From the NCBI RefSeq assembly GCF_964355755.1, contig NC_092672.1:36524437-36588436 (forward strand): a stretch of 64,000 nucleotides of DNA. The letters run 5' to 3'. The first letter of the stretch is position 1. Each line of letters begins with the position of its first letter. This stretch comes from Antedon mediterranea. Taxonomy: Eukaryota; Animalia; Echinodermata. The position numbers and the translations under genes were made by a program. The notes beneath the pieces are model-generated. The model was not told the origin of the DNA. It was given only the letters and a program-made list of their open reading frames with translations, and did no database searches. Shown here piece by piece: positions 1-64,000 of this stretch.

Positions 1-12
1 AACATTAAACAG

Positions 13-216
13 GTTTAGAGGAGTTGATGAATCAACTTATTAAACCCAATAATGTCACTCGTCTGTGTAAATTGGTCTTACCATCATCCGGTTATTCTTG
101 CCTTTAAACTACTCTTCATTGTATCCAATTTTAAAAATTAATTTTCTCTTTTCTTTCTGTAGAACGGAGAAAACTTTCAATCAATGTTGCAACAAGCGAA
201 AGAAGAGTTCCTGTGA
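13..216 (+). other. Possible terminal exons of an upstream gene
   Basis: Acceptor-like sites occur at 12/13 and 162/163 (polypyrimidine tract plus AG), followed by AT-rich 3'UTR-like sequence. The frame and product cannot be determined. Confidence 0.3.
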
Positions 217-2387
217 GCTGTAGAATGAATCACAGAGGGCGCTTTGATATCAGACATGTACAGAGAAGAATATACCAATATTATATATATCCCTATGGTT
301 AGATTTATCTACTGCAGTAACTGTTGTTGAGTATCACACCACCTGCAGTGGTACTGCAGTAATTAATATTTACTATGTATAGTGCTCATAATGGTGTTTT
401 AGGTTTGAATTCTACCCTTTTTTGCTGAAATTCATTGGTATATTTCACCATACAGTATTTCCAAATGTCATCATGGGACAGTGCTTATGAAACAACCAGT
501 GATTACTGCAGTGACTGCAGTAGATTGGTTTGACCTGGTCAAACACTCTTTCACTTATATATAAATATCTTACAATTTTTGTGAAGGATCTTTTTATAAC
601 TTTTGTAAATACATTCTGATATATTACTTTAGGGTAACATTATGTTAAGTAGGATCATGTACTGAAGAAAAAAAAAACTATGTATTTAATGAAGTGCTTA
701 TTTGAAATAATGAAAGTAAATAGAAAACCAGGAAGTGTGTAACTTTGCAAAATCCATCGCTTGTGGTATATTCCTAATTTTAGCCATTTTCAAAAAATAA
801 ATATATATAACTTAACAAAATAGGCTAAACAGTGACACAAAATTGCACAGGAAAACTATTGAAATTTTTCCATACATACAAATATTAATAAAAATATCAA
901 ACTATTGAGATTTTAGTAGCTATATCCATACATACAAATATTAATAAAAATACTGAAAAGATGACAATTCTGTGGGTATTAGTGGCTGGATCTCAATAGC
1001 AAAAAATATTTGCGCAGATATTTTAGTAGCATCATCTCTCCATACGCAAATAACTAAAAAAAAATTACATTGATGTGGGTATCAGTGGCTGGATATTAAC
1101 GGAGATACAAAATAAAAAAGCAAAAAGCTCAATCAAAATGATAAAGTAAAACAACCAGAAAAAAATTGCAAAGCTTCCTAACCCTCCCTCAGTGCATATA
1201 CTTTAAATATTGTTACATTTTAAGAAGGGTCTACTCAATTTCAAGTATGTTCTCCCAAATTCTACAAAATAATCATAAACATTAGATAACAAATAATTGA
1301 AATAGTCTGTGCTCGAGTAAACATTTTGTAACTGACATTAATTTTTAATCAAGATATATATAAAATTTGAAATATTATTTCTGCTTTAAGAAAAATCAGA
1401 AGTCTCCCAAATCATAATTAAGTAATTTAGTATAAATATATAATATATGCTTCAATTTTAGTTTGTTTTCACAAAGTCTATTCACCTTTTAGCCTAAATT
1501 GGACAATTTTTATGTTTATTCTCGTAAATTATTATCAAAAAAATAATTGAAAAACTTGTTTTAAAAGTACTTTGTTTGAGGAATGTGCTAACCAAAAGCA
1601 TAATGGTCATTTTGCTATCTTACAATGCTAATACAAATTGCACAAATGTTTAAATAAGACATCGTTGTGTTTACTGCCAAAAATATACATCATTTTAAAT
1701 GATTTTCATTTAAACTATTCATTTAAATCATATAATCGTACAATATTAAATTGATAGCGAACATTAAGTGTTAAATGAACGGCGAACAGTAAGTGTTAAA
1801 GTAAAATTTGTGACGAAAAACTTTTGTCGGGTAAAAACTTAAAAAGTGAAAAAAAAAAAAGAATTAAACTTTAAGAACCTAAGCACAAGCGTGCGTTGCG
1901 GCTGGCGATGATTTCGATTTTCTTTTAATTTTAATTATATTTTATTTTATGTATCAAACGTTATATTTTGAAAAATTGGCAAATGTTTTTGAACAACCAT
2001 AATGAAAATGTAATTTGATTACAATAGGAAATTATTTATTATTTGCATAATTCTTAGTTTCAGATATGCACACAGTTTAGATGTACTCCAGACATGATAC
2101 CTGTAGTTAATGATGATAATAAACATATTATATATTTCGGTATCAGTTTGAAAATGCTATATTTGGTTATATAGTCATATTATTTATGAAATAGACATTG
2201 TACTTGGAAATCATTGTAAACATCTGAAATGAGTTTGATCATAGAGATATTTCTCTATGATTTGATATAATCGTAAACAAAGTTTGTATAATGTACACTT
2301 TTAACACTTAAATTACAGAACGTTTTAAACGTTGTCTTTGGTCAAAGACTACACCCCTATAATGTATATTGGCAGATCTGACCATAA

Positions 2388-2704
2388 AAGCCAATTTTCA
2401 CAGACGAGCGGTAACGGTAAGCAGAAAACCGCGTAGCTTGTTCCGCGTACTATATGTATCTATCCTGAGAGCGGAAAAAAGCGTAACTTGTCCCACGTAT
2501 TATGTATCTATCCTGAGAGCGGAAAACCGCGTAACTTGTCCCACGTATTATGTATCTACCCTGAGAGCGGAAAACCGCGTAGTTTGTCCCACGTAGATTC
2601 TGTATCTGGGCTCCGCATTGTGTGTAAATGGTCATAAGGAATAACATTAGATTCTGTATTTTTGTTACCGTTACCGTTACCGTTCGTCTGTATAAATTGG
2701 CCTT
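2388..2704. mobile_element. PIF/Harbinger-like MITE with internal 50-bp tandem repeats
   Basis: TIRs are AGCCAATTTTCACAGACGAGCGGTAACGGTAA and TTACCGTTACCGTTCGTCTGTATAAATTGGCCT. There are about 3 internal repeats, and a related shorter copy lies at 55189-55361. Confidence 0.75.
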
Positions 2705-3705
2705 AATTTAGTATTTTTAGACCATGCCCATCACAAAGTCGTCGTTAATTAATTGTGTAGCCTAACTATCACCCACATTATCATATTCAGACGAGCATGT
2801 AAGTTAATTTAAGTAAAACTTATTTCTACAGTAAATGTGCACTTAATACTATTGTATTTTAGTAGCAACAATTATATTTTATTAAATATTACTATTTATC
2901 CGAATGTTGAACAAAACACAACGTTTATGTCTGATTAGTACATAGGCACTCCACATATTTATTATCAATTATATTATTATAAATAGTTTTATTGACATTT
3001 TGCATCGCATAAATAAAATAGTACTGTATTCTTTTTCTATATAAATAATATGTAAACCCCGGGAGATATAGCTACGTTTCACACGGATCCGTACCGATGC
3101 CGGTATAAACACAAATGTACAGGGTACACACCGAATTGTGTCATCACTATTCGTCCGGCCGCCGGATCAGGGTTGTGTGTGAACGTAGACATGACGTTGA
3201 AATAAATGAATGGGATTTTAAAATATTTGTTGAATTTATTTGTCATTTTTTTATGGAGCCAAAGAAAGAGAAACACCAGAACGCAGCTTTCTATCGTAAA
3301 GCCAAACCATGAGTGAATTTTTGGTTCAGCACAAGCTACCAATGTAAAAGAAATTGAATAAAATGTTTTCAGTTTTATGGCAAGCTGTCGAGGGGTGTTT
3401 TTGCATAACCAGGTGTGACGAAAATTCCTACCATGAATGACGTTGCATCGGTGGAATGGAAGTCGGACGAAAATGTATGATAAAGACGGTTATCACGTGG
3501 ATAAGGCTTCATTCGAAAGGTAGAGCACGAAGGCGCTTAGCCTCTTACCTTTTAAGAATGTAAAATCATGAGTGAACGAAATGATTAGATTCAAGCATTT
3601 ACCATTGGTGTATTGTTAGGAAATACGGTAACGAGTTCTAATCCACAGATGTTCGTTCTTCATGTGCAGTAATGCAAATGGATAAATGTTGTAGATTATT
3701 TTTTA

Positions 3706-4298
3706 TTTCCCGCTAGTAGAGACGCAACACAAGGACGTAAGTAAAGCGTGGTTCCCACTAGAACGCAACGCAGTGACGTATTGACGCAAAGTGTTGTATG
3801 GATTATTCGAACTGTCGCTTGTCATTAGTTCAACGCACTTAAGCGTGGTTCCCACTAGCGACGCAACACAAGGACGTAACGCAACGCAAGTGAATTGACC
3901 AATCACAAGCGATGGCTTATTCGCTTGTGATTGCTAACTGTTTATAACTTCACTTGTCATTGGTTAAAACGCTTGCGTTGCGTTTACGTCCTTGCGTTAC
4001 GTTCTAGTGGAAACCAAGCTTTACGTTGCGTTAACGTTCTTGCGGGCGTCCTAGTGGGAACCAATCTAAAGCTTGGTTCCCACTAGAACGTAACGCAAGG
4101 ACGTAAACGCAACGCAAGCGTTTTAACCAATGACAAGCGAAGTTATAGACAGTTAGCAATCAAAAGCGAATAAGCCATCGCTTGTGATTGGTCAATTCAC
4201 TTGCGTTGCGTTACGTCCTTGTGTTGCGTCGCTAGTGGGAACCAAGCTTTACGTTGCGTTAACGTTCTTGCGTGCGTCCTAGTGGGAACCAATCTAAA
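3706..4298. mobile_element. Cluster of nested Harbinger-like MITEs (family B, TIR AGCTTGGTTCCCACTAG)
   Basis: The copy at 3842-4020 has a TTA TSD and sits inside an older relative. An inverted copy lies at 4070-4248. Confidence 0.85.
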
Positions 4299-4889
4299 AG
4301 ACCGAACACTATAATTAAACCAACATAACCTATTATCGTTGTATGTCTCTATTGACATTCACACTATATTGAGATACAGTTTAACTGTATTGATATACGT
4401 ATACGGTCATTACTGATACCATTGAACGTTTTAATGGTTGATGTGTTTAGCTATTAGTGTTTTATTTTTGGTTGTAGACAATTAGTAATGGTAATTATTT
4501 TCTTGTGTTTGTGCATATAATTCTGCAACAGCTGGATCAAAATGACTTATTTATTTGATAACAAATAAAGTAATAAACCTAAATATACGCAAAGAAACCC
4601 ACAATAATTGCACTTTAAAATAGCACTATTGAGAACAGTTTTTTTTTTATTTATTCCTGATAACCGATCATTGAACCATATTTTCATTAGGTCTGTCAAC
4701 TATCTCAAGCATAACATATTATCAACCACACGTTCTCAAGTTATCCATTACGTATGTAGGCCTATTTAATATTTGACTTCTGCAACTTGTGAATGCTGGT
4801 ATACAGGTGAGAAACAATGACCTATACTAAAGTAGTTTAATTTTGCCATTAAAAAGCTTTATTTCATCTAAATCGACCAACTAAGTAAT

Positions 4890-5066
4890 GCTCTGTCTAC
4901 ACTATCAAACTAATTTGACAAAAAGTGTGATGTGCCCAATATGGTAGGGATATACCCAAATATGGCAGTGATGTACCCAAATATGGTAGTGATATGACAT
5001 CATCGTGTCCATATATGGGTACATCACTTTTTTGTCACATAAAGTTTGATAGTGTAGACAGAGTTT
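4890..5066. mobile_element. Harbinger-like MITE, family A (TIR AGCTCTGTCTACACTATCAAACT)
   Basis: Palindromic ends with TAA/TTA-type flanks. Other full or partial copies lie near 15213-15420, 16192-16266, 16673-16822, 20154-20182, 24772-24812, 27762-27877, 28984-29146, 39262-39402 and 46660-46745. Confidence 0.8.
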
Positions 5067-5448
5067 TAGATGGCCAATGACATACTGCGTTCTCTATGCT
5101 TGCTGTATGTACAGTAGGTTATTATACCTACATGTAGTGTGTGTTTTAGTAGTACAAAGGTGAGACATGTGCATTTTATGGCCTTTTTAATATTTTAACA
5201 CGCTAGCTTTTTAACATAAATACTAGACTATCAAATAATAATGTGCACTACTAATCATTGGTTTATAGTTAAATCAAGACTATCAACAGCCTTACTAGAT
5301 GCAGCTAATTGTTTGGTCCAACAACCATTCGTAAAAAATGTATAAAAGATGATGGGTGTCGGCGTTGAGAGAACAGAGGTAGGCATACGTCATTCAACCG
5401 GTAGTTCGTGACACTGACGTATCCACTTGTGGTAGCCTACGTATTTTC

Positions 5449-5468
5449 TTAAGGCACTATGCCGTTGC
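5449..5468 (-). other. Orphaned original 3' end of the SEC14L2-like CDS (codons GIVP and stop TAA), displaced 9.1 kb by the transposon
   Basis: Joining 14599 to 5468 on the minus strand reads TGC AAC GGC ATA GTG CCT TAA in frame with the last exon. Confidence 0.8.
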
Positions 5469-5499
5469 AGACCTGGTCTCGATCGTAGTGCAATTATGC

Positions 5500-5660
5500 A
5501 GCTCAGAGTCTACAATAATCGTCCTCTGATTGGCCTATGTCTACAAAAGTCTACACTTGATTGGTCAATTGTCTACAATAATTTCACCAGTCTACAATAA
5601 ATGAACTGTGATTGGTTTACGTTGGATTACGTAGTTATGGTAATGAGGAGGCGGAGCATC
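5500..5660 (+). promoter_or_regulatory. Left subterminal region of the transposon: GTCTAC repeats interleaved with inverted CCAAT boxes and a GC-box-like motif; candidate transposase promoter and binding sites
   Basis: GTCTAC starts at 5508, 5539, 5549, 5571 and 5590. GATTGG occurs 3 times, and GAGGAGGCGGAG lies near 5645. Possible 5'UTR exons follow (donor near 5750; exon 6544-6578 bounded by AG and GTAAGT). Confidence 0.5.
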
Positions 5661-6874
5661 TTCATCAAAACATTGTGTTCGTCGCGAGCAACACATGTGT
5701 GTACTACATGCCTGAGAGCTGTCAAGGGAAGATTTTATGCTAAACTTTGGTAAATTTTTAAAGAATATTTAACTGCATAAAATTGGAACTTCCAACTACA
5801 TAAGCATTCAGCAATTATTAGTAATCAAATAATCTGGTTAAACATTGATAACACAGTGGAGCTTACGGCTTGCTACGGCAAGCAAAGGTTGTAATTAGAC
5901 TCCCTCCTGCTTCCATCAAGTAGGGAGTTGTAATTAGACTCCCTGCTTCAAGCAAGCCTTATACAATGGCGACCATGGTTATACTTGTAGCCTGTCGGCC
6001 TAGTAGAGTAGTAGGGCTGGTGGTAGGCGTACTCCTTGAAGTTGTGTTCTCCTGCGGCAGCCTACTTGCCAGACACCATCCAATCCAATGAATAAAGTAT
6101 AATCATGGAGTTATACCTCCATGGTATAATTTAATTTAATTCTATACCATACAAACAATAATATTTAAACCCATTGCATTAAATTGATTTTTATATTATT
6201 TAATAATTTATGAAATAATGTATTTTTTCCCCTAAAAGTAATTTAATGGTTTACTTCTATATGGACGGGCAAAGACAAAGTAACCTGCTATTCTATGTGT
6301 CGGGGTACAGACAAATATGGCGATGCAATAAATACAATTAAAGATTTCAGTCAGCCTATGCTACAAGTAAATGTATTTCAGGTAACAGATTTCAATAACT
6401 TTTTTATCACTTTGTAACATCTGACAATATCTTAATGTAAAAACATTTTTGAAATGGGATATGCTTTATGATGACAGTATATTTCACCATTTCTTATTTA
6501 TAATATATTTTTATATATTTATAATATATTTTTCATCTTGTAGGCCTTCATCTTCAATCTATTTCAGTCAATAACAAAGTAAGTATTTTTTGCCATTTTG
6601 CTTGACATACAAGGGGAATAATTATTTATTAAAAAACAGATACATTTTTATGCGTCATATACTTATTTTTGAAATATTTTTAGTTTAATAATAATTATGT
6701 TGGTACTCGATTATAATGTTCTTCCAATGTTTATGTAAGCACATTCAGCCAGTTTATGTTAAGAATTCTCTTAGAATCATTTTTATTACAAACCTTTTTA
6801 AATTTCTGAAAAGAGACATTATTGTTATTTATAACATTTTTCATTTCCGATTCAAAATATAGGAAGTCCAATAA

Positions 6875-9800
6875 ATGAAAATGCTTCCAAAATTGCGTGT
6901 TCATAATAAAAATATCCCAGCCAATAAACAGCAATGCACTCTGTCATGCACACGTGAAGCTTATGAATATGCAAAGTCAAAGAAAACGTTGGATATTTCA
7001 AAAGAAAGATTATTCAAAGAAGAAACTGGTTTCGAATCGGCTAGACAGGTACTACAACAATCAAGACAAATTATTAACCCATCCAGAATTCAATGCCTTG
7101 GAGAACTGGTCATTCCATTTGGGAAATATTGCAACCAAAATTTCAGATGGCTTTTAGAGAATGATGTTGGTTATGCAAAATAGTAAGTACAAATGACACA
7201 TGTTTTTAATGAAAATAGTTAACATACTGTTTATAAATGGGGTGAACCAGTATTGATATAGTTGGTTACTTTTCTTGTATGATTATGTTTTTTAAATATT
7301 GACAGACATTTTCAATATTAAATTTTTTTAGTGTTATTGACAAACATTTAAAAGAAAAAGTACACCCTGGACGCAAAGTCGAAATACGGGATGGCTGGCT
7401 GAAGGATATGCTTTATGAGTATGCCGAAATGTTTCCTCCTGTAAGCTCTCATCTGGAGAAAAATATAGACTACTGCATATACGGTCAGTTTGGCTTTAGT
7501 GATAAAACATACCTTGAGATGTGGGAACTGTATAACCGTCACAAGACTCGCAATCCTTTAGAAGAAATTGATGATTTGGCAAAACAGGCTTACAATTCTG
7601 TAAGGAAATGGATTCTCACAAAACCTAACTACATATCAACAGCTACCATGAAACGATTTAGATTGTATATTTTATCAAAGGATGAGGATGAGGTGATTAA
7701 CAAATATTGTCTTATATTTATATTTGTAGGTAAATATTTGTAAATAAAAAATTGAATTATAAATTGTTACTGATTTAAAAAAAAATTATATATTCCAGAA
7801 AACTGCTAGACTAGAACAAGATGAAACCAATCGTACAGATGAACAGCCATCAACAAGCACAAGCGACTCAGGTATGAATTAATGCATTACCAGAAATAAG
7901 TTGTTTTTTTTTTAAACAAATTTTATTTAAATACATTTCATTATTATACAGCAATCATTGTTTGCATTAATCTTTAAAAATTCCCTTAATGATTTTTGTT
8001 AAAATAAATTTTTTATGTTTTAGGACCACCATTAAGAAAATATTTAAAACAAATGCAGCATAGTTCGAATATTAAACAAAAGGCTACTGGACAACCTAAC
8101 ATTACAGATATTTCTAGTCAGGTAATTAATTCAAGGATGTCTGTTATATTAGCATTTACTACACATCCCTAAGTGTGTACATAGCATTGTCAATTTTTTT
8201 TTTATGATATATTCCAGAAAACTGCTAATTTTGTTAGTGCAGATGAACAGCCATCAACAAGCACAGCACAGCATAGTACGAACATTAAACAAAAGGCTCC
8301 TGGACAAGCTAACATTAGAAATGTTTCTAGTCAGGTAATTAATTCAAGAATGTCTGTTATATTAGCATTTGCTACACATCCCAAAGTATGTATAAGCATT
8401 GTCAATTTTTTTTTAATGATATATTCCAGAAAACTGCTAATTTTGTTAGTGCAGATGAACAGCCATCAACAAGCACAGCACAGCATAGTACGAACATTAA
8501 ACAAAAGGCTCCTGGACAAGCTAACATTAGAAATGTTTCTAGTCAGGTAATTAATTCAAGAATGTCTGTTATATTAGCATTTGCTACACATCCCAAAGTA
8601 TGTATAAGCATTGTCAATTTTTTTTTAATGATATATTCCAGAAAACTGCTAATTTTGTTAGTGCAGATGAACAGCCATCAACAAGCACAGCACAGCATAG
8701 TACGAACATTAAACAAAAGGCTCCTGGACAAGCTAACATTAGAAATGTTTCTAGTCAGGTAATTAATGTTTTATTTAATTTGTTATACTATCTATATTAT
8801 CTGTGACTCATACTATTTTCAAGCAAATATTTTAAAAATATATTATTATTATTATCATTAACATCATCATTATTATGTTGGTTCTTGTGTGTTTTTTAAC
8901 TCACAGCAGGTTATCTATGAAGGATGGTGCAAAAGCTGGGAAGATAATACCACCAAAGCATCTATACCACCTGAAGACCGTGATTGGTTAAAAAATGACC
9001 AGGATAGGGGAATGTTTGGTCCTGTTCAGATGTACACAGACATTAATGGTGCGCAGCAATACCGTCGTGTTCTGAAAACAGACAGAATGTGGTTTTATCC
9101 TCCAGACAGTCCAGGTCATGTTGGTGGTAGTCCTCCAAATGCTGATGCCTTTTTTCGATCCAGACTGTTCTTTTGGCGCCCAGTTGGTGTATGGAAGTAC
9201 AGCCTAAGATGTCCTCGAACAGATTGTCCTGGTAAAGATAAGCAGGTGTTTTTGTATAAAAGTGGCTACCACGGCAAATGTAGACATGTGTGTGACATCA
9301 ATGGTTGGTATAGTATGCTGACTGAAGTTCTTGCTTGTGGTCCTTGCAACAAGGCAGCATCAGCAATAGGTAAATCAAGCTCATCTAAATGGGGTCGATT
9401 CCTAGCTTGGGACAAATCAATATTGTCGCAATTGACGCCAGCACATCAGGCAATGTTTCCTGCAGTACTTACTGTTTGGTAAGTTAGTTACAAAATTTAC
9501 TCTTCAATTAAATATTAATTTACATATTACTTTCTTTTTATTTGAAAGCAAGACATTTACGGTACTCAAATTAACACTCTTCTTTCATTTCATAGTCGTG
9601 GTGTAGATAAGAAAGTGCTGCAACTCATGAAAGATCGGACTGAAGGCAACACAATGGCAAAAGTATGGCGTCAAGTCCAAGAGAATCATTGCGATGAATA
9701 TCTAAACAGAAAGGATATGTACACAACTCTGCTAATGGACTTGTTAAAGCCTGGAAGCATTGTTTCTTCATTTCGTACAAAATTCAAAGCTCCAAAGCAA

Positions 9801-12654
9801 CGTTGGCAACTCCCATCACCAAGACTTTTAAGACATGCTTTTTTGTTGGGTGAAGCTGATAAAGTAGAAGAATACAGAACACAAATTCTCTCAACATTTG
9901 GAAAGGTCCTGAAATTTGATTCAACTAAAAAGGTAAAACACTTTCATCCAAACAGAATATAAAATACAATATGAAATCCTCCTAAATCCTAAATTTTTCA
10001 TTTTTCCAAATTTGGTACAAATACAAGGATGAGGGTAAATTGCGTCAACTTTCCCCCTCTAAATCCAACTAATGGTAATCCTTATTTTATTTTAGATATG
10101 TAAAAAATTGTCAGGTGAAGGACGAGGGACTGCCGAATGGTGTACAAACATTGGTAATGAAAATAGCCAAATTGTAAGTTTTGTTTTCACATGCGAGGAA
10201 TCGACCAAAATGCTAAAACCCATGGCAGATGGTGTAATGGAGCGTTATAGGCTGGCAGGAGAAGATGCACCACAGCTTATGTATATAGATAGAGGATGTT
10301 GCCGTGAACATGGTGCAACATCAGTAGAAGTCCTCTTTAAAGATTGGGTGGACAATGGAATGGTGATAAGGCTTGATGCTTGGCACTGGATGCACAGATT
10401 TGATGCTGCTGTTCGTACCGACAGTCATCCAAAGTTTGGCCTTTTTAAGTCCGCTTTAGCAGGAGCCGTGTTCGCTTATAACAAGGCAGATATGGACCTC
10501 TTGGTAAAAGCTGTTCGTGCAGGCTCTGACGACAACTACAGTGGGTTATCAGATACAGAGTTGATACACCAGCGTATCTCATCATTGACTGTAAAACACT
10601 ACGTGCGTAGGATTACCCAGGGCAGCCAAGAAACATTTAGGCTTCTGGACTTTGCCATCGAAACTTTAAAAGGTAATGCTGGCCTCGATGAAAATGGAGT
10701 ACCATTATTCAAATCTGATGCTGCTATCGACGAGGTTTGGACACAACAACAGCGTCACTTAGAGTGCATACAGGATCCACCGAACATGCCCATGTATAGA
10801 GTAGCGAAGATCAGTTTGAAGAATGGAATTGACATTCCATATTACACATGCATGCGTGGCAATAACAGCCTTGAAGGTTTTCATAGTCATCTGCCAAAAA
10901 TGATACCAGGTTAGTAATAATACTGCAGTTTATGCATGTACTGTATACAATGTTAGAAGCTATCACCAATATGGAAATTTTTACAAATTAAGAACTATAG
11001 ATAAAAATATTGATTGATAAAGTTCTATGTATCCAAAAAGTTTTAAAAAAATATTTATTTTCAGGTCCTCATTGTGCAGCACGACCCTTCCAGGTGTATC
11101 TATTGAGTGGAATCGCAAGGTGGAACTCTGATAGGGAAGCAGAATCAGTTTTCGGCAGAAAAGGACGTCAGCATAGGGCATATTCGACCAGTTTAATGGA
11201 AAGATTGAACAAAAGATGCGAGAAGCTGTTTGGTGAAAAGGAGGAAAAGAATTTCCGCGTTCCTGCAAAGGCAACAAATGAATTACTTGGTCTTGAGTAC
11301 TTGTTTAACCAGTCAACAGCTTGCTCTGTTGAGGATTTAGAAGATACAGGCCCAAGTATGGAGGAAGAAGTATGCCTTGATTTGGATGATGGCGATGGTA
11401 TTGATGCTGGTTATGATTCCGAAACTGACACGTTCAACAACCATATGAAACCATGTCATGTTGTATATACATCTAAGGAAGCAGCGGAGTCCCACGATCC
11501 TTCAAGTGTAAGTTGATTTCATTATTTTTTTGTATTACAATGCAAACCTGTATACTTTAAATGGGGAATTTAAAAATTATTTCATGTTAGTTTAACTTGT
11601 ATCGATCACGATTTCACAGGAAGATGTCTGTATGAGTAAAAAACATCTCAAGGGATTTGAAAAGGTAGAAATTCTAAGCAACTTGCTAGTAGGCCTGGTT
11701 TTGGACAAGTTACCTATAATACCTTCAAACAAGAGAAAAGAGATTTTTCAAATGTGGGATAGCCTAGATTCACATGATAAATGCTACAAACATTTCCGCA
11801 CAGCTTACAAAACACAATGGGGAAATACCATGTATGGGCGAACAAAGGGTGATGAGATAGAAGCTTCCATAACGCAGCGAATAAAGCATCGCCATCGTTT
11901 CACGCCTGCGCAGAGCATTGATGTGCAGAGAAATCGTTTAATGTTTAGCATTATAAAGCATTTATGGTTACAGTACAGTAGCAATACACTGATTCTGCAG
12001 CGCTATCAGACTTTACAACAGCTTGTAATTGGTGATCCTGTGCTGGGAAAGCTTGGTATTCCACTGGGAAATATTAACTTGAAATGTATTCGAACTTTCA
12101 TACAGAGACAGCAAGCACTTGCTAGTGTCGGATCAACTGAGCAGAGCAGATACATCACAAAGAAAATGGATAGCATCTCAAATACAACTTTGCCGGCTGC
12201 ACCTGAATTCCCAGCGACACAGCCTGAAACTTCCTGGCCAGAAACAACCACTTACCCAGAAATTGAGTGTTTGGCAGGAACAAAAAAAATGAAAAACAGA
12301 ATTGACGAGAGTGATACAAAGAAAGGTGAATTTTCAAAACGAGATACAGCTCCAGTGACAGTGACCTTACCAACTAGTACACAAGTGGAACAAGCACCAA
12401 CGACGTCATGGGCAAGGTCAACCATGTTTAAAAGACGTACACAAGAAAAATCCGGTGAGATTGTTCTGAAAACAAAAAAGAGAAAAGAGGCCCTTCCAAT
12501 TTGTGCGCTGTGTTCCAAACCCATGCATGGCCATAAAAAATATAAGAAAAAAACGTGGTGCGAAGAAAGCAAGAAATCTACATCAAAAGGCCTTAAAACA
12601 ATTAACTTTAATAATTTTGAACATTTTAAAGAAATTGTCGATAATTTAGATTAG
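6875..12654 (+). CDS. Putative multi-exon transposase, about 1,463 aa: FGKY-motif N-terminus, Ser/Thr/Gln repeat linker, Cys-rich domain (DUF6729-like from memory), DDE core, C-terminal CxxC..H..C finger
   Basis: Twelve exons joined by GT-AG introns keep one frame: 6875-7182, 7332-7692, 7799-7871, 8024-8121, 8218-8334, 8430-8546, 8642-8758, 8907-9478, 9596-9932, 10096-10909, 11065-11507, 11620-12654. The sum is 4,392 nt with no internal stop. Candidate catalytic motifs are LKFDSTKK (D at 9918), MYIDRGCC (D at 10288), RLDAWHWMHRF (DxxH at 10375-10386) and RGNNSLEGFHSHL (E at 10873). Confidence 0.85.
8122..8766 (+). repeat. Tandem intron+exon duplication inside the transposase gene (about 212-bp unit, 3 copies)
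   Basis: Three identical 117-nt phase-0 exons at 8218, 8430 and 8642 encode KTANFVSADEQPSTSTAQHSTNIKQKAPGQANIRNVSSQ, each preceded by a near-identical 95-96 nt intron. Confidence 0.9.
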
Positions 12655-14311
12655 TTATGGACTCTTTTTTCATATTTAAATAGTATACAGTATATATAGT
12701 AGTATTATAATGAGGTGACATCGGGTATGAAGCGTCTCACATACACACAGAGCCAAAATGGCATCTTGGACTTGCACAGTGTATGGACTCTAACCTTACG
12801 GTTTTCATTAAATATATCATTCCACGCTATCATCCTAATTATCTGATTTTCAAACTTTTGCATTCCTCTTTTTTCATCTCATCCATTTTTTCTTGGTGAA
12901 AAGGGAGGATATTTTATATTCCTCCTCTGAGTTTATAGCCTCTCTACCCGAACACGAACAAGATAGTGACTTTTATAAGTCTGATTTTACACATAAAACT
13001 GTTTTCATTCATTACTGAATTCAAGATTGCATAACTTTAAACATTTTTAAAATGTAAATATTTAATGTAATTTAATGTAAATACGAAGATTCATTAGAGG
13101 GCACATAGAGTTATATTTATTTTGTTAAGTTGTTAATAGAGAAGAGAAAAAAACAAAAGTTTACTGTCTACAGAAGTCTGTGCACATGAGATAACTCTTT
13201 TATTTTACATTAATAGTTTTGTATTGCTAAGAGGCAATGAAATAATAATTGTGAACCGTTTATATTTTAATATTCTTAATTTGTTAACTTGTTACATAGA
13301 GAAGAATAAGAAAAACCAAAGGATTGTGTAGAAGTTTACACATAAGAAAACTATTTTTATTTTATGCTTGCATACTTTTAATTAATAATATAATTTTTAC
13401 AATTCAATAATGTTTAACGGCAACAAAATTGTTGAATCCTATACGTCGGTACTACAGGTATATTGTTTATTATTATTCAAGTACATCATTGGCAATGTAA
13501 TACTTTCGAACCGTTTTCTGTTTATATTTTAAATTAATCTTAATTTTTTAATTTGTTAGAGAAGACAAAGAAAAACAAAAGGATTGTATAGAGGTTTGCA
13601 CATTTAGTTTTTTATTATAATACAATTTTCACAATTCAATCCACAACAAATAGTGTGGAATAAAATCTATGCCTGTACTTATGCTAATATGTACAGTAAA
13701 CTTAATACTATTATTATTATACTGTATTATCTTCCCTGGTATTAATGTGTTGAAAATTGAAATATAGTTTCAATGTGATGAATTCCATTCACGTTTCATT
13801 TTAAAAAACAATTAGAAAAAGTTTAATTGTAATTGCTAAAATGTATACTACCTCTCTCTGGCCTACCTCATTGAAAAAGTACTAATTACGGGACATTAAT
13901 TAATATATGATGTGAGACTAAAAGTATCTTTTAATAGGCCTATAGATAATTATAAATAGAAAATGGGTAACTGTTTTTATTTTACACATGAACAGTATGT
14001 AATTATTGTTTTTATAGATCATTTATAATAAATATTTTAACAGTTGGCCTAGGCCTAACCTCTATCTGTGTATGCCTACACACTTTAAAATTCCGCCTAG
14101 GCCTACGATCAAATTTCTCAGGATATCAATAAAGCATTGTTTTACCCTCATCTAGAGACTAGTTACCTCTGAAAAAAGGAGATATATTTAATAATAAAGT
14201 TTTCAAATTTCAAGTAAAACTAAAAGTATTATTGATTCATTTATGCCGTTGTACGATGGTGGTTGCAGGAAAATGTACACAAACCCCCTGATTGGACAGC
14301 ATAAATAATGC

Positions 14312-14545
14312 TCATGAATATAACGTAGACTTCATGAATATAACGTAGACTCTCCATAGGCTTTTTTGTACACCTCATGAATATAACGTAGACTCTGACC
14401 TTCCTCATGAATACAACGTAGACTCTGACCTTCCTCATGAATATAATGTAGACTCTCAACCAATAGCAATACAGTAATTGCTCCACTGTGATTGGATGTT
14501 GTACAACAAATTCTAATTTTAATATCATGAATATAATGTAGACTG
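14312..14545. repeat. Right subterminal repeat array of the transposon (TCATGAATATAA(C/T)GTAGACT, 6 copies)
   Basis: Six near-identical 19-20 bp units, each carrying the reverse complement of the left-end GTCTAC motif. Confidence 0.85.
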
Positions 14546-17500
14546 TCAGCCAATGGCGCTACAGTGATTGCACGACGGGTGAACGGAGGTCTCGTTGCAG
14601 TGTTCCTTTGCTTTTGTCGTGTTTTCATTCATTGGTGGTCGCACTTCAACATTGTATCTTACACTTTTACTCTGTAGAATGTTGGTATTTTCAAATGTAA
14701 GCACATCTAAACAAAGAAGAACACTATTAGTTTAAATGTGTTTCTTTTTTCTTATTCGCACCCAAAAGCAACTTGCAAACTATAACTTATCGTGCCTAAA
14801 CTAAGTCTAAAATCATACATGAAGCTTGGTTCCACTAGAACGTATAGGCAAGAACGTAAACGAAACGCAAATAGTTTGACCAATCACAAGCGATGGATTA
14901 TCAGAACTGTCGCTTGTCATTGGTTAACTCCCCTGCGTTGCGTTACTTACACAGTCCAACTTGTATACAGACTATTTTCCCTGATTCTGGCACTTGGTTT
15001 GAGTTGTACTTTGCTTTTGACTGGATTATTTTCAAATCTTTCTCCTTCTCTTTTTCAGCTTTATTTTTCTTAAATATTCCAAATATGATTGCTTCATCCG
15101 AATTGAAATCCCAACTGAGGAAAATGTGAATAAAGAAGTACGATTAGTGTTGACATTGTCGATAAAGTTTAACATTGAAAAGAGTACTGTTGTTGCCCGT
15201 AGCGTAATGAGGACTCTTTTACAGCCTTGGGTACACTTTATGTGACAAAGCAATGTGATGTAACCATATAGGGACATGATGATGTCGTATCACTACCATA
15301 TTGCGGCATATCGCCACCGTATTTGGGCATATCGCCACCGTATTTGGGCATATCGCCACCGTATTTGGGCACATCATACTTTTTCTTGTCAAGCTAGTTT
15401 GATAGTGTAGACAGAGCTTTAGGCTTTTTTGTACATACCTTATAACTGAGTTTTCTTCTGTTATCTCTAGTTTGACGTAATGTGACGATTTAGAAGGTAT
15501 TGATACTTTTTGCAAATTTTCAATTTCTTGTAATTCTTTATTGACGTAGTACGATCGAGGTACTTTGCCACCCCAACATATCTATAAGAAATATAATTAC
15601 TATAAAGTAAATTGTAACTGTAAATGCACACACGAGAGTAGCCATCTCTTTCACGCATCTCGCAAATCGGGAGCATCTCATAAATCGGGCGCATCTTGAA
15701 CATCGAGCGCATCTCGTAAATCGGGCGGAAACTGTACATCGCAGCGCATCTCGTATATCGGGCGCATCTCGTACATCGGGCGCATCTCGTACATCGGTGT
15801 GTTTTCGATAAATTTGTTTTATGTTAAAGAATTTTTGCTCGAGGATTTTGCTAGCGTCTATATCTTCGTCGTCATTTTATTTATCTTTGCCATAGTAATA
15901 TTTGTCATATCTTCGTCAGAATTATTATAGTAATTAGGCCTACCATACCTCATCTTTACATTGCGGACAACCGTTTGAATCTGTTCTTGTCCCTCCGTAA
16001 GCTTTTGGTAGCTGGTCAGGATCGATATACTCTAGTAAAACCTGTAATTGATTACCTGTCGGTAATAATATAAGTTAAGTAACACAAATGTGCTATTAGA
16101 ACATTACACTTATAATAAACATTATGTTAGTCTCCCAAAATAATCTACCTAAATATACTTATTGTGTGCTTTCAATCTATCGTCGTGTGTAAGCTCTGTC
16201 CACACTATCAAATTTGATGTGACTTTTTTTTTCAAACTAGCTAGTTTGATAGTGTAGACAGAGATTAAGGTCGAGTTGTTCTCAGTTTCGATACAGTTTT
16301 ACGGTGTCTTGTAAAATAGATATAGTTTCAAAATGACAAGGCCTATTGTATATCCATCCACTCTTCTTTTAATATTATATTTAATATTTACTTTTGAGGA
16401 ATTTGATCTTGTGTGTTGTGTCTTCACTTAGAAACGGTTTGATTAAACTGAAACCCGCAGATACCATACTTGGAGCTGTAAATTGAAAATATGCATTTTA
16501 TTTTACTTTCGGCAAACAATCAAACAACAACATTAATGCAAAGGGGTAAACATAATTGATTGAGCATCAAAGAGAAAACTAGACAAGAGTGTTATTAATA
16601 ACTCCAGACTGGTTGTAAACAGAATTTGGTTTACAGCACTATAAATATTTGCGTCGAGCGCAGCGTGGAGTAAAGCTTTGTCTACACTATCAAACTAGAA
16701 GTGTGATGTGCCCAACTATGGTGGTGATATGCTCACATATGGTAGTGATGTGACATCATCAGGTCCATATATGGGCACATCCAATTTTTGTCACATAAAG
16801 TTTGATAGTGTATACAGAGCTTAACACAATTAGAAGTTTGTATTGATGGGTTAGTTAGATTAACATAATAGGCCTAAAGCCTAGCCTCTAAATTTGAATG
16901 TAGTGTTGTTGTCGAATTAGTTCAGTTCATGCAAATCATCACAATAAATATTATAGTATACTGAAAAATATAGATTACCATTTAGTACAAAACATATTTT
17001 AAGTACTTCTGGGTAGTTGGCCTCAAACATTGTAAAAGCGGCATTGTACGCATCAACTAACGGTTGCCATATATGGTGATATTCAATTGTATCAAGATCA
17101 ACAATTACAATGACGTCATCAACAATTTTACCAAGCTAAAAAAATTAAATTATAATAATATTAGATCAGAGACGTACGTTTCTGATTTAATAGTATATGA
17201 AGATTCATGTTTTTGCTAAATAAATGTGAACACTTGAATTGAATATAAGTATGACACGCTATGTGTGCCAACAAAACTTTCTCTTTTAAGCAGAATCGTC
17301 GTCGTCGTCTTGTTTACCTTTTTCGATTGTTCTTGAAAATCTTTCAATATTATTTCACAAAATTTAGTTTTGTATCGGACAAAATCCGACTTATTACAAG
17401 ATCGAACTATGCCTTTTGGATCTATACGCCCATACGGTTCGATCCAGATGATACCCCCATCTTTGTGATGCCCGCATATTCCACCCGGCATGTACTTTGG

Positions 17501-20500
17501 CAAAACCTAGAAAAATAGGAAATTGAAAATAATTAGTATAGTCCTAATGTTTTATTAGTGTGTGCTTATTGTATGTGGTAGGCCTATACCCGGTCAGTCA
17601 ACTTATCGAAAATAAAATTAAAATCGTAGTTGTTTCTACAGATAGTAACGCACGTGTTTAGTTTTCATATCTGAAATTATTTTGCGTCCTTATCACCACC
17701 TCTCGTCCTCATCACCACTTACTCGTCCTCATCATCACTCTCGTACTCATTTTCACCACGTTCATTGACACCGTGTCTTTCTCACCATACTCCTGCGTCC
17801 TCATCACCACCTCTTCCTCATCACCACCTCTCGTCCTCATCATAACTCTCGTTGTCACCACGATATCAATATCACCACATCTTTCTCACTATCACCACCC
17901 CGTCCTCATTATCACCACCCCGTTCTCATTATCATCACACCGTTCTTTTTATCATCACCACCCGTCCTCATTATCACCACCCCGTCCTCATCATCACCAC
18001 CCCGTCCTCATCATCACCACCCCGTCCTCATCGTCACCACCCCATCCTCATTATCACCACTCCCGTCCTCATTATCACCACTCCCGTCCTCATTATCACC
18101 ACTCCGTCCTTATTATCACCACTCCCGTCCTCATTATCACCACTCCGTCCTTATTTTCACCACCTCCGTCCTCATTATCACCACCCCGTCCTCATCGTCA
18201 CCACACCCCCTCCTCATGATCACAACTCCGTTCTCATCACCACCCCGTCCTCATTATCACCACTCCCGTCCTCATTATCACCACTCCCGTCCTCATTATC
18301 ACCACTCCGTCCTTATTTTCACCACCTCCGTCCTCATTATCACCACCCCGTCCTCATCGTCACCACACCCCCTCCTCATGATCACAACTCCGTTCTCATC
18401 ACCACCCCGTCCTCATTATCACCAACCGTCCTCATTATCACCACCCCGTCCTCATTATCACCATCCGTCCTCATTATCACCACGTCGTATACTACCACAC
18501 CATCATCACCACGGAATAAACATGTAGTATACAACACTATCCATGTTCGTCATGTATACGATCATTTCATGCACTGTGCTCCTATCATCGTAACGCTATC
18601 CTCATCCTTATTATTCTACCTACTCCATGTTAGTTAGCATAGCTTACCTCGGGCGGATTCCAATCTAGAATCCCATCTATATTCATCTGTTTTCTGAATA
18701 TTAGATGCTGTGAATATGAATTAAAGACTTTTTTCTTAGGCGTATTCATAGGTTTTTTTATATGCTATATCGATTACACGCTATATCGATTACACGCATT
18801 CGGTAAAATAATTTATTCAATTCATTTATTTAAAAAAAACAACCTCCACAAACAAATAAGTACAGATTATATTTTGTTTTAGATACCTAACTTCTCAGTA
18901 CTTCTTCAGTCTATTGTAACTCATGAATTTGTTTTTACTTCACCAATGAATAAACATCTTAACTACATTGAATAAAACAGTTTTAACTGTGTCTATTTGT
19001 ACTCATTGTGTCTATTTGTACTCATTGTGTCTATTTGTACTTATTGTGTCTATTTGTACTCATTGTGTCTATTTTTACTCACGTCTCTTAACATTTTCTC
19101 GGATTTTGACAGGTCGAACTTGCGAGCTGTAATAAGATGATACGTTCATTATGTTATTATTTTTATTTTATTTTATTTCATACTCATCCAACAGCGAGTA
19201 ACCCGCCAATTACAGGATGGATAAACTATTTAATAATTTCACAAGACAAACATATAAACAAGATGCTCTACATAAACAAAGACTTATTATTAAGTCTTTG
19301 GGAGTGGAGTTGTAAATTGTCATGAGAAAAAAACCCTGACTTGAACCCAGGACCCTTAGATTGGTAGCCAAGCATCATAACCACCAAGCCACAACGCTAC
19401 TCCACTCCATTACTGTGTAATGATCTCAGTTAACTTTTGTTATTACATTTTTTTCTTGTTCATCTACTGATCCTCTGATATATGGTTGATCAGGGCAGTA
19501 AGAAATTGATTTAATGGTCGTTTGTATTAATATTATTAAATTGGGTGGTTGCTTGATGATTTAGTTTTGTAATCGATCAATCACTTGATTGATTGATTGT
19601 GATCGATTAATTTATTATTATCAATTTTATCAATACCTCGTAGCCATCTCAGAAGGTAATGATCATCGTGACGAGGTGAAAGGTCATCAGAAAGGTTTTG
19701 ACGAAACTATAAGACAAAAAATATTTAAATAGTGTGAAACTAAAAGCAAATCAACTAATCGTTTAAATGTAATTCTTGTTCATTTACAGTATTGTAATTG
19801 AACCATTGTTTAGTTCTATTTATTCTTGCGCTTTTGGCGTTTCATAACAAGCTATTTAGTGTATAAATAAGCCTATTTGTACCAGCAAAGTAGCTGTGGC
19901 AGATTAATGTAATAGCAACTGGCTCATTTATTTTTATCGTCTGCTAAAGCTTGCTTGCATTTATTGCGCCAATACTGAGAATGACCTTTCGCTTTTTACC
20001 AGAAGGTCTTCTTCGCTTGATCACTGGGGGGAGGGGGAGTCAGGGAATGGTTTACAGTAGCCTAACCCATGCACGTACAAAATGTCAAATTTAAATGGTA
20101 ACCTTTTTCATGTAATAGTAAATTGATCAATAGGTAATTGTTCCAAAGTCTAAAGCTCTGTTTGATAGTGTAGACAGAGTTTAAGGGATATCGTAAGGAT
20201 ACTTATCCAGCGTGGCCTGTCCAGTGAATATAAAAATCCCGGACTTTTATTAAAAAGAAATTAACATTCAAGGTTTTTTTCTTTTAATATTTAATGCGTT
20301 TCATTACAGCAGTTGCTTTATCCACACAAAGCAGTAATCCATACCACTTAATAGGGTACCATGGACACAATATTATCACTTCATAAGTTGATAATTGTAA
20401 CTTAGATTATAATTATTGTATTGCTCGTGTTTAATATAGCTTATCAAATAATAAATTTAGGCTTTTTTTCAATAATAATTGTCCAGACTTTAATATTCTT

Positions 20501-21701
20501 GTATATATAAAAAACCGACATTACATTAAAAGTCGAACAAGTCTAAAAATGATAGCATAGGCCTACATTATAAAAGCCAAGGGCTTATAATACAGTATAC
20601 ATACTCATAGGGCTAAATAGGCAGCGCATCAAAATGAATTTGCATAACATTTAGAGAGAATATAATTTATATTGATAATCTGGGATAGACCTACTTGCGT
20701 GTTTATTTCGAATGCTACATTGTATTTCTTTGAGCATCTGGTTCTCGCGTGTGACACGCAAGGCAGCATTATATTTAAGTAATAATATTGATGCCGCTAT
20801 CGGCATACACTGTTGATGATGTACCAATTTCTGACGTAGGCCTACATGAACATTGCTGAACTGTTACTTTCATTAACCATGAATTGGCATCGGTCATCGG
20901 GTCCAGGAATAGGAGCGGAGTTTACTTCCGTATTTCTTATATAAGTCTCGACTTAAGTAAGGTTAATGAACCTATAATATTACATAATGTGTATAAGGAA
21001 ACAACATAAACCATTATATTCAGAACAACAACGATTTTACTTCTCATTTAAAAAAGAATAAACAGCCGATAGGATAATTAGGCTATGTCGCTGTCATGTC
21101 GAGAGTAGCTTACCGTAATAAAACTGTATATTCCTAGGCCTAGTAGGCCTATAATGTGAGCGAATTATTGTTGTTTTCTTTGTATTATTTAATACTTAAT
21201 AGATGGCCGGTGGAAATCAAAATATGATGATGATGATCATATGATATGATATATATTTGTTATTTTGCAAGCCTATTAGTATTGATGCGGATCAAAGTTG
21301 TAATTAACAAATGGCGCAAAAGATAAAGGTCTGACCTTAATTTACTAAGTATAGGTAGGGCCTACTTATATATAGGCCTATATTAGCACAGCTAAATAAC
21401 AATATGTGACCAATAAGGCCTAATTAATTTAAGTAATACCCGATTCATAATATCAATAAATGTATCATTTCGCATTGTACGCTATGCAAAATTAAGCTCT
21501 TAAAAAAAATCATTATAGTAGTAGTAGGTATAGGCCTACGTATCACCATTTAAAATTACCACTACCTTCCGCGGTCTAAGTCTGTCAGCCTTCGTCACCA
21601 TCCCCACAGTTTCATATCCTACCCAGCCTGTGTATACTAACACTTACTTCATTTAGCTTCTTCTGTTGTTGCTCCGAAAGATCTCCTACACGGCCACTCA
21701 T
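14546..21701 (-). CDS. SEC14L2: SEC14-like protein 2 (CRAL-TRIO + GOLD lipid-transfer protein), about 410 aa, with a C-terminus supplied by the transposon end
   Basis: Exons: 21648-21701 (MSGRVGDLSEQQQKKLNE), 19637-19706 (..DDHYLLRWLR), 19083-19126, 18648-18707, 17318-17506, 16979-17135 (..FEANYPEVLK), 16392-16475, 15949-16055 (IDPDQLPKAYGG), 15439-15581 (ICWGGKVPRSYY), 14951-15114 and 14546-14706. All introns are GT-AG and the frame is consistent. The N-terminus matches the MSGRVGDLS start of the SEC14L2/3/4 family; the exact paralogue is uncertain. Confidence 0.92.
15653..15798. repeat. 18-bp tandem repeat (GCGCATCTCGTACATCGG), about 8 copies
   Basis: Degenerate direct repeats in SEC14L2 intron 8. 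Confidence 0.8.
17685..18485. repeat. C-rich 20-21 bp minisatellite (CCCGTCCTCATTATCACCAC) in SEC14L2 intron 4
   Basis: Direct tandem units, including a larger internal block duplication. Confidence 0.9.
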
Positions 21702-22351
21702 TGTTATTTTCTCTACGTATACCACCACAATAAATATACCATAGTGTTATAATAATAATATATCTATAAATAGATATGTCACTTTTTTTTTAAATTTGCT
21801 GACGCCCTCAGTGATAAACAACTTAAGTCACTGGCTCTGGAACTTGAATCCTGACAAGCTGTAACCCTCTAAAAAGAGGAATGAAGCCTACTAAACAATT
21901 ATGAAAATCTAACTAACAATAATTCACACTTGATAAAGTTTGGATACGGTAAAGTTATTTTTTATCTAAAATATAGTAGATCCGAATAATAGATTAATTT
22001 ATTATTGTGTTTACCACTCATCTGTAATCAGCACTGACGTCATATTTTAGGATTATGAGCTGAAGAATGCAAACATAATATAACTGTTGTCAAAATATGG
22101 TAAAGAAATCAATCATATAACACGCATAAAATATAATTTGTACAGATGATGTAACAAACATACAGACTGCACTGAGAACAATTGTATACGACTCTGAATT
22201 GTTGTTACAAAGGACGCCATCAACGTCCATCATTGTGTTGCTATCGAAACGTTTTGTGGTGTGTGGGGAGAAATGTGATTGTTTATGTTTTTACATCGTT
22301 CCGTCACTTTTTAAGTTTTATATAATTAAATAAAATACACAAAACATCAAA
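21702..22351. promoter_or_regulatory. Bidirectional promoter region between SEC14L2-like and CCDC42-like genes, with an RFX X-box
   Basis: The divergent ATGs are 650 bp apart. GTTGCTATCGAAAC at 22237-22250 fits the X-box consensus and sits about 100 bp upstream of the ciliary gene ATG. Confidence 0.6.
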
Positions 22352-25300
22352 ATGTCGGTGAGCTTAGAAGAGTACTTTAGGACGACATTTGAGGATAAAC
22401 TCCTCGTGTAAGTTTTGCTTGTTTTGTCTGAAGAATTATAAAACTAGCCTCCTTCCTACCTATCCCGACCTAACTAGGCCTAGCTAGCCTAGGTAGGCCT
22501 AGCTAGCTAGTTAAGTTAGGCCCTCCCTTGGCCTGCCTGGCTAACTAGATGATAGAGCTAGATAGCCTTGAATAAGAGGCCTAGTTGATGATGCTGAGTA
22601 GGCTACTCTAAGATAGGCCTAGAGGGTAGTAAGGATTAGGATAAGGCCTAAGGCTTAATAGCAGTATGAATATAGGCCTAGGCCAGGGGGCCTAGCCTAT
22701 ACTAGTCTAGGCCTAGGCCTATATGCTTCATAAATGTCAAACTCAAATGACTCTAAAAACTAAAGTAAGAATAAGATAAAAAGAAAGATTAAGAATAGCA
22801 ATAATGTAATGTTCAATAACAGCATGTACTAGTAGGCTAGGCTCTAAGCCTCTATTATACTAATAATAATATTATTATGAAACCAATCAATATAGTATCT
22901 TTTTTATTTCATAGCAAAATGCCAGAGAGGGAGGATGATCATTTAACTCCAGCTACTCGGTTACTTGAGAAAAGACGAGAAATGTCAGAAGTTGAACAGG
23001 CTTTAGCTGCACAGAAAGAGGCAAGTGAATAAAGTGAACCACTCTCACATGGTACATATTTTATGTGAACCACTCTCACATGGTGCATATTCTATGTGAA
23101 CCACTCTCACATGGTGCATATTCTATGTGAACCACTCTCACATGGTGCATATTTTATGTGAAACACTCTCACATGGTGCATATTCTATGTGAACCAATCT
23201 TTAATCCATTTCCAGTTTCCTGACTTTCTGATCTGTAATCATTTCTGAAATACACTGTATTACAGTAAAACTTCTTAATTTTGCTAAACTTGTATTTATT
23301 CAGGAGTTTCAGATGAAGATGGAAAGCCTGCAACAACGAAGAGAAGAATTAGAAAGAAAAGAATACCAATTAAAGGAATCGCTACTCAAGTTTGATAAAT
23401 TTCTGAAAGTAAGGAAAATTAGAATATAGATTATCGGTAAAGAAATATCATGCTTTATAAGACTTATATTTTAACACTACACCTATTCAGGAGACACCCA
23501 CATTAAAAGGGCACTTTCATTTTTTTTTTTTTTTTTTTTTCATTTCTTTATTCGAATTCATAAAATAACACAACATAAAAAAAATACAAAGAATGAATTC
23601 AGGGTAACACAAAAAAGTAACCAAAGGTCAAACTTATTTCCATTGTGGCCCTTAAGGATAAAAACACCATAAGAATAAACATTTACAATAAACAATAACA
23701 CATGTAGTAACAATATAAATATAAATTATAATCTTTCAAGCATAACCTCTTTGAGATGTTTCCTGATATTTCTTTTGAATTGATTGATGGTTTCTGAACA
23801 CTGTATCAATTTTGGCAGGTGATTCCATGACGTTATTGCCGTGTTAACAAAGGTTGTTTGGGAGTGGTTACCTATATATGGTCTATAAATTGATTGAGTT
23901 GCAAATCTAGTATTGTACTGGTGAATTACATTTGCTCTACTAATACCATCATTCATAAACGTAGGGCTTAATCCATTAATAATACGATACATGTGACAAA
24001 GTTTTATCTGTTTAACTCTTAAGTCTACTGGGAGCCAATTCAGTTTGTTTAATTCATTAGCCCCAATGTGATCCCTTGGTTCAAGACCAAGAATACATCT
24101 GACCGTCTTATTTTGTGCAGTTTGCAATTTAACTTTTAATGTTTTATTGGCTCTCAAAGGTGTTCTCTTATAGGTGTGAGGTTCTACTGTATTCAAGATT
24201 ATTTACATTTCTTATTTTATCTACCGGTACCTCAAAACCACATTGTACCACAAACCAATAAAATAAACCTAGAGAATGTTTTTGCTATCTTCCAAATCTT
24301 CTATACTGTGAAAATAAATTCATTAGAATAATAATTAAATTCTACTTCTGAAAATCAATTTTTCATTTATAGGAAAATGATTCAAAAAGATCAAGAGCTG
24401 TGAAGAAAGCAGAAGATGAGAAAGAACACAAGAAAACAAAAGATAAAGAGATAACGCGGCTTTTAGAGGAGAAGGGCGAGTTGGAGCAACAACGCAATAA
24501 GTTTATGATGCGGTTGGAGAAACGCAAGATATTTAATACGTTTCTTGATCGCGTGTTGGAGTCAGCAGAAGAGTTTCAAGAATCACGGGATGTGATAGCT
24601 AGATTTGAGACACTTGTAGCAACACATAAGGTATTAACAGCTTGATTTAGCCTAGTTGAGGAACTGTACAGGGGACACCATTTTGCTTGCCCAAACTAGA
24701 TTGACTAGTTCTGTGTAAGATTTTAATCTCCAAATAGCTTTAAGTCATTCTTATGTCATACTACTTACCTAAAGCTCTGTCTACATTGTCAAACTTTATG
24801 TGACAAAAAAAATGTTTTTTTTTATTTATTTATTTTTTAAAATTTATTTATTTTTTAACATTTATTTTTTTTTTTTAATTTATTGATTTTTTAAAATGTA
24901 TTTATTTGTTTTATTTCATACATTCATATATGTAATATTTGTTTCAGGATTTAATGGATAAAGCTAGCAAATCCCAAGACGCAGTAGACGGTCACAAAGC
25001 AGAGCTGATGAAGTTTACCGAGGAGAAGAACAATGAGATATTAAGTCACAATAATCAACTAGCAATGTTACAGACGAGGCTGGACACGGCTCAGGGAGAT
25101 GCTGTTAAATGGTAACAAACTTTAATCTGTGAAATCGGTGAAACTACAGTATTAAGATAAGATAGTGACTTGTAGACGCTCCTGTGCGATTTCCAAATTG
25201 CATTTCGTCTAATTTAGGCGCGATCTTGGGTTTTATCCATGACGAGGCAAAGTGTTCTAGCATGCGTACAAAAATTGGTGTAATGGATATGGGTCTGATT

Positions 25301-28300
25301 TGATTTAAGTTAACCGGTCCTTTCACTTTAGGAAGTGGGGTTATGGTCGCCTCTTTCCACTTGCGCGGGACTATGCCTTGCGAGAGTGATGCGTTGTAGA
25401 TGTCAACTAACGGTGATGCAATTTCAAATGCGAATTCTTTGATGGCGCGAGGCGGTAGATCACCCGGGGCAACTGATTTGTTGCAGTTTATTTTCTGAAG
25501 CTGATGATACACCTGCCAGAAGTTGAGTGTCGGTGCATAGCCACAAGGAAGGTATGATGGTAGACTATTAGTTTGTAGGGGTTCAATCTTCTGGCATATA
25601 TTCGCTAGGTAGTTATTTATTAGTTCGCAAATTTTAAGCGGATCGGTTTCTTCAGTTTCTAGATTCAACACCGATTTCTTTTTATTCGTACCGCATATTT
25701 GGTTAACTTTTTGGAACCACTGCTTTGCGTTAGTGTTTTGCAGATTGTTAACTTCGTATTTGTAGTATTTAATCTTTGCTTGTTTGATTTCCCAAATTAC
25801 TTGGTTTCTAAGTGTACGGAAATTGCGGGACATTTTTCCATATTTATGAAAACTAATTTGTCTCTTCTTACAAAGTCCTTTTATTTTTGGTGTGATCCAT
25901 GGTTTGTCATTTGAATGAACTTTAATTCTGCGCTTTGGAAAACAACGTTCGTATGCCAGACATAATGTTGATTCGAAAATATTTACTTTTTCATCAAGGT
26001 CGTCGGTTTCCAGTATTTCATGCCAATCTTGTGATGTTATCCATTGACCAAATCTATTGCAAGCAGATTCGCTAAAAGGCCGGGGAGACTTAATAACATT
26101 GCGGCCCTTAATGCAGACGAATCCAGGTTTTGGTTTCCATAAAATCGAATTCAATCATTATGCAGAATGTAATGTATATCTTTAAAAGAGATGATATACA
26201 TTATTTAATACTTGATTAAAGGTCGTATAAAATATTGAATTCATGCTTGATATTACATTTCTTGAATAATTCATATTTACTACAGTATTTCTTCACACAA
26301 TTTTCTAGTGATTATAACTAAACTCTAGAGGGCAGATGACAATTTTTTATGTTCATCAAAGCAAATTCTCACTGTAAAGAATGTGTATTTCACAGTGAAA
26401 AATTAAATTATAAAATTTATTAATATTAGATTTTTTAAATAAATAATTTAATTTATTATACAGAAGTTCTCCTTTTGGACACCCCTATTTAGGGCCATAG
26501 CCAGCATGAGCACTACCTTGTCTTAGGGACACCCCTATTTAGGGCCATAGCCAGCATGAGCACTACCTTGCCTTAGGGACACCCCTATTTAGGGCCATAG
26601 CCAGCATGAGCACTACCTTGCCTTAGGGTACATTGGACACCCCTATTTAGGGCCATAGCCAGCGTGAGCACTACCTTGCCTTAGGGACACCCCTATTTAG
26701 AGCCATAGCCAGCATGAGCACTACCTTGCCTTAGGGTACATTGGACACCCCTATTTAGGGCCATATCCAGCATGAGCACTACCTTGCCTTAGGGACACCC
26801 CTATTTAGGGCCATAGCCAGCATGAGCACTACCTGGCCTTAGGGACACCCCTATTTAGAGCCATAGCCAGCGTGAGCACTACCTTGCCTTAGGGACACCC
26901 CTATTTAGGGCCATAGCCAGCATGAGCACTACCTTGCCTTAGGGACACCCCTATTTAGGGCCATAGCCAGCATGAGCACTACCTTGCCTTAGGGTACATT
27001 GGACACCCCTATTTAGGGCCATAGCCAGCGTGAGCACTACCTTGCCTTAGGGACACCCCTATTTAGAGCCATAGCCAGCATGAGCACTACCTTGCCTTAG
27101 GGTACATTGGACACCCCTATTTAGGGCCATATCCAGCATGAGCACTACCTTGCCTTAGGGACACCCCTATTTAGGGCCATAGCCAGCATGAGCACTACCT
27201 GGCCTTAGGGACACCCCTATTTAGAGCCATAGCCAGCGTGAGCACTACCTTGCCTTAGGGACACCCCTATTTAGGGCCATAGCCAGCATGAGCACTACCT
27301 TGCCTTTTGGACACCCCTATTTAGGGCCATAGCCAGCATGAGCACTACCTGGCCTTAGGGTACATTGGACACCCCTATTTAGGGCCATAGCCAGCATGAG
27401 CACTACCTTGCCTTTTGGACACCCCTATTTAGGGCCATAGCCAGCATGAGCACTACCTTGCCTTAGGGTACATTGGACACCCCTATTTAGGGCCATAGCC
27501 AGCATGAGCACTACCTTGCCTTTTGGACACCCCTATTTAGGGCCATAGCCAGCATGAGCACTACCTGGCCTTAGGGTACATTTTCCTGTTGAAAATGAAA
27601 TAGTCCAACCCCTATTAAGAAGACACTGTTTTGGATCCCTACCTTTTGTATGTATTATATTAATGTTGATATCGTTTTCTTAGGGAATCTGTGTGGACAC
27701 ATATTAAGAACACAGCAGCCAAGAAGACTCTACTCCTTGGCAGAATTAAAATGTAAGTTTAAAGCTATGTCTACACTATCAAACTTTATGTGACCAAAAA
27801 ATGGGAGCATATCACTACCCTATTTGGGAACATCACACTTATTTTGTCAAACTAGTTTGATAGTATAAACATAGCTTAATGATTGTACTTCTAGGACGTT
27901 AGGGCGTAATCACAATGCAAGTAAATTGACCAATTACAAGCGGTGGTTCGCATGATCCTTAAGATTACATTTGTTGCACATATTTTCTTGCGTTGCGTCC
28001 TCTCATAGTAACTACTTAATATTCTGTCATTCAGATTAAGGCTTGATTTTAAGTAATTTGTCAAGTTAAGTTGTTTTAATTTAACCCCAACATGAGCCAC
28101 TTAAACATATCTCTTGTCACTGCTTATAGAGTTGTTATTTTTCCATAACCTTTTAATTGGTTGTCTCTTACGTTTGAAATTTTCATTTAGTTCTAGCAAA
28201 CATACTTGTCAACTAATGCATTTTATTGTTAGCTAATAATGTTATTATTCTAACACTAATAATGATAAATAATATTGTATCAAGGTCATAACATAACTGT

Positions 28301-31300
28301 TAAAGTTTTATCAAGGTCATAACTAATTAAAGTAACTAATAATCAAATGGAGTGCATAAAAAACAACTATTTTAAAGTCAATTAGGTAATGAGAAGGGGA
28401 AAAGCAAAACATTGCTGCTGGCCCATCATGTTTTTTATTTCCTTTATTATGATACTGTTATTACTATGTAATTGTTCGTTTACAATAAACCATTGATTAG
28501 CGAAAGATATTTTTGTTTGCTCCCATTTGCCTTTGGTGAATTGAGATAAGAAATTATGAAGTGAAGGGGATGGTACGACTGTGTTGTCTGTCTGACACTT
28601 TACCATTCATATCAAGTCTAGATATGGTACTATTCATAATAAAAGTATAGAAATGCAATTTCATTATGTGAAAATACATTTAAATAAATGTTATTATATG
28701 GCAATAATATCTGTCTGTGTTGACATCAAATATTCCAAAATTCTGTTCATAATGTAAACTCCGTCTTGCATGACAATGACGAAGGTTTTTGTCTTGACTA
28801 CATTATTTTATTGTTAGATGCTTAGTGTAATTTTATTTATTTTAGTGCTATTTTTACAGGGTATGATGTCAATAATCTCAACCCAATGTATTTATACTGT
28901 ACAGTACATAATTATTAATTAATTAATTATTAATTATTAATTACTAATTAAATGGCAAGCACCAATCTGAACTCATGACTTCAAAGCTCTGTCTACACTA
29001 TCAAGCTAGTTTGACAAAAAAAGTGTGATGTGCCCAAATGTGGCAGTTATATGCCCAAATATGGTAGTGATATGACATCATCATGTCCATATATGGACAC
29101 ATCACATTGTTTTGTCACATAGAGTTTGATATTGTAGACAGAGCTTAATATTACTGTACATATGTAGATGCATATCATCAAAGCCATAGTTTGATAAAAG
29201 CATATTTTAAAAAATGCCAAGTCTCATCCTAAATAGATCATTTATATTCCTACTTAGGTTTTTTTTAATTCTAAAGTCATGGTTCGAGTCCTTTTTGAAG
29301 TCACAGATTTATTCTCATCCTATCATAATATAGAGATGATCATTATGCATGCTTGTTTTCATTGTGACATCATGCGAAACGCCTTAAGTTCAATTTAGCC
29401 TAAATAAATGATAATGCAGTACGCCTCTATGCATAATTTATTATTATAAAAATAAGTAATGCCAACAAAACAACTAAATTGAAAATATTAGTCCAGATGA
29501 GTATGTTTTGTAAAACTTTTCCCGAGGCTAAATAATTATTAAGAACAGAAAGGTAGATGTGAGAAGTAGGCTGCTGTGTGCTGAGCTATTATGTTCATTT
29601 TCATTACGTTCTTGTCCCCCGTAGTATATTTATATTTTGAGTAATTTATGTTTTGAAATCTTGCGCATTTCATTCTTTATTCCCAATCCCAAGGCTGTTA
29701 TTAATATCAAGTAGTGAATCGGATAACAACATTTCATTGCTTGTGATTTCTTTTGAGAATTATTATTCTATCTGTGTGCGGATTGCATCGAAATATAGAG
29801 TGTCGTCCGTCAATATCTATTTCTAAATGCTTATGGTAATTTAATTATTAAAACAGTATTCTGAGAAAGTTGTTTAAAATCGTAAAAAATGATTTTATGA
29901 ACTTTTATGGCTTAGACTGTATTGCTAGATATTTCTTTCAAGATTGTGTTTTTGTTTTATAATAATATTAAAATTCATTGAAGCTACACTTTTACAATGG
30001 CGGCACACATTCATACAGGTGTGTTCGTAGAATAAATATATTGAAAACAAACAGATACAAAAATAAAAATGTGTTTGTGTGCGATTTAAAAGCTTATTAC
30101 TATTAGCTTATTTCCATTGGGATCCTTGAAATTTGCTATAATACTTACCAAAAAGCAAATGTGATTGAAACAATACATTTAAATAAATAAATATGAATAA
30201 GTACATATATGAATAGGTAAATAGATGAATAAGTACATATGAATAAGTACATATATGGTTAAGTACATATATGGATAAGTACATATACGAATAAGTACAT
30301 ATATGAATAAGTAAATAGATGAATAAGTAAATAGATAATAAGTACATATATGGATAAGTACATATACGAATAAGTACATATATGAATAAGTAAATAGATG
30401 AATAAGTATTGTTTGTGCAGTGATATTTGTAGATCTAAATGGTAAATGTCTGAGATGTTCTAATGTGACCGATGTGATTTTAATTTGTATTTTATTACTC
30501 TGTAGAGTGACGTATGGTTATTGCTTGCATGCTATAATAAAGACATGAACTGCATGTTCATTAATAAATGTATCAGATGTTTAATTTAACCAATGTGATT
30601 TTAATCAATGATTTATTTGTCTCCAGGGCGACGCACAACTTATTTCAACTTGTTAATAGACACCAAAAACAATCAGGTTCAACGGACCTGACAGAAGAAC
30701 AGCTTTCAAAGGTAAGACTTACCACCTTACGAAGTGCATGTACAGATAAGTACATGTAAAAATAGGTACATGGACAAATAAGTACATTACAAATAAGAAT
30801 ATTTACAAGTAAGTGCATGTGCAAATAAGTACATATACGAATAAGTACACCTGCAAAAAAGTATGTGTACAAAAGTACATGTGCAAATAAATACATGTGA
30901 AAATAAGTACATGTGCAGATAAGTACAAGTGTGAATAAGTACTAATGACTACATGAGTGAATAAGTACATGTATGTGTGAATAAGTACATGGATGTGTAA
31001 ATAAGTACATGTATGTGTGAATAAGTACATGTATGTGTGAATAAGTACATGTACGAATAAGTTTGTGTATCTATTTGTTGTTAATTTTATGGCATTTTGG
31101 AGATATAATTGTAAAAAAATATCATGTTTACATCATCTACTTTGTTTACTTCATGTCATGTTCAATTTGACATCACGGAGACAAACTAGCACATACTTTA
31201 ATTAAGCACTACATCAACAGTTACACCGCTGCTGAAGACCATATAAGTTTATGTTTCTTCTCATTCAATCAAAGAAATCAGATTGTCTATTGCATTGTCG

Positions 31301-34300
31301 TTTTAAGACTCATAAAGCAATGCCGTTATTGACTGTTTATATTAGGTGTTCACATAAAATGTTTTGTTTTCTCACTTGTTCTTGCCGATGGCATTTTCAT
31401 CTTTGTATGTCATTTCGAATCGTACAATTTTGCATCTACTAAAGAAATCTCATGACATCTCTGAATAATGCTCGCTTATTATTTAGTTTTAAACTTCATA
31501 CTTGCATTATCTTTTACATCTTTAAGTGGCTATTTCTTCTTAATGAATGTTTTCACATTTTCTATATTACTGTATAAGCGTTTCATCTTTTATCTATTTA
31601 CTGCAGTAATTATTTTATTCTACTGTATCATTCTGTATATGAATGGTGTGATTTTGAGATTCTTATAAAATATTTGCAATATTGGCATTTATAAGGATAT
31701 TTTTTTAGGATAGGAAAGAGTGTATAGACAATGCAATCAAATTTTATGTAACTGTAATTTAGAAACTTTGTCACTCTATTTAATGCCTAGCCTACCTGGA
31801 TAAACCGACAATAGTCCATGCTCTCCAAAGGGAGGGCTTAGATACGAAAAGTAAATTGCCTAATTAAATGTGTAAAAACATAAGAGATAAGATATGCTGA
31901 GAAGACAATTTTTACAGTTATTTCAAATAATCGTAAATACTAAACCATACAAGTACAACTCAAGGTTGAAATGAAAATTTTTTTAATGAAAATAGTAACG
32001 AGTCCATAAAAAAAATGAACAAAATGTGTAAATGACGAGGTTAAGACAACTGACAGGCATACAAGGTTAAGACAACTGACAGGCACACAAGGTGAAGATG
32101 AGTATCATTTGGGACACTTTGACATTATGCTATTGTTATTACTTGTCTTGTTATTGTTTCTATCTTAATACGTAATAATAAAAAGGAATAATACATATAT
32201 ATTTATAAGAACAGAATTCATGACAGTTATAATAGTCTGATTCAAACCATAGTTAACGCACTTCCACAATCCAACCTGCATCAGCGTTGGTGCTAATTCA
32301 TGACAGTTATAATAGTCTGATTCAAACCATAGTTAACGCACTTCCACAATCCAACCTGCATCAGCGTTGGTGCTAATTCATGACAGTTATAATAGTCTGA
32401 TTCAAACCATAGTTAACGCACTTCCACAATCCAACCTGCATCAGCGTTGGTGCTAATTCATGACAGTTATAATAGTCTGATTCAAACCATAGTTAACGTA
32501 CTTCCACAATCCAACCTGCATCAGCGTTGGTGCTAATTCATGACAGTTATAATAGTCTGATTCAAACCATAGTTAACGCACTTCCACAATCCAACCTACA
32601 TCAGCATTGGTGCTAATTCATGACAGTTATAATAGTCTGATTCAAACCATAGTTAACGCACTTCACAATCCAACCTACATCAGCGTTGGTGCTAATTCAT
32701 GACAGTTATAATAGTCTGATTCAAACCCTGCATCAGCGTTGGTGCTAATTCATGACAGTTATAATAGTCTGATTCAAACCATAGTTAACGTACTTCCACA
32801 ATCCAACCTGCATCAGTGTTGGTGCTAATTCATGACAGTTATAATAGTCTGATTCAAACCATAGTTAACGCACTTCCACAATCCAACCTGCATCAGCGTT
32901 GGTGCTAATTCATGACAGTTATAATAGTCTGATTCAAACCATAGTTAACGCACTTCCACAAACCAACCTGCATCAGCGTTGGTGCTAATTCATGACAGTT
33001 ATAATAGTCTGATTCAAACCATAGTTAACGCACTTCCACAATCCAACCTGCATCAGCGTTGGTGCTAATTCATGACAGTTATAATAGTCTGATTCAAACC
33101 ATAGTTAACGTACTTCCACAATCCAACCTGCATCAGTGTTGGTGCTAATTCATGACAGTTATAATAGTCTGATTCAAACCATAGTTAACGCACTTCCACA
33201 ATCCAACCTGCATCAGCGTTGGTGCTAATTCATGACAGTTATAATAGTCTGATTCAAACCATAGTTAACGCACTTCCACAAACCAACCTGCATCAGCGTT
33301 GGTGCTAATTCATGACAGTTATAATAGTCTGATTCAAACCATAGTTAACGCACTTCCACAATCCAACCTGCATCAGCGTTGGTGCTAATTCATGACAGTT
33401 ATAATAGTCTGATTCAAACCATAGTTAACGTACTTCCACAATCCAACCTGCATCAGCGTTGGTGCTAATTCATGACAGTTATAATAGTCTGATTCAAACC
33501 ATAGTTAACGCACTTCCACAAACCAACCTGCATCAGCGTTGGTGCTAATTCATGACAGTTATAATAGTCTGATTCAAACCATAGTTAACGTACTTCCACA
33601 ATCCAACCTGCATCAGCGTTGGTGCTAATTCATGACAGTTATAATAGTCTGATTCAAACCATAGTTAACGCACTTCCACAAACCAACCTGCATCAGCGTT
33701 GGTGCTAATTCATGACAGTTATAAAAGTCTGATTCAAACCATAGTTAACGTACTTCCACAATCCAACCTGCATCAGTGTTGGTGCTAATTCATGACAGTT
33801 ATAATAGTCTGATTCAAACCATAGTTAACGCACTTCCACAATCCAACCTGCATCAGCGTTGGTGCTAATTCATGACAGTTATAATAGTCTGATTCAAACC
33901 ATAGTTAACGCACTTCCACAAACCAACCTGCATCAGCGTTGGTGCTAATTCATGACAGTTATAATAGTCTGATTCAAACCATAGTTAACGTACTTCCACA
34001 ATCCAACCTGCATCAGCGTTGGTGCTAATTCATGACAGTTATAATAGTCTGATTCAAACCATAGTTAACGCACTTCCACAAACCAACCTGCATTAGTGTT
34101 GGTGCTAATTCATGACAGTTATAATAGTCTGATTCAAACCATAGTTAACGTACTTCCACAATCCAACCTACATCAGCGTTGGTGCTAATTCATGACAGTT
34201 ATAATAGTCTGATTCAAACCATAGTTAACGTACTTCCACAATCCAACCTGCATCAGCGTTGGTGCTAATTCATGACAGTTATAATAGTCTGATTCAAACC

Positions 34301-37062
34301 ATAGTTAACGCACTTCCACAAACCAACCTGCATCAGCGTTGGTGCTAATTCATGACAGTTATAATAGTCTGATTCAAACCATAGTTAACGCACTTCCACA
34401 ATCCAACCTGCATCAGCGTTGGTGCTAATTCATGACAGTTATAATAGTCTGATTCAAACCATAGTTAACGCACTTCCACAAACCAACCTGCATCAGCGTT
34501 GGTGCTAATTCATGACAGTTATAATAGTCTGATTCAAACCATAGTTAACGCACTTCCACAAACCAACCTGCATCAGCGTTGGTGCTAATTCATGACAGTT
34601 ATAATAGTCTGATTCAAACCATAGTTAACGTACTTCCACAATCCAACCTGCATCAGTGTTGGTGCTAATTCATGACAGTTATAATAGTCTGATTCAAACC
34701 ATAGTTAACGCACTTCCACAATCCAACCTGCATCAGCGTTGGTGCTAATTCATGACAGTTATAATAGTCTGATTCAAACCATAGTTAACGCACTTCCACA
34801 AACCAACCTGCATCAGCGTTGGTGCTAATTCATGACAGTTATAATAGTCTGATTCAAACCATAGTTAACGCACTTCCACAATCCAACCTGCATCAGCGTT
34901 GGTGCTAATTCATGACAGTTATAATAGTCTGATTCAAACCATAGTTAACGTACTTCCACAATCCAACCTGCATCAGCGTTGGTGCTAATTCATGACAGTT
35001 ATAATAGTCTGATTCAAACCATAGTTAACGCACTTCCACAAACCAACCTGCATCAGCGTTGGTGCTAATTCATGACAGTTATAATAGTCTGATTCAAACC
35101 ATAGTTAACGTACTTCCACAATCCAACCTGCATCAGCGTTGGTGCTAATTCATGACAGTTATAATAGTCTGATTCAAACCATAGTTAACGCACTTCCACA
35201 AACAAACCTGCATCAGCGTTGGTGCTAATTCATGACAGTTATAATAGTCTGATTCAAACCATAGTTAACGTACTTCCACAATCCAACCTGCATCAGTGTT
35301 GGTGCTAATTCATGACAGTTATAATAGTCTGATTCAAACCATAGTTAACGCACTTCCACAATCCAACCTGCATCAGCGTTGGTGCTAATTCATGACAGTT
35401 ATAATAGTCTGATTCAAACCATAGTTAACGCACTTCCACAAACCAACCTGCATCAGCGTTGGTGCTAATTCATGACAGTTATAATAGTCTGATTCAAACC
35501 ATAGTTAACGCACTTCCACAATCCAACCTGCATCAGCGTTGGTGCTAATTCATGACAGTTATAATAGTCTGATTCAAACCATAGTTAACGTACTTCCACA
35601 ATCCAACCTGCATCAGCGTTGGTGCTAATTCATGACAGTTATAATAGTCTGATTCAAACCATAGTTAACGCACTTCCACAAACCAACCTGCATTAGCGTT
35701 GGTGCTAATTCATGACAGTTATAATAGTCTGATTCAAACCATAGTTAACGTACTTCCACAATCCAACCTGCATCAGCGTTGGTGCTAATTCATGACAGTT
35801 ATAATAGTCTGATTCAAACCATAGTTAACGTACTTCCACAATCCAACCTGCATCAGCGTTGGTGCTAATTCATGACAGTTATAATAGTCTGATTCAAACC
35901 ATAGTTAACGCACTTCCACAAACCAACCTGCATCAGCGTTGGTGCTAATTCATGACAGTTATAATAGTCTGATTCAAACCATAGTTAACGCACTTCCACA
36001 ATCCAACCTGCATCAGCGTTGGTGCTAATTCATGACAGTTATAATAGTCTGATTCAAACCATAGTTAACGCACTTCCACAAACCAACCTGCATCAGCGTT
36101 GGTGCTAATTCATGACAGTTATAATAGTCTGATTCAAACCATAGTTAACGCACTTCCACAATCCAACCTGCATCAGCGTTGGTGCTAATTCATGACAGTT
36201 ATAATAGTCTGATTCAAACCATAGTTAACGCACTTCCACAATCCAACCTGCATCAGCGTTGGTGCTAATTCATGACAGTTATAATAGTCTGATTCAAACC
36301 ATAGTTAACGTACTTCCACAATCCAACCTGCATCAGTGTTGGTGCTAATTCATGACAGTTATAATAGTCTGATTCAAACCATAGTTAACGCACTTCCACA
36401 ATCCAACCTGCATCAGCGTTGGTGCTAATTCATGACAGTTATAATAGTCTGATTCAAACCATAGTTAACGCACTTCCACAATCCAACCTGCATCAGCGTT
36501 GGTGCTAATTCATGACAGTTATAATAGTCTCATTCAAACCATAGTTAACGCACTTCCACAATCCAACCTGCATCAGCGTTGGTGCTAATTCATGACAGTT
36601 ATAATAGTCTGATTCAAACCATAGTTAACGCACTTCCACAAACCAACCTGCATCAGCGTTGGTGCTAATTAATATTGTAGGTTGATTTTGTGGAAGTTGC
36701 TTATATTGTTAATTTCCTGTCACATTTTTTATCTTTTTGTTTTGTATGATTTGTATATTAATGTACTATCCGAAATAAAGGAATTTAATGAATGAATATT
36801 ATTAAGTTTAATCAAGGAAGATTGAAATTACAATTTACCTTTTCCCTGATTTAATTAATTTAATTTATTAAACCCCAATACTTGGATTATAAAACGAGGC
36901 TTAACATGTGTCTTCTTGGTTAAGATTTAATCAGAAAAAAATGTTTACAAAATTAATTTTATTTTCTAGATTCAAACATTTATAATGGACTTGACCCAAA
37001 TAACGACTGAAATAAAACGAGGGGAGGCTATTGGAACATCAATAGGAGCCACTTCTTCATAG
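22352..37062 (+). CDS. CCDC42: Coiled-coil domain-containing protein 42 / CFAP73 family ciliary protein, about 311 aa
   Basis: Exons: 22352-22407 (MSVSLEEYFRTTFEDKLL), 22915-23020 (TPATRLLEKRREM), 23304-23408 (LKESLLKFDKFLK), 24373-24630, 24948-25111, 27684-27752 (WTHIKNTAAKKTLLLGRIKM), 30627-30711 (ATHNLFQLV) and 36970-37062. The sum is 936 nt. Intron 2 has a GC donor. Confidence 0.9.
23034..23195. repeat. 31-bp tandem repeat, about 5 copies
   Basis: Unit GTGAACCACTCTCACATGGTGCATATTCTAT. Confidence 0.9.
23519..24147 (-). mobile_element. 5'-truncated non-LTR retrotransposon 3' end with poly(A) tail, in CCDC42 intron 3
   Basis: The ORF includes KLQTAQNKTVRCILG..LNWLPV..H.YNTR..WNHLP..FKR, the typical L2/CR1-group ORF2 C-terminus. 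A poly-T run lies at 23519-23540. The element appears to interrupt a small DNA element ending GAGGTTCTACTGTA. Confidence 0.8.
25144..26154 (-). mobile_element. Internal fragment of LINE ORF2 (tether region and reverse transcriptase N-terminus), in CCDC42 intron 5
   Basis: A 336-aa open frame with KPWIT, K..GD.P, VP.KWK.A.I.P.PK, RPISITP and QFG.R.G.ST motifs, truncated at both ends. Confidence 0.88.
26477..27581. repeat. 50/58-bp minisatellite, about 21 copies, in CCDC42 intron 5
   Basis: The unit is GGACACCCCTATTTAGGGCCATAGCCAGCATGAGCACTACCTTGCCTTAG, with an optional GGTACATT insertion. Confidence 0.95.
28984..29146. mobile_element. Harbinger-like MITE, family A, full copy
   Basis: Reads AAGCTCTGTCTACACTATCAAGCT ... 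AGTTTGATATTGTAGACAGAGCTT. Confidence 0.8.
30180..31062. repeat. Degenerate AATAAGTACAT repeats flanking CCDC42 exon 7 on both sides
   Basis: Arrays at about 30180-30410 and 30740-31062. Confidence 0.85.
32215..36670. repeat. 80-bp satellite array, about 56 copies, in CCDC42 intron 7
   Basis: The unit is AATTCATGACAGTTATAATAGTCTGATTCAAACCATAGTTAACGCACTTCCACAATCCAACCTGCATCAGCGTTGGTGCT. Copies differ mainly at three positions and there are no spacers. Confidence 0.97.
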
Positions 37063-38279
37063 ACCATTTGCAGTAATCACTCTTCTTCACAGTTGTTAAT
37101 TCAATTAAATTATATATAGGAGATTGTACAGTGTTACCTCACAATGTAAATATTTATTTGAAAATATTTTTTTTCTTGTTGAAAGAGTAAAAATGTACTA
37201 AATGTTGAAAATTATGTGTCAATGTCTTTTATTTTTTATATTTTAATCATAATCAATAATAATAATAATAATTTAATCAATAATTTTAATATAATTTCAC
37301 TCTTCCCTGATTTTAATATATTTCATATATCATTTCAATACTAATTTAAAACATTCATTTACCATACATACATGTGCTAACATACTTACTGTATTTTAGA
37401 AATATACTACACAATAACCCATTACAGTGTATTCCATTGTTTGAAATATTTATATACTTTTCATAATTTTTTTTTGCTGGATCTATTCTCTTCTTTATTG
37501 TATCAAACAAAAAAACAATTTCAATACAAAAGGTAGCCAAGGTATAGCCGAAGCTAATCAAGCTTGGTACCTTTTATCTTAACTAACTTAAGCTACAAAA
37601 TTAACAAATAAATAACAGAACTTAAAAGAAAATAAAAATTTGATAACGTCAATAACAAAACAAAAAATGTTGAATAATAAATAAATAACATAACATAAAG
37701 TGCTGTATGTACTATACTGTATTAAACAAAACCATATCAGTTCAATAGATAATATCTGATGAATTAACAATATATAAAAACATTGTAAATTATAGATTAT
37801 TCTTTTATATACTTAGATAAAAGTAATTCTTTAAGTTGTTTAGAGAAAGCAAATCTAGATGTAATTGTTCGTAATTCTTGCGGTATTATATATGTTTAAT
37901 TAGCAAGCAAACAGAAATCGATGATAATTGTATACATGAAAACTATTTTAATGTGGTACAAATAGGTTTTAAATTTGCGTCTTTTTTTCTTTTATCTATT
38001 CGTGCCATCCATAAAAAAAAACGTACGAACTTATATAACACCATTAGTTGTGAATTTTTAACAAATTTCACAGTTACATTTCACATTTAAATTTCACATT
38101 TTGACGAATGAGTTAAAATATCGACAGATGTACGATAAACTTCCCTGTCATGTCGTGCTTTCATCACATTCTTTTCTCTTTTATTAATTTTCTTCGTGAT
38201 TAAAAACTTTAAAAACACATTTTTTTTCACAAAAATGTTTGTTTTCTATCATCAGCGAGAGTACCTGTGTAAGAAATAC

Positions 38280-38755
38280 ACATAATCAACAATAACCAAT
38301 ACAATAATCAATAATAACAATAATCAATACAATAATCAATAATAACAATAATCAATACAATAATCGATAATAACAATAATCGATACAATAATCAATAATA
38401 ACAATAATCAATAATAACAATAATCAATAATAACAATAATCAATAATAACAATAATCAATACACATAATCAATAATAACAATAATCAATACAATAATCAA
38501 TAATAACAATAATCAATACAATAATCAATAATAACAATAATCAATACAATAATCAATAATAACAATAATCAATACACATAATCAATAATAACAATAATCA
38601 ATACACATAATAATAACAATAATCAATACAATAATCAATAATAACAATAATCAATACAATAATCAATAATAACAATAATCAATACAATAATCAATAATAA
38701 CAATAATCAATACACATAATCAATAATAACAATAATCAATACACATAATCAACAA
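38280..38755. repeat. AAT/AAC-rich compound microsatellite (CAATAATAACAATAAT / CAATACAATAAT)
   Basis: Visible directly as tandem units. Confidence 0.95.
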
Positions 38756-39967
38756 TTATATGTGCTGCGTGCAATATTCTTCTATGTTTTAATAACTACT
38801 TTACAATTTCAATATGTAACTCTGCGCATGCTCGTAATGTTTCTGAGCGTGTGTAGAATGACTTTACGACTCGACATCTGCGTGGTCGCGTTGTGCATCG
38901 TGGAAGCGAAATGTCGCAACTATTATGTAATAAAAATTGTTGCTTTTAATAGAGAGTGATAGGGATTAAATGACGATAGTGATATGATGTGGGATTAGCC
39001 GATTTATCTTATATATCATATAGGGATTAGGAGTGTATTTTGTACATACTATTCGCAATTGAGAGATACACTTTGCAGGAGATTACGTTAATGAGTTGCT
39101 TCTAATCGTTTTCAGATTACAGAGCACTCGAAGAAATGGAAACATCATTACAACGACAGCAGGAAGAAATCAATTCCATTTCAAACATTACATTTTCTCT
39201 CAGTAAATTGTAGAAAAAATATGTAAAAACGCGTGAAAGTATAATTTAGAAAGTGTGATCTAAAGCTCTGTCTACACTATCAAACTAGTTTGACAAAAAA
39301 AGTGTAATGTGCCCAAATATGGTAGTGATATATGACATCATCGTGTCCATATACGGAAACATCACATTTTTTTGTTACATAAAGTTTAAGTGTAGACGGC
39401 TTTAAGCAATGTTTATGCTCTAAAAATCAAAATAGGTTACTTAGTTATTGCGATATAGGCCTACATATAAGCGTGAGATGATGGTAGGCCTACACTAAAG
39501 GCTTGTTCACACTATACCTAGGTGGGATTCACAGTTTAACACTGCGCAGCTGTTCGCGATTCGAGCGTTTGATTTTTCGCAGTTATATTTTGTTTTCATA
39601 GCATCATCGGCGGTTTACACTGCATTGTGCTCCTATACTTTGTTAGTAGAGGATACATTTTCGTCACTCGGACCTCAAATGTAATATGACGACTTCGCTG
39701 TACGCAAATGTGTCTATTTAGCTCTGTTGGGAATGAATATTTAACTATAGTACATGTTGAAGTGTACTTGAATGAAGATCCATTGCAGAGTAAATAATAG
39801 CGCACGTTCTTCGTGGCCCGCCATAGTTTCATCATCAGCAGACGATAACTAGGTCGGTAACACTCGGCTACTGTGTGTTGTATTTTGGTTAATGTGACAA
39901 TTTGCTTCATTTTGTGTTTTTCATTTTCGTATTAAAACTGTGGCTTGGGAGCGAATAAAGCTACTGT

Positions 39968-40281
39968 AGGCTTTATTCCCACTAGGACGCCATGGAAGGA
40001 CGTACGAACAACGCAAGTAATTTAACAATCGCACAAACAAAAGTTCGGATTTTCTGTCGCTTATGATTGGATAAATTATACATTTGCGCGCGTAAGCTTG
40101 GTTCCCACTCAAGGACGTAGAGACGCAGCGCAAGTGAGTTGGCCAATGACTAACGACAGTTTGAATAATCCATCGTTTGTGATTGGTCGAATCATCTTTG
40201 TGCTTTTACACTGCGTCTCTCTAGTTGGAACCAAGAATTACTTTTACGTCCATGCGTTACGTCCTAGTGTGAACAGAGCTT
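39968..40281. mobile_element. Nested family-B-related MITEs (inner copy about 40095-40236)
   Basis: Outer ends are TTCCCACTAGGACG and CGTCCTAGTGTGAA. Inner ends are GCTTGGTTCCCACT and CTAGTTGGAACCAAG. Confidence 0.65.
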
Positions 40282-40972
40282 TAGACACTGAAACACAATG
40301 TTGGTTAGGATGATGTATGATAACGCATAAATATTCGTTGAGATCGACTGCATAATAGAGGATAATGAAATGATTACAGCCATGGCAGGAATTAGATCTA
40401 GAGGCACGCGTACTTGTCAAATATAACGAAATTATGGACACGAATCAATGTAGCGTACTTGCCATTTTAGCTGATATTTTAAAATAATGTACGTGTTAAG
40501 ATGAAGGTAATTAGGGGCTCAGGGATGGGAATAATTCAATTATGATCGAGTAGATTGTGAGGCGGAACAATGTTTGTATGTCGAGGCGGATGTTAGGTAT
40601 TCTTATATTATAAGTAAAGGATGACCTACGTTTCCTAAATGAATAAAGTAAGCTTGAGAATATCTTCTTACTATATATACTGGAGAATTCTCCCGCGACT
40701 TTAAATTTATTAGTGTTGGTTCGCCATACAAACTTTTAAACAATATTTCTATATTCTTTTGATACTTACGGTAATAATCGCTGTTTTTAACAAAATAGAA
40801 ACACTAATGACAAGCCCCCCCCCCCCCCCCAAATCATCATCCCCACACTCCAACCTGCGTGACACGTACTGCGATATATTCATCAACAAAACGGACAGAC
40901 GATCATACTCTAGGCCTACACGATGGAAATCTTTTCTTTCTTGTCTGAAAAATGGGTGCGCACGTTTGTTTT

Positions 40973-41129
40973 TTGGTTCCCACTAGAGACGCAACACAAG
41001 GACGTAATGCAACGTAAGTGAGTTGCCCAATCACAAACGATGGATTACTCGAACTAACGCTTGTCATTGGTTAACACGCTTGCGTTGTGTTTACGTCCTT
41101 GCGTTACGTTCTAGTGGGAACCAAGCTTA
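40973..41129. mobile_element. Family-B MITE
   Basis: Reads TTGGTTCCCACTAG ... CTAGTGGGAACCAAGCTT. Confidence 0.8.
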
Positions 41130-43980
41130 AGTACGTCATATGGTATGGACGCTTGAAATGTTGCGTAATTTTGTATCTTTCGTTGTCACAGAACAGATGT
41201 ATTCAATCAGTGCTTTAGACATGATATGTTAAAATGAAACGGCATTCTCTTTTTTTTCCACTATGTATTCAAAATGCTTTATAATGCATCTATTCAATAT
41301 TTCACAAATTGCAAACTAAATCGACAGGAGACCGAGAGAAATTTAGAAAAACATTAGTATTTCTGCTGATCTATCGACTTCATAAAACGTATAGTGATGA
41401 ATTCGAAACTATTTATTCATTCATCTGTCATTATTCAAACGATAAAACTGAGATTTGAAATTTGAGCCTTGAGCGCCGACGAACGAGTGGATAGCAAACA
41501 TTGTGGCGGCGAAATTGCACTCTAGGTTCTAGCTACAAAAGCAACGCGTATACGCATGCGCATCAACTTAAAATCACGCTTGCTAATTTCAACGGATCTG
41601 ATTTAGGTCCGTCCCTCCTAACGACAGGTGTACATTTTATACGTTAGCATAAGATAATGTTTTTATGCTTTACGGGAAATGAGCACAGGTAATATAAGTT
41701 GAATTATGTCATAAATGGTGATTATTCGGAAATATTCAACTACAAAAATTCTTTTCAGTTTTTCGTTATGCATTCAGTGTCAAATATACGTAATACAGAA
41801 TGTATTGATTAACATGATTAGTATCATTGTAAGGTCATTATCAACGTTAAAGTTTCACTAAACTTGTGTCTATTTTTGTGTTTTTTCCCTTTTAAATCGC
41901 CGATCAGACCTCATGGATTGTCCTCTCGCTTCCTAAAGCTTAATTTTAGATTAAATGAAAGAAACCAATATTATGTCTTTAATTATTAATAACATTCATA
42001 TTACTCATTATCAATTATATTTAATTTAATTCCATAATTTGAATTGGATGACGTTTTAACGTGACCATGCATGTGTCTATTTTGGTGTTTCTTTCCCTTT
42101 TAAATCGCCGAGCAGAAACTCATGGATTGGTATCTCGCTTCCTAAATCTTAATTTCCATAAGAAAAAAAAGAAACCGCATTAATTATTATATATATTATT
42201 ACATATATTATTATTTACATCAACATCCATATTACTCATTATCAACTCAAATTATAATTTGAATCATTCTATTCCAAAATGTGAATTGGATGACGTTATA
42301 ATGAACATTATTGTTTCAATAAATATTTGCACTTTAGATTAGGTTCGTGGTCAGTATTCAATTATCTGAAACTCTGTGCAATAGAATTTGCTATTTATAT
42401 ACATGCCAATATATATTATGTTGTACTGCATGAGTTCGTACGGCAACCAGCAAAGCCTTGTTTCACTTTTTTTTCTTCGTATTTAATGTTATATCTTGGG
42501 GTGGGTCAAACTTAGTCTTTTCTGACTTATCTGACGCTACCAAGCCCACCCCCTCCCCCCACATGACTGAACTACTTTTTTCATTGTATTTATAATAATG
42601 CAAGTAATAATAATAACTAATTATTTTATCATAATGTTATTGTATAGGTTGTTATATTGTAGAAATATAAGCAATGACGTAAACGCAACGCAAGTAATTT
42701 GACCAATCGCGTTACAATAGACCATCATTCATCACGTCGTGATTGGTCAAATTACTTCAGTTACATTTTACGTCCTTGAAATGAAGCTTAACGGAAATTA
42801 GTATGCCTAACCAACGTAAATTTATTTATTAATTTTTTTAATTTGATTTAACTTTAATTGAGATTGTTACGTCATCATCATCCAATTGAACAGTTGGTTG
42901 TCCCATATCAGTAATTGATTGTTGGTTGTCACCAAAGTTCCACCAAATGACACTAATAACACCACTTCCTTTTCCTAGCCATCTTTCACTTCAGGCCTGA
43001 CTTCTTTTTCTTTGCTTTATTCATTCATATCCATTAAACAGTACATTATACAGGCACAATCTCTTTACAGTTTAAACAATGCTGCAAACTTAAATTGACA
43101 ATGTCATTCACTAACCACGTCTACTGTCATACATTTCCAGTTACGGTGTCAAAAATGCACACTACTTTTGTCAGCAAGTTTTGTGAATGTTCTCCTTCCA
43201 TTCGATGCTCACATTCAACTGATACATTTCAATCACACTCGATAAACAAACTATATTTTTCTTTTGTCAATAAGTTTCAATACTGATTATTTTTACAAAA
43301 CAAGTATTTCTATTTCGTATTTTGATAGGCATACATGATGGATGTTTATTCATTTACATTAATTGACGCCACGAAATCGCATTGGATATATCACGTAAAA
43401 TATCATAGGTTACTTTTACAAATTCTCAGGTACTATCATCAAATGCTAACCTTTAATTTGCTCTATTCACCAACGCTGTTCAGAACAATCGGTCAATAAT
43501 ATTCCGTATTTACTAAAGGTAATTAATTCGTGTTTGATGTATTTCTCGTGTATCCAAGCGTACGTAGCATCATATTTGTTCTCGGATAGATTTACCGATG
43601 GCTGTCTGTTAGACGTACTAAGTTCGCTTGGGCCATTTGACGGCAAGCTTCCGAGGTGTACTAAGTTCGACTGGGCCATCTGACGGTATATTTAAAGTTT
43701 AACGTTTTCTTGATTAATTTTAAGTTACCGTTAATGGGATGGCTTTGAATTTAGAGTAGAATTTTGAAGTTGAATGTTTGCAAGTTAAACCAACTGTGAA
43801 TGTTACAATAATCTCTCTTGATAACTAAAGTAATGAGAGATTCCACATAACATAAACACCACTGGATTGTAATTTCTGACGCCAACGGCGTGCCATGGTT
43901 ACATCAGAATTATGTCCAGACAGACTAATCTAGTTTATAAACATCATTGGCTAAATTGAAGTTTACATTGAATGTATGTT

Positions 43981-44641
43981 AAGCTTGGTTCTCACTAGTA
44001 CGCAACTTAGCGACGTAGGCGCAATTCAAGTGAGTTGACCAATCACAAGCGACTGTTTGGCGAATCAATCGTTTGTGATTGGTTCAATTCTTACTTGAAT
44101 CTTACTTGAATCTTCGGGCTCTTGATTAAGGCAAATGCCTTTTAAACGCCCTCCATTTCTTCTGTATTAATCTAGAATTGGTAGCAAAATTTATCTCCCA
44201 TTGCTCTGTCTTTGTTTAGTTGATCCTTGAATGCATTTATGTTTTCTGCTTGTACTGTAGTGTGGTATAGATTGTTCCATGTGTTGACGATTCTACATGA
44301 AAAGGAGTGGCTTCTGATTTTCAGTCGGGCTCTTGGCTTTCTTAATTTGAATTGATGGCCCCTTGTTCTACTGTCCTCTCTAAAGTCAAAAAAGGTTTCG
44401 GCTTCAATATCATTAAGCGCGGTTCCCACTAGCGACGCAACGCAAGGACGTAACGCAACGCAAGCGAATTGACCAATCACAAGCGATGGCTTATTCGCTT
44501 GTGATTGCTAACTGTCTATAACTTCGCTTGTCATTGGTTAAAACGCTTGCGTTGCGTTTACGTCCTTGCGTTACGTTCTAGTGGGAACCAAACTTAAGTT
44601 GCGCTTACGTCCTTGCGTTGTGTCCTAGTAGTGAGAACCAA
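43981..44641. mobile_element. Old MITE interrupted by a CR1-like LINE 3' end and a young family-B MITE (44416-44594)
   Basis: Outer TIRs are GCTTGGTTCTCACTA and TAGTGAGAACCAAG. The inner MITE is near-identical to 3842-4020. Confidence 0.75.
44088..44412 (-). mobile_element. 5'-truncated CR1-type LINE (ORF2 C-terminus, 3'UTR and short tandem-repeat tail)
   Basis: RTRGHQFKLRKPRARLKIRSHSFSCRIVNTWNNL is the typical CR1 ORF2 C-terminal motif. The tail is about (GATTCAAGTAA)2. Confidence 0.8.
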
Positions 44642-47600
44642 GATCCAAAAGGATCATATTTCCTATTTGTGTATTTGACCAAAATCTCATTACTATTATG
44701 TATAGGTCTGTAGTCATTATAATTAGTCATTATGTATATATGTTAATTTAATTTCTTGACTGTACATGTATTATTAACATGGGGGAAATATATGGTACTC
44801 CATGGTACTAATAAGTACACCACACTCTATGGTTGTCTCTTTCCTCTTTAATTTCTATTTTCATATTGTTACTTTGTTACCTTTTACTTTGATTTGGAAT
44901 AAAATAAATATCATTTTAAAAAGTAATATGAGAAGAGTGAAACACAAATATTTATTTCAACAGTAAATGACACAAACGTTGTCTCAGACCGTACCATGCC
45001 AAAGTAATGTAATTATTAATTTGCTTACGATAAGATTTATTTAAAAAGAATCCTATGATTGCAAATTAATCTTGGCTATTAAGCTTCGCGTCGTGTTGTT
45101 TTGAAATTCCTTTGCTTAAAGATCTGACAGCAGTTTTACGCTGAAATTGAACACTAATTCTTCCTGATTAAGCCATTCATTATAATTTACTTATAATACT
45201 CATCCTAATGACAAATTGGATACTAAGATGTATTAAGTTATCTTCTCTTGTTATTATTATTATATTTAGGCGCGCCACTAAATGAATAGCGTTATGAGAG
45301 TGCCTAGATTAAAGGTAGCATTGAATATCGTTAAGAATTGGAACCGAGATTAACAGTAATATAAAGGGAATCTGTGGTTGCATAGGCCTACTATACAAAT
45401 TATATATTAATATTTTTCACTGATAGATTAATAATGATGAATGTTCACATTAATTTAGCCACTGTATGTTATTATTAAAACCAGGATGTGGCCTATAAAA
45501 TGGACAAATTTGGCTCAATTTATGAGTAGATTTAATTAGAAACTCCTATTATATTCATGTTTATATAATAAAACGTGCTTTCATCGAGCGTGTACGAAAC
45601 GCTCGGAAATCGCTATAGCTTAGCTTTTAGATTCTTTTTTTACGAGAATTGCTTACGCGATAATACCCACTATTAAACTATCTTGTCTTCGATCCTCACA
45701 CTTGCAATCTATCTAATCACATATATTCTGACGTCAGCATTTTAGCAGCAAAAAACGTGACGTCAGTATAAAAGTAGATTCGAGTTTTTATAGTAGTTTT
45801 TTTTAAACTTAAACTTCACTCGTAATAAATCAATTTAACATGTGAAGATGATGACTTTAACATTCGTGTTGTGATTGACATGCCTGATTGATTATTTATA
45901 TCTTTAAACTTATTTTAACGTATTTCATTTTGACTAGAAACAAAAGAAGAAAAGAAAGTAAAATCTGTAGTCTTATTGTTGATGAAACAGAGGAATTTGG
46001 AAGGCTTTTAAGAATTGACAAGATTATTTTGACGATATGTTAATATCTTAAAATAAAAAAAATATTATAAATCCCATACTTATTACAAGTATTAGATTAT
46101 TTTATAATCCTCTTATATTAAGTTAGTGCTTAAGGAGTGGAACAGTATATTTCATGATTATCCATATTATGTATGTGTATATATTTGCATCATTTTTTTT
46201 TTATCAGTAAAAGATAAGTTGTGAAAATTGGTATGCTGCGTTTGATCCCAGATCAATCTCATTGATGGATCTTAGGTTGAAAGGTAGAATACAAGTAAAA
46301 ATTGAATTTATCATCTTCTTTTAGATGAGATCAGTCATTGTAATTGTATTCAAGATGAAGTATCTCTTTTTAGTGGTATGTTCTCACCACAAAGTGAATC
46401 GCTCGGTTGGAAGTTTCTACTACTAAATCACCTTACATACGCTTTAATGTGGTCTTTAAATGTTCGTCAATGTGGTCTTTAAATGGTTCTTACTGTAGTC
46501 TGTGGTCTTGATTGATTTGGATATTTAGATAATAGACTAGAAATTAAATGTATTTTCTACATGTTTTCTTTATCTTGAAAAAGAAAACAAATGACAATTA
46601 TTTACGGTTGTTTTTTTCTTTCTTCCTTCCATTTTTATTTACAATCTTAAACTCTCAAACACGTTTGACAAAAAAATATGGTAGTGATATGACATCATCA
46701 TGTCCATATATGGGCACATCACATTTTTTGTCACATAAAGTTTGAAATAAATGTACTTAATGATCTTATATTTGTACATGAATAATATTATAAAGTTGTA
46801 AATTCTAAATGTATTCGTGTTATTTGTTGTTCATGGCATCTAACGTGATTAATGTTTGTAATATCACCAAAAATGTACGAACTTCCATGAAATATTAGCC
46901 AATTAATTCCATTTAAAATACATGTGCGATTGCAATTTTTCAATGTCCGTCAGGTCGATTTAAATACGACACATAAGATAAAAGATTACTCGAGAAATTC
47001 ACGATCCTGCCATTTTGCCAAGGCTGACATGGAAATTAAAGTGTTGTATAGAACAGACATTTGAGATTCTATACACTAAGTTTTCTAAAACATTCAATAT
47101 TTATTATATGATTGGCTTATATTGTTTTTGAATATTACAGTATTGTATTGAATAACATTATTTATGAATTAATATCGATTTTTTCGTCGTCATCCAATGC
47201 TGGATGTAACTCTCCTCGAGCATTTTCCAATTCTTTTTCTCTGAAAAACCAGTTCGCCTCTTGATTTCCTCTCCATCATCTTTTTTTGTCTTCCCCCTTT
47301 TCCTCCAGGTCTTGGTTGCCATTATGTCACTCTTTTTGTCAATATATTGTCAGTTTTTTTTCTCCATTTCATAAACATGTCTTTTGTCGTTGTGCAAGTT
47401 GTAGAATTCTTTCTTCATTTTTGTTTTCGCCTTTGTTGCTATGCTTTTGCTCCTCATTAAATAACACATTTACTCTTCTTCTAGTGACAATAGTATTATC
47501 TTGTTAAAATGTTTTTACATTCCATAGCACATCCAATCAGTTTTTACTCGATATGAAATCATTTTATGTTTTATGTAGGTTTACTGGCCAATATATAGAT

Positions 47601-49617
47601 ATATATATATATTAAATAAATTAAACCTCTTTGAGTTTTCTATCGTTTTGATTTGAGATAGCAGAAACATTGTATTTGCTTTTCATTTTCATACTTGTTT
47701 GTGTTAAATAAATCTAAGAGATTTTTCCAAAACATTAGATATACTTTTGTTATTGATTTCAAGTGGCCAACGTTTAGAAAGGTATAGTTTTGTTTTTAAA
47801 ATCGTTTGAAAATCTGGAGTAATGCGTTAAAATGTGGCTAACCTGCTTGGCATTCTTTAATCAAACCCCACATGTTCAGGTTCAAATCCTCTGGTAGTAG
47901 TATGGTAGTAGTTTTTCAATCAATCTCTTTTAGGAAATATGTTTTGATTTGAAATTAAATTGGTTGTTTTTTAGTAGAAAAATGACATTTTATCGAGAGA
48001 AAAAAAAAACAAGATTGCATTTCCAGGAAGAACTAGGACACTTTAAATTCTCATAAAAGTAATAATTTATATAAGTTGAAGGACGAGAAAACGAACGTTT
48101 AAGGTTACACAGTTAAAAGCAATAAAAGTTATAAAATATCACACTACAATATTCTTGAATATTATATTACAGTGAAGATGAAATATTGTGTTCATAGTGT
48201 TTTAATGAAAATAAATATTTGCACACATTTACCTTGTTGAAAATATCTATTTATTTCAAATGTAAATCTTTGTTTAAATAATTATAACATAAAAACAACT
48301 TGTAGTAGGAAAATAAAGTGTTTTACTTTTACTAATATACCTGTTGAATATTTTACAATAATCTTTCTGATCTAAAACATGATTTGTTATATTGATAAAA
48401 TAATAAATTTATATACTAAGCATATATGCTCCTGGAAAAGCATGTATTTAAAATGCGAATTTTGCTGTAATGTCATTACTCACACGGCGGCCGTAGCAGA
48501 TGTGTAATCAATCGCTGTCAAATGCGCGCCTATGACCATTTAATAGCATAATGTGTTTAATCGCTAAGTAGTGCTTTGAACCAAGCAACCCGATTGGCTC
48601 CCTATGGACGCAACGCGAGGACGCGAGTATTTTGACCAATCGCAAGTGACAGTTTAGATGATACGTTTGTGATTGGTCAAATCATTACGTATACGTTCTT
48701 ACGTTGCGTCCTGGTAGGCGTCAATACAATTAGGGTAAACATAAATAACATTTATACTCTTTTTCTGTTCCTTTGAAACAACACATTTTGATTAACATTA
48801 TTTTAGCTATTTTTATACAACAAATTCATAAACATCCAAATAATGAACATATCTATGTAAATCATATGACAAAGATATGACTGGAAACTTAATATCTGAA
48901 CACAATATACAATGATTCTGTCTTATTAAAGAAGCCATTTCTCAATTCTGTGCTTTGCGTAAGTTCAGACACCGGCGCCTAAGTCGTTAAAAAACGAGAC
49001 TAAATTTAAATTACGATAAATCTTTTCTTCTATACATAGAAAACAACTTCAACTAAACGCAATTCATTCATTTCATATCTCTCAAAATGTTTTTAAATAC
49101 ATGGCGTTTTACTTTCCAGAAAGAACACAGTTTAAAAAGAAGTCATAAAGTCGATATACATATGCGCATGCACAGAATTTTCTTCTGTAACGTGCGCGTA
49201 TTTTGCTTGACACGTCATGAAAAGCAATTATTGAAGTAGTTATATGGTTTGTTATATTTTATAGTTTTATGTCTTGATGATTTATGTTCGGAACTAAACT
49301 AGTTCGTCGTCAATTTATTTATCATTTTTGGAATGAGGTTTTTGTTATCACGACGCGCCTGTACCTACTATCAAGTCAAAAAGTCATTCTGTGCATTGTC
49401 AGAATAGTTGTTGGACTCTGCGTAGTGGCGCATCTAGTTGTCATCGTATCTTTAAAAAGAAACTATTGTTCTCAATGTGTGAACATTAAATTCCTTAAAA
49501 TGTTGAAAAATCTGAAATAAATATATTGTCAAATTCTTAGTAGTGTGCGTCTAACCATTCATTACTATTTTGAGTTGAGTTTTCAATTGACCTTATTTAT
49601 ATTCATAAGGTCAATTA

Positions 49618-51133
49618 CTAAGCTGAGATCAAAGGATTCTGTGAGGTTTTCTTGTCTAATGTTATTGGTGAAACTAATTGAGATGGACCCTCTTCAGAAC
49701 CAGATCTAGAACTTGGTTTCAGCACGTCAGCCAAGCACGGAAACAGATCATGCAATTTCTTTTTGTACGCGTTTCGAAAATCCTTACCGTACGCGTAAAG
49801 TAACGGGTTTCCTGCAGAATTCGCATGGGACAGTAATATAAAGAATTTTAAAAGCATTGGCGGGAAATTCACAGCAGACGACGGGTGCAGAGCAAATACT
49901 GTGTTCATAATTGTCAATGGTAACCATGACAGCATAAAAAATATTACGATTACCCCGAGAGATTTTGCTGCGCGGATTTCTTGACGGAGTGAGCTTGATA
50001 GCACTGAGTTGGACGTGGATGGCTCAGTTTGTGCTCCCCCTGAGATTGTCGGAACAGCTACACCTGGACGAATTCGTCTTACCTGTAATAAAATTGATAG
50101 AAATATATATTAGAATTTATGCCATTCTTTTTCTAATGTAACTTTTGCAAGCGTGCTTGATTCAATAATATATACAATGGATAGTAGATAGTCATGGATA
50201 TTTTTATAGTAATGAAAAGTTATAAATAGTCATGAATAGTTATGAAATTATGAATAATCATGAATAGTTATGAATAATAATGAATAATCAGGAATAGTTA
50301 TGAATAGTCATGAATATAGTTATGAATAATCATGAATAGTTATGAATAGTCATGAATAATCATGGTTATAGATTAGTGACAGTAAAATACTTCGTAGTAA
50401 TAGTAATTCTCTGTTATTTTACAGTATGTCATTTAAAAAAAAAATTCTATGTTAATTTGCGTTAACAGAGTTTAGTTGTGAGACATGGTGTTCGTCAATG
50501 AAGAGAAGAAGAGGCATAACTTTTATATTTTTTTTTGTCATTGTGAGTATTATTATTTACTAAACTTACCTGACTTCGAATAGCTTTAAAAATAATGGCG
50601 TATATCACCAACATAACTAAAAACGGTAGATAGATGACCAAGGCGCCATTAAATACCATGTAACGAGAGTCAATAACTTCCATAAACAAACACTTATTTT
50701 CGCCCCATCCTAAGTTCCAGCCAAACGCCGGTAAAAAGCCAATTATCCCGGCCCCTGTCCACGATATTGCTATCACAATGTACGTTTTGTTTACAGTTAT
50801 TAGGCCTGGGTACCGCAAAGGGTGCAACACAGCCACGTATCGTTCTAAAGTCACTCCTATCAAGCTGAAAGTGGAAGTTCCACATAACCAGAGCAAGAAG
50901 GTTAACATAATCAGGCAGCCTCTGAAGTTGTCTGGCAGACCTAAACTGGTAAGGATCGCAAACGGAATTCCAAGTAACCCAACGAAAAAATCTGCCACAG
51001 CAAGAGACGCAATGAAGTGGTTAGTGATTGTTTGAAGTCGTGGGGTGACAAATAATATCCACAGTGCAAATCCATTTCCTACGACAGACAGAACCGATAT
51101 TAGAACTTCAAGGAATAAGTACCACGTTTCCAT
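49618..51133 (-). CDS. Adenosine receptor A2-like class A GPCR, about 342 aa
   Basis: Exons 50570-51133 and 49618-50082 with a phase-0 intron. It has seven hydrophobic segments plus GN, SLAVAD, ERY, WLP and SHANSAGNPLLY motifs, and a CLF..YMVF segment typical of adenosine receptors. Confidence 0.88.
50215..50366. repeat. ATGAATAGT(T/C) decamer repeat in the GPCR intron
   Basis: About 14 degenerate copies. Confidence 0.8.
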
Positions 51134-54100
51134 TTTCAGCTGTGTTTCATACCAATCGTTGTTCTTCCCAAGACTTTTGAATTAGAGAGTTAAGCAATAT
51201 AAATCGGTTTAATAGTAAAAGTATTCAAGCAGCAGTTCTTGATGACATGTCCCTGGCGCTGGACGAGTTGCCTGGGAAGCCGTGACAGCTGTCAAACGTG
51301 TTTTCTTCAAGAAATACTGAAAAAATAATTAATATGAAGTGTATAAGACGTATACATGCATAGTTGATATGCTAAACTACATACTTTATATTTAATGTGG
51401 TTTTATTGGAAAGTGTATGATAATAATGTATCTGAATGCAATTTCTATCCAGTCGGAAATAAATTATACAACATTTCATGGAACACGTGGCATAGATTAT
51501 TACACAATTCTTGTACATGGGATTGAATTTTGAATTACAGAATTCAATACAGTATGTCATAAATAATTCAAAGTGAAAATTCAATCATTATCATTCATGG
51601 AATTTTAATGCCACCGTACTGCAGTATTTCTAGTAGCCGCCTGTTATACAGGATACTATGCTTACGTGATTGAACGTGTAAATAGACGGAAGTTACCGTA
51701 CGTACAGGTTAAGTGTGCGTAACTTATCCGTACGTATCCTGTCCGTACAACCACATGTTGACAGATAATACACGCAAGGTAAGTACGTTGATAAATGGTT
51801 GCATTCGCAAGTAAATGATCATACATTTGAAGTATTTAACTACCGTTTGGCATTTTACAGCTGATGTATGATGTTTTCCAGCAAGTTTGACATAGTAGTT
51901 TCCTCTCAATATTGCGCATAACGCGTAAATATTACGCGTAACGTGTAAACTATTATGTAAATTAGAAAGATTGAGATCTTTTTGTAAAGAAGCATACTAT
52001 TTTCAGTAAAAAGTTGTTTGTTATTTAACCGTTAATCTCACCCGTTTCATGCTCTCCGTTAATGATAACTAAGTATAGGTTCTTATGTATACCTTTAACC
52101 ATTGTATGATTTGTACGTTTAGAATGTACATATACTGCTTCTCCTTCAGGAGATTGAAATAAATAATTAAAATAAATAAATATTGTACCCGATACTAAAA
52201 TTGTCTAAATTTCAAGTGGAAATTATTAAATCAAGATTGGCCGTCAAAAAACACACATTTTATTTTACTCTTTTACTTACACAAGTTGAAACTGAACTAG
52301 ATTGTATAAGCAATAGTATTTTAACTTACGTTTTTAAATGTTGTTTATTATCGCGTACATATCAGCTTGATTTGCAGCTGCAGAAAGGTTATCCTATCGA
52401 ATCCGATCTCTAAACAGAGAGATTGCCATTAAACTATGTTAAAACGATATAATACAGTCGAGGAGCCCATGTTAATGACGATGCAATGATAATACGTGCG
52501 AGGAGTCTGTGGAGAGATGTCAACCCTTTGCATCAAAACAACTGTATATATTCCTTGAGAGTTGATTAGCGAATATAAAGTGAGCGAAAAGTAGGTGTCT
52601 TTGAAACATGTAAAGATTAATCACCAACAAACAGCAAAATAGGTTCGCGCATGCGCTCATATCACCCGAGATGTTCCGACGGCGCTCATCTTTAGAGTGT
52701 GGTGCGTCATTCGTGGAGTAAACGAAATAAGAACAATTATTACTACATTGTATGACATTTAAGATGGTATAAAACATGATTTATGCGTATACTACATGAC
52801 AAACGTTTATAGATATAACTATAATTTAATACAGTGTTGTACTTGTGCAGGTTAGTAGAAAATAACGTTATAATATTATAATTGGAATTTATTGAATCAT
52901 AAACGTGTTTAAAGCCACAGAGTAAACGGATAAAATAGTCTACAATGCCTGCTTTTAATTAAGCTACAACTACATTTTACACGACTAAAATGTATATAGA
53001 AAAATCCATATACATTAATTTTATTATGTAGGCCACTGATTATCGAATAACTCCAAATCAATATGAATCGATAGTAATATGCTTTTTTTTTAAATTAACG
53101 GAATAGTTTGGAAAATTAAAAGCTTTGTCCTGCTGTCCTATTGTCATACAATGTTTTTATTAATTTAAATGATTGCCACTTCTCGTCTATGTTAATTTAG
53201 GCTACAGCGCATTGAGAGCTTGCTTATAATGCGCTATATAAGAACTATTTTTATTGTTATAACACATGCATATACATTTTTCTACAACTCACTATGTCGG
53301 TCAGTTGGTCGTATGGTCGGTCGGTTGGTCGGTCGGTCGGTAAACACTAACTCAAATTTGAGCACGCGACTGCAGCCATGTATATGGTGTTGTTTCGTCT
53401 TTTGTGGGTTCTCCACTTTTATTTCATCATCATTAGCATTGTTTCACCCATTATGGGTTTTACATTAATATACATATAATATACAAATGTCTATACATTT
53501 CGTGTTTTAACCGAAATCTCTCTCATAACTATTTGAAAATAACAACAAAAATGACAATTAAAATGCTTCTGTGCGTGATACAATACAATTCATGTTTTCA
53601 TTTCTCGTTTTATTCCGCTAAAATGTATGTTTCTTGTCAGTTATGGTGAAATACATCACAATCAATCGACTTTGGATAAAGCGAGTGGAATGACGTTTTA
53701 CTTTGTTCAGTTTCGGAAGATTATAATCATCTTTTGAGTTAGAAGCTTTCTTCAAAATGAACATCAACAACTTTTAATTTAGCTAAAAGATAGATTTAAG
53801 AATATTAGGAAAACGTGTTTTTTAGAGGTTAGCTACAATTCATCTGTATTTATCTTAATAAATGTGTCGTTTATAAATTCTAGGAATCAATCTTAAGTAA
53901 ATCGTGTTAAGGTCTTCGTTGTGCCGGTAAAGGAGCAGGTAATGTTGAACTCAATTATTCCCTTTTAACTTTTGAAAAATCCTTAGATAACTTCAATAGC
54001 CGTAATCTGCACGATTATGTTACGACACGTTTTCTATTTCGAAAAAGCTGAATTCTAAAAACGTTGAATTTCAGTATAATCGTTAGATAAACAGAAATCC

Positions 54101-55188
54101 GATTTGTTTTGTTTAAATTAAATTTTTCTTCTTATGACATCTTAAATTAAAAGCATATCCTATTTTTAATACAATCTCACATTCAAATTTAAGTTTGTTT
54201 TATTTGTCTGAAACTTTCTAATGAGTTCTTCTTTGTATATTTTGCTATTTATTAACATTGTCTATAAATGATATTAGTATTACATTTTATTACCGTATTT
54301 TTATACATTTTAAGTGTTTAGGCCTATATATTATAATTAGTACAATGGACGATCTAAATAGTGATTATAGGTTAACTATTTAGAAATCCTTTCCCTGCTT
54401 TGTTTGTCTGTGTGTTTTCTTAATTAATTTATGTCGTTTTTATGTTGTTGAAATTATAAAGATGATATATAATTATATTTGGATACATTTTAAATTAAGT
54501 TCTAGTGCCCGTGAAGACATTTGGCAGCAGAATTGAAACGTGTTTGGATTTTATATAAATTACTTTTTGTTTTGTCATAAATTTTGTTAATTGATGGTAA
54601 TAATCTATAATAGTTTAGTCATACTCATCTATAAATAACCGTATAATAAATAGTTCCATATGTTTCGAGGTCCTTATTTATATTTAGAACATTTACTTTA
54701 TTTTATTATTGAAATTAAAAATATTGAAAGATAAACATTGAAATATAGAAAGAAAAGTCGATTTTAGTTATCGCCATGATTTTAAATAATCCAATGACCT
54801 TTGTATCACATTTAAGGAATCAGTTCTGTATACTAAAATTTTAACCCTGAAGTAATATTTCATTTTTTATTGAGAGAGAAACGTATCTCCACAAACTTGC
54901 CCTTTCCTTGTAGCTTTTACATATACTTGTGTATTTTAATTAATAAATCTCGAGTACAGTAATATACTTTAAATGCCGAGACATGTTGAATTGAACGTTG
55001 TTAATAGGATAAGTTAAAAGGATAACACTACTCACAGAGACACTATCACTTTCGCGTTTTTATTTCGATTGAAGACGACAGGAATGAGAATGTTATAAGC
55101 GATATATGAGGTGACTAGTTTCCCTCAAGAACAGTATGTCACTGCCATTACATTTAACATGAAACGCTGAATACAGATTTTCGTGTCT

Positions 55189-55361
55189 AAAGGCCAATTT
55201 ACACAGATGATCGGTAACGGTAATACAAATATGGAATCTATGTTATTTTCAATTACCATTTACACACAACGTGGAGCGGATGGGCGGTTTCCGCTCAAGG
55301 TAGATGCAGATTCTACGGTTTTCCGCTTACCGTTACCGCTCGTTTTTGTAAATTGGCATTT
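55189..55361. mobile_element. PIF/Harbinger-like MITE, same family as 2388-2704, opposite orientation
   Basis: TIRs are AGGCCAATTTACACAGA..GGTAACGGTAA and TTACCGTTACCGCTCG..GTAAATTGGCAT. Confidence 0.7.
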
Positions 55362-57288
55362 AGGCTATAATTTTTGTATCGAAGTTAAATACAGTGCTTG
55401 AATCGGTTTAACTTGTCCTGCTTTTGTGTGCTGAAACTTAGGATATCCTCGGAAACCGGAGTTAATCGGAAGTGCATTGGAGTTTCATCAGAGTAAGCGG
55501 GCGACACGAAGACTTTATGAACGCTCGTAAACGACTTACGGCTTAAAGAAATTGACAATCACAACCTATAAATGGGAATTGAAGATTTTTTCCGTGTGTA
55601 ACTCTGATATACAATTCGGATAACTTAAATCTGTCAAGCTCGCTTAACTCTAGTCAGTGTGAACACAGTTTAAAGTACTTTGGCATGCAGGTGGTATTGA
55701 AAATGCAAACCTCTGCGGTTTTGTGTGGTCTCATTTGGTGTATGTCGATTAGTTATAGATAATTTTACTATTTATACATTTATAAATTGTATAGTTACTA
55801 TTATAGTCATTACGGATTTAGTCTTAGTTAGTTTTGCCTTGCTACACATACGACGTACGGCACAAAAAAGTTGACCAATCACAATCTATAAATGGGAATT
55901 GAACCAAACTTTTTGTTGCGTGTACAATTCGGATCACTTAAATCTGTCAAGCTTGCTTAAGTTTAACAGTACTTTGACAGGCAGGTGCTGTTAACAATCT
56001 GAAGCTTTGTGTGGTCTCAGTCGATTATAGATAATTTAACTAATTATACATTTGAAGAGTTATATAGTTACTTTCTATTAGCCCTATATAGTCATTGCGG
56101 ATTTATCTATCGTAGGCTTGACAAGTAGAACAGCAAGTTTAATCCTTTTTTTTATCGTGGGATCTTTATATTATTCAAAAGCATTCATGTCATTTATTAG
56201 AATCACAACTATTGTAGCCAAGGGCCTGAATTTCTTGCACAAATGATTTTATGCAATATAAAACGAAAAGCACATACAGAGAAAAACACTACAAATCGTA
56301 CACTAATACAAAAGATAAAAGGAGCTATATGAATCGCGTGTACAAAATTCGCCGTTATTAAATTTTGTCACTCTTGTGGTGGAGCTAAAAAAAATCAATA
56401 ATTTATAATGATAATGGGATAGAATGAAATTTCTATTAATCCATTATAGTATGGTAAACAGTATTTTTTTTGTTTAATTTTTTTTATAGCTAGAAAAGGC
56501 AATTATGGGTTTCGACGACATAAATCGAATTCGATTATAGCGTAGCGGATATTACAGTGAAAGGAGGCGATTAATAGAATTGCATTACATGGCGCTAATT
56601 GTTAAAAGGAATTAAATCCATTGATTGCAATGTTTATCAGAATGACGCCTGATTTAGGCGGAACTTAGCGCATCGGCAGGCGATCCGCGGCTAATGCCAT
56701 TTTGATTGGTTAAATACATTCGAATGATAACAAAAAATCAACGGTAATGGTGAACGGATTTGTATACAGACCGTACGCTGTATAGTAATAATACCGATGC
56801 TAATTAATATATAATGGAATAACAATATGTCTATTTCATGGTCTACCGTACTAGTGCAGGGTTCAAAATGTGTGGCCCAAAAGGCACCTTCACCACGCCA
56901 TAGGTTGAACTTACTTTTTTAGTTATTTACATAATTCCTATGCTTTATTATATTTAAATCAGTTTGAGGATTTCTATTAGAAAAGTCTTCAGAAATGTCC
57001 CGGTTATTTACAAATAAAAAGAAAATATATTTTTATTTATTGATTTGTTTTATAATTATTTGTATTAGGTTATAATACCATATTCACGTTTTTATAATAA
57101 AAGTGGAAAAAAACATTTTATTTCAAAATATTTTAGGCCTAAATAGGCATGGAAATAAAATATAAATATTAACAGGGAAAATGCATCAATATGAGTCATC
57201 GTAAAACTGTTAAAAATCGTTTTAAACAAATGGTGTTTTTTTGTAAAATGAGTTAATTAATAGTAAAATGAAAGGAGATCTGTTTTAG

Positions 57289-57368
57289 TGCCCTGGGTCT
57301 GTGGTCTAACTGTTTGATACTTGCCCTGTAATCGGGAGGTATCGGGGTCGAATCCCGTTCAAAGACAC
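57289..57368 (+). mobile_element. tRNA-derived SINE head (degenerate)
   Basis: A-box-like TGGTCTAACTG and B-box-like GGGTCGAATCCC, with no clean cloverleaf. Similar remnants lie at 19330-19395 (minus) and near 47830-47895. Confidence 0.4.
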
Positions 57369-57654
57369 GATTGCTCATATTAATTCGTCGATGACATTAC
57401 GCGATAATGTAATTGTCTGCACTGTTTGGATAATTTGTATGGGAAGCAATACATTACCATGTTTGTGACATATTGTTCTCAATTTTGTAATTAGTCTCTA
57501 CTCCAGTACATCATGTTATCATCATGTTATAAAAGTCATTGATGCTAATAACATAGGCAATTAATACGATTATACTGAAAAATATCGATATTATTGATAA
57601 AAGATAATACACAATTTAAAAATGGATGTTTTAGGTAAATTAAAATAAGCAAAA

Positions 57655-57777
57655 CAAGGAAGGGCCAGCACTCACATTGATGTACTAGAGACGGATACTG
57701 GTATGCAGAGAGAAGAACTGGCTGTCACAATGTCAGATAGCAAGTTATGGAGGAATCTAGTCATATAAGTCCCGGAC

Positions 57778-57819
<42 letters not shown>

Positions 57820-57826
57820 CAGTAAG
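57655..57826 (+). mobile_element. Short 5'-truncated RTE-like LINE with (TAAG)n tail and 14-bp TSD
   Basis: TAAAATAAGCAAAA occurs at 57641-57654 and 57827-57840. The tail has about 10 TAAG units, and a GRP...DTG...M.D..LWR-like remnant is present. Confidence 0.75.
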
Positions 57827-60800
57827 TAAAATAAGCAAAATGAAACCTTATTCTTACCTCTTGGTGATAACGACGCATATGAGCTCGATCTTTGAAAAAA
57901 AACCACCAAATTCTAACGGTATCGTTATCTAACGACTATTTCCGATTCATAAAGTGTTACGGTACTATTCCTCCTCATATCACACCGAGATTATCTGCTC
58001 ACCTATTGGCGCTCTTAAACCAATATAAAATGTCGCTAAGATGTTCACTTCCTTTACATATCTACGTCATCGATTCTACGTTATTCAAAAAAGTAGCGTG
58101 GTGAATTTATAATCGCTATACAGTACGGTATGTAGTGTGTGTGTGGGTACGTAGGCCTATAGCAGTTTTGCCTGAAGTACCGTGGACGTAGCCGGCATAG
58201 GCCAACCAGATAGAGTAAATGAGGATATTCAACATTCTCATCAAATCAGTTAAACACCATACAATATTGTTTAGCCTGTATTGTAATTCAGCAAGTTACA
58301 ATGAAAATGATATTTGGTATAGGCCTACCATAATTATTTAAAAAATAATTTATTAATAAAACTTTAGGCCTAATGACATTGATCTCTGTTGGTTTTGGAC
58401 AAGCCAATTGGCTACAAAAAATGTGATCTCTTATGGCCTTCATCGACTAAAAAACTAATGTTATTGTTGGGAAAGGTTGTGCGAAATAATTATACTCAGA
58501 AAATAGTTCAATCGACAAACATTATTTTCAGCGGAGTGTGATAATGAAATGACGTCATCAGATCATCATTAAGTACATAACAACGAGAAACACCCATATA
58601 ACATTTATCCACCAAGTGACATTTGACAAAAACATGGTAAAGAAGTGCACTAATTGTCATGTTTACTTCACAGCAATGTCAATGGCTCCATTTAAAAATT
58701 AACCATTAGGCCTACTTAATTTGTACCGTGTGTTGTTAAGTTTCCTTACAAACATCCACAAAGTTTTTCTTCTGATTTTTACAAAAAAAACATAGCTATT
58801 ATATACACCAATAAACTATTTTAATTGATTTTCATAAAAAAATCGATACATTGGTCACGCTATAAAACTTCATTAAATCTCGAGTCATCTGTATTTTCAA
58901 TATAGGACGAAATCTGATATAGTGCGCCCTCTGTCGTCGTATGGATTTTGAAAGTATGTCTTGTTTCTGTTGTGTGAGATGAACGCGTTTTTTGTCTTTA
59001 TTCAGCTGCTTATATTACCTAATTTTCGCATCATTTGCCATCTTGTTTTATTGATTTTATGATTAAGGCGGTAGTCTTTGAAATGTTGAATGTAATAATC
59101 TACACCAATGAGAAAAAAAACTTGGTAATTTAGTTTGATGAGGTCGCACTGAAGTTATATAATGTGTACAAAGTTATGTGAAACTCGTGTATATTTGGTG
59201 CACTCGTACCATCATTTTGACGGTAAAACGTAGTACATATTTTAAAAATCTATCTATAAGTACATTAATAATGAGATTTTTCTAATGACACTGTTATCAA
59301 ACGTGGTGTGCAAAATGTTAAAACTGCAGAGCGATAGACAAGTTGCTGTAAGAACCGTGAAATCGATAAGCATTATCGATGAGCCGTTACATTTTCTTTT
59401 CATAGCCGTTAAAAAAACGTTTAATAAAGTGCCTATCCTACAGTGTAGCAATCAATAACTGTAATAATATACAGTGCTAACTACCAATAGCCTGTTAGTA
59501 AAAATTATTTTTAAAAAACTAATCGCTTAGGGTCAGACTTATCGAACGTGTCTTGCAAAAAGTCATCTTAACTTTGTTTTTAATCAATGATTTTGCTTAA
59601 GTCAATTTTACTATACCTAAGCAAATGCTTACATATTTTTGTCTTTAAACATGAGATGAAGTCTATTCATGAGATCAAAAAGAACTGGTTAAATAAATAA
59701 AGCTATTTCACTCTTCTATTAAATTTCGTTTATAGTTTAGGCGGCCTGCGTCCTGTAGGCTGATGACGCGTTGCGTTGCGTGTACGTCGTACGCGCTATA
59801 AACGTTGGGTGTGACTTCATGCGTTGTCCTCTTAAACTTGAGAAACTCTAGACGAGAGCCAATCGCCCGGTTAATGATACAGAGTATTTAACACGAGAAA
59901 TCTTTTCAATTTACTTTGAATGTGGCATTGATTTTTCAATCAGTTTTAGTTTAGCTTGCTTAAATCGTTTCCACTATTGATTTGTTTTTAGTTCTGAAGT
60001 AATAATCTCAAATTGAATATTGTTCTACTTATGTCAACTTTATTTATTAGTCAGTCATTTTCTGGTAATTTCCGTGCCCTATATTTTATTATATGCCTAC
60101 TAAGTAGTTTTCAATAGTGTGCCATCATCGAATATGAATACCCGGCATTGATTTTATCATGAATAGTTTGTACAATGTATTGTAATTTGTTTGTTTGTAA
60201 TATTTATTGCTATCCATAAAATACACAATATAATTTATAGTTTGGAATTTAACAAAAAATCATACAAAAGCTAAATAATTATACAGTTATGGAATAAGCT
60301 TGCTTCAGAAGGAGTCCTTGACAATTATTAAACATCTAAACATTTGTTAAAAACATAGAAAGATATAATTTAGTTATATACTACAATTTAAATTACTTTA
60401 TTTAATAGATAAAATAACAATTTAGTGTTTTATTTGTTTTACAAATGAATATACATTACCCTTTTTATCAGTTCGAAAACATTATTTATATTTACAAAAT
60501 AGTTTAGTGTCTATGGCAACCCAGAGGTTCTCCACGTGATTAAATAATCATGTTTCATATTTAATATTTCAATGTATTACAAACATTTTGATTAATGCAA
60601 TAAAAAGTTCCAGTCGATATTTATTCAAAATGTGTATTGGCCTCATAAAGACCAGACCTACTACAAACTACTTAAAATGTAATGACATTATACGCTTTTG
60701 TAACAAATAATATACATTGTATAAAATATAATAAAAACTGCTAAACATTGCAATAGTTATAATTATATTTATTTAAAATATGTATTATCCTCATAATGAC

Positions 60801-61164
60801 CAGACCTACTACAAACTACTTAAAATGAAAATACGCTTTTGTAACAATAATATAAAATATAATAAAAACTGCTATACAAACCAAAGATACTCTATAGCGC
60901 CACGTGGCGCTATACGATCTTTGATAAACATTGCAATAATTATTATACATATAGTTAAATAATCAGTTTTAAATCAAATTCTGTTTTTTTTTATGCTCGC
61001 GTTTATATTTAATGTTTTTTTAATACATTAATTATGTAAATGATATTTTTAATTTAATGTTCTATTTCCATGTCTTTCCTCAATATTAAAAATCCATTTC
61101 ACTTTATTTGCCAAGAACGAGCTAGTTATTATAGAGGTCGCTTTATCACCATCATCAAAATAAA

Positions 61165-62021
61165 GAGGTATGTTCAGAGCGCCATTCTGGCGACTGGAGC
61201 ATCCTCTACTTCTCTACGGAGCGCCATTTATGCCTTTATTAACTTTAGCTGCCAAGGTAGCACAGTGATATAAAAAGGAAATAAGTCACTACTTTTAATA
61301 TCGTTTCGTAAGTTAATACACTGTGCCCAAGTGGATCAAATTTGGCACCAGTGGAGCACAGTGATATAAAATAGAAATAAAGTCATTTAAGTTTCAATAT
61401 CTTTTCGTATGATACACTCTGCTCAAGTGGACCTAATTTGAAGTCACTTAAGTTTAAATGTCTTTTCGTATGTTAATACACTGTGCTCAAGTGGACACGA
61501 TTTGGCACCAGTGGAGCACAGTGATATAAACAACAAATAAGTTACTGAATATTAACATCTTTTCGTATGTTAATACACTGTTCTCTAGTGGATCCAATTT
61601 GGCGCCAGTGGTGGAGCACAAATAGTCACATACAAAAACATCGAGAAAAAGTACTTCTGAAAATACTTCAATATTTCAAACTTTCAGGTATATAGGCTAT
61701 GTTAAATATCGGTTTACTCAATAAAAATTTGTTTCAAGCCAAATCAGTGATTTTAATAACTTGCGTTTAAAAAAAAAAATAATAAAAAAAAAAATAAATA
61801 AAAATAAAATAATGAATATGAATATACCACTGTGCTCAATTGAACCCAATTTGCCACCAGGGAAGCAAAGTGTACTAACATACAAAATATATTAAAAATT
61901 CAGTGACTGGACCAGTTGCCGTAGTACTATTTCTATTTCCGAAGTAAATAAATGCATAAATGGCGCTCCGTAGAGAAGTAGAGAACGCTCCATTGTCAGA
62001 ATGAGGCTCTGAATATACCTC
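61165..62021. mobile_element. Non-autonomous TIR element, 857 bp, with GAG...CTC termini and about 80-bp TIRs
   Basis: GAGGTATGTTCAGAGC..TCTACTTCTCTACGGAGCGCCATTTATGC is mirrored at 61942-62021. AATAAA flanks both sides. The interior has degenerate tandem repeats (GTTAATACACTGTGCTCAAGTGGA..TTTGGCACCAGTGGAGCACAG). Confidence 0.75.
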
Positions 62022-62136
62022 AATAAACAAAAGTAGTATTTTGTTGTGGGCTGGTACGACGGTGTGTGTGTGTGTGTATAGTACAGGTAAGGTGCACTGC
62101 AGGTACAGGTACGTCCCCTCAAGGTCAAGGTTAAAG

Positions 62137-64000
62137 ATGGCAGAATGTCCTGAAAGAAAAAGACTAAAGGAATCAGAAACACGCACGAAAAACTGGAAAC
62201 GATGGGGTCCGTATTTGTCCGAACGTCAGTGGGGAACCGTACGAGAAGATTACTCTCCTAATGGCGAATGGTAGGTGTGAATGAGTCTTTAAAATCTGCA
62301 AGGCAGCCAGAATTGTGCTTACTCACTCAATGAGTCTGTACTTTAATGAATGGAATGGTCTGGTGGTAGGCGAAAAGATAAAAATAGCTTGAGTGACCCA
62401 TCTAATAAATTATCAAGGGGTGCATGACCAGTTGTTCCATGAATGTTCTAAATCTTGGTTTATTGAAACAGGGGAAAGGTATGTTGGGGGAGGTGGATCG
62501 ACGGGGTGCTCGTTGTTTGATGCAGAGGATAAGTGGTAGTCGCACCAACCACCATAATGAATAAAATGCAGATATTGCTAAACTTGGAAAACCTCAAACC
62601 CTTGCGTATAATAAATAATTTAAAAGTAAAAATCAGAGGGGGTGCACATGGGGGAACGTGCCCCGCCCCTCTATTGTTTGACAGCTACTTTTAATATATA
62701 TTTGGCAGACTAAATTGATATATATTTTAGGTCTCCCCTGTCCCATATTCACCCTTAAAAACCATTGAACACTATTAGATTTACCCCTATCTATATCCAT
62801 ATTTAATTATAATTTAATTTCAGTATTTTTAAAGTTTGTTGAACATTCACTCTTCCCTTATTTCACATTGTAAAAACCTCATCAAGTTTATCAATGCCAA
62901 TTGTTTAAAATAATAACAACTTTCAATTATTTCATTAAATAAGGAAATAACATTATTTATTTAATATTTATAACACCCTTCAGACGGTTTGTATGATAGT
63001 TCCTGTTGAACAAACTTTGCCCTGCCTCTATTATATTTGCAGTAATTGTGCCTATTGTTATTCTATTCTTTCCTGGTTCCATCTATCAATAATAATGCTG
63101 TATTGTTTGAGCTCAAACCACCATATATTTCTAACAATTGACTACACTTTCTTTTGCTTCAGGGAATTTGAAACTTAATTTTTCCTGTAGATAATAATTG
63201 TGGTTACATTGTGCTAATGGTATATGAACCTAATAAAACAGTCGACACAATATTTATCCTTCTAACTATATAATCAGTTCAATCTGAAGTTTTACCAATA
63301 AAACAACTATGGTATGCTGTTTAGATTGATATGAAACTAGTCTATTTTACCAGTAACCAGTCACAATAAATAATGATAAATCTGTAAAATATACAAAAAA
63401 ATTATTCCCTGACACATATTTAATCCATGTTCACATTGATTTTTTCTCTCAAACTCTCATTCCAACCATATCTCCATACAGTTAGCTGTTCATACTGTGA
63501 TTCAAATTAATTATATTACAAAATTGATGGAGAGAAATCCATTATGGGTATTGCGATGCCTGCAGGGTTGCATAAGTACTGCCGCAATTTAGTAATTTCT
63601 ATCAAACTGGGAATTGCAAATTGTAAAATACAATTTATACATAATGTATAAGGTTTTCTTTGAATAAAATGTATTATGTAAAGTACAACAAGATTATATT
63701 ACCCCTTACATCCAAGTGTCAGTTTTACTGTATGTAAATTGTATTAGAATTTATTTTTATGCAATAATATAGCATTTAATATCATCTGAAAACCTCTAGC
63801 TTTTTATATAAAAAAGATTTCATATAATTGAATTTTGTTTTTATTTCTCTCTAGTTGGGATTACTTCCCTCACGATGATGCCAGAGCTAGAGCGTACAGG
63901 TGGGGAGAAGATGGCCTTATGGGAATCACAGACCGAGAATGTCGCATGTGCTTTTGTATCGCCCTCTGGAATGGAGAAGATACCATTTTGAAAGAACGAC
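62137..64000 (+). CDS. 5' part of a YMR196W-like / GH63-related putative glucosidase (continues beyond the window)
   Basis: Exon 62137-62270 encodes [31 protein letters not shown]. The exon starting at 63855 encodes [36 protein letters not shown]. The phase-2 GT-AG join is in frame, and I recognise these motifs from this family. Confidence 0.85.

Follow-up and report, generated by a model that had tools for sequence, protein, structure and literature searches.

Genomic Organization of the Locus

The window (the whole stretch of 64,000 nucleotides of Antedon mediterranea DNA analysed here) carries a complete DNA transposon with a multi-exon transposase gene, flanked on each side by a copy of the hexamer CGTTGC. 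The element and its ends are organized as follows:

5469-14592, + strand: complete DNA transposon of the Dada-U1 lineage, 9124 bp (from end geometry, gene model and the related locus L001)
5463-5468, + strand: target-site duplication CGTTGC, left copy (the only matching pair of 11 x 11)
5469-5494, + strand: left end, AGACCT; GTGCAAT begins 19 bases further in (geometry as in L001 and fish Dada-U1)
5508-5595, + strand: left subterminal array of five GTCTAC, likely transposase-binding sites to judge by motif density
14325-14543, − strand: right subterminal array of six GTAGAC, inverted relative to the left array (motif density)
14567-14592, − strand: right end, ATTGCAC, 19 bases, then terminal AGGTCT (18 of 26 bases match the inverted left end)
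14593-14598, + strand: target-site duplication CGTTGC, right copy, followed by AG as at other Dada targets

The features of the transposase gene, apart from its catalytic core (see below), are:

6875-12654, + strand: transposase gene, 12 exons, all introns GT-AG, 1462-1463 amino acids, no internal stops
8218-8758, + strand: three identical in-frame 117-bp exons within the low-complexity linker (212-bp exon-plus-intron tandem duplication)
9057-9842, + strand: region of Pfam DUF6729, spread over two exons immediately upstream of the core (E 5.7e-29 and 7.1e-10)
9210-9347, + strand: gene-model feature whose Dada-U6_DR counterpart comprises C389, C394, C429 and C432
12502-12561, + strand: gene-model feature, a Dada hallmark

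Splicing of the gene was predicted from splice signals and homology. The model starts at the ATG at 6875 and ends with the stop at 12654; five GT-AG exons between 8910 and 12654 form a single open frame, and the model aligns from residue 2 to residue 1347, at 52% identity, with P0001, a starfish protein and its best named homologue. Both a CCCC finger (N-terminal) and a CCHC finger (C-terminal) are present. A Pfam scan of the core exon identified no family. The 212-bp tandem duplication (window positions 8183-8818) makes the transposase linker longer, and because the three 117-bp exons are identical this expansion looks very young.

An abundant MITE-like family with ends AAAGCTCTGTCTACACTATCAAACT is found at 4886-5068, 15235-15426, 16181-16833, 27757-27884 and 28982-29153. 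Contigs pile up on its copy at 4886-5068, with thousands in each of four sequencing runs compared, and the family includes GTCTAC, perhaps by chance. A second dispersed inverted-repeat family (GTGGTTCCCACTAG...CGCAACGC) occupies 3730-4300, 14822-14946 and 40123-44600 and includes a 188-bp palindrome (96%) at 3841-4249. Tandem arrays lie at 17667-18505 and 26471-27660 (units of ~20 bp and 50-58 bp). Two ORF pieces on the minus strand (23726-26154) resemble, by eye, a broken LINE reverse-transcriptase region and had no Pfam match at E 0.001. Two exons coding a rhodopsin-family GPCR lie on the minus strand at 49618-51181 (Pfam 7tm_1, E 8.7e-34 and 2.2e-11); the receptor resembles an adenosine receptor.

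The Predicted Catalytic Core

Positions 9900-10909 encode what is predicted to be a DDE catalytic core with an RNase H fold; the transposase gene to which they belong is unbroken and of the Dada-U1 lineage. Its features are listed below together with their placement in structural models:

9918-9920, + strand: first catalytic Asp, D1 (KFDSTKK), predicted by a homologue model to lie on the first strand of the RNase H fold
9933-10095, + strand: phase-0 GT-AG intron separating D1 and D2, at a position common to named Dada families
10288-10290, + strand: second catalytic Asp, D2 (YIDRGCC), predicted just past strand 4
10375-10386, + strand: DxxH motif (DAWH), predicted directly past strand 5, where the insertion domain starts
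10378-10851, + strand: insertion domain of ~160 amino acids, predicted helices and a final beta-hairpin (exon-model residues 95-252)
10873-10875, + strand: catalytic Glu, E (RGNNSLEGFH), predicted in the helix that follows the insertion

An earlier note, made from the letters of this DNA, had proposed a D(68)D(194)E core with DAWH 29 residues past D2. These values are exact once the intron 9933-10095 is spliced out, and all four motifs are in frame where that note had placed them. Spacings in the spliced core are 68 residues for D1-D2, 194 for D2-E and 163 from the DxxH His to E. The catalytic motifs themselves are already known biology; their assignment here is backed by conservation, by two structural models and by the D(67)D(175)E published for Dada-U6_DR.

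Searches with the core exon listed 67 and 150 proteins (212 distinct) and 1217 cluster representatives at E 0.001. The 98 listed homologues that span D1 to E were aligned, the other 114 being too short. D1 is kept in 88 of the 98, D2 in 93, the Asp and His of DxxH in 97 and 93, and E in 91. The complete D, D, E set is found in 81 homologues, 26 of which have exactly the 68/29/194 spacing. Conservation extends to the 53 most distant rows (<47% identity), where D1 is kept in 47, D2 in 49, DxxH Asp in 52, His in 50 and E in 48. E324, E337, D434, D500 and D529 of the spliced core model are kept as well, in 92-95 of the 98 homologues. Because these other acidic residues are equally conserved, conservation alone cannot pick out the triad; the fold does.

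AlphaFold models were built for the core exon, which lacks D1 (89 sequences, pLDDT 92.8), and for homologue P0004, 64% identical and with D1 included (80 sequences, pLDDT 91.6). In the P0004 model three strands are followed by a helix, a strand, helices and a further strand, which is the order seen in RNase H, and D1 (D296, strand 292-298) is on the first strand. Both models place D2 just past the fourth strand, DxxH directly past the fifth, then an insertion of ~160 residues, and E in the next helix. The helical-looking insertion of the earlier note is thus recovered in size and as a mostly helical domain, with a beta-hairpin predicted at its end that its description did not foresee. In topology and register, the modelled D, D and E are consistent with a DDE site of RNase H fold that carries a helical insertion.

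The P0004 model was compared with solved structures. Foldseek returned ISCth4 three times and the P element twice at E <=0.001 (5e-4 for the P element), while Hermes reached 6e-3. ISCth4 also comes first among the matches listed by VIA (Z 12.9, rmsd 3.6, 263 aligned residues), followed by integrase cores (Z 8.4-9.6). If strand 1 is aligned ungapped, the VIA range starts (model residue 289, ASV chain residue 57) would set D296 on D64 of ASV integrase. Transib is not among the listed Foldseek and VIA matches, nor are Hermes and the P element among the 50 VIA matches listed, absences that exclude nothing. The exon-only model without D1 gave nothing by Foldseek at E <=0.001; the structural matches rest on P0004. 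At the sequence level, phmmer and a 35-sequence profile found no relative among solved structures.

Assignment to the Dada Superfamily

Dada elements are defined by a DDE triad with DxxH, CCCC and CCHC fingers, introns, a length of 4.7-11 kb (4666-10979 bp) and 6-7 bp duplications, together with short subterminal inverted repeats and the absence of terminal inverted repeats (PMC3706591). The window element has the triad with DxxH, the homology, both fingers, predicted introns, the length and a 6-bp duplication. Its subterminal GTGCAAT/ATTGCAC are also present, but the outer six bases match too (18 of 26 overall).

Named Dada families in the available part of Dataset S1 of PMC8869645 have the same KxDSTKK followed by a GT intron start. 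A search of that part for the E motif in six codon spellings retrieved 12 places: SLEGFH in six, all in the Dada-U1 block, SQQEGFH in five and one unrelated. The window core is identical at 183 of 291 positions (63%) to protein P0031, matched by eye to Dada-U1_TaFl. A quick tree was built from 98 rows, with homologue P0034 left out; in it the window and P0031 belong to one clade of 46 rows (SH-aLRT 99). The window row stands outside both fish subclades, at an open fork with a starfish protein. P0034 is a fish homologue of the transposase that bears an unrelated source name, which looks like an annotation error. The comparison covered Dada families with a named target, as distinct from the Dada-1 families (unnamed target; lancelet, oyster, sea anemone, tunicates). 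Motif searches in four supplements of PMC3706591 gave no match. On sequence grounds, the element is a member of the Dada superfamily, of the U1 lineage by descent.

DUF6729 is carried by 28 of 35 homologues. Our literature search found no paper naming this domain, which is now tied to Dada.

The earlier note had spoken of a Mutator-type ordering. This description holds as a resemblance, the top structural match being ISCth4 of the IS256 family, and fails as a family assignment. MULEs have long terminal inverted repeats and 8-11 bp duplications. A Mutator-like (MULE) transposase, as the wording of that note would have it, shares with the window gene an identical order of D, D, DxxH and E and a structural kinship with the IS256 family, and one of the three Atlas feature matches listed at a score of at least 0.9 is automatically annotated as "MULE transposase domain-containing protein", without a shared Pfam family. 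We nevertheless consider this reading very improbable: the MULE, Mutator and Transposase_mut profiles match none of seven window ORFs and none of the 35 homologues at E 0.1, the duplication is 6 bp long, and a 26-bp imperfect match is found instead of long terminal inverted repeats. The 63% identity with a named Dada, of the U1 lineage, already contradicts it.

Ends of the Element

The ends were located by applying the Dada-U1 geometry (heptamer 19 bases inside the end) to all combinations of 11 GTGCAA and 11 TTGCAC sites in the window. A single pair, 5469-14592, has identical 6-bp flanks (CGTTGC), against 0.054 expected by chance; among duplication lengths of 4 to 14 only length 6 matches. 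The array motif reaches 16.7 per kb at the left end and ~17 per kb over both ends, compared to 0.2-0.9 per kb elsewhere. At the two termini the six outermost bases are perfect inverted copies of each other, and 11 of the outer 19 match (P ~0.005). By eye, none of the 12 fish Dada-U1 families read from Dataset S1 of PMC8869645 has such a six-base terminal match. The ends of the window element are more symmetric than those of these 12 families. No repeat of the left flank (400 bases) or of the right flank (first 225 bases) was found elsewhere in the window.

The Insertion Site

Elements of this lineage normally insert into genes of the U1 splicing RNA. When the window and its two flanks of the element were scanned with Rfam, neither U1 nor any other credible small RNA was identified; the window has no tRNA gene and no Rfam match at gathering score. 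Weak Rfam matches in the flanks are below threshold and chance-like. The U1-target 15-mer has no match at three mismatches. The site retains the TGC|AG core and five of the seven bases of the downstream U1 target (AGTGTTC compared to the published AGGGGTC) and carries no heptamer at the U1 distance. Since no U1 is found in the flanks, we class the element with the U1 lineage on grounds of descent rather than as a family with demonstrated U1 targeting.

A metagenome scan retrieved three loci. L001 is 70% identical to the window over the core exon. Its left end, of the same kind and also with five GTCTAC copies, meets the 3′ half of a U1 gene (E 9.7e-14), the junction reading GATCGC|AG; its right end is not recognised in the contig. 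The U1 snRNA 3′ half at L001:51-124 is joined to Dada at the textbook site. The same Rfam scan that picks up this half U1 finds none beside the window element. The other two loci, L002 and L003, are fragments that lack recognisable ends.

Two readings of the site have to be considered. As only TGC|AG and five of seven target bases are retained, an off-target insertion at a near-match by a U1-seeking family is most likely, to go by the site itself. Dada-U6 copies are described with non-target flanks "never at both ends" (PMC3706591), but one Dada-tV_OL copy is reported (PMC8869645) as a both-sided non-target insertion in a hAT element with a full duplication. Insertions with non-target flanks on both sides thus have precedent.

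The other reading is that, with the same enzyme, the family lost or relaxed its U1 targeting and evolved symmetric ends, so that the site is typical of it. Neither flank here is U1 and the 6-bp duplication is clean, contrary to the Dada-U6 pattern (PMC3706591), and the perfect six-base terminal repeat (11 of 19 bases overall) is shared with none of the 12 fish Dada-U1 families. However, the U1-type heptamer and its spacing are fully retained, the 70%-identical relative L001 sits in U1, the Dada-tV_OL insertion is already reported (PMC8869645), and the argument is built on one locus. We regard this change of target as rather unlikely; with a single copy seen, an off-target insertion is indistinguishable from a family-wide change of target. 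A further step, likewise rather unlikely, would be that the window represents a Dada family of the U1 lineage from outside fish which is active at present, has left its RNA-gene target and has gained symmetric ends. If true, such a family would stand midway in nature between site-specific and ordinary transposons, and comparison with the U1-seeking L001 would show which features give a eukaryotic DDE transposase its site specificity.

Age of the Insertion and the Putative Empty Allele

Eight sequencing runs from three studies match the window in whole or in part, and four were compared at the left junction. Run X1, possibly the source of the assembly itself, has a contig of 428 bases whose end falls exactly at 5470. 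A contig of 848 bases from X5, which stems from a different sample and study, matches 5042-5470 and, by its record coordinates, continues for another 415 letters. The empty allele is expected to have a single CGTTGC followed by AGTGTTCC; it would read CGTTGCAG|TG and diverge from the window at 5471. We infer that the X1 and X5 contigs are compatible with an insertion that is recent and polymorphic and that made a true duplication; the complete copy likely arrived recently. A hexamer travelling with the element was also considered and is disfavoured: CGTTGC differs from the U1 hexamer and is carried by the putative empty-allele contigs. Runs X6 and X7, which have another organism label, contain diverged pieces of the element interior.

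The flank contig 5042-5470 has a depth of 207 in X5, a run guessed to be RNA, compared to ~4-70 for the other listed pieces, depths that are not taken as copy number. Should X5 indeed consist of RNA, the empty site may be part of a transcript.

The same contigs bear on whether the gene is a domesticated, immobile host gene resembling dDada. Its multi-exon gene is intact and present as a single copy within the window, and one domesticated Dada is known in carp-like fish (PMC8869645). That dDada is described there with a mutated DDE and DxxQ, whereas all five residues are intact here; both ends and the duplication are intact too, and the contigs suggest an empty allele. Domestication is therefore hardly credible for this copy.

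Mechanism of Transposition

Taken together, the locus very probably represents a DDE core of the Dada-U1 lineage whose element likely inserted recently, with a 6-bp stagger, at a site without a recognisable U1 gene. By analogy with other DDE enzymes, the D, D and E carboxylates would bind two metal ions, and the insertion domain may steer flanking or target DNA. The DxxH His could touch the scissile phosphate as it does in Hermes (PMC7780238). Cleavage of the ends and strand transfer with a 6-bp stagger would then create the CGTTGC duplication.

P element and Hermes are cut-and-paste transposons. For Dada we consider a cut-and-paste pathway somewhat probable and prefer it over an ISCth4-like joined-end route. 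In the latter, Dada would transpose in the manner of IS256/ISCth4: its ends would be joined, with a short spacer, in a circular intermediate, and the targeting of U1 would be the same reaction on a mimic of the ends. The nearest solved structure is that of ISCth4, a copy-out/paste-in enzyme (PMC7780238); the hexamer links tandem Dada-U1 copies, and hexamer replacement and one-ended events are reported (PMC3706591; PMC8869645). But the fold does not fix the pathway, as P element and Hermes match too, and the hexamer here, which is not that of U1 and is present in the putative empty-allele contigs, acts as a true duplication. The joined-end route is possible, on the unlikely side, and cut-and-paste remains the pathway that we prefer.

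Comparison with Known Systems

PMC3706591 presents Dada as the first superfamily of eukaryotic DNA transposons found to be target-specific and suggests its use for gene delivery. In the texts of PMC3706591 and PMC8869645 consulted, no Dada activity assay is given. The window copy is intact and apparently polymorphic, and since its two ends are known to the base it could serve directly as an assay substrate; its non-U1 site bears on the strictness of Dada targeting. The combination of intact copy, non-U1 site and symmetric ends is the part of this locus worth following.

MULE, hAT (Hermes) and P element transposases have in common with the window core a C/DxxH motif and a helical insertion, and differ from it by the absence of a sequence-level match and by other end structures and duplication lengths. 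ISCth4 (IS256 family; PDB 6xgx, 6xg8) has the triad D175, D241, E348 and a C/DxxH motif in its helical insertion (PMC7780238). It resembles the predicted structure in its RNase H fold and in C/DxxH at the start of the insertion. It is, however, bacterial, ~10% identical, with an insertion of 65 residues (261-325) compared to ~160 here, an 8-bp duplication and 31-bp inverted repeats (PMC7780238).

Dada-U6_DR, the Dada type member, is closer (PMC3706591). The D, D, DxxH, E order is the same, D1 and D2 are spaced by 67 residues compared to 68 here, both have CCCC and CCHC fingers, and the exon number (11 compared to 12) and length (8963 bp compared to 9124) are similar. It differs by a D2-E spacing of 175 residues, against 194 here, and has its own subterminal motif CAGAGAAGA and target, U6.

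The closest system is Dada-U1 (Dada-U1A/B_DR, Dada-U1_TaFl and others), which PMC3706591 and PMC8869645 list from ray-finned fish only. Likeness extends from the core, with 63% identity to the Dada-U1_TaFl product, SLEGFH and shared intron positions, to both zinc fingers, the size, GTGCAAT/ATTGCAC 19 bases inside the ends, the GTCTAC-type arrays and the 6-bp duplication followed by AG. The window element differs from Dada-U1 in its non-U1 flanks, in its duplication (CGTTGC instead of ATTCGC) and in its right end, AGGTCT instead of GCC, which creates a short terminal inverted repeat in the window element.

Follow-up and report, generated by a model that had tools for sequence, protein, structure and literature searches.

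Dada transposons are described as a target-specific superfamily that spares single-copy genes, and they have been proposed as vectors for safe-site delivery. According to the text of the 2013 description (PMC3706591), their transposases combine DDE and DxxH signatures with a CCCC zinc finger at the N-terminus and a CCHC one at the C-terminus, and no terminal inverted repeats were found. For the elements that insert into U1 snRNA genes (Dada-U1), the same text gives an apparent duplication of 8 bp that is likely one of 6 bp, with GTGCAAT and ATTGCAC equidistant from it. In the sequence data of a 2022 survey (PMC8869645), as read by eye, GTGCAA follows 17–19 nt after the 5' end in 11 of 12 fish Dada-U1 elements, and 10 of 11 visible 3' ends have TGCAC plus 19 nt. 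Some Dada copies have one end outside the target (PMC3706591 and PMC8869645, in their texts), and one of the five Dada-tV_OL copies lies, with both ends intact, in a hAT element (described in PMC8869645). As that survey, by its own account of the selection, kept only copies flanked by small-RNA genes (PMC8869645), families without such targeting would be missed.

We analysed a stretch of 64,000 nucleotides (hereafter, the window) from the crinoid Antedon mediterranea. We consider the more interesting part of this locus to be the apparent presence of a U1-lineage Dada, with short terminal inverted repeats, in a protein-coding exon; the original prediction had noticed the insertion without naming the type of element. 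From an intact U1-lineage copy in a coding exon we conclude that the specificity is leaky, or that it was lost in this lineage, and the copy gives a target site to set beside U1 as well as a transposase, apparently intact, that can be assayed. Our literature search found no report of a crinoid Dada or of one in a coding exon, which is weak evidence of absence because Repbase and subscription journals were outside its reach.

The element and its host gene

The features of the locus, in window positions, are:

14546–21701, minus strand: SEC14L2-like gene, 11 coding exons, 410 aa including the element-derived tail
21701–21648, 19706–19637, 19126–19083, 18707–18648, 17506–17318, 17135–16979, minus strand: SEC14L2-like exons 1–6
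16475–16392, 16055–15949, 15581–15439, 15114–14951, 14706–14546, minus strand: SEC14L2-like exons 7–11
5469–14592, plus strand: Dada-superfamily DNA transposon, assigned to the U1 lineage; runs antisense to the host gene over 9,124 bp
5469–5494, plus strand: left end, starting AGACCT, with GTGCAAT at 5488–5494, 19 nt from the duplication; GTCTAC/ATTGG repeats continue to about 5600
14567–14592, plus strand: right end, with ATTGCAC at 14567–14573, then 19 nt, finishing AGGTCT
6875–12654, plus strand: transposase gene, 12 GT-AG exons, 1,462 aa in the chosen model, intact
6875–7182, 7332–7692, 7799–7871, 8024–8121, 8218–8334, 8430–8546, plus strand: transposase exons 1–6
8642–8758, 8910–9478, 9596–9932, 10096–10909, 11065–11507, 11620–12654, plus strand: transposase exons 7–12
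5463–5468, plus strand: likely target-site duplication CGTTGC, left copy (apparent 8-bp repeat 5463–5470)
14593–14598, plus strand: likely target-site duplication CGTTGC, right copy (apparent 8-bp repeat 14593–14600)
5449–5462, minus strand: displaced native gene end, the rest of GIVP plus TAA; the native 3' UTR is likely leftwards of it
14546–14592, minus strand: element-derived end of the reading frame, ETSVHPSCNHCSAIG plus TGA; host base 14593 supplies the E codon's first base

All introns in the 11-exon model of the SEC14L2-like gene are GT-AG, and its translation is 410 aa. The host protein is of the SEC14L2/3/4 type, with CRAL-TRIO-N, CRAL-TRIO, and then a GOLD beta-sandwich. In Pfam, CRAL-TRIO-N and CRAL-TRIO were matched and the GOLD model gave no match to this protein; the beta-sandwich was placed at residues 279–380 from the predicted structure (mean pLDDT of 87.5) and from the alignment to 1OLM (E = 4.5e-111, residues 1–391). 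A fold search agrees with the SEC14L2/3/4 type, and the combination of CRAL-TRIO with a C-terminal beta-sandwich is common to the host protein and the SEC14L2/3/4 (supernatant protein factor) family.

Between the repeats, a plus-strand gene that matches DUF6729 encodes the transposase. Exons of its low-complexity linker are ambiguous, with open models spanning 1,405–1,473 aa, and the chosen model has no internal stop or frameshift. This open model contains the motifs FDSTKK, YIDRGC, DAWH, and SLEGFH, in agreement with the Dada DDE and with a DxxH after the second D. (Catalytic roles were assigned by motif order and spacing against the text of PMC3706591, not against its alignment.) Both zinc fingers are present, the N-terminal CCCC as CPRTDC...CGPC and the C-terminal CCHC as CALC...H...C. 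The 9,124 bp and the 12 exons fit the usual form of Dada elements (4.7–11 kb, with introns in the transposase gene), and the 8-bp direct repeat, resolving to 6 bp plus AG, fits their 6–7-bp duplications. Among 1,826 candidates, 67 were homologous to the transposase at E ≤ 0.001, the best being from Patiria miniata (69%). One of them (P0035), a homologue from a fish Dada, is labelled as non-toxic nonhemagglutinin type D, which is likely a mis-annotation. A scan of prokaryote genomes gave one weak match of 46 residues, which we set aside. Within the transposase gene, a 212-bp exon-intron unit is repeated 3.4 times at 8056–8767 (97% matched), each copy giving the linker one 117-nt in-frame exon.

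The ends of the element carry GTGCAAT and ATTGCAC at 19 nt each, a pattern common to the fish entries (in the published data that we compared) and to L001, a relative discussed below. On the plus strand of the 64 kb, GTGCAAT occurs three times and ATTGCAC five times, with one of each exactly 19 nt inside the element ends; two of the four matches to AG-N17-GTGCAA on both strands of the window are the element ends. The placement of these motifs is more than chance. The right end is complementary to the left at 18 of 26 bases, including a perfect 6-bp terminal inverted repeat, so the element departs from other Dadas in having a short terminal repeat, which is partly made of the subterminal motif. 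Subterminal repeats of 20 and 30 bp lie at 14312–14456, near the right end.

As far as they are described in the texts and data of PMC3706591 and PMC8869645, Dada-U1A_DR, Dada-U1B_DR, and the fish Dada-U1 elements share with the Antedon copy the DDE with DxxH, the CCCC and CCHC fingers, the introns, and a length of about 9 kb. Fish Dada-U1 elements also share the duplication (apparent 8 bp, likely 6 bp) followed by AG, the motifs 19 nt in, and a transposase that is antisense to the target gene. In contrast, their duplication is ATTCGC rather than CGTTGC, and their visible 3' ends finish in GCC in 8 of 11 cases and in TCT in none of the 11 (data of PMC8869645), whereas the Antedon copy finishes in TCT, which gives it the 6-bp terminal repeat. 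Finally, those fish copies lie in U1, and the Antedon copy lies in a protein-coding exon of a crinoid.

The transposase appears to be closest to elements inserted in U1. We examined 20 metagenome loci and ran Rfam on 11 of them. Of the relatives with a visible end, L001 is the closest (70% identity over 272 aa), and its left end lies in a U1 gene at the standard site; the U1 match scores 62.7 bits, below the gathering score of 69.5, because the U1 gene is interrupted. This left end aligns with the left end of the window element, and the right end of L001 is beyond its contig. By comparison, L012 is 46% identical to the window transposase and ends in a 5S gene (Rfam). The coding sequence of Dada-U1_BeSp has, by eye, the same motifs as the window transposase. 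A quick tree of 64 rows (the window, 10 of the 20 loci with at least 150 residues matched, and 53 of the 67 proteins with at least 240 matched) put the window in no well-supported group, with a root that rests on long branches, so the lineage call rests on identity and end motifs. L001 (noted at positions 51–224) is a Dada-U1 element with its left end in U1, and L012 (noted at 8303–8425) is a Dada-5S element with its right end in 5S. The 11 Rfam runs also gave one chance miRNA match.

The insertion site and the annotated isoforms

On the minus strand, exon 11 of the SEC14L2-like gene (14706 to 14546) reads ...KEHCNETSVHPSCNHCSAIG, followed by TGA at 14546–14548; that is, KEHCN is host sequence and the frame then runs into the element, as the original prediction had it. 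Removing the element and one copy of the duplication (9,130 nt) restores ...KEHCNGIVP with TAA at 5449–5451, a protein of 399 aa, again as predicted, and this is the annotated isoform X2. Thus, an exonic insertion that interrupts the last codons of the gene is borne out. The predicted boundaries of the element hold with one refinement: the direct repeat at both junctions is 8 bp (CGTTGCAG, at 5463–5470 and 14593–14600), but the true target-site duplication is likely 6 bp (5463–5468 and 14593–14598), with the element then at 5469–14592. The original prediction also argued that 399 aa is close to the usual length for the family. The figure of 399 aa is exact, but the argument is weak, as the stretch after the last GOLD strand is unconserved across 67 homologues and measures 5–29 residues (median 21), versus 20 in X2 and 31 in X1.

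We rule out an assembly artefact as the source of the insertion, given a clean duplication, end motifs that are both in register, and an open transposase. Orthologue C-termini had been named as a check on the empty-site reading, and the nearest orthologue, from Anneissia japonica (74% identical), ends in the same NG-x3-stop pattern. Its last residues are SNGAIS versus CNGIVP, with the N-G pair across the junction, so the empty reading is ancestral and the duplicated bases are the host's.

A search with the last exon returned one 399-aa protein, SEC14-like protein 2 isoform X2 of Antedon mediterranea, which ends in KEHCNGIVP. Three isoforms are annotated on the one contig: X1 with 410 aa, X2 with 399 aa, and X3 with 358 aa (XP_071944524-6). 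X1 is identical to our 11-exon model, X2 is the translation of the empty site, and X3 is a suffix of X1. A protein with either C-terminus is therefore already in the annotation, and for the 410-aa form, expression is a matter of annotation only.

When every single gap between exon 11 and a position downstream of it within the window was tried, 9 alone yielded X2. Each is 9,130 nt and slides within the 8-bp repeat, and GT-AG, GC-AG, or AT-AC ends occur in none of these registers. Likewise, 16 candidate donors and 1,502 acceptors within the window gave no canonical route to X2 with one or two introns. Splicing of the element as a spliceosomal intron or an introner is ruled out by these results within the window.

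In the NCBI pipeline, a gapped model like X2 needs a transcript alignment. X1 could come from a genome-only prediction. As X2 needs a 9,130-nt gap without canonical splice ends, and in part because of how the pipeline works, we infer that it is likely a transcript of the empty allele. So, although the annotation lists X1 and X2 as isoforms of one gene, this suggests that they are more likely the filled and empty alleles.

A probable off-target insertion and its alternatives

Dada-U1 elements insert at a standard site in U1 snRNA genes, but the flanks of this element are SEC14L2 codons, and the window holds no RNA gene, with neither an Rfam match nor a tRNA. The empty site matches 8 of the 13 bases in the published U1 target, and 236 of 109,676 window positions do as well; against the L001 variant of the U1 target, 161 window positions match as well as this site. 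Also, GTGCAAT, which U1 carries 19 nt from the cut, is absent from the host flank. The weak target match and the missing GTGCAAT would fit a family with relaxed targeting as well as they would fit a rare error. The nearest precedent is Dada-tV_OL in hAT-N16_OL (PMC8869645, Fig. S1), which, as presented there, is a full-length Dada that, like the Antedon copy, sits in no RNA gene and has a duplication at each end; it differs in belonging to another lineage and in having a transposon as its target, versus a host coding exon here.

We think that the insertion is probably a recent and still polymorphic off-target event, by an intact U1-lineage Dada, and that the new tail is near neutral. A position beyond the last folded domain would explain why the insertion is tolerated, and two identical duplication copies, together with a transposase free of internal stops and frameshifts, point to a recent event. 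We propose that GTGCAAT, 19 nt in from either end, is where the transposase binds, and that its cuts are staggered by 6 nt. The insertion site may have been chosen for a weak resemblance to the U1 target core (TxGCAG...TC), and in the same orientation as in U1, with the transposase antisense to the gene. RNA from the empty allele, when aligned across the element, would give a false 9,130-nt intron and hence isoform X2, and in the filled allele the native 3' UTR would be replaced by element sequence, convergent with the transposase transcript.

An alternative that we consider unlikely is that the element belongs to a U1-derived Dada family in which targeting of small-RNA genes was lost or relaxed, with symmetric AGACC ends and many TGCAG-like sites, so that the SEC14L2 copy would be normal for the family. 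This would account for terminal inverted repeats (a perfect 6 bp, with 18 of 26 end bases complementary) where the text of PMC3706591 describes Dadas with none, and for the weak target match and the host flank without GTGCAAT; such a family would have been missed by the small-RNA-gene filter that the 2022 survey reports (PMC8869645). However, the window holds only this one copy, with no second copy or derivative in the 64 kb; the closest relative with a visible end is in U1; and the end motifs and orientation of the U1 type have been kept. We are similarly doubtful that there is an active crinoid family of U1-lineage Dadas that no longer targets small-RNA genes, has acquired symmetric termini, and goes into ordinary genes. 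If there is, then the contrast with a U1-targeting relative that is 70% identical would locate determinants of Dada target choice. Less probable again, in our view, is a fixed or homozygous insertion from which the 399-aa form arises later, through precise excision in somatic cells, removal from RNA without the spliceosome, or a template switch of reverse transcriptase at the 8-bp repeat. X1 and X2 are indeed annotated on the same contig, the gap ends within a short direct repeat, and the transposase is intact, but none of the 9 registers is a spliceosomal intron, and a template switch would need a 9.1-kb transcript that reads past 16 AATAAA/ATTAAA hexamers between 14523 and 12612. Moreover, heterozygosity for insertions is common in outbred marine invertebrates.

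The remaining alternative concerns the tail, whose richness in Cys and His the original prediction had highlighted. The insertion swaps the last 4 residues of the host protein for 15, including 2 Cys and 2 His, and these might form an H-x2-C-x-H-C cluster that binds metal, or the last five residues (CSAIG) might serve as a prenylation signal that re-targets the lipid carrier to membranes. Just 240 of 13,057 open shuffles (1.8%) are equally rich, the tail of 31 residues is longer than in 67 of 67 homologues, and it has a Cys 5 residues from its end; some five-residue CaaaX peptides are farnesylated (as described in PMC11121372). Yet 186 of 3,737 open 15-codon windows on that strand of the element (about 5%) are as rich, and Cys-Asn-His-Cys is what the subterminal GTGCAAT and the bases that follow encode in this frame; as it derives from the element's own end motif, it implies no function. 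Residues 386–410 are predicted to be disordered (pLDDT < 50), tails are not conserved in the family, Gly is not among the tolerated terminal residues that are named in the relevant part of PMC11121372, and the empty form is still annotated. We find a functional tail very hard to credit, and we do not share the emphasis on its composition: the C-terminal swap is an ordinary consequence of an exonic insertion. The accompanying claim that the GOLD domain is intact agrees with the predicted structure, in which the last strand is at residues 371–380 and the junction is at residue 395.

Returning to the off-target insertion that we favor, its likelier effect is on the RNA, with the native 3' UTR probably pushed 9.1 kb away and element sequence in its place. 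The native AATAAA hexamers (at 4863, 4655, 4555, and 4466) are displaced by 9.1 kb, and a transcript on the host strand now first meets hexamers at 14523 and 13981. The hexamers of the transposase are at 13659–14193 on the opposite strand, so the host and transposase transcripts could overlap.

Other features of the window

A spliced coiled-coil gene lies head-to-head with SEC14L2 at 22352–25085 (plus strand), with open exon frames near 22352, 22912, 23299, 24370, and 24945; we take it to resemble the CCDC42/CFAP73 family. A short inverted-repeat element with internal 21-bp repeats, likely a MITE family, is abundant in introns and intergenic DNA, and there is a second inverted-repeat family, whose copy at 3841–4249 has 188-nt arms that are 96% complementary:

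4935–5069, 15235–15422, 16699–16833, 24761–24810, 27760–27877, 28984–29125, 39260–39331, 46675–46725: likely MITE copies
3841–4249, 40123–40194, 40973–41131, 43979–44082, 44415–44598, 14875–14943: second inverted-repeat family

Tandem arrays occupy 32215–36670 (an 80-bp satellite, about 56 copies) and 26477–27576 (a 50-bp unit, about 21 copies). Open frames at 23726–24202, 25144–26154, and 44172–44507 (minus strand) are presumably pieces of reverse-transcriptase ORFs of the LINE type, and the two scanned against Pfam gave no match. Finally, positions 49618–51181 (minus strand) encode a rhodopsin-family GPCR in two exons (7tm_1), which we presume to be adenosine-receptor-like.
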